From assembly GCA_047967505.1 (NCBI GenBank), contig CM106538.1: a DNA stretch of 64,000 bases; one strand, given 5' to 3'. Shown piece by piece: positions 1 through 64,000 of the stretch. Made by a program: the position numbers and the translations under genes. The notes beneath the pieces were generated by a model that saw only the letters and a program-made list of their open reading frames with translations, was not told where the DNA came from and made no database searches. The stretch is from Dipteris shenzhenensis. Its lineage: Eukaryota. Positions within the stretch are counted from its first letter, which is position 1; the number at the start of each line of letters is the position of its first letter.

Positions 1-1167
1 ATTGGAATGAGTTGGATGCATTAGCAAAGTCTACTATTAGACTTCGTCTTGAAGAGTTAGTTTACTTCACAGTAGTAAATGAGCAGACTATGGAAGATTT
101 GTGGAAGAAATTATGTATCACTTATGAGAAGGAAACTATCTCTAATAAAGTTTACCTCATGAAGAGATTGTTTAAGCTGTAGATGAAGGAAAGGATCTCC
201 ATTGATTTTCTCATTTGAATGAATTCAATATTATTTTCAGCGAGATTTAGGCTCAGAAGATGAATTTTGATGCAGAGACTAAAACAACATTCTTCTTGTG
301 TTCACATTGTCATCCTCAAGGGATATCTTCTGTACAACTGTCATCAGTAACTTTGCATCTGGTGGAGTACTAAAGTTTGATGATGTTGTGGGTAGCTTGT
401 TAGCCGAGGATATTAGATGGAATTATATGGATGGCAATAAGTAGGATGTAGCCTTAAATGTGCAAAGGGGCATATCACAGTTCAGGAGAAAGTCCCAAGC
501 AAGAGGGAAGTCTCATAGCAAATCCAAGGAATGGGGATCTGCATAAGAAAATTTACATGGAACAATCAAAAGGCTTTGAAAAGGGTAAAGAGAATTTGGT
601 TTGTAAGATGAAAAAGAGTCTCTATGGCCTAAGCAAGCACCTAGATAATAGTATCAAAAGTTTGATGCTTTCTTTTGGTCCCAAGGTTTCAAAAGAAGTG
701 AGATTGATCACTGCCTCCACACTAAAAGAGCTAAGGATAATAGCCTGATACTTTTTGCACTTTATGTGGATGATATGCTATTGGCTAGCAAGAACACTTA
801 TCAGCTAGATCCATTGAAGGACAAGTTGCATGAGACCTTAGACATGAAGGATTTGGGACTTGCAGGTTATATTCTTGGTATATGCGTCACACGTGACCGG
901 AGTAGGAAACTCCTTTGGCTTTCATAGAAGGAGTATGCTACAAAAGTATTGCAGCATTTCAATATGGAGGGGGGGAAGGATGTAGTTACTCCATTGCCTC
1001 CATATGTAAAACTGAGTTAGCCAAATAGTCCCAAATCAGATGAGAAGAGGGCCATGATGGCCAATGATAGCTACTAGAACGGACATTGCATTTGCAGTGG
1101 GAGTTCTTAGTTGGTATGGCTAATTCAGGAAAGAGGCATTGGGAGGCAGAAGTGCATCATGAGGTAC
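1..1167 (+). mobile_element. Decayed, internally deleted Ty1/Copia fragment (gag fused to RT), same family as the 19982-26177 element
   Basis: Colinear with the reverse complement of about 24135-23580 and then about 21405-20707; many stops; YVDD motif near 764-775. Confidence 0.9.
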
Positions 1168-1320
1168 CAGGGATGTTTTCATCGAAGGTATAGAAATATA
1201 GTATTATAATATCATGGGAAAATTTTTAATAGATTATTTTTCAAAGTTTCAAAGCATTGGCGAATTCCAGCTTTTTCTAGAATTTTTGTTTCAAATTTTG
1301 GCGAGATATTATTGACCTAA
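1168..1320 (+). mobile_element. Terminal fragment of a hAT-family non-autonomous element
   Basis: Begins CAGGGATGTTTTCATCGAAG, matching the TIR of the complete copy at 37622-37917; truncates the Copia fragment exactly. Confidence 0.7.
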
Positions 1321-1999
1321 TGAGTGACTATCATGAGATTGAAACTGCACTATGTTGTCTTTTAGAGTATTAGTTTGGGCATGTTCCTGGATTCATCTAG
1401 ATATATGCTCTTGTGTTCTAGATGGTGCATTCAACTTCTCAAGCATCTGGCTATGCTTTTAGGTCAAACCTGGCATCTGGCTATGCTTTTAGGTCAAACC
1501 TGTGGGATTTGTCACAGTAGGGTCTGACAGGCCTTTTCATTCACATTTTCAGCTTCATATGCTGCTCTTTAACTGCTTTGACTAGCTTTGACCTCGTTTT
1601 GCCTTGCTAGTTAGCCGAGATTGGATTACTCCCAATTATTCGATGAGGCTTAGGGATCGACCTCAAGTTTTGATGCCAAACGTTGGAAATCAGGATGCAA
1701 ACATGCCATGCTTGGATGCCATTGTGAGAAGATTTGCATGCAAACAAATGGATTAGAAACTTGTAATGGCAGCTGATAATAAGAAAATGAATTATATACA
1801 AGATGTACAACACTCTATTGTAAAACAAGGCTCACTAAGATGGCAGACCAGACATCATATGCAATGGGTTTGTAGATATAGATTATGGATGTGGTGGTAG
1901 CTTAAGACGAGAGCACCTTAACCTTGCCAAAATCTGATCCCAAATGAGGGGTTTGGGGCCTTTTAGGTCGGACTTGTCAATGTGTTGACTTTTAAGTCA

Positions 2000-2650
2000 T
2001 CATCTGTTGACTTATGTAATGTTTGGCTGCTGCTGTAATTGCTATATCTGTGGGCTGTAGTGCTGCAGAGCTACGAGTAAAGGCAGCCATGCCATGGGCT
2101 GTAAATGCCCGGTTCATCCACTGAAGGTGGAACCAGGGTTGATGAAAAGCCTCCTTATATGCAAAAATGAGGTGTGGATAATATGCAACAAGACATGTCG
2201 ACCCAAGGTGCTCCAGTATTTGAACTTGACTATGTACAAGCACTAGCGATTCTTGGTACCTTTCTTGAAGCGATGAAGGAACATCAAAAATAGCTTAACC
2301 ACCTTTGCCTAGCTGAAAATCTCTAAATGCTCCACATTTGGGACTACTGTTAGTGCTGGGCACACATACAGCTTGAGCCAGGACACATGGAACTTTAGAT
2401 ACATGGTCCATGTCATAGGTTATGCAATGTGTAAAGACAAGTGGTTGTATGTTTCTGTTTGGTTATCAGACTGAGGGTGAAAGTTGTTGGAAAATTTGAG
2501 CTTGGTACCAAGGTGTTAAAAAGAGCTCTCCAAAAGTGATTGGTGAATTCGGAGTCTCAATTAGATACAATAGCACAAGGAATGCCACAGATTGAATACC
2601 ATCGGAGAAATAAATAGCCAGGTTGTATCTCGTGAAGTTTTGATCCATGT
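2000..2650 (-). mobile_element. Degenerate Ty3/Gypsy integrase fragment
   Basis: Minus-strand translation includes IPCAIVSN*DSEFTNHFWRALFNTL, resembling the IVSDRDPRFTSHFW integrase core. Confidence 0.6.
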
Positions 2651-2855
2651 TGCGGCTTGTCGATATTGTGATACATTCTTTCTATCTAACATTCTTTCTA
2701 TGTAAAGTGGCGTGTTGCCCTATCAGCTAGAGTGTCTAAGCATGTTTTTATGTGATGCTCCTTTGGGATAGACTAAAATGAAATTGTATAGTCTTCACAA
2801 GCAGTTGTAGCTCGAATGAAGAGAATGTGGACTACTTTTTAATTAGCCTTATCCT

Positions 2856-3152
2856 TTAGTGCTAGCCTTTGTCACGGCTGAGTCTGCCTTCACCTCCATA
2901 GTGCTGACAAAAATTCATTACGAAGAACTTTGTATAAATGGATGCTCAAGTATGTGTGGGTACGTGGATTTGCTTGTGTGAGAGCATATGTTTATAGCAT
3001 GGTCTACACCCACCATTGTGCGCTGATGACAACATTGGGGATGTCATAGTAGTCCCTGCTATGCGTGATGGAATTTATGGTTTTCAACCTTTTGAGTGAC
3101 TATTATGAGATTGAAACTGCGAGTTTGGGCATGTTCCTAGATTCATCTAGGT
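2856..3152. repeat. Dispersed repeat of unknown TE family
   Basis: 2856-2972 matches 56188-56306; 3003-3152 matches 5908-6085 and partly 1321-1405; reverse copies near 13618-13655 and 13790-13869. Confidence 0.7.
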
Positions 3153-3479
3153 ATGGGTTGTATCTTGTGCATCAATGGTACTTTGGCATGGAATAAGCAT
3201 GATGAAATTGCTAAACTGGTTCACAATGATTGGGCTCATGGTGTTCCTAGAACCAGTGGCTGGTGGAAGGTTTATCACAAAATCGATGCTAGTCTATTCG
3301 AAAGAACGATCAGGGATCTCAAGGGGCTGGAGAAAGCAACTTCCCATGAGGAACCTTCACCTTTTGGCACACCTGAATGGAAAACGCGCCCACTGGAGTA
3401 GGCTGGAATGCCCAGAGACTGAACTGATTGCTGCACCTCCCCCCCCCCCCCCCCCCAAAAAAAAAAAAGGGGGGGGGCT

Positions 3480-4163
3480 CTTTTATAGGGCTAGGTAAGC
3501 CCCTATACTTGCTGACCAAGGGGGGCTAGGTAAGCCCCTAGACTGGATCGACCCAGTCCTCCAACCAACCAACCTGCCACAGACCAGCCAACTTGGTCTG
3601 TGGATCTGCCAACCTGCTGCTGGCTTCTTCTGCTGGCCTATAGAAGGTCTACTGCTGGCATCTTATGCTGGCTGTCTGCCAGTACACCTGCCCTTTCCCA
3701 AAACCTAACCAGGCCTTTCGCTGCTACTTTATCACCTTTGTGTGCTGCCTCTGCTGGCCTCTTCTTGCCCTGCAACAGCCTAGCAACTTGTCTATCTTTG
3801 TTAGCTCCTGCACAGTCCTGCATAACAGCCACACGATAGATCCATGAGCCTTGTGAATGCTCCAAGAAGACATGCAGCTGTCACTGTACAGCCTGTACCT
3901 CACCTCCTGTTCTTGCTGCATGCACTCACAGGTTTGCCCTCTTCCAGAGCTTTTGCCTGCCTCTAAAAGTGGACTATGTGGCATCCCACATGGCAGTCTA
4001 CAGTGCTACCCACGTGGATGTCCTGCGAATGTTTCCCTCCACCTAGATCTACCCATGTGCATCCAAATTTGATGCTCACATAGTAGACTCTCATGGGACC
4101 ATGTCCTTGTGCTCTCTTCATTTGGGGGCTTACAGGTGGGACAACGGACCCTAATTTCCAGCA
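3480..4163 (-). mobile_element. LTR fragment related to the 58334 LTR
   Basis: Reverse complement starts TGCTGGAAA...CCCACCTGTAAGCCCCCAAATGAAGAGAGCA versus TGTTGGAAA...CCCATCTGTAAGCTCCCAAATGAGGAGAGCA at 58334. Confidence 0.55.
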
Positions 4164-6735
4164 TGCAATAGTCCACACGCATCCTAGCTGAACTATCCCT
4201 TTTTTTAATGAAAAGTACAGGGGCTGTGTATGGAGAATTACTTGCATGTAGATATTTTGGACCTCACAGTCATACAAAAACACTGCATAAATCATGTCTA
4301 AAAAATGACCATATTTGTCTTGATTTACTTGCTGGAACCTTAGCTGGAACTTGGGTTATGTGGATTGTACGGACATCTGGCCAATTGTCATGATGAGGGA
4401 ATGGAGGATCCACCTTGTCATTTTATCTTTAAGTTCAATTTTAAGTGAACAGAAGAGAAACAGAAATGGTGTTGCCCCCGTTGGAAGAACTTGAAGCAGG
4501 GCATTCATTTGATCTGCTTTCATTGAAGATGTGGCTGGTGTAGTAGCAGTGGTAGCATTTCATCGACTTGGTCCACATAATTGGCTTCTTTCTTCAACTT
4601 TTTGGCCTGGTATGCTGTTTGCATCATAGTATTTGACCAGTGCTTCAATTATTGGCAAGCTAGGCTCCTCTTTTGTCATGCCAGATCAAGAACTCTTTCC
4701 ATCTATTGAATCCCTATTTCTTACATTGTATAATAACATCGTTAGGTGTGTTGGACCTATGACTTCTTGTCAGCTGCTCTTTGCTGGATGGTCAATGAGA
4801 CCTATGATTTGGAGGAACCATTCATAGGGCTTCAAAAAAACCATCTGATAATCTTTGGATCCTGGGTCCAATGTGTTCTTAGGCTTAAGTCCAGAAGTTT
4901 CTCTCTTGCCATGGAAACACACAGCTCACATTTATGTGGCAATTTGGACTGAGGATACATTATTATAGAAGCATCCTTTTAAACATACATGTAGATATTT
5001 TGGACCTTACATGCATATAGAAACAATCCATGAATCAATACTAAAAATGGTCCTGGTTGAGAATCCAGGTGTGCAGACGAGAGGATCCACTAATCTTAAA
5101 TTGAAATTTAAGTTAAAATCAATTGAGACACAAATGGTTTTGCCCATGTCGGAAGAACTTGGGGCATTTCTTCACCTGCATTCATTGATGCTGCAATAGC
5201 AATGGTAGCATTTCATCGACTTGGTCCACATAGTTGGCTTCTTTCTGGCCTGGTATGCTGTATGCCCTAGGCATGCAACTCTATAATCCTTAAATTACCC
5301 TGGTCCCTCATCAAGGCCATAGTATCCCGTTTGTTGGATTCGGTAGTATTGTTATAGTCATGGTGTTCAAGCCTGAATTGGTCAGTTGCATCAGAGCTTA
5401 GAAGCCCACTCTTGAAGTGCTGTAATCCAGCAGATAAGAACCATTTATGTGCATATTGGTAAAGTATAAGTGTCTCACAGTGGCCTTGAGTCCTGCTTCA
5501 AATACAATGAAGTCTATCAGATCTTCCTTATTCAACCTATAAAGTATTGCTTTCTCCTTTCTGAGTTTCTATCGGAAAAATGCTAATGAAACCTTTTAAG
5601 GGCTTGTGGAAGGCAACTCGTTGATTGGTGATAGAGAGAGAAAATGAAACCTTTTTATGGACTTCATGGGACGGGTGAGAAAAGATGACCTGTGTTGTAG
5701 GGTCAGTTGCTCAGTTCCTGGTATGTACAGGCATGTTCAAGACTAGTAGTAAGTCCTGAGATGAAGTTTAATGGCAATGAGAGGCCAGTGGATAGATGTG
5801 TGGGCTCGTTGGCAGGCTGCAGGACTGCAGGGCCTTGGCTGAGTGAGCAGGGGGATCTATTCAAGGAGCTGATCCTCTAGAATAGGATCTTATGTTTATA
5901 CTATGATCTACACCCACCGTTTGGTGCTGATGATGTTGGTGGGGATGTCATAGTACCTAGTCCCTGCTATTCGTAATGGAGGTTATGATTTAAGTTTGAG
6001 TAACTACCATGAGATTGAAACTGCACTATGTGTTGTGTTTTTTGACGATGAGTTTGGGCATGTTCCTGGAGTCATCTAGATATATCTTATAATAGTCTTT
6101 CCACATATTCTTAGTATTAGTGAAAGCTGTGCCAGAGCTGCTTGATCATCTCTGCCCTCCCAATTATATGCCAGGTTATTCAAATGTACCAAGCCAAACG
6201 TATATCCTATTCCAAATGACTCTTCAACTAATTTAAGGGAGGTGAATATCCTTTAGGAACCTTGGGCTCCTTGTTTGGAGTATCAAAGAAATTCAGCAAG
6301 AGGGGATATCCTGAGCATGGTTTTAAACTAGTCCTGTCATTATGATGACCCACAGTCAGCTGCTGTAGCTACCAGAGGCATTTGGGCTTCCAGGAGGACT
6401 GGATGCAGCTGATGGGAATTGGGATGCACCTCATGCAGCACCTCGCTCGCCAATCTTTATCTACGGAAAACCAGGCTAGCCAGCCAGTCACCGAACCAAC
6501 CAGGCGCTAAAGTTGGCTGGACTGGTCAGCAGGCCAACAGATACGATACACAATGCATTTTAGTATTATAATTCTCTCTGGCCTTCTGTTTCATCTATGT
6601 CTCAAGTCTCATTGCAAAGCCTATATCTCAATAAAGGGGGCTTAGATTCATGGGCTCCCAAGGCCTCCATCAAGGTTTGAATCACTGGGAGGGCTTCACA
6701 ACTTCAGTCGCCTGGTGTTTCTCCTACCGTACCGG

Positions 6736-6754
6736 TCAAGCATAGGCAGTTGGT
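6736..6754 (-). CDS. Possible terminal coding exon (PTAYA*)
   Basis: Strong acceptor TTTCTTTTTTTGACAG at 6755; the frame depends on the preceding tentative exon. Confidence 0.35.
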
Positions 6755-9700
6755 CTGTCAAAAAAAGAAAGTAAAACTGTTCCCGAAGCAAATCTCATGC
6801 AAGCTACAGTGTAAAGGTGTTAAAATCTATTCTCTAGAGTGGATTAAGTCAGAGTGGTTGTATATGGAGAGGATGTACCATCTTTGAACACACCATCTTT
6901 GATGTTTCATTGGAAGTCTGCTAATTGTATTCTTTAAAGCTATGACCCCAATGTGAAATAGCTCTTTGATGAAAAGTTTGAGAATAAGATAGAAAGTTCC
7001 TCATAGAGTTTCTGACCATTGGGAGGGCATTAATGCGGTTTATGCTGGACTCATAGTTTGAAAGATAACGTACTTCCTTAGAATCACTTGAGTGACCAGA
7101 AAATGTAAATCTGTACAATTAGAAAGTTTGAAAGGCATACCGCTGTCATTGGTATGAATTTCATGTAGAGTAGGCTCACCATAGAATGTAATGTCAAAAT
7201 TGAACGTCGACTTTCCTTGGTATGATATCAACTGAACTTCAAGTCGTGTAGACTTTGCTTTCTCAAGGTATGGAGTGTCACATTCTAGTGTTTCTGCACT
7301 TTCGTTGAATCTTCCTGGAATCTTTTCAGAATCCCCAAATTTACAAGAGAATGATAAAATGTGCATCAAATTCTCTCCAAACATTGTGACAGTTGTGTAA
7401 CTTTGTGTTGGTAAGATAGTTGGTGAGATATGGCTAATTACAACTGCCTCAGTCGAACCTGTAGATTTGAAAGAAGTCCATTTTGGAATAAGTTAATGTT
7501 TGTAGTTTTTACAAAGAACCAGGTTTTTAGAGATTGCATGTATGGTTATACCTGCACGAGAAATGATCAAATCAAAACATTGGTCACATAATTGCAAGCC
7601 GTGTGTACCAAGGGTTCAAATATTGTGAAGAGCCTTTCAAATTGCAAGGATATACTTTAATGGGGACTCTCGTTAAATAGATGGTGGACTGTGGGAGTGA
7701 GTGGAAAACTCCATGATGAAGACATTGATGGCCCGTCCTACACTCCTCTTGTGGGTGGAAAACTCCATGATGAAGACATTGATGGCCCGTCCTACACTCC
7801 TCTTGTGCTAGCCCTTGATACAATTATGTTTTTCTTGAATAGGGATAGCTTGATTGAATGTTGGCTAACATTGTGCAAGTTATGAGAATGGAGAGTACAT
7901 TCAAGTTGAAGAAAGTTGCATTGCTATTGGAATAAAAAAGATTGTGTGTTAGGGGACTATAAGCCATAGACGGAGATGCTGTTAGAGTGATGCATAAGGC
8001 ATAGAAGCATTTGTGTGTGGGTGTGTGAGTGGGTGGGTGAGTGGAAAAAATAAATGTAGGTTTTAGATGAAAAATGTCATAAAGCTCTAAAGACTTGAGT
8101 TGGATGAATTATTTTAAACCTAAATAAAATTGCTGACCCTTACGAAAATTTACCTTTACTCTAGAAAAAGTGTGCACAGCTACGGAAAAGAAAATGGTAA
8201 TGTAATCAAAGCAAAAAATTCATGATTATCTAGTATACAAAAGCTAGAAAATTGTGCCTCTTATGTATTTTGCATCTCTCACATTCAGTCGTGATATTAA
8301 GAATTTGTCTCATGTTTCTTGATTTTATTTATCACAATATCTTATGTTCCACCCTTAGAAAGGAAAACCAAAGAGAGCCAGTCGAGCATTTATTGTGCAG
8401 GGATATAACTTTTAGAAAGTGATCAATTGGTATGGCGGAAAGAGCTTATATCTCCACTGCCATTCGTATCTCCCCTTCTCCCAAGGACAAATAGCATGGC
8501 CAATTGGGTCTGGGGCGTACACTAGGTCTCTTGCTTACCCCTTACAAAGTTCCTTATTGGTTCGCACGAGCTTAGCACTTGAGGTTGATTATCTAAGCAA
8601 GTCCTAATAGGGGACCAAGTGGACTAAGACGAGTAACCCTTGTTCACAAAGTTGTATTTAGATTGTTTTTTTTCTTTTTCAATTTTGTGTACAGTTAGAT
8701 TTGCTCTCTACATATGGACTCGGATCCTTAACATGGCTACACAAGCTGTGTTGGGATATCTCAAGGTGTATGCCTCAGGCACACCTTGGTTTCTATGTGT
8801 GAGTGCTAGAGGCACAGTTAGGTGCCCACAAGCACAGTTAGGTGGTGGAAGAGCCACATAGGATGATTGAGAGAATCTAGGAGCAGATTGAGGAGATGAT
8901 TGTGGAGCTCTGAAGTCATCAGTGATGTCAGTGAGCATGTATGAGGTGCCTACTTAAGGACCTCACTCTTCTTCATTCTACAAGCAAGCAAGTAATGCAA
9001 GTATTCTGAGTTTGTGTCCACTCTTTGCTTTCCTTTCAGCTTTCCAACATGGTATCAGAGCCCTTTGATCCCCCTTGAGCCCATTTCTGCCACATCATCA
9101 TCTTCTTCTTCATCTTCTTCTTCCCCATCTTCCTCCTTCTTCCCAAAATCTTTGAGAGCTTGGTTCTCTGCCTACAAATGACCATTGTCCAAACCCTCTG
9201 AGCTGGAAACTCCTCTAGTATGGGTGAACTTCCACCTGCAAGTAATTGAAGAAAAAACGTCTGTGGTGGCTGCCATTCCCCAAACAGCGCATTTTTTGCC
9301 ATTTATTCTATTGCTCAATACTCCCTGCGTGCTCCGCCATTGCCTGAGCCCTCTTAGGAGTAGATGGGCGACATCAAGACGAAGATTTTGAGCCATTTTT
9401 CAGGTCATTTGGTTCAGTAACGAGGGAGAAATCGTCAAAACTCAGGTTCAGCCTGTAGCAACTCTCCCGGGCAAAAGTGCGCACCATTTTGTCCAACCTC
9501 TGTGCTGGACCCTCTCTGGTATATGAACGTTCTTTTGCTTCAGAAAGTCCTCTTTTCCTTGCTTTGAAGAGTGAGCTACAAGCCCTCCAAGTTCAGCCTT
9601 TTGGTTTTGACAGTTTTGGACAAGTTTTTGAAGATGATGCTACATAAAATGCTACTCTAGCATTTCTGGTTTTTGAAACTTTCAATAACTTCAGTACAAG

Positions 9701-12700
9701 TGTGGCTTCAGTTTTGTTTTGAATTGCTAGACCTGGTTTTGATTGGAAAGTATTCATTTTAGCCACTTCTATGAAGCATGTAAGAAGAAGCATCATTGAT
9801 TGAATATTGGTCACTAGTCTTTGCTACATCAAGTGCTCATATTTTGGAAGTCTTTCAGTTATTTTTTCCTTGTAAGAGAGATAGACACTGCTCAATATCT
9901 GGGTTAGACCCTCTCATGGCTACCCTATTGAATCTCGAGAAGTTCAATGGAAAGGGCTTCCACACATGGCAGATGAAGGTGAAATTTGCATTGATGAGGG
10001 AGAACTTATGGGGACTTGTCAAACCGACTCCTATCGCTTCTTCTACGGCCTCCAATGCTGGAGAATCCTCAACTCCAACACGACCGGCAAGGGATCCAGC
10101 TAGAGAAGAAAAAGCATACGGTATCATTGCTCTTGCTTTAGGAGATGATTATATTCACCATATCTCTGACTTGAAGTCTCCTTCGGAAGCTTGGCAGAAG
10201 CTTGACATGATTTTTGGTGCTAGTTCTCACATCTCTAAACTATTACTTAAAATCTCTTTCTTTGAATTGAAGATGGCTAGTGGTACTACTTTAGCAGCTC
10301 ATGTCAACTATATGCGGAGTCTTATGACTCAATTAGCTTCTATCAATTCTCCTGTTACTCTAGATGATGCTATGGCAGTGTTACTTAAGAGTATGCCTGA
10401 AGATTATGATCACATTGTTAGCACTTTGAAAGATCTTCCTAATCCTAATCTTGAAGGTATTATCTCTGCTCTCCAAGAAGAAGAAAGGCATATGGAGCTT
10501 AGGAAGGCAATGACACTGCTTATGCTGTAAAGGTCCAGAAGGGCAAGTATACCCCTTGCAATCACTGTGGAAAGACAAATCACCTTTCAAAGGACTGCTT
10601 CAAAATTAATCCATGCAAGCACTGTGGCAAGAACAACCATAATGAGAAGTTTTGCAGAGCCAAAGCAAAGACAGAAAATGCAAATCTACTTACAGTTAAT
10701 GAGCCTCCACAAGATGAGGCATCCTTTGAAGATTATGCATTTTAAACACATCTCTATGTATGCTCCAGATCTCTCTTTTTATGTCAAGGTACTCAGCCTG
10801 GATAGTCCTCCAAAATGAATGAAAATAAACTATTGTGTTTTGTGTGTTTTGTAAACACCTCTGGTCACCTTATGATGTAGGCCATGTGTATGTTTTGTTC
10901 CATGGTACCTCCTGCAGATATTGTGTGCATGTACATGCAGGGGAGATAACCATTGGAAGGTCTTTTTGTATCCCTTTTGTTTACCCATGGGAACCCTTGC
11001 TAGCATGAGAACCTAGCCATAGATTTATCCTTGACCACCATGAGATGGCATGAGAAACTATGAGACTAGATGTATCCTTGACATAGCCTGAGGCATTCCC
11101 TTGAGGGGGGGTTTGTTGGGATATCTCAAGGTGTATGCCTCAGGCACACCTTGGTTTCTATGTGTGAGTGCTAGAGGCACAGTTAGGTGCCCACAAGCAT
11201 AGTTAGGTGGTGGAAGAGCCACATAGGATGATTGAGAGAATCTAGGAGTAGATTGAGGAGATGATTGTGGAGCTCTGAAGTCATCAGTGATGTCAGTGAG
11301 CATGTATGAGGTGCCTACTTAAGGACCTCACTCTTCTTCATTCTACAGGCAAGCAAGTAATGCAAGTATTCTGAGTTTGTGTCCACTCTTTGCTTTCCTT
11401 TCAGCTTTCCAACAAGCTATAGCTTGTTGACTCATTATCACAATTGATAAGGGTGTTATCTGATTTAATTGTGGGCAACATCCCAGTGATTCCTCTCATA
11501 ATGTGATGAGTGTGAGTTTGGCTCAATGAAGGATTTGCACCTAATGCATCATCATTCCTCTTTTTAAGAATCAAATACCATATACCAAGAAATGCTCTCC
11601 TTTTGTAAAGCCTTGATAAATATGTCTATAGAGCATTTGTGCCTACCCTTTTTTGACCTTAAGTGGTACCGAATATTATTGTGCTTAGCCTTGCAATAGT
11701 CCATAAGGTTCTTGGCAAAGCAATAATGGGAATGGAACTATGCTATGCTAATATTACAAAGCATTACCAAGAAATCTCTAAAACGAAATGGGTTCACATA
11801 TTGTTGTATTTGTTGTCATATACTTAGTCTTCATGGAAGAAGAGCAATGGAATTTGGCATTTTGCTCATCATCAATAGATACTTACACTAGTGAGTTAAA
11901 GGTGTGGCTAGTTGTGGACTTGTTAGCCGCCTACCCCTTGCATCTTCAAATTTGGAATTGTTTAAAAAACATCACATAGAATGTTTGATGCATGTAAGGA
12001 TTCTTTTCATCCCCTTCCATTGATTGCTAATTGCTAAAACTCATAGGATGTTAAACAAACCTAATTGCCCACTAGATGGCCGTACAAAGTGATTACCATA
12101 TTTATTTGTTTCTTGATAGCATCCAAATGTTGACTTGTCCCCACGGGAGTGAAAATTATTTTTCCAAGAAGCATTATCATACTTTAGCTTGTTAATGTTA
12201 AGGGCATCAGTGTGTGGCCATGCTTTTATGGTGAAAAAATCAATTTAGTATTCTTAAATTTATCATTTCAAATTCCTTACATAGTGTTGTTTAAGTTGCC
12301 CTATGAGAGCTACATTCAAGCTGTACTAGAGGTACTGCTCGCTTCCTTGTTTATGAAATAGAGTCTCTTTTTCTTAAGACCTCTCAAGTATCAATCTACA
12401 GACAACCCATGAAGTGGTCCTAGAATATATATTGTCTCATTATGGGATCTCTATAGATGAGTTAAAGGTCATGAGGTTTTTGGGAAATACAAGGGAGCCC
12501 TCCCCTTGTTGGTTGCAATAGATATTTGACCTTTAGAATGGTTAATTTGTCCCCTCAAGCCATTGGGAAAATCATGCAATTATTCCATGGATATAGGTCA
12601 TGGATTGTTCAAACAAGATTTTGACATGACAGACTGCCCTAGAACACCTAAGTTGTATTTGGAAATCTTGAGGAGACCACGGTTGAAGATTGGTTAAAGT

Positions 12701-14227
12701 GGTGTGGAATTGGAGAGACCATGGTTGAAGATTGGTTAAAGTGGTGTGGAATTAGTCTATTGATGCACAAAGTGTGACAATAGATCTTAACTTTAGGAGA
12801 TCGGCTACAATAGCGAGATCCTTCTCTCTATGAGCCAATCTCCCTAGATTGTAACTCAAGGAGTTAGTTGGCTAGCCACACTCGTAAATAAGTCTAAAGT
12901 ACCTTTACAAGAGAGTAACCAAAGCTCAAAATAAAAAAGTCCCAAGTGCAAGACTTGTATTTCAACCCATCATATCCCATGGAAATGATGCAAATTTAGT
13001 TTGACTCATGCATAGAAAGTAAAATGCCAATTGATTGCCGTTTAGTTCTTTATAGATTATCATCTTGGCCTCCATAAACTCTCTAATGAGCCTTACTAGG
13101 CAAAAAAGGCTGGAAGAATTGTAGATGGTGGGGAGAATGCTATTGAGCTTATTCTATGCTTCAATGACTAGCCTAAATGCCAGAAGTCATGACCATGCGA
13201 GTTGATTGTATAGCTACGTCCAAATCAATTGTTTCCATGTTCAAGCGTGCACTTCAAGAGAGCAGTGTAATTATGTCCTCTTCCACCTTGGCATCTATGG
13301 TGGCCAATTGAGTTATAATACTATGGAGCTCACTAATAAAATCACTTAGCTTGACATTTTCAAAAAAGTGTAGATTATATAATTTGACTTTGAGTGCAAT
13401 AAGAGTGTGCTTGGTACTCTCTCAATAGAGTTGATCCAACTGATTCATTTGATAGCCATCAAACCATTTGATGTAGGAGGGTTTCATACTTAGCAGACCC
13501 AAATCAAGTACCTCTTGATATATGGAGGTTTGTGGCCCTATGGGGTGCTGACTAAATGAATGAGCTTAGGATGTATATTAAGAGCAAAAACGGCCAATAT
13601 TTGCTCTTCGATGTTCTATTCAGGAACATTCCCAAACTCATCCTCTAAAAACATTTCCAAACTCAACTATTTGGTATTGCTTCAACTATTTCATGCATGT
13701 ATTACTAGAATAGTCTTGTATTTGCATTGCCGTGATATGCCAACTCATTGAGGATTTGGAAGAATCCCCATATGAGGTTATAAATGTGTATACCTAGATG
13801 AATCCAGGAACCTAGATAAATGTGTATACCTAGATGAATCCAGGAACATTCCCAAACTCATCCTCTAGATTTTTCCCTCTAAGAAGGAAACTTGCGGTTG
13901 TGTGCATTGTTGGTTTGGTATTTTTTGCAACTAGTTTTCATCATAGGCATGGTGTAAATTTTGTTGTATCTGTCTCTTAAGGGAACCTCTTTTTCAAGGA
14001 AATGTCCAACTACATTGCTGAGTCACATTTACCTTCTCCATTTTTTCTTAAGGAAACCTCTTTTTCAAGAAACTGTCGAACTACACTGCTGAGTCATATT
14101 TACCTTCTCCATTTTTTCTTACCCAATAAACTAGCAATGAATTCACCACATGTACGTAGGAGTGATTTTCTAGGCAGCACTCAAATGTGTGTGTGTGTGC
14201 ACACATGCACACGTGCGCGCATACATG

Positions 14228-14282
<55 letters not shown>

Positions 14283-17200
14283 ACTCACTTACACTCATCC
14301 CCTTTGGAACCCTAGCAGTCTTTGGGTTTAGAACCTTGCATTCTTTGTGGTTGTCAGCACTTTGATTGTCCATGGGGACATCATGGATCTTTTTCCCATA
14401 TGTAAAACGAAGGACCACAATGTCCATTATGAGATTGTCTCTGCAAGACATTATGAGATTTGCCTCACATTGCATAATATGATCATGGGAAATGAATAGA
14501 CAAATACGAGTCTACTTATGAGAGAGATCACCTGACGATTACAAATGGCTGTCAGGGATGTATTGTACCATACATAATTCATAATGGCCTAAAATGGAGA
14601 AGGACTTAGATTTAAAGGCATCGGAGAGTACATCTCACCCTACAGTTTTGGTGGGAAAAAGATTAGTACTTGGGGATGGAGAAGGAAGCTCCCATTTCTT
14701 TTCCCCCTTCTTTTGTCTTGGGGGAATCTTGCCCATTCTTCATACTACACAAATTGAAGTCAAGCAGCAGCTGAAACCTTCAAGCAAATGGGGGAGCTGG
14801 AGTGAGCCTATTGGCGCTATGACACATCAATTAAGGAGCCCTTTTTGAGTATGGACAAGATGGGCAGCTTCATATATGAAGCTAGGTGTGAAACACTCAG
14901 CTCTAGCCAGGTGAGTCTTCTTATATTAGGTTCTCCATCACGAGAGAAACTCAAGTGTCCATTCGATATTACAATGGATATTGTGTCGTTCAGGTTAGAG
15001 GGCACCATGCCCTCCTTCAAAATTCTTTATGTGAAGTGACACTACTATAACTCCCAAATGAATATCCGTTGTATGAGAGGAGAGCTTACAAATTCCTACA
15101 AAGGATTTGGCAGTGGTCCATCTAATGGTGCAAATCACTGATACGATTCCATTGAATGGTTCATAGGAGCATGTGAGAAATCAGCAACGGTGGTAGTCAC
15201 AAAGCTTCGGAAAGGTGGATCTCTTTGCAAGCATGTGATGAGCATAAAGCTTGGTCGCTTGGACCTTTGGTGGTGGTCCCTTAAGTGCAAATTCTTCATG
15301 GACCTTGCTGCTGTAGGCTTGTGTATAGCTGGAAGACCTCGCTTCTCCAACTAGCAGCACATTGTTGTTATGTAATCCTAGGGATCTTAGGAGTCTCTCT
15401 AATACTGGGAATTTCTTTACACTTCCAGTATTCGTGACTACGTGAAAATAAAACCTTCCTTGTATGCGTGGCTGCTGCTAAGACTAATTATACACTTACA
15501 CACTAGTAGAGCTCATTGGATAGCTCAAAGTATATTAGAGGTTCACATTCCTTTGTGCTTATAAAATGTCTTGGAGATGGATATTGTATATGTGCAAAGT
15601 TACACTCATTTGCTTGGCAATAGCACTTGGATATCAACATAGTAGAAGCAAAAAAGGCCTGGTGGCTAATGTACCAGACATGGGTGTCGATGGAACACTC
15701 ATAGCACACACACTACCTCTGGTGATTTGTTCTTTACGATAGCCCACTAGATAAACAGGGTAGAAATGAACTGGGAATAACATCCTTCATGCTTTGAGAA
15801 ACATCAAGATCCTCCATGCACTCTATGGGCTCCGGATAGAGATCTACGCGAGGTCCTTTTGTCGTATATGACTATGGACCCCACCTTGACTGGCTTTAGC
15901 TGACCACCGACCAAGAAGCAAAAATTTCAGAATCAGGGTTGATTCGGTTGAATCGTCTGTGGGGTCTAGTTGTGAAGTGAAGAATTGTATATGTTGCAAT
16001 AGTTTTGAATTGTAGCCTATAGGTCACCTTCAATATGCAAAGACTATGATTTTTAGAGCCTAGCAGTTAGCGTGTTCATTTGGTGGGCGTGATTGTTAAG
16101 TCTATTTTGTGATCGACATAATGAATAGTGCTCAACCAAAAAATCAGCTCGACTATATTTTAAAGGAAAGCCTTGGACGTTTTTGTCACCTTCATATGGA
16201 GTGATGGCTCTGACGAGTCCATCGCCTTCGATATGCAATTGATTTGTCCTATTGTCCTAGCCTATCATCCACATATATATATGGCCCTAGTACCTCCTCC
16301 ATGGCTATGTCTTTAGATTCAATCAGTAATTCGTTGGACATATTGGTGATGATGGCAGACACCCACTTAGAAAGTTAACGTGTTGGATTGAACACCATTG
16401 TGCACAGTAGAAAAACACTATGTGGGTGATTGAAAGGGGAGGAAATGTTGTGGACTTCACATGGGAAGGGAAAGTGTGTAAGTTTGAGATTGGGGAGGGG
16501 AAATGGAGGAACGTGAATGAGCTGCCTATTAGTAGCAGTTGTGGATGCTCCAGGGCACAAATTGAACATTGTAATGGCCCCAGTGCTCACTAAATAGGGT
16601 CCTTCAAGCCCCGGAGCCTCAGCCCATGGATGATTCCGGCAAGGGCTCTCAAGCTTCCGACTCTCCAACTGTCAGGGTGGGGTCCATAGTCAAATAAGAC
16701 AAAAGGACCCCGCGTCAATCTATCCTAGGCCCACTCTATGTAGCAACCTCTTGCGCTCTCTAGTTGACGATAGGAAACTAACTCAAGAGACAACCTCTCT
16801 CATATATGGTCAACCTTTTCGACTATTACTTTATCTATTTCATTACATGACTAATTTGACATGAGCATCTCTTATGTTGTCCAAATTGGTCATGGCACCA
16901 ACAATTTACGTACATGGAATGCGCAAAAGTCTGTGTACCTTTACCCCGACTAGAAAGTAATGGATAGCCTTGAACATTACGTAGCTTCTCGTAAACACCA
17001 CGTTCGGGCTTCCACCTACCATTCGAGTCTTTGAAAACACTATAGCAGTAAGATAGGCTAGAGAAATTTTGGGCGCTAAGTTATGAATGTGTACGCGACT
17101 ACTATAAAGCTATTGGCAATCGATGAGAAAACTGTGTTAACAAGGAAATCTATCGACTGGCTAGTCTCCATTTCCAACAGTGGCTTCCCGACATGGCAAA

Positions 17201-20200
17201 GCATTCAAATGGTTCCAGGAAGGAGCGAATCTTTGTTTCTTGCACTGACCATGGGCTTCCAATCATGCTAATAATCATCTACTATTTCCACGATTCATTG
17301 TTATTCATTGTCTACTTATGGCTTGGCCCTCCTTGCTCCTTTCCGGAAGGGGATGGTTCCTTCCTTCAAGGGCCCGGCCCCTCCCTTCATGTCGCTTCCT
17401 CTTTCCTTGATTTGACCTTCCTGGTTGCAAGCTCAGCCTTTCTTGCTCCTTTCCTGAAGGGGGATGGTTTTTCCCTTCCTCGCAGTCTTGGACTTCTTCA
17501 ATTTGAGCTCCTTGTCTTTTGCATTTTTTGCCCAAATGGCAAATTGAGCTGCAGCATCTACTTTCTCGTCGTAGATAGCTATAACAAGCATGCACATTTG
17601 ATCTATCCATGACCTAGGCAATGGCAAATGGCATTCTCTACATAGCGATCTTGCATACACAAACACCCCAAAGAAAAAAACGTGCACAGGGTGGTAGCAT
17701 GTAGGCCATCGGATCTTACAGTCATCTATGATGGGGGTATGGTAGACCATGCATTTCGGACCCTACTGCACAGCAGGATGGGCATCCGATTTAACTATTG
17801 TGGTCTTTTATACCACAATCTTGCTCTGTACATGATGAAGTTGCTTCTTGATTCCTTCCTCCCTCATCCTAAGGTTGCGGATGTTCTCCTTAATCTCCTC
17901 CACTCTTTGATCACTCTGTGCAATAGCTTTATTTGAATTCCTCAGCATCTGTTGAAGCTGCTTAAATTGCTCAAAAACATCAACATGGGCCGTTTCCAAG
18001 ACTTCCACTCTAGTTTCAAAATCTCTCATGACGAAAGACTGTTGTTTAAAACTGTTGAAAGCCATGGCAAGCTCGTGCACAACCTATCGTGATCTTGTTG
18101 CAGGGTCTTGTAGCTTACTCTTTGAACTTCCAACAATGTTTCGAATAAACAACGCTCCAACTTGCTCCACCATTTGGCTACTCTCAGCATCCTTCCTAGA
18201 CTGGAGAGCTACCTCATTGTCTTCTCCTCCCCGATTGCTCTCCGCCCCATCCTTCTTGGCCTTGAAGGTCTCTCACAGTTCTTGCATCACTGCTCTAGTT
18301 TCTGCGTTCTCCCTTTTCAGCTCCTCCATCATCTCATTGCTAGCTCCTTGTCCGTGATGTCCCCATCACTTCTAAGTTCTTCAAGCTTATCTCGAAGCTC
18401 CTTGATGTGCTTCTCTGCTTCTTCTCTTTCATGCCTTTCCATGTCGCCTATTTTTTAAGTGTGACTTAGCTTGCTCTTGTGCCTACAAGGCCCTTGTTTG
18501 TGCCTCCTCTACCTTGGCTTTTGAACCCTCCTTGAGAATTTTCTCAAGTTGCACTGCCTTTGTTGCATCAGTGGCTTTCTCTTGTAGAAAAGTCACCTTC
18601 TGAGACATCTTCTTATCGTATTGCCCAAAAATCCCTTTTAGGGTAGATGTCATTAGGTGCATTACAACTCCAGTGGACTGAGATGACAATTGGGATTTCC
18701 CATCCATGCAATTCTTCAGGGTGGTTATCACGCTCTTGGAGATCGCCTTTTAAAAAGATATATCATGTCCTTTCAGTTGCTCTACTACTTCTTGAACCTA
18801 CAAGAACTTCATAGTTTCTCTCATATCAGGACATAAGTGCATTGTCTTCTTCAACACATCTTGGAGGTTTGTCGGCAAGCTAGAAAGCTTGACTCCACCG
18901 TCTTTACTAATCTGAGCATTGGGGTATACATCTAGAATATCCTGTCTCTTCCACTGCTTCTTGAAGAAGTGTGCTTGCAAATTGCCTCCATGAATGCTTG
19001 TGCATTTCCAATCACGCTTTCAGTGATGGTAATCTTCTGACCTTGACAGACTGTTTCTCCCTCCTTCATGTTCACCTCCTATACCAACCTAGTGAAGTTG
19101 CTAAGAGCATCCAAATTGGGCTTTTGAAAAGCGAGTGAGGAGCTCCCAAATGTCACGATTTCAAGATCAAGGAAGGAAAGGCTCTCGCACTTTGCTGCAG
19201 AGGGGGAGGAAAGTTTATGTGAGGAGCTCTCGAATTGTGCAGGGTCCATTAGAGAGGGGATAGAAGTTCCAAGAAGAGTGCAAGGGAGATAGAAATGGTC
19301 AAAGGGAATAGAAGATGAAATAGTGAAGGAAATGGAATAGTGGAGGCTTGAGTTTGCAGTCTAAGTCCAAGGGAGAAAGAAAGAGTCGAGAGGGATAGAA
19401 GATAAAATAGTTAAGGGAATGGGATAGTGGAGGCTTAAGTTTGTAGCCCGACTACATTGCCAAGGTGAGAGCCACTGTGGTGGTTGGCTTGAATTTTGAT
19501 TAATTCAAGGCGATAGTACTGCCTTGCATGGTAATGAGTGATTAGAGGTGGTGGCGTCTAAGATTACCAGCCATGTCTGTGGTGGCAGCTAAGATTCTAC
19601 TAGGCTGGCAGTTAATTACCAGCCACTGTAGTGGCCCGCAATTACTCACCTTCCAATTACCACCACCGGGGTTGCATGCATGATTACCACAAGTGTAGTA
19701 AATTACCAATCATCATGCTTGCATGTCAGTAGAGTACTAGAGTACATGGTAATGAGTGATTAGAGGTGATTAGGCTTCATATTTTACTTTTGTGGTAATT
19801 ACTATCCGGTGGTGGTGGCTAATCATGATTAGCCATGTCTATGGCCATCGAAATTACTAGCCACTACAGTGGCCCATAGTTACTCACCTGCCAATTACCA
19901 CCACCAGGCTTGCATGCATGATTACTACGAGTGCACTAAATTACATGTCACCGAGCTTACATGATCTATAGAGTACTAGAGTGAGAGTGCTCTCAACGGA
20001 AGCAAGAATGGAAGAAGGAGAGAGAGAGATAGAGAGCCACACAAGTTTTGGTGGGTGCAGAACCACCCTAATCTTCTTTTTCATTTATTTATATATGTGT
20101 TTGAGTATTGTACATAACCGGGGTTAAGGCACAGTGACCTTTAACCCCCACAACCTCCCACTTAAAGGACAATGTGCCTTTAAGGGAGAATAACTAGTGA

Positions 20201-23200
20201 GCATACTATCCAATGCCCATCAATACACAACAATACTCAAACTGCTGACTAGGTAGACTCTTCGTCAGCATATCTGCAGGGTTATCATCTGTATGAACCT
20301 TGACAAGCTCTATGCGCTTGTCCTCAAGTAGATGAAATGGTACCTGACCTCAATGCGTTTGTTCTTTGCATGAAAGACCGAATTCCGTGCTAGCTGAATA
20401 GCACTCATGGAATACTATGCAATGTCGGTACACCTGTATGAATCCCCAAATCTCCCACTAGCCGATCAAGCCATATAGCCTCCTTGCAACCCTCTGTGGC
20501 TGCACATACTCAGCCTCTGTGGTAGACAAAGCAATGCACTTCTGTGCGCGAGACATCCACGACACTGAACCACCTGCAAAGGTGAACACATAACCAGAAG
20601 TGGATCTCCTACTATCCACATGCCCTGCATAGTCTGAATCTGTGTACCCAAGTACACGCATGTCTCCTTTACCAAAGCAGATGCACATCTCTTTGGTACC
20701 TTTCATGTACCTCATGATGCACTTAACTGCCTCTCAATGCCTCTTTCCTAGATTAGCCATATACCGGCTAACAACTTCCACTGCAAATGCAACTGCAAAT
20801 GCAATGTCTGGTCTAGTAGCTATCATAGCATACATAAGACTCCCAACTGCTGATGCATAAGGAACCTTGGCCATCATGGCCCTTTCCTCATCTGATTTGG
20901 GACTATCTGTATGACTCAGTTTCACATATGGAGGCAATGGAGTACTCACTTCCTTCCTCCCCTCCATATTGAAACGCTGCAATACTTTTATAACATACTC
21001 TTTTTGTGAAAGCCAAAGGAGTTTCCTACTCCGATCACGTGTGATGCGCATACCAAGAATATGACCTGCAAATCCCAAATCCTTCATATCAAAGGCCTCA
21101 TGCAACTTGGCCTTTAATGCATCTAGCTCATAAGTATTCTTGCTAGCCAATAGCATATCATCCACATATAGTGCCAGGATTATCAGGCTATTATCCTTAG
21201 CCCTTTTAGTGTAGAGGCAGTGATCAATTTCACTCCTTCTAAAACCCTGGGACCGAATAAAAGCATCAAACTTCTGATACTATTCTCTAGGTGCTTGCTT
21301 AAGACCATAGAGACTCTTCTTCAGCTTGCAAACTAAATGCTCTTTGCCCTTTTCTTCAAAGCCTTCCGGCTGCACCATGTAAATTTCCTCATGCAAATCC
21401 CCATGCAAGAAAGCTGTCTTGACATCCATTTGCATAAGCTCCATATCCTCTACTGCCACTAGTCCAAGGATGCATCTAAGTGTGGTCATCTTCACAACCG
21501 GAGAGAATATCTCATCAAAGTCCACACCCTTCTCTTGCTTGAACCCTTTAGCAACCAAACGGGCCTTGTACCTAGGCACATCATCACCTGTGACCTTCAT
21601 TTTGTAGACCCATTTACATGGCAATGCTTTCTTTCCATGTGGCAAAGAAACCAAGTCCCAAGTCTTATTCTTCATAAGTGAACTCATCTCTGATTGCATA
21701 GCATACTCCCACTTGCGTTGATCCTCACGCATCATAGCCTCTGTATAGCAAGAAGGCTCCCCGCAATCAATAAGCATCACATAGTCTACCCCTGGAACAA
21801 ACCTATCAGGCGGTCTAGACACTCTAGATGATCTTCTCAAGGGCATTTCAGCTTGCTGTCCCACTTGCATATCAGCCACATTTGGCTCATCATTTCCACC
21901 AATAGATGATCCATCATCTACCCTTGATTGTATACCTGTGGGAGTACTTGGTGGTACCATTTCTTGCACATTTGGTGCATGGACAGCTTGCTGTCTATCA
22001 ACATAGGCAGGTGGATTCACATCCTGGAAAGTGATTCTCCTCATTTCCACATCCCTCATGGGTGCCTTATGCATCTTCTTCTCATTGAAGACCACATCAT
22101 GGCTGCGTATGATCTTCTTTGCTTCTGGATCCTAGAGACGATAGCCCATCTCTCCACTTTCACCATAACCTAGAAAGATGCATTTCCTAGACTTAGGATC
22201 TAGCTTCTTTCAAAGCTCTTTTGGCACATGTGCATATCCTCACACCCAAATATATGCAAATGAGAGTAAGAGGGCTTCTTTCCACTCCATGCCTCTTCAG
22301 GAATACCACCATCCAAACTCTTACTAGGTGATCTATTGATCACATGCACTGCAGTCTTCATTGCCTCAGCCCAAAAACCACCAGAAAGACTTGCATTGGA
22401 AAGCATGCATTGCAACCTTTCTTGAATGGTACGGTTCATCTTTTCTGCAACTGGACTTTGCTCTGGAGTACGAGGGGATGTGAGCTCCCTCTTAATCCCA
22501 CGTGTATCACAGAAATACTGAAAGTCATGAGAGAGATACTCTCCACCATTGTCAGTCCGTAGGCATTTAAGCGTTCTACTTGACTGATTCTCAACCAAGG
22601 CCAGCCATTTCTGAAATACCTGGAACACATCACTCTTTCGAGCTATAGCATAAGCCCACACTTTCCTAGTTGCATCATCAATGAATGTCACATAGTATTC
22701 AGCCCCGCCTAATGACCGTGTAGGCATGGGACCACATACGTCTGAATGCACCAAATAAAGCATTTCAAACTCTTTCTTTCCCCTTCTTTTATGGGCTGAT
22801 TTAGTCTGCTTCCCATAGAGACAGTGCTCACAAAATTCAAAATCAGAGAAACTCAAATGTGGTACATAACCCAAACGGCATAAGAGTTTCATTCCATTCT
22901 GGCTCATGTGCCCCAACCTGCAATGCCACAAAGAAGTGCTTGGCTGCTCGGTTATTGCAACAACATGATCAAATACCCCTGATACATGTAAGGGATACAA
23001 AGTCCCACACTTGGCACCCCTGGCCAAAAGCATAGAGCCCTTTTGAATTTTCCAACTCTGAAAGCCAAAAGTGGTGTGAAAACCAGCATCATCTAGCTGA
23101 CCCACTGAAATAAGACTCTTGGTTAGCTTAGGCACATGTCTCACATGTTTCAAAACAAATGCAGATCCATTTGCAAAAGAAAACTTTATGTCACCTGCTC

Positions 23201-26200
23201 CCACTATGTCACATGCATAGTCATTTTCAAGATGCACACAACCTGTCTTTCCACTATCATAAGTGGAGAACCATTCCCTATGGGGAGTAACATGGAATGA
23301 AGCACCAGAATCCAAAATCCAATCCTGGGAATATGCATCATCTGAAGTGGCAAGCAACTCTGCAGATAAACTAGACATGAAGAGAACGTCATTGTCACTA
23401 TCATGTGTGACTGCATTGATCTCCTTGATCTTCACTTTTCCTTTGTCATCCCTTGGACTCTCTTCCTTTTGATTTGCACCCCAATTTGCATTCTTTTTCT
23501 TATCCTTTTGCTCTCTTTTCAGCTTGTAGCAATCCTTTTTCATATGGCCCTTCTTGCCACAATGGTAACACTCAATGTTCCGTGCCCTGGATTTGCTACG
23601 AGACTTCCCCCGTGCCCTGGATTTGCTACGAGACTTCCCTCTTTTTTGGGACTTCCCCCTGAACTGTGATCTGCCCCTTTGCACATTTAAGGCTGCATCC
23701 TGCTTGTTGCCATCCATAGACTTCCGTCTAATCTCCTCGGCCAACAAGCTACCCACAACATCATCAAATTTCAGCACTGCACCAGGTGCAGAGTTACTGA
23801 CAGCTGTACGGAAGGTATCCCATGAGGATGGCAATGAACATAAGAGAAATATTGCCTTAGTCTCCGCATCAAAATTCATTTTCTGAGCCTGAAGCTGGCT
23901 GAAAATAATATTGAATTCATTCAAGTGAGAAGCAATGGAGACCCCTTCCTTCATCTGCAGCTCAAACAACCTCTTCATGAGGTAAACTTTATTAGAGGCA
24001 GTTTCCTTCTCATAAGTGGCACACAGTTTCTTCCACAAATCTTCCGTAGTCTGCTCATTTACTACTGTGAAATAAACTGACTCTGCAAGATGAAGTCTAA
24101 TAGTAGACTTTGCTAATGCATCCAACTCATTCCAATCATCCTCAGACATATCCGCAGGCTTAGCTTCAATACCTGCCAAGGGTTTAATCTGCTTCTTTTG
24201 AATAAGCACATCCCTTATTTGTTCTTTCCACAAAGAAAAGTTTGTCCCATCAAACTTTTTAATGCTGAAAAACTCCTTTTCAGACATGGAAGAGGATGCC
24301 ATGATGCAAATAAAGCAAAATCCCAAATGCTAGTGCCTGCAAGAGAGAATCACACCAAATACCAGGTGCACCCAAATGTGTATGCCACAATAGACTGAAA
24401 TATCACAAAAAACTCAAAGCTCAAAGCATCAAAAGATGCATCTGACTCATGTGCATATATCTGCTATCTGCTCATGCAATCTGCCCACTGATAAACTTCT
24501 TGGTAAATGGTAAAAGGTCTTATTTAATAGCATGTTATGAGTGTGAAACCGCATGTGAGCGAAGGGACTGACAACGATTAGGAACTAGTTAGAAAAATTT
24601 GAGCATGGCTTCGATTGGCAACCTAGAGAATTGTCTCTCCTCTAAGGCAATCTAATCTATGCTAAACTATGCTAAACCAACCGTCGAAGCGAAGAAAAGC
24701 AATAAATCATTTCTTTTTCTATGTTCATTTTAATGTGTTGGGGTTTAAGAGGCTTAAATATGCAAAAGAAGGGGTTTTGATGTAGATATGCATCCATATG
24801 AGCAAATCTGGCCCAAAAGAAAATGCCAATAAGTGCCAAATGACTCAAGCATAAACACCGTCCACTGGCATATGCATCAATAATATCTCATCCAACAGAG
24901 CATAGCACTATCAGTGCATCACCTGCAATGTGTCAAAGCTGTCCCTCAGCTTAAAATAGCATCCATATGCAAAGCGTCCATAAAAAAATAGCATCCCACA
25001 AGGCAATTTGGGCCTATCAGCGCATCCAATAAGGACCGCAATGCATCCAAATGGCCTATAAATGATCCACTGCAACCCAATGCACACCACGAATGAGCAC
25101 ACACTGCTCAAACTGCAACCAGAGTGATCTGCATAAGGTATGCTCAAGAAATCATAGTCCCACGGTAATGAGCGCTACTGAAAATAGAACCTGAGATGCC
25201 TAAAAACATGGGTGCCATTGCATAATCGGAATCAGCAAGAAAATCTGCAAATATCTCTCTTCTGCCAGAACTCCAAAATCCCAACCGATGAGTGAGAAAT
25301 GGGAGTCAACACTTATCCACTGCCATGTGGCATAAATCTAAGGTTTCAAAACCTTAGAATGAAAAATGCATAACAGAGAGACGAAATCGAATACACAGAG
25401 ATCTATAACTCTGAAAATCCTCCACCGAATCACGCAAGAACTGACAGGTAGGGGTTTTTGGGTGTCCGGAATGCAATGGGATAGACGGTTTTGGAAACCG
25501 TGGTCTCAATCATTGGGTCCAACACACGGACTGAAAAATGTTTTTGGAAACAGAGCTATCTGTAAACTCCACCGGAACTGACAGATCTGCAAATGGTTGC
25601 TCCAAACTTGAGTTCCAACACCCGGGCAAAAAACGCAGGAACTGACACAGTGAGTCAGAAATCCAATGAAATGATCCTAGATTCAGGAATGAAGGTGTTT
25701 CCAGGCTTCTGAAGTAATGTGGACACCAAAAGCAAGCAATAGTTGCCTCTACAAGTCAATATGGAGTCTCTGTCATCGAACGGAACAGGGAAAAGCTCAA
25801 AAAACGATTTTTTCTTTGAAAACACTTAACAGGCTCTCAAAACCACTTCGCAAAGCCAAAGTGACTTTTCCAAAGGTTCCTCCAAGGTCTGTGCACACTC
25901 GGATGCAAGTAAAGTCACCCACAAAGCTTCTCCTTCCTCCCACAAAGCTGCTGAGCTACAAGCATTCACGCACGCTTAGCTAGATCACCCGGGCTTTGAT
26001 ACCAGTTGAGAGTGCTCTCAACGAAAGCAAGAATGGAAGAAGGAGAGAGAGAGACAGAGAGCCACACAAGTTTTGGTGGGTGCAGAACCACCCTAATCTT
26101 CTTTTTCATTTATTTATATATGTGTTTAAGTATTGTACATAGCCGGGGTTAAGGCACAGTGACCTTTAACCCCCACATAGAGTGCATGGTAATGAGTAAG

Positions 26201-29200
26201 CATAGATAATTAGGCTTCATGATTTACTTTTGTGGTAATTACTGCTCGGTGGTGGTGGCTCTCATTAGCCACATCTGTCATGGCTAAGATTCCACCGAGA
26301 TGGCAGTCAATTACCAGCCACTGCAATGGCTTGCTCACCCACCACTGGGCGTCTACTTCATGATTAGTAGCCCGTCTAGGGTGGTGCCTAAGATTCCACC
26401 ACCATGGCCTACAATTAATATGGATGGGACCATCTGCCCCTTCTTTGCTACTGCTCCACATGATCTGCTAATTTGCTCCACACACCCTCCTCCAGCTCTT
26501 TTTTGCCCCTTCTCTACTTAGCTCCATGCTCCCTTTTCCAATTCTCATCACTCACCTACTCCCCTACTCATCTGTTGCTCAGCCACTCATCTTCACCATG
26601 CCTACTACCCCCCCCGCTCGATGCACTTTGATCCCAATGTTATCTGCCTCCTCATATAAGGTGACTACGTTGCACTCACCTGGAGTAGAAATGCTGGCAC
26701 TAGGGACACCCTTTGTTCCCATGGTCAGTTCTCCCCATATTTGCATGTCACCACCTTTTATGACATGCTCAAATTTGGCCTCTTTATGGCTGTGCTATAT
26801 GGGTTCCTCCTAGACATCAATGAAGGTCTCAAGATTTTCATAGCAGAGTACTCTCGACTTGTTTTGGGGGGTGTAATCTGAGTCCTAGCAATGTGCATGG
26901 TCTTCGGCCTCTCCATCGTCTCCTCCATTGGCTCCCTAAAAAAATTCAATGCAACAAGTTGGGCTGGTGGCAATACTGAGTTGTACAAATTTCATCTTGC
27001 TCAACGAGGCTCATAAGCACTCAGCAATGGATGGATGTAATCTTTGGGCCTCTAAGGCTCTCAGTGATATTTTAGCTCATTGGATGTAATGTTTTGGTCT
27101 CTAAGGCTCTCAGTAATTAGTGAGTTTTTATTAAATTTATGTAATCTCTTTTGTTTTAATTTGAGGCCCTCAGTATGCATTGTTGTTAACTTTTATGGCT
27201 ATGGTCGCTAGATGTAATCTTTTGGCCTTTAAGGCTCTCAGCAATTGCTGAGTTTTTAAAAATGTATGATTCTCTGTTTAATTTTTGCTAAGTATAAGTT
27301 GTTAATTTTTATATTACATGTTATTGGATGTAGATGTACATTGTAATCTCTTTTACTCAATTTTCACTCTATGAATTGTAGTTGATTATCTGGATGGCAC
27401 CACCAGGCCTCTAGTCACCGTGGTGGATCATAATACTTTTGCCCTCATTTATATTTATTGCAACAAGGACTAAAATACCAGTAAAGTAGGACTACAATTT
27501 CCTTGGTTTAGTACCAAAGTAGCGTTAAAATAGCTCCAATGGCACACCATTGTGGTTGCATGGAGATATATCTAGAAAAATAGAATTAAACTTTCAGAAA
27601 ATGCAAGTGACAATATGGCCCTTGAGGTTTACCCCTCTAGGGGCAAGGGACATATCGACATGCATTATACAATATCTACGATGCCACTGGACAAATATAG
27701 CATGTCGATATGTCCCTTGCCCCTAGAGGGGACCCCTCAAGGGCCATATTGTCAATGTGGTGGTGTTCAAAATGATAGATCGTGTCTCATTATTATGCCA
27801 AGAACCAATGTGGTGGTCTCTTCAAGCCAGCCTTGAATTTTAATGATCTTCATGGGCACGTTGCCCAGTGACAGGTGGCAAAGCTACGGCAAAAGGTTGT
27901 GTGATGATAGCTGGTCAGCTATGCGAAGTAGTGCAGAGATGCACGATGTAGTGTAGAGCTACTATGTTTTGAGCTATGCGGTGTTCAGAATAAATAGATT
28001 GCATCTCATTATTATGCCAATATGGCATCGTGACATTGGGAAAATTTCTAGTGAGAGAATGGGTCTGCACAAAAATCAAAATCTCACCCAGGAGCACATT
28101 GTGTCGCAGTCCTAAAATGGCCCAGAAAATTGTTTTACAATTGGCTAGACCCAAGCAAATGTTGACCTTGAAGCTATATAAGGTAGATTTCCATGGGGAT
28201 TATTTTACCGCTAGGATGATCTTGGGTTATTGGGCATTTAAGTTGTCTTGCATGGTGGATTTCTTTACAATTCTAAGAATTATGGTGATAATTACAAGGG
28301 GCCTCTTGAATTATGGTGATAATTATAAAGGTAATTACAAGGGGCCTGATGAAAACCACTTGGAAAATATATTTAAACTATTTTGTATTGGAAATTTCCT
28401 CACACTCATGAGTATTGTGGAAAAACTACATGATCATTAATATGGATTTATGGGATGGCCCTAATTTATTAAGTTTCAGCCATATGGTGAGATTGTTTGG
28501 GCATTATTTAATCCAAGGTGATAAACAGTGTACCGTTGGAACTATTGTCTTTAAATTGGAACAAGGGAATTGCAAACACAAGGGGAAAGAGCAATGTCTT
28601 TGATGATTATTATTTGATAATTTCTTTATGGTATTGTTTATAACAAAATTTCCTTTATGGGAATGGATTGATGCTTTCATGTTCCAATTGTCTGGCCTCT
28701 ATACTTTATGCCATCCTCCTACCCATTGGCATCTTATCACAATGTGTTATGCCTAGGATGCCATTGGCTTTTGGAAAGATTTTCTTGCCCTATGTTCTAG
28801 ACTATTCAAGTGAAAAATGGGATCTCATCTTGGATATGTGCTGAGTCAAGGCATATTTTACCCTTTGATCTATATGCAAGTTTCTATACATCATTTTTTG
28901 GGTTCTTGTGTGCAAGCCTAACATGATGCAACATCATGATTGGTTGAGAATTGATCAAAGGACAATAGGGCCTTTGATTAGTCCACATAATCCATTGGGA
29001 ATTACTCTAAGATTTTATAAGCATTTCATTAACTGTCTACATACCAACCTCTAATTATTTTTTAATAGAATGCCATGATTTGATTATGCTAGTCTGGATA
29101 GAGTGACATGGATAATGACTGTGTGCCGACATTGAAGCCTGGCTACCATAGCTTGAATGAATTGTTCTAACTTTCATTTGGTTGTGATGGTGCCAGGTGA

Positions 29201-32200
29201 GTTGGCATACCTCTCTATCAGGTTTGCATTGAAAAAACAAGGCATGAAGATACAGTGTGGATAGCTTTGAGGAGCACTCTACGGTGGATCATTTCCAACT
29301 ATTGATAAATAGGATTGGACATTCTATTGGAGACTAGTCATGAGTATTATTTTACTTTTTGCAATTTACTGACATGAATGTGAGTATGTAAATTGACTCC
29401 CACTTTGACTTTATGCTAGAAGGGTCGATGTGGTGATAGATTATTCTCACTTATACAATGTTAAGAGCAATGATATATGATTGTATTTGGTTTATTGGTA
29501 CATTGAGAATTGATTCAGTAGTATAGTTATAGGACAAACACACACACACACAATATCTTGTGGAGTTAAAGGTGGTATGGCATGTAAACTCCACAATATC
29601 TTGTGGAGTTCAAGGTGGTATGACATGTACTTTTTTTAGAAAAAACTCCACAATATCTTGTGGAGTTAAAGGTGGTATGGCATGTACTTAATCACTATTT
29701 TGTAAAAGGTGCACTTATCCACTTTGCCTTTGAGCTTGAATCTAAACCTATTGGCACATGATCATAGCACCTACAACTAAATACTCTTACACATCATCTT
29801 GTTTTTAATGAAGATTTGTGCAAAGTCAAGTTCTTTAATGCCTTAATGTGGCATCTATTAATCATATAAGCACTTGTAGATATTTTTCTACTCTAGAAAT
29901 GCATTTGCATTGCCATCTCTTTCAACATAGACCTAGTGACCTAAACTGGGTGCTTAATAGAGGAATATAGATAGTGGTTGCAATTCAAAATTTTTGAGGA
30001 GTGTAGGCAGTGGTGAACTTTGATTCAAGCCTTGTTTATTGTATAATGACTTGCAATCAACCTTTAAGTTAACCTCTTTGGCTCTTATTAGGACTTTGAA
30101 CTTTTGTCACTTTCTTGAACTCTAGCAACCTTGAGAAATTTCTTTATTTTTGCTCAAAATATGCACCCAAAAATTATGTGCAGATTGCACTTGATTTCCA
30201 TTACATTATTAAGTATATCATAAGGTTGTATGGGATCTAAGGAGTTGACCATAAGAAGTTTCTTGGGGTAAATGTGATGTACTCTCTTGTGCCAAAGATC
30301 TATACTGAGTTGCTCTATTCTTCTCTATCATCAACTTGGAATCAAGTGTATAAAGGATTCCATGTTTGCTACCTATAAGACAACAACTCATAAATGGATC
30401 CTTTATAGTGTTTTATGCTTTGTGAAGTTTACATGAGTTGAATCATCATAGAAGACTAAAATAGGAAGAAATTTCTTCCAATGGCTTAGCATTCATCTAA
30501 CATTTGCATACATTGTTCATGTGTAGCAAACAATATTTGTACTATTGTCCTTTATATCATTGCAACTTCCATCACATGTACGAAACTTAACAATACAAAA
30601 CCATCCTCTATGAGACTATCATGAGTGACAATCTTTGGGTATCCCATGAATTTAGTAAGTGATCAAGGGGTTCTTCAATGCAATGATCCACCATTTGACA
30701 CAAAGGCATATGATCATTCATAAGAAGTGATTGGTGTAATATCCATAGGTGAATGTCCAAAGTGGAGTACACCAATCGGATCTGGATATGTACCTTGAAG
30801 AAGATAATAGGATTCATTGGGACCAACAATTGCATTCTACATTGTAGGCATTTAGTACGGCATATAAGATTTCTACTAACTAAATATTGATTTATTTTAC
30901 TTATGGACTAGAGGCTATGGTGCCTCTGGAATTCATGTTTCTATTGAAGAGTGGTTGAGTTTGGTAGATCTTGAGGAGCATAGGCTTTGCTAGTTGTGCT
31001 ACTTTGGGAGAGAAGAGCCTACATGGCTTGTGAAATGCAAAGGTGGTGCAGCACAGATGTATGTGCGCATACAGAATATGGGTAGATAGGACTATCAAGT
31101 TTAAGATGTTTAGGCTTGGAAATATTTTCGGATGTTCAAATCTCACATTATACAAATGTATACATATTTATACAAGCATGTGTGAAGATGTGTACATGTG
31201 CATATATATGTAGCATGCAAAGGCACGTGCATAAATGTACATGCACATGTGCATAAATGAATAATCAAGACATTCACACATGCGTGCATATATGCACAAA
31301 CCACATGCATAAGTGAACGTAGACATTAACTACGTAGTAAACACATGGTCATTCCTACCTCTTTTTATTATATTACATGGTTTCTTGCACTTTTTCTCAT
31401 TTTCTAAACAATATTCTTTGTAATTAGAAGTAATCTTTATGTTTTTAGGTGGAGATTAATGTGTCCATGTAAAGCATATATGAATAATAGTTTCAAGAAA
31501 TTTCTAACATGTAGGTCACTTACCTTGCAATAAGACAATATGGTCTTGTCCAAAAATTTGCATCCCCTTGTACGTAACGTTTATCTTGTAGTTGCCAGTG
31601 GAATCTAGTTGGAAAGGAAATGTGTACTTTCCATTATTATTATCATATGGAACTCCAGAATATGCATCTAATGATTTGTAACTTTTCAAGGAAACCATGA
31701 AGCCACCCCCTCCAAGTGTGCAATTGTTTCCAAAGGAATCCATTGCTTGAATGACAAGTACTCCATAGCTACCCACAAGAATTCTCTCTCCTAAGTTTAT
31801 AGTGTATGTACACTTTGAAGCATCTATGGCACCTACAAAATCAATTTGTATTTCAAGATAACATTTTCTTATATATATAAAGTATACCTATTCAACCAAG
31901 TTTTCACAAATAATCATAAGACTATTTTGTTTAGAAGCAACACATTTTGAGAAATTTATTGTGATTTTCAAAGACAAAAAATGATTTATGTACTTACATC
32001 ACCAACTCAAAGACCAATTTCTATATTAATATCAAGAGGGACTCTTATTAATTTTCAACTATTGTAGATCAAAATATCATCTATAATGCTTTCCCCAATT
32101 GTGCTTGATTAGGCTTCTAGACTTGGAATATCAATATTTTCTAGGGGGATAAATGCCTCATGGCGTGGGACAAAACTAGTTATTGCTCTTTTTGTCTTAG

Positions 32201-35200
32201 AGATTTTTTTCTTTTCCTTTTATCTCAAGGTTTAATTGCTATGGATAAATTCCATGTTGGAATGTTCTTGCTAGACCTAGATGAATACTACAAGTTCAAC
32301 ATGATGTGTATATTGAAATACACTTCCTCTTAGGACCACCTCCCCAATTAATGCCTCAAGTCTAATGAGTTATGAGTCTATGTCTTAGTGGTCATTGGGA
32401 TATGACAACTTGTGATTATTTTTTGAATAATCCATTTGAAAATCCACTTTACCCACTTTTAGTGGTAGACATATACTACTTTACCACATAAATTAGCTCA
32501 CAAGACTACTACATATGAAATGTCCAGCCATGTTATAGTCATCAACAAATAGATTAGATATCTAATTTCTACAATATACATTTTTTAAATTTGGTCTGAC
32601 TTAAAACATAGCATCCTTTACTTTTCTCAACTTAAGTACCCAAAATGTAATGCAATAATGAAAGGTCATGAAATTCAAATTGCCTACAGATATTGACTTT
32701 GACCTCTTTGGATCAACTTATTATTGATTCCAACTATGATGGAGTCATCCACATAGAGTGCAATGATAGTTATGGCATCTCATGATGTATTTTAGTCCTT
32801 GTGAACCATCCTATATCAAATCTACACAGGTTTCTTGAGATAATACAAAACATTATCCAGGCATACCAAATGTCCAAATTCCTTATGCACAATACCTTGT
32901 GGCTATTCTACATATGTTTTTCCTTGTAGTCCTCTATTCAAGAAATTAGACTTTATATCCATCTAACTCAAGTGAAGTGCCATAATATAAGCAAAAGAAC
33001 GTATCATATTGCAAGTATAACCCAGATAGCCTTCAAAACTCCACACTTGAAATAGGTTGACACTATTTGTAGTTGTAGATGGCCTTCATATTGATTGTCC
33101 CTATAACATTAGATCTTTGGAAGCAATCAATTTAATAGGCTATGGGACTATACAAATTGTATACCTTGGGCTCTTCCACAAACCCAACTATAATGCAGCT
33201 ATTGCTTTGGACATCAAACTTTTTTAACTTCATGTCAACATGGACTCAAGTAGCACAAAATGTGTGTGTGGAGTAGTAGCAAAGCTCCGCTTGTACTTGC
33301 ATAAGGCTAGGAATAATCTCTCTTAGAAATCCAACATGCATGTACTACATGCAAGTTCTATGTGCAACTCTTACATGTATGTTCTACGTGCAAGTTCTAC
33401 GTACAATTCCTACATGCAACTTCTACATGCATGTTCTACATGTAGCCTGTACATTCAACTCCTATATGCAGCTTCTACATGTACATCTTGGATGCATGTT
33501 CTACATGTAGAGAGAGAAAGTCTTATAATTTTTATATGCAGAGAGAGAAGCTTTCCAGCTTATATAAATACCCCATGATGGAATGAAGTCCACACTCTTT
33601 GGGGCATTGTGTTGAGTTCTATTATGCAATTATCTCCAAGTGTCCATGCTCCCTTGCACTCCATGTCCAAAAGCATGTCCTTGTTAGATATCAATGCTCC
33701 ACTCTCGTGTAACTAGTGGGAACCAGCTAACTCTACTTGTAAGGCCCCCATATGAGGAGAAGGCATTTGAGTAGCTTGGTTATCTGGTAGGTCTTGGTTT
33801 GGACACCAGATGGGGGCCATGTGTGGCCTGATGGCTGGACGGCTTCAAATAGAGTTGGCACACCGCCAACTAGGCTACATGCAAGTGCAAGAAGGCATCC
33901 CTTAACTGAGTGCACTGAGAGTAGACGGAGCATTTCTCGGGGTAGCCTACTCTCGGGTTGCGGGGCCTGTTTGGAGCCTCAGATGATCTCGGATGGCTCT
34001 AGGCCGAACGGTAACCATAGGTCAGTTGCTCTATTTTGCACACCAGTTCTATCGTATGGTCGGTGGCCTATTTCAGGACCGACCCCCAGTCGAGACCCCC
34101 AGTCAACCATTTTGGGCAGACTGGGTCGGCCACCCAATTGAGCCTAACCAACTATGACTAGTGGCTGTATAAGAGCAAGCCTGTGAAGCCCATTTCATCA
34201 TTGGCTACAGCAACCCTGATTCCTTAGCATCCAACCTCCGTCTTCTACTGTTTCCAGCATGCCATCGAAGCTTCTTTCACAGGAGCGCATGGTTGGGAGG
34301 CAGCGCCATCTATTGTATCAGTTCTACAGTATCAAATTTTAGATTCTCCATACTATCTTGTTTCTCTCTCTTGCGTATGAGATCTTGTTATCTGTTGAGC
34401 ATAGACATTGTATTATTTTCTTATAGTCCTAATCTTGCCTCCTTCTCCCCTCTCCTCCAACCTTGCAACTCCTCCTTTGCCTCTCCTCCTCCCTTCTCCT
34501 CTCTCTCCCCCATCTCCATGCTCTTATACCTTCTTTCTCTCCCAGTCCTATGCTTCCTCTAAACTGTTATCCTCTTAGATTAGTTTCTCAAACCTTGACC
34601 TCCATGATCTATGAGGGAGACAAGTTAGATTCCCCTTCTAACCTTGAACTTCCTTCTAAACCCTGGAACCTCCTTCTGAACCTTAAAGCACCTTTTGAAT
34701 CTTGGATCCTTCTTATGAACCCTAAAATTCTTTCTAAGCCTTAAAACCCCCAATGGAGGCTGAAAGCCTTCATTACCTCAAACATGTTGATGAATGTTCC
34801 TGTCACACAAGCATGCATGTTGTTTTCTCCCCACACTTGAGCCTACGTCTCTCATCAGAATACAAACCAAGGTCCTAAGCTACACTGGTACTACAAATGA
34901 TGACATTGATATATCTGTAAGGTGAAGAAAACCCGTGGAACTCAACACACCCAAGCCATGGGATAGAGTCTACAAACTTATATTTCTTTTGCTTTGCCAT
35001 TGAGTATAGCTAGTTGACCCCAAAATTCTAATATGCTAGACTTTAGGCTTGTATCTAGTCCATGTTTCCTCCAGTGTGATATCATGCAAAGCAATTTTGG
35101 GTGAACTATTAATCAAGTACACTATACTGCAGATTGCTTCTTCTATTTTATGAAAAACCTATGTCCTTACTTTGTGCCATGCCACTCTGCAATGGTGAAA

Positions 35201-38200
35201 TTCTTGCATTTTCCTACACCATTTTGCCATTGTGTCTTAAGAAAGGAATATTTCTTGTGGATGCCCCATTTTCTTAAAAAAACATGTCAAGGATTTAGAT
35301 ATATATCCGTCTCCATTGTGAAGGCATTTGATCATATATCCACTTTGAGCTTTTACAAGTGTCTTGAACCCTTGAAAACTTGTAAGAGTTCAAACCTCTT
35401 TTTCATAAAATAGACTAAAATTTGCATGTAGGATAAAAAAATACTACTTATCCTTGCATATATAGTCATCTATATAGGAAATAGAGTGCTTCTCAACACC
35501 AAGCAAAATCTTGCATGTATAGTCATCTATATAGATAATAGAACACTTATGCTAATCTAGACAGAACCCGTGGTTGGTGCTATTTCTTGAACCAACCATT
35601 CAAATGAAACATGGGTTGTGATTCTTTGGAATCCACTACCTAGATTTCATAGTTAGAATCATTTTTTGCAAGGCTAAGATTCCCTATGTGTTTAAATGAA
35701 CTTGCTAGCACTATAAGTTCTTTAGCCATCACACAACATATCTTATGTGATCTATCCTCTTCATTTACTACTTTAGAAATATATCTTCATATATTCATGT
35801 GCTCAAATTTTTTTCTTGCCTTATTGCCTTTCCTATTCTTAGCCTTGCTATGGAGATTTCTAAAATGTGTCCTAGTTTGCTACAATTATATCATTTTGTC
35901 TTTCCTTGGATGACAAATTTTCTTGGGATTAGATTCTTGGGATTGTTGGCCTAAATTCCCTTTGTTTTGTCCAAAATTGGACAAATACATTCCATCTTCT
36001 ACATTGCTTTGAGGACTCTTGCTTTTGAAATGCATAGATATCCCCTATACTCTTTTGCAGACTCCTATTCACATAAACATAATTGATCCACTAGCAACCT
36101 TTGCTATGGAAAAGCCTTCACATAAATCTGGAGTATACTTTACAAATTATCCAAATTAGGTGCGGACTTCTGAGATTCGTGATCATGATAGAATTTAGTC
36201 ATGGCCTTGCAAAAATAATGAGAACAATTTTTTTTTTCAATGTTACATTATGCTACACAAAGATTGGATGAGGCATATTTGTAAAAAATGTTGTGTCTTC
36301 CACATGACCACAACAAATCCATCATCCATAATCTATCTCTCAAGAGATTCATCTTATTAAAGTGGTCCATTATAGTATCTTCATCCTACATCTTCCAATT
36401 TTCCATAACTAACTATGTCTCAAGATTAAGGTGAATCACTAGAGCTTTTCCTTATAGCTAAGTGTCATCCACACCATTTATGCTTTTTCCAAATGCATCA
36501 CTTGGGAAAATACTATATCCTTTATGCATGCTATGAAAATGCATACGGACTTGGCGTTTGACTTATCACAGGCATCCTTGTCAACTTGTTGTCTACTTTT
36601 AGTTGGGGCATTCATCCATTAACAAAGATCCATTACCTTACAGGCCTATAAATAGATTCTTGATTTTGCATTTCATGATGTGAAAGTTAGTTTCAGAATA
36701 TATATGGGTTGTAGGAGTTGATAAAACCATTGAAAACCAATCTCAAATTTTAGATAATAGCATCAATGTTTATATTGATGGTCATATCAATAATTCTATA
36801 GCAATGTGTATATCATTAATAATATAGATGCATTTACGCTTTTATTTTAGAAAATTCATTTGTTTTTCCAGCCAGATAATGTTGTAAATTATGCAAATGT
36901 TATACGTGTGACTAGGAGTCTACCGCATACATGAGGCATTATACACATCAGTTTTGTGGGAGCCTATTTCACAAATTTTGAGGCAATTAAAGAACAAGGG
37001 AATTGAGGTGATTAGGCAATGAGGGCACGGAAATGAAGTATGGATGAACTCAAGCATCTGTGGTGGGTACTATATTCTCTAACACTTGATTGGGTTTACA
37101 TATTTGTACATGCTATAATTGATTGATTGATTATGGAAGAGGCCATCTTCCAAAAGCATCTTGGATAACATAGCTTTTGATTGTTCAACCCCTTTGTAAG
37201 TTTTAAAATTAGAAAAAGAACGAATGCAAACAATTCAAGCAAAAGATTAGGGGATATAAAATTTTAAGCCCATTTTGACAATGGCACTTCTAAGCACCTG
37301 CTGTTACTCTTTGCTAGCCTTTAACATTCCTATGAAAAGATGCATCTTGAAGTTAAAGTGCACTAAGAGCCATACAATAGCACAAATACTAACAAAGAAA
37401 AAATGTTCAATTGGTAAGTTAGCATCAAAGTGCCTGAGGGAGGGGTTCCTATCCTTCTGGATGTATTATCGAAGGCCAAAGGCTGCTGGAGTGAGAAGCA
37501 TGAGTGTTGCAATGCTCTAATGCAATGGATTGCACAGACTGCACTGTGCAGTGGTGTGTGAGTGTCGTATGTTGTACTGCAGTGAACAATGACATATGAG
37601 TGCACTATCCTAAATGACGACCATGGATGATTTTTTCAAGTTAGTTTCGTTAAGAAGCTAAACTTTTATATTAGTGTCGAAAGTTTGTATGCCATAATAA
37701 AAATAAATGTTTGAAACATTCGCGAGGATTTGAAAATTTTATGCAAAAAAATTTAAAGTTTCGCCAGGATTTCCATTCTTTCCTTTAAAATTCAAAAGAA
37801 AAAATATAAAAAAGTACTACATTCTACCAAGATTGTGAAACTAACAAAATGAGCTTGAAAACTTTCGCCAAGATTTTATATTAATATATAAGCATTGCTT
37901 CGATAAAAACATCCCTGATGACGACCACATGAGAACTCCATAACATAAGCAGAAGAAGAAAATCTCGTCATATACTAGTGAACAATCCCCATATCGAGAA
38001 GAGACAAGAAAAATGAGAAAGTGACCAAGATGGCCAAAGTACATATCACTAGACCGCGTCTATAGGTCACAAGTCGCAAGTCACAAGAACACACACGTCC
38101 ATCCCTATAGTAGACAGAGGGTACACACAAGTCTCTCCACACTCTCTCCTTGGCAAGCTCATAGCTCCAGCCTTTATCTCTCCTCACACTCTCCTTTCTC

Positions 38201-41200
38201 CCGCTTCACTACCGAACTCCAAATGCTCAATCCTGACCCTCCCCCTCCCCTCTCCACCTTCGCCTTCATCCTCATCCCCACCTTGGAGGGTCCCTTCTTT
38301 GCTGAGAGTCGCCACCTCTCTTCCCATTGGTCATCCTCTTATCTCCTTAGTTGTTGAGGATAGCCGTTGCACCGTTGGCTCTCTTAATGGCTACGGCGAC
38401 TTCTAGAGACCCTAACTCACCAGCCTCTTCTAGCTAGGATGGTGTAAATTCTCCATGTGCAGGTGAGCTCGATCACCACACCACTGTACCACTATGTGAT
38501 TGTAAATACTCCTGACTACTCCATGTGCTAAGCTCACTCTCCCTGTGCGTAGCTCTCAATGAGGTCGCCTTGGGCATGATACTCCTGGGGTTGACCTGTG
38601 GTTGACATGTGTCAATGCATGGTTGCCTCGAATAATACTCTTGGATGAACCCATGTGGTCAACTCCTCATGTCGTGTGGTTGACTTATGTTGACACATGG
38701 TCAACATGTGGTCAACACCTATCGTTATGTGGTCAACACCTGTCGACATGTAGTCAATGCTTGTTGTCATGTGGTCAGGGGTGTTTCTATTGTAACAGTT
38801 TCCCCGCCACTATCATTCATCATCCCAGTGAATAGAAATGGAGGAGGAACTTGTCAAAGAAAAAAGGACTTTCAAACCATTGATATGGTGATGGAGTAGG
38901 AAAAGAAAACGGTACAGACCATGTGGCTGGCCGTGCGAGTAATTCCAAAATTTGTATTAAAATGAAACTATGAAAATAAACTGTTGCGCTTGATAAAAGA
39001 CAACATGGAAAATTGCAAAAAAAACTGAGTACAACTTGAGATAGAACACCCTGGTATTTACATTGAGAGCCAATCAGCCTGGAAAAAATCTAACAGTGCA
39101 AAAAATCCAAAAACCCATGTATCAAATTACTTAGGAAGATCATCAGTAGCCTTCTCCTCTTCCACCTTCGTATGTAGCTCTATGGCCTTTTGCTCATCCC
39201 TTTGCTCTGCCTCCTTAGCCTCAAGCATGTCCATAATGTTTCTCAGATTTTCATACTTGGCTTTATAACAGTGGTATCACTGCCAGTAGTAATGATCCTT
39301 TTGCCCTTGCAAGGTCGATTGGGAAGTCTGGAGGGTGGCCAACTATGTCCGAAGGTTTGTGAATTCTTCCTCCATGGATGAATGCTTCTTTTCCAATTCA
39401 GCCACTCTAGATTTTGATTTTTTCTTGGAAATCTCTAAGGAAGACAACAACTCCTTTAACTGTGTGATCTCCTGCTAAAATCTGTTCACGTCTATGACAT
39501 GCTAGCTTTGTAAAGTTGCCAGAGCTACTGCATGCTGACTACATAGTGTTGTCATTTCTACTTCCCATTCGTACTTGTGACTATAGAGGCGATCCTCAAG
39601 GGCAACCCGCTGAATTTCCAAGCGATGTCATGCTCGTGAATAGCTGAGTCCTCTTTCTATCACCTTTCCTTCTATTGCTGAAGTGTCACCTCTGTGGCGC
39701 ACTACTGGGCTGCTTGAGCTCTCTCAAATTCTAACTTCAAATGTTTCTACTGGGAGAGGAGCTTATGAGCATAACCTGTGGAATTGAAGACCGCTGTCCC
39801 TAGCTGCATGAAAGTGTCATCCATGATACGTTGAGCAAGATGCAAGGACCTCTTCATACAGGCATACGTATCGCTGTAATTCATCCTGTCAACCAAATTA
39901 ATCACCTCTTCATACAGGCGTACCTATCGCTATAATTCATCGTGGGGAGGGGCTCCCACTTCGGTCTCTGCCCTATGTTGGTCGTGGTGGGGAGGCCGAA
40001 ATGTGAAGTACACCTTGAGAAGACAGCCTCTAAGAAAGCCCGTGGGAGTTAGGGCCCAGCGAAAGATTCAGGTCCAACACATGGTCAGAGGTCACCTGAA
40101 TTGTGGTGATGACTGCATCGGTGAAAGTGGTGGTGAAGGAAGATGAAACAGTTGCAGTCCTTCGCAAAATACACTCTTCGAGGAAGTCACTGGTACAACA
40201 TCCATCATCACTAGTACAACAAGGGGTGTACCTAGTGCAATCAGACCCACTCAAACTTTGGAGATCCTTGGAGAAGCCTAGATAAGTGTAACTGATGGAG
40301 ATATGAGACATGTCACTGATGGGGAACCTGTAACAAAATGTACTGAAGAAGCTTTGAGGTAGAATGCATCAGGTTGCACTCATCCAGGTGCCCTCCTTGT
40401 TGAAAGAGGAGAGGAGGCAGGAACTAGGGAAGTGATAGTGGAAGTGACACAAGAAGAGATGGCAGAGGCAGTGACAAGAGGGGAGAGGGATAATAAAGGG
40501 AGGTGACCTGTGACAATGGAAGGAGGGTTGGCCTTCCACTAGTGAAGTAAGGAGGTGAGGTGGAGCCCACAGGTACATGTATACATTCCCTGACGAATGC
40601 AGACTATGTTACGGAAGGCAGAGTAGAAGAGTGAGGCAAAATCATAGGGAGTGACAGAGAGAATGGAGTCTAGGGCAGAATGGATCGCCTTGGTGATGAA
40701 GAAGTGTCCTGGGGTAGAGTAGAAGTGAGTGCACAAATACCTCACTAAAAGTGCCTCTCTAATGTTTCCCTTGAGAACCTTCTTGCACTCATGTCCCCGA
40801 TGATGAGGTTTACATGTTGACAAGGACAGGAATGTGAGTGAGTCAGTGTGAGGTGGCAAAAAGGGAACTGTGGGAAGATGGAGATATGTGGATACGAGAC
40901 TAGGAGTAAATATATGATGGGAATTCAAGAATCCAAATGTGTCTGTTGCAAAGTCATAAGACTAAATAAATGTAGTACACATTTGGACATCCACTAGGGG
41001 AAGTGTGACAGCATCAAACTCCATGAGAGACATGCGATTTATCTCATCAAGTAACAAGATGCTGGATAGCTTGAGTGTGGGATCAAGGAAAGGTTTGAAA
41101 ACCACTTGAATGATCGAGGAAGATGAAGCAAGGGGTGGAAGATTGCAAGCTATACTTTGTGGGGCCAAATCACCGCCACCGGTACTGTGCCCACTGTGCC

Positions 41201-63800: not shown

Positions 63801-64000
63801 CGATTATCTCATTCCAAAAGTTAACCGACGCCAGTGGCGACAAGCCTTCACCAACAACGATGGCGTCGTTGACGGTCGGGACACCTATAAGATGAATTCA
63901 GGATGAAAACAGTAATTCAGAAGGCGTGACAACTCCTCCAAAATGTAGGATGGACGTACCTGGACTATAAGAGAAGGCAAAAGGAGCTCCTGGTATGTCG
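6736..64000 (-). CDS. Multi-exon host gene (5' part outside window): tandem filamin/Ig-like repeats followed by an IPT/TIG-like domain; GEX2/FUS1-like architecture
   Basis: Six exons join in frame through canonical GT-AG phase-1 introns. The repeats share a Q-A-x-D-x-[FY]-G-N-like core and a G-[SNA]-P-[FL]-like C-terminal motif. The 3' end below 7180 is uncertain. Confidence 0.85.
7074..7110 (-). CDS. Possible short exon ([13 protein letters not shown])
   Basis: Follows a 69-bp intron (7111-7179, ends TGTACAG); candidate donor GGAA|GTACGT. Alternatively reads through to the stop at 7040. Confidence 0.5.
7180..7458 (-). CDS. IPT/TIG-like domain exon ([25 protein letters not shown]...FSCKFGD...LECDTP...FTFY-like end), 279 bp
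   Basis: Acceptor TCTACAG|GT, donor TATG|GTGAG, phase 1-1. I-x-x-I-S-P / V-T-x-x-G-x-N / C-x-F / C-x-T-P spacing is typical of IPT/TIG. Confidence 0.82.
7701..7807. repeat. Tandem duplication, 54-bp period, 2 copies
   Basis: GTGGAAAACTCCATGATGAAGACATTGATGGCCCGTCCTACACTCCTCTTGTG occurs twice. Confidence 0.95.
8749..9049 (+). repeat. 5' LTR of gag-only element
   Basis: Matches 11114-11414 with 3 transitions seen. Confidence 0.95.
9916..10745 (+). pseudogene. gag: Copia-type gag with two CCHC zinc knuckles; frameshift/stop near 10490-10505
   Basis: [23 protein letters not shown]... then in a shifted frame [14 protein letters not shown] and [14 protein letters not shown]; stop TAA 10743-10745. 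Confidence 0.88.
11114..11414 (+). repeat. 3' LTR of gag-only element
   Basis: Matches 8749-9049; preceded by PPT. Confidence 0.95.
14230..14278. repeat. (CT)n microsatellite
   Basis: About 24 CT units. Confidence 0.97.
15828..16731. mobile_element. Non-autonomous Mutator-like element (MULE), 904 bp
   Basis: About 60-bp imperfect TIRs (15828-15890 / 16672-16731) with GG...CC ends; perfect 9-bp TSD CACTCTATG at 15819-15827 and 16732-16740. Confidence 0.85.
17305..19070 (-). pseudogene. Decayed intronless ORF: long coiled-coil + RING-H2-like domain + Lys-rich tail, probably TE-borne
   Basis: Consecutive ORF pieces 18980-17433 broken by stops and frameshifts; C-x2-(Y)-x14-C-x-H-x2-H-x2-(F)-x10-C-x2-C at 17753-17631. 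Confidence 0.65.
19520..19981. repeat. Degenerate ~240-bp tandem repeat array, left part (continues at 26183-26410)
   Basis: CATGGTAATGAGTGATTAG and GAGTACTAGAGT-CATGGTAATGAGT recur at about 19527, 19746 and across the Copia insertion. Confidence 0.75.
19982..20152 (-). repeat. 3' LTR of Copia
   Basis: Matches 26007-26177. Confidence 0.96.
20206..24302 (-). pseudogene. Copia gag-pol polyprotein with a few frameshifts and stops
   Basis: [14 protein letters not shown] knuckle, WILDSGAS protease, WHCRLGH/HSDVCGP/TDNGGE integrase, [11 protein letters not shown] and [14 protein letters not shown] and NPADMLTK RNase H. Confidence 0.95.
26007..26177 (-). repeat. 5' LTR of Copia
   Basis: Followed on the minus strand by the PBS. 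Confidence 0.96.
26183..26410. repeat. Right part of the tandem array split by the Copia
   Basis: TGCATGGTAATGAGT...TTAGGCTTCAT...TTTACTTTTGTGGTAATTACT matches 19745-19830. Confidence 0.75.
27608..27754. repeat. Near-perfect inverted repeat, ~55-bp arms, ~36-nt loop (MITE-like or hairpin-RNA-like)
   Basis: TGACAATATGGCCCTTGAGG...GGGACATATCGACATGC is reverse complementary to GCATGTCGATATGTCCC...CCTCAAGGGCCATATTGTCA except for one small internal mismatch. Confidence 0.9.
28200..30830. mobile_element. Highly degraded Copia-like remnants
   Basis: Scattered gag, protease, integrase and RT-like peptide traces; no intact ORF; boundaries approximate. Confidence 0.4.
29549..29686. repeat. Three copies of a 38-bp unit containing the palindrome ACTCCACAA-TATC-TTGTGGAGT
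   Basis: CACAATATCTTGTGGAGTTAAAGGTGGTATGGCATGTA at 29549, 29592 and 29649. Confidence 0.85.
31524..31832 (-). CDS. Filamin-like repeat exon ([11 protein letters not shown]...QAMDSFGN...[11 protein letters not shown]...GNYKINVTY), 309 bp
   Basis: Acceptor TTTTGTAG|GT, donor CAAG|GTAAG, open frame, phase 1-1; isolated between 29-kb and 24-kb introns. Confidence 0.92.
32050..36700 (-). mobile_element. Degraded Copia relic interrupted by LTR-like fragments (~33270-34420)
   Basis: RT motif [13 protein letters not shown] at about 32730-32770; QNGV integrase trace near 35220; gag traces at 36200-36500. Confidence 0.6.
37431..38797 (-). repeat. 3' LTR of Gypsy (contains a hAT insertion)
   Basis: Aligns to 53479-54516 once 37622-37925 is removed. 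Confidence 0.93.
37622..37917. mobile_element. Complete hAT-family MITE, 296 bp
   Basis: TIRs CATGGATGATTTTTT / AAAAACATCCCTG (Ac/Ds-like CAGGGATG), perfect 8-bp TSD ATGACGAC, empty site in the sister LTR near 53662. Confidence 0.93.
39128..41834 (-). pseudogene. Extra 3' ORF of the Gypsy (Ser/Pro-rich N-terminus, coiled-coil C-terminus), decayed
   Basis: ORF pieces 41834-40962 and 40928-40539, then ...[45 protein letters not shown]; same sense as gag-pol. Confidence 0.6.
41995..42178. repeat. ~18-bp tandem repeat (CCAAAGAAAAAGCTGTATG-like)
   Basis: About 10 degenerate units. Confidence 0.8.
42300..42830. repeat. G-rich minisatellite (GCATTGCAGGAGAGGGAGGAGTGGGAGGGGGGGT-like units)
   Basis: Recurrent ~20-35-bp units with G5-G9 runs. 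Confidence 0.85.
43521..44912. repeat. Purine-rich minisatellite, 44-49-bp unit (GTAAGAGAGAGGTAGAGGTGGACAGAGGGTGGAAAGAGAAGGGTTTT), roughly 30 copies
   Basis: Regular recurrence of GTAAGAGAGAGG and GGGTGGAAAG. Confidence 0.93.
44915..45290. repeat. ~43-bp tandem repeat (CACTTAGAGAGAGAAAGTGGCATGGGGTGAAAAAGGGAGGCCT)
   Basis: About 8 units directly downstream of integrase. Confidence 0.88.
45370..50250 (-). pseudogene. pol: Gypsy pol (PR-RT-RNaseH-INT), disrupted
   Basis: LDGGAAVNI...LLGRPWL protease; [37 protein letters not shown] RNase [16 protein letters not shown] and WIGPF integrase. Confidence 0.93.
48000..48444. mobile_element. Non-autonomous DNA element (hAT-like) inserted in the Gypsy RT, 445 bp
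   Basis: 13-bp TIR CCCAGGGGATTCA / TGAATCCCCCAGG with 2 mismatches; 8-bp TSD GGTAGATT; removal restores ARLIYPVD. Confidence 0.85.
51150..53400 (-). pseudogene. gag: Gypsy gag (Ser/Pro-rich N-terminus, retrotransposon-gag core, multiple zinc knuckles), disrupted
   Basis: [30 protein letters not shown] core; [16 protein letters not shown] plus further CCHC-like motifs. Confidence 0.85.
53479..54516 (-). repeat. 5' LTR of Gypsy
   Basis: Aligns to 37431-38797; followed on the minus strand by the PBS at 53456-53473. Confidence 0.93.
56305..57895. repeat. 1.6-kb compound microsatellite (TG)n/(TA)n/(TATG)n/(TATC)n/(CT)n/(CA)n
   Basis: Direct inspection. Confidence 0.98.
58334..60098 (+). mobile_element. 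Internally deleted Copia-type LTR element: full 972-bp 5' LTR, gag knuckle remnant, truncated 3' LTR
   Basis: TSD AGGCC on both sides; LTR 58334-59305; PBS TGGTATCATAGCC at 59306; [14 protein letters not shown]; about 59808-60098 repeats about 59017-59305. Confidence 0.88.
61086..61397 (-). CDS. Filamin-like repeat exon (HISPTQCVI...QARDTFGN...GDGLYASNF...[13 protein letters not shown]), 312 bp
   Basis: Acceptor TTTACAG|GT, donor CCAG|GTAAG, open frame, phase 1-1. Confidence 0.92.
62492..62767. mobile_element. hAT MITE copy of the 37622 family, one TIR lost, with an internal palindrome
   Basis: Ends GAAACTAACATGAAAAAATCATCCTTG, the reverse complement of the 37622 start; starts TATCGAAGGTATA like the 1168 copy. 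Confidence 0.78.
62994..63320 (-). CDS. Filamin-like repeat exon ([10 protein letters not shown]...QAQDSQG-like KAQDSQG...[19 protein letters not shown]...[10 protein letters not shown]), 327 bp
   Basis: Acceptor CGCAG|GG is the choice that preserves phase 1; donor CCCG|GTACA. Confidence 0.88.
63576..63884 (-). CDS. Filamin-like repeat exon ([16 protein letters not shown]...MRDSYGN...[25 protein letters not shown]), 309 bp
   Basis: Acceptor TATAG|GT, donor GCAG|GTAGA, open frame, phase 1-1. Confidence 0.9.
63960..64000 (-). CDS. Partial exon, end of a filamin-like repeat ([14 protein letters not shown])
   Basis: Donor CCAG|GTACGT at 63960/63959; 75-bp intron 63885-63959 ends in TTATAG. Confidence 0.8.

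Follow-up and report, generated by a model that had tools for sequence, protein, structure and literature searches.

RING-H2 E3 ligases carry a small cross-brace finger with eight zinc ligands in the order C3H2C3. In plant-type RING-H2 ligases, this finger lies behind a transmembrane/GLD region. A different architecture is found in Bre1, RNF20 and HUB1, where a long helical coiled coil directly precedes a C-terminal RING and the RINGs are brought together by oligomerisation; these RINGs are C3HC4 rather than H2. PHD fingers, e.g. that of DPF3, are likewise small cross-brace two-zinc fingers, and their consensus is C4HC3. Plant transposable elements (TEs) are also known to encode coiled-coil accessory proteins, namely VANC of VANDAL, the Athila domain and TnpA of En/Spm, which form extended coiled coils predicted to oligomerise and are poorly conserved and lineage-restricted (PMC13547354). 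In the main text of this survey of Arabidopsis TE products, no RING finger is described for any of these, and the words "RING" and "ligase" occur 0 times (its supplements may list further domains; PMC13547354). No precedent for a TE-encoded RING ligase was found in full-text literature searches.

Here we describe a decayed reading frame from Dipteris shenzhenensis, located in a stretch of 64,000 nucleotides of contig CM106538.1 (assembly GCA_047967505.1), which we refer to as the window. A filamin/IPT-repeat host gene runs along the same strand, and the locus sits in a giant TE-filled intron of this gene. A preliminary description of the window had interpreted it as an accessory ORF of a mobile element encoding a ubiquitin ligase or, alternatively, as a retrocopy. 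In our opinion, with a probability of roughly 45%, the locus is a dead intronless pseudogene belonging to a narrow coiled-coil/RING-H2 family, with no sign of being part of a mobile element. Its features are listed in Table 1.

Table 1. Features of the decayed locus and its surroundings (positions in the window).
Feature	Position	Strand	Remarks
Main decayed frame	19019 to 17433	minus	529 codons; 12 internal stops plus terminal stop
Internal stops of main frame			codons 74, 90, 179, 197, 211, 213, 216, 218, 249, 312, 404, 419
Possible N-terminal extension	18932-19249	minus	other frame; ATG 19249-19247; one stop 19079-19081
Local frame detour	18329-18454	minus	41 codons open in another frame; 5 main-frame stops here
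Helical/coiled-coil segment	17808-18083	minus	91 codons without stop; homologous to long helix of P0002 and P0005
Degenerate RING-H2 finger	17631-17753	minus	6 of 8 zinc ligands left
Lys/Arg/Glu-rich basic tail	17305-17613	minus	readable in two frames
87-bp repeat	19277-19446		1.9 copies, 83-85% identity; directly upstream of possible ATG
238-bp array, first part	19527-19981		cut by Copia insertion
238-bp array, remainder	26178-26330		beyond Copia; about 2.5 copies in all, 74-82% identity
Copia LTR retrotransposon	19982-26177	minus	171-bp LTRs 97.7% identical; TAGAG target-site duplication; gag-protease-integrase-RT

The intronless frame broken by stops is indeed present, and the peptide previously quoted from it is exact. 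Mononucleotide shuffles predict 34.5 +/- 5.5 stops for a frame of this composition, and 13 or fewer were seen in 0 of 2000 shuffles; among 1250 equally long frames taken from the whole TE-rich window, 5.7% have as few. The C-terminal half (18083-17436) contains 2 stops in 216 codons. Over the same stretch the two remaining minus frames have 9 and 15, and shuffles give 13.6, with 0 of 5000 at 2 or fewer. In the N-terminal half (19019-18084) there are 10 stops in 312 codons versus 21 and 19 in the other two minus frames, a count of 10 or fewer being reached in 36 of 5000 shuffles. Confinement of stop depletion to one frame supports a coding relic; the support is weaker for the N-terminal half, where depletion is modest. 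Two compensating indels are indicated within it, since the detour segment is open elsewhere while the main frame accumulates stops. The Met from which the preliminary description started (19069) belongs to a third frame, 19078-18932, and further upstream, past one stop, lies the ATG at 19249. The frameshift leading from this extension into the main frame falls somewhere in 18932-19019. Neither the extension nor the N-terminal ~310 codons have a homolog among 1.84 billion representative proteins, and an 88-codon N-terminal fragment gave low recognition in the ESM Atlas, with clusters from unrelated taxa, which is uninformative.

Exhaustive search of the same library of 1.84 billion representatives returned four relatives of the C-terminal part (best E 1.9e-25). 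All four are singletons from raw assemblies, none comes from a named, annotated proteome, and the 90% cluster of each consists of a single sequence on one contig. In pairwise comparison, codons 324-466 are 38% identical to P0002 (E 2e-33) and codons 313-472 are 22% identical to P0005 (E 9e-13), these two being the longer relatives. The P0002 alignment is unbroken across the junction of coil and finger, which excludes an intron within codons 324-466. At least one further decayed copy exists elsewhere (P0003/P0004). P0003 ends exactly at codon 419, a stop in the window; the corresponding residue is Gln in P0002 and Glu in P0005. The window stop at codon 404 is a Leu in P0003. The four relatives include no known functional parent gene. 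Word-index searches with the read-through frame gave no match, either at near lengths or at shorter ones; the latter blank says nothing about copy number, because P0002-P0004 fall in that length range and were missed. The family profile returned only P0002 and P0005, two of its own inputs, from the same index. Pattern searches for related loci produced 357 matches in metagenome contigs and 85 in viral contigs, 0 of which were confirmed in either case. Searching with a degenerate DNA pattern of the finger brought up four metagenome loci, all of them chance matches with neither finger nor coil.

Comparison with the relatives is most instructive in the finger. The spacing claimed for the window copy, C-x2-Y-x14-C-x-H-x2-H-x2-F-x10-C-x2-C, is exact. 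Ligand 2 is replaced by Tyr (TAC, 17744-17742) and ligand 6 by Phe (TTC, 17675-17673), each of these codons being, as had been pointed out, one base away from a Cys codon. Both P0002 and P0005 have Cys at precisely these two positions. The P0005 finger reads C-x2-C-x14-C-x-H-x2-H-x2-C-x10-C-x4-C and retains all eight ligands, with x4 in the last pair; in P0002 the first six ligands follow the canonical pattern, and a C-x-C pair comes last, close to the end of the protein. The window copy itself retains six of the eight C3H2C3 ligands and matches no RING family in Pfam, even at E<=10. The RING-H2 reading made from it is upheld by the two homologs and by family and fold matches which, weak as they are, all point towards RING.

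Regarding these matches, P0002 and P0005 score 12.1 and 15.4 bits against Pfam zf-RING_2 (PF13639; cutoff 27.3) and 13.5 and 16.1 bits against zf-rbx1 (cutoff 31). When the family profile was compared with PDB chains, RLIM (E 0.04) and EL5 (E 0.06) were the top two, both in ligand register, and RING proteins accounted for 15 of the 29 rows at E<=10. AF2 models P0005 with a helix at residues 2-87 (block-mean pLDDT 81-94), followed by the finger (110-160), whose pLDDT is 64-72. VIA-align places RING domains at the top of the list for this finger (Z 5-6.3, rmsd 1.8-2.6 A over 48-56 residues), none reaching Z>=8; EL5 superposes on it with TM 0.68 and rmsd 2.0 A, and Foldseek gave no match to the P0005 model at E<=0.001. 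The 10 best family-bearing matches in the ESM Atlas are RING clusters without exception, with scores below 0.9. Matches from Pfam, the PDB profile, predicted fold and language model all point to RING-H2, each of them below its significance threshold, and together they support a putative RING-H2 finger. The top Atlas cluster was viral, for which reason a giant-virus origin was considered; it was rejected because of the Atlas score below 0.9, the empty viral contig scan and the lack of any viral gene context.

Relationship to the described finger families can be stated more precisely. With the RING-H2 ligases EL5 of rice (1iym) and RLIM/RNF12 (6w9a), P0005 shares C3H2C3 ligand order and spacing; they are the best sequence-profile matches in the PDB, in register, and the predicted P0005 finger superposes on RINGs. 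On the other hand, the family scores far below the zf-RING_2 cutoff and the window copy is short of two ligands. Measured against the RING-H2 consensus, the family also lacks the Pro of the last C-P-x-C and the conserved Trp behind ligand 6; the last pair of P0005 is C-x4-C in place of C-x2-C. Its finger follows a long coiled coil, unlike that of plant-type RING-H2 ligases. In this respect the architecture is that of Bre1/RNF20/HUB1, which are much longer proteins, and no protein of their type is among the four relatives from the 1.84-billion-protein search. PHD is actually the best single Pfam match of P0005 (E 0.0038, 17.6 bits, cutoff 24), and DPF3 came first in a single-sequence PDB search (E 0.07). 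The family, however, has His at ligands 4 and 5, which is the RING-H2 signature.

Upstream of the finger, the heptad-rich segments previously reported could be retained only in part. A clear heptad signal, by a crude a/d score, is confined to frame residues ~337-400, which align to an 86-residue high-confidence helix in the model of the homolog; the remainder is merely charged and helix-prone. Single fragments gave weak Pfam matches (CBM_48, TACC_C, EzrA and others) below cutoff, which we read as coiled-coil or compositional noise. Homodimer prediction for P0005 residues 1-170 yielded a score of 0.12 against a mark of 0.32, which speaks neither for nor against self-association. The basic tail behind the finger contains a 110-bp direct duplication (17321-17352 / 17431-17462), and P0004, the second copy, can be followed along the tail in the main frame as far as about 17487 and from there in the other frame to about 17398. 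Taken together, the aligned sequences suggest a divergent, taxonomically narrow and lineage-restricted family composed of a coiled coil, a C-terminal RING-H2 finger (C3H2C3) and a basic tail.

The TE surroundings are as previously described. The ~240-bp tandem array next to the ORF proved real, with a period of 238 bp, and turned out to be small; it becomes visible after in silico removal of the 6.2-kb Copia insertion and was detected by BLAST, its score lying below the TRF threshold. The Copia element has no relation to the ORF and postdates the array, into which it inserted.

The proposed link of the ORF itself to a mobile element was not borne out. No pol or transposase was detected by Pfam in 24 six-frame read-throughs of the flanks (11400-17500 and 26150-31600), the sole TE-protein match being a faint trace of Copia gag at about 13.3 kb. 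The scan also let through two low-complexity matches on a CT repeat. No LTR or TIR pair was found bracketing the ORF, the segments 7493-17432 and 26178-31518 showed no similarity to each other in sensitive BLAST (E<=0.01), and the flanks of the ORF have no stretch of at least 10 nt in common, in direct orientation, that could represent a target-site duplication; this test of terminal repeats and target sites is a weak one, as the true unit boundaries are not fixed. The ORF occurs once in the window. Its alternative interpretation as a retrocopy agrees with the absence of introns over codons 324-466 and is at variance with the absence of a target-site duplication and of poly-A, no A/T run of 6 or more being present 3´ of the ORF in 16701-17433. 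An old retrocopy may have lost both hallmarks.

Could the ORF still be cargo? The competing explanation takes it for a decayed accessory gene of a probably non-autonomous mobile element that includes the 238-bp and 87-bp repeats, intact copies encoding a RING-H2 ligase in the service of the element. We regard this as possible, if rather doubtful. The intronless ORF lies in a TE-filled intron immediately after tandem repeats, and the premature stop 419 is common to the second decayed copy, as if a defective master had been amplified. Restriction of relatives to raw assemblies also fits a sequence that annotators mask as repeat. Moreover, VANC, the Athila domain and TnpA set an example of coiled-coil accessory proteins encoded by ORFs in TE context (PMC13547354). 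For the window ORF, no link to the termini or enzymes of any element could be shown: neither enzymes (pol, transposase) nor an LTR, TIR or target-site duplication are connected to it anywhere in the 24-kb intron segment. The single copy in 64 kb and the one-sequence, one-contig clusters of the relatives also count against this explanation, as does the silence of the literature on TE-encoded RING ligases, including the main text of the Arabidopsis survey (PMC13547354). A more specific version, in which the family is cargo of an undescribed plant-type element with the repeats as its 5´ region and encodes an E3 that e.g. degrades a host silencing factor, appears unlikely to us, and the anti-silencing function as such is pure speculation.

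Read on the minus strand, the order of tandem repeats, coiled coil, small domain and basic tail also resembles an ORF1-like nucleic-acid chaperone of a non-LTR (LINE-like) retroelement, whose finger would serve RNA or protein binding and not ubiquitin transfer. A similar layout is seen in mouse L1, where ORF1p lies behind tandem monomers. Such an origin is highly improbable here: no endonuclease or reverse-transcriptase remnant follows downstream in any frame of 14400-17500, the 3´ end has neither poly-A nor an A-rich stretch, and the ligand pattern and fold matches of the finger are those of RING-H2 and not of a CCHC knuckle or RRM. Least credible of all is that the locus is not a gene relic, i.e. 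that an open stretch arose by chance in repeat-derived DNA and its Cys/His spacing is a coincidence. The frequency of equally poor frames in the window, together with the shuffle counts and missing homologs of the N-terminal half, would allow it, whereas the E-values of the protein homology, both in the library and pairwise, the two predicted Cys residues present in both aligned homologs and the stop depletion of the C-terminal half contradict it. Chance is thereby ruled out for codons 313-528 and is possible only for the N-terminal ~310 codons.

The pseudogene reading accounts for the locus as follows. Judging from family resemblance, an intact member would self-associate through its coiled coil, while its RING-H2 finger would hold two zinc ions in a cross-brace arrangement and bring in an E2 charged with ubiquitin, making the protein a putative RING-type E3 ligase. 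The window copy cannot act in this way: 12 stops interrupt its frame, which changes at least three times, and two of the eight ligands are lost. It may be a pseudogene that arose by duplication or retroposition and has since lost its flanking hallmarks. Since the second decayed copy ends at the same stop, the gene was probably disabled before copying, or the stop is shared by descent with a related species. Upstream tandem repeats, TE-rich surroundings and the stop shared with the second copy fit a non-autonomous element equally well, and a few singleton relatives from raw assemblies are a pattern also expected of repeat-borne, unannotated ORFs.

As it stands, the locus would be an ordinary pseudogene from a RING-H2 family that is divergent and lineage-restricted, and its value lies mainly in annotation. 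That two zinc ligands had been lost, at codons each differing from Cys by one base, was predicted from sequence only, and independent homologs confirmed the prediction. If it is true that a mobile element carries this family, a transposon with its own ubiquitin ligase would represent a new kind of counter-defence against host silencing.

Twelve internal stops, besides the terminal one, interrupt the 529 codons of the main frame of the coiled-coil/RING-H2 ORF, along which codons are numbered here. The preliminary description had noted a broken frame, and this is confirmed: 34.5 ± 5.5 stops are expected, and none of 2000 mononucleotide shuffles of the same bases had 13 or fewer. Among 1250 frames of equal length across the window 5.7% have equally few stops, and this control is the stricter one because the window is crowded with coding relics. 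The depletion is uneven along the frame. In the C-terminal 216 codons there are 2 stops, where the remaining minus frames have 9 and 15 (2 or fewer in 0 of 5000 shuffles); in the N-terminal 312 codons there are 10, where those frames have 21 and 19 (10 or fewer in 36 of 5000). Five of the N-terminal stops sit at 18329-18454, a stretch of 41 codons that is open in another frame, so that an indel pair is implied. The start assigned earlier (19069) lies in a different frame again, which upstream, beyond one stop, reaches an ATG at 19249. The window copy is broken and cannot make the protein; we read it as a pseudogene belonging to a rare coil/RING-H2 family.

A word-index protein search returned no relatives of the ORF. 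Exhaustive phmmer search of 1,835,955,588 representative proteins (E ≤ 0.001) returned four: P0002 (189 aa, E 1.9e-25, 39% identity), P0003 (60 aa, E 7.6e-15, 69%), P0004 (74 aa, E 6.2e-08, 72%) and P0005 (301 aa, E 3e-04, 23%), all singletons from raw run assemblies, one contig apiece. Their matches span codons 314-514 only, and the N-terminal 310 or so codons have no match in the same protein set. Pairwise BLASTP aligns the two longer relatives with codons 324-466 (P0002, E 2e-33) and 313-472 (P0005, E 9e-13). The preliminary description is exact on the peptide, on the ligand spacing and on the two "missing" ligands, whose codons are TAC and TTC. At the corresponding Tyr and Phe positions both P0002 and P0005 carry Cys, so the prediction that these residues are decayed ligands is borne out, by independent proteins rather than by a consensus of genomic copies. 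The finger of P0005 reads C-x2-C-x14-C-x-H-x2-H-x2-C-x10-C-x4-C and LPKSW comes after it; the window has LPRSW there.

Every line of evidence for a RING is weak, and all lines agree. In Pfam the homologs fall below the cutoff for zf-rbx1, zf-RING_2 and PHD, and the window copy itself has no RING match. When the family profile was compared with PDB chains, RLIM (E 0.04) and EL5 (E 0.06), both RING-H2 ligases, ranked first with ligands in register, RING proteins filling 15 of the 29 rows at E ≤ 10. An AF2 model of P0005 (4-row alignment, mean pLDDT 60.7) contains an 86-residue helix (block means 81-94) and a finger (64-72) in which there are short strands and, from ligand 5 on, a helix. Foldseek with this model gave nothing at E ≤ 0.001; its top rows, all above that value, are RING and PHD fingers, including EL5 (TM 0.68, rmsd 2.0 Å, 51 columns). 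VIA-align placed 54 of 659 chains at Z ≥ 5 and none at Z ≥ 8, the list being headed by RING domains (Z 5-6.3, rmsd 1.8-2.6 Å, 48-56 residues). The best ten family-bearing matches in the ESM Atlas, which serve as leads only, are all RING clusters (scores 0.82-0.86). A PHD identity was set aside because ligands 4 and 5 are His-His, which we take, from the consensus, to mark RING-H2. The best reading is a divergent RING-H2 family, scoring below the curated thresholds for RING-H2 membership.

The homologs support the RING-H2 part of the earlier interpretation. For its other part, an accessory ORF encoded by a transposable element (TE), no support was found. The window, eukaryotic DNA with many Copia and Gypsy remnants, contains one copy of the ORF. 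This copy lies between the minus-strand filamin/IPT-repeat exons at 7043-7492 and 31519-31887, therefore any element carrying it must fit inside that intron. Reading through 11400-17500 and 26150-31600 in all six frames (24 translations) revealed no pol or transposase; a faint piece of Copia gag near 13.3 kb was the sole TE-protein match, and two low-complexity matches on a CT repeat also passed. No LTR or TIR pair bracketing the ORF was found, a sensitive BLAST comparison of one flank with the other had no match at E ≤ 0.01, and zones of possible ends share no direct repeat of at least 10 nt. The tandem array of about 240 bp described amid TEs is present: after in-silico removal of the nearly complete Copia element it has a 238-bp period, about 2.5 copies and 74-82% identity, and it is separated from the possible ATG by an 87-bp repeat (x1.9). 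That Copia inserted into the array later and is unrelated to the ORF.

P0003 and P0004 match adjoining stretches of the main frame at about 70% identity; their contigs are equally long, and they probably lie on one and the same contig. P0003 ends exactly at window stop 419, where P0002 has Gln and P0005 Glu, and has Leu at window stop 404. Stop 419 is therefore older than the split of the copies and 404 private to the window. P0004 tracks the main frame as far as about 17487 and switches there to the window's other frame, which it follows to about 17398, so one of the two copies has an indel there; the exact reading of the Lys-rich tail is uncertain. Three histories fit the common stop: a dead element was amplified, a pseudogene was duplicated, or related species hold orthologous pseudogenes. 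That the ORF is TE-borne in any sense we consider doubtful, and the full reading, a transposon-encoded RING-H2 E3 ligase carried as mobile-element cargo, is unlikely (roughly one in five).

Table. Coordinates of the ORF and of other features in the window
Feature	Coordinates	Strand	Remarks
Second Copia copy, fragment	1-1167		inverted relative to the 20-26 kb element, 80-88% identical
Four long open exons	7043-7492, 31519-31887, 61060-61485, 63523-63897	minus	carry IPT/TIG and Filamin/ABP280 repeat domains; TE-filled gaps of at least 24 kb in between
Small LTR-bounded unit	8749-11420		307-bp LTRs 98.4% identical; looks like a non-autonomous Copia derivative
Copia-type gag ORF, sole content of that unit	9784-10527
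MITE-like unit	15840-16721		882 bp; 51-nt terminal inverted repeats, 88% complementarity; about 700 bp past ORF 3' end
ORF main frame	19019-17433	minus
Copia element, nearly complete	19982-26177	minus	171-bp LTRs 97.7% identical; TAGAG target-site duplication
Its gag-protease-integrase open frame	22203-24329		709 codons
Its reverse transcriptase	21283-22131, 20737-21279		split across two further frames
Palindrome	27608-27754		147 bp; inner arms 37 nt 95%, outer arms 27 nt 89% complementarity
Direct repeats	37427-38757, 53475-54497		about 1.1 kb, 85-87% identity
Strongly purine-skewed tandem arrays	41793-42902, 43524-45288		period about 96 bp, GC skew up to 0.67
Gypsy gag, RNase H, integrase remnants	45774-52314	minus	flanked by the direct repeats
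AT-rich satellite or palindromic repeat	56100-57900		1.8 kb, 20% G+C; direct and inverted self-matches, 73-81% identity

The four IPT/filamin exons appear to belong to a single host gene whose introns are giant. Plant GEX2 gamete-adhesion proteins contain filamin repeats; published papers link GEX2 with filamin.

Among known proteins the RING-H2 ligases (EL5, RLIM) come closest: the ORF family agrees with them in ligand pattern and, by the model, probably in fold; it differs in its sub-threshold scores, odd residues near the last ligand pair and a coiled coil before the finger. This architecture presumably resembles that of Bre1/HUB1-type coil-RING ligases. In an intact member the helix preceding the finger would form a coiled coil bringing fingers together, and the RING-H2 would bind two zinc ions and E2~ubiquitin; such a protein, basic in its C-terminal tail, would act as a RING-type E3 ligase. 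A homodimer prediction for P0005 residues 1-170 scored 0.12 against a mark of 0.32 and counts neither way for this reading. Among coiled-coil accessory proteins of plant TEs, passages of PMC13547354 describe VANC, the Athila domain and TnpA, and "RING" and "ligase" have no occurrence in its main text. Since the listings and abstracts of full-text literature searches contained no TE-encoded RING ligase, such a protein would, if the transposon reading is true, be new.
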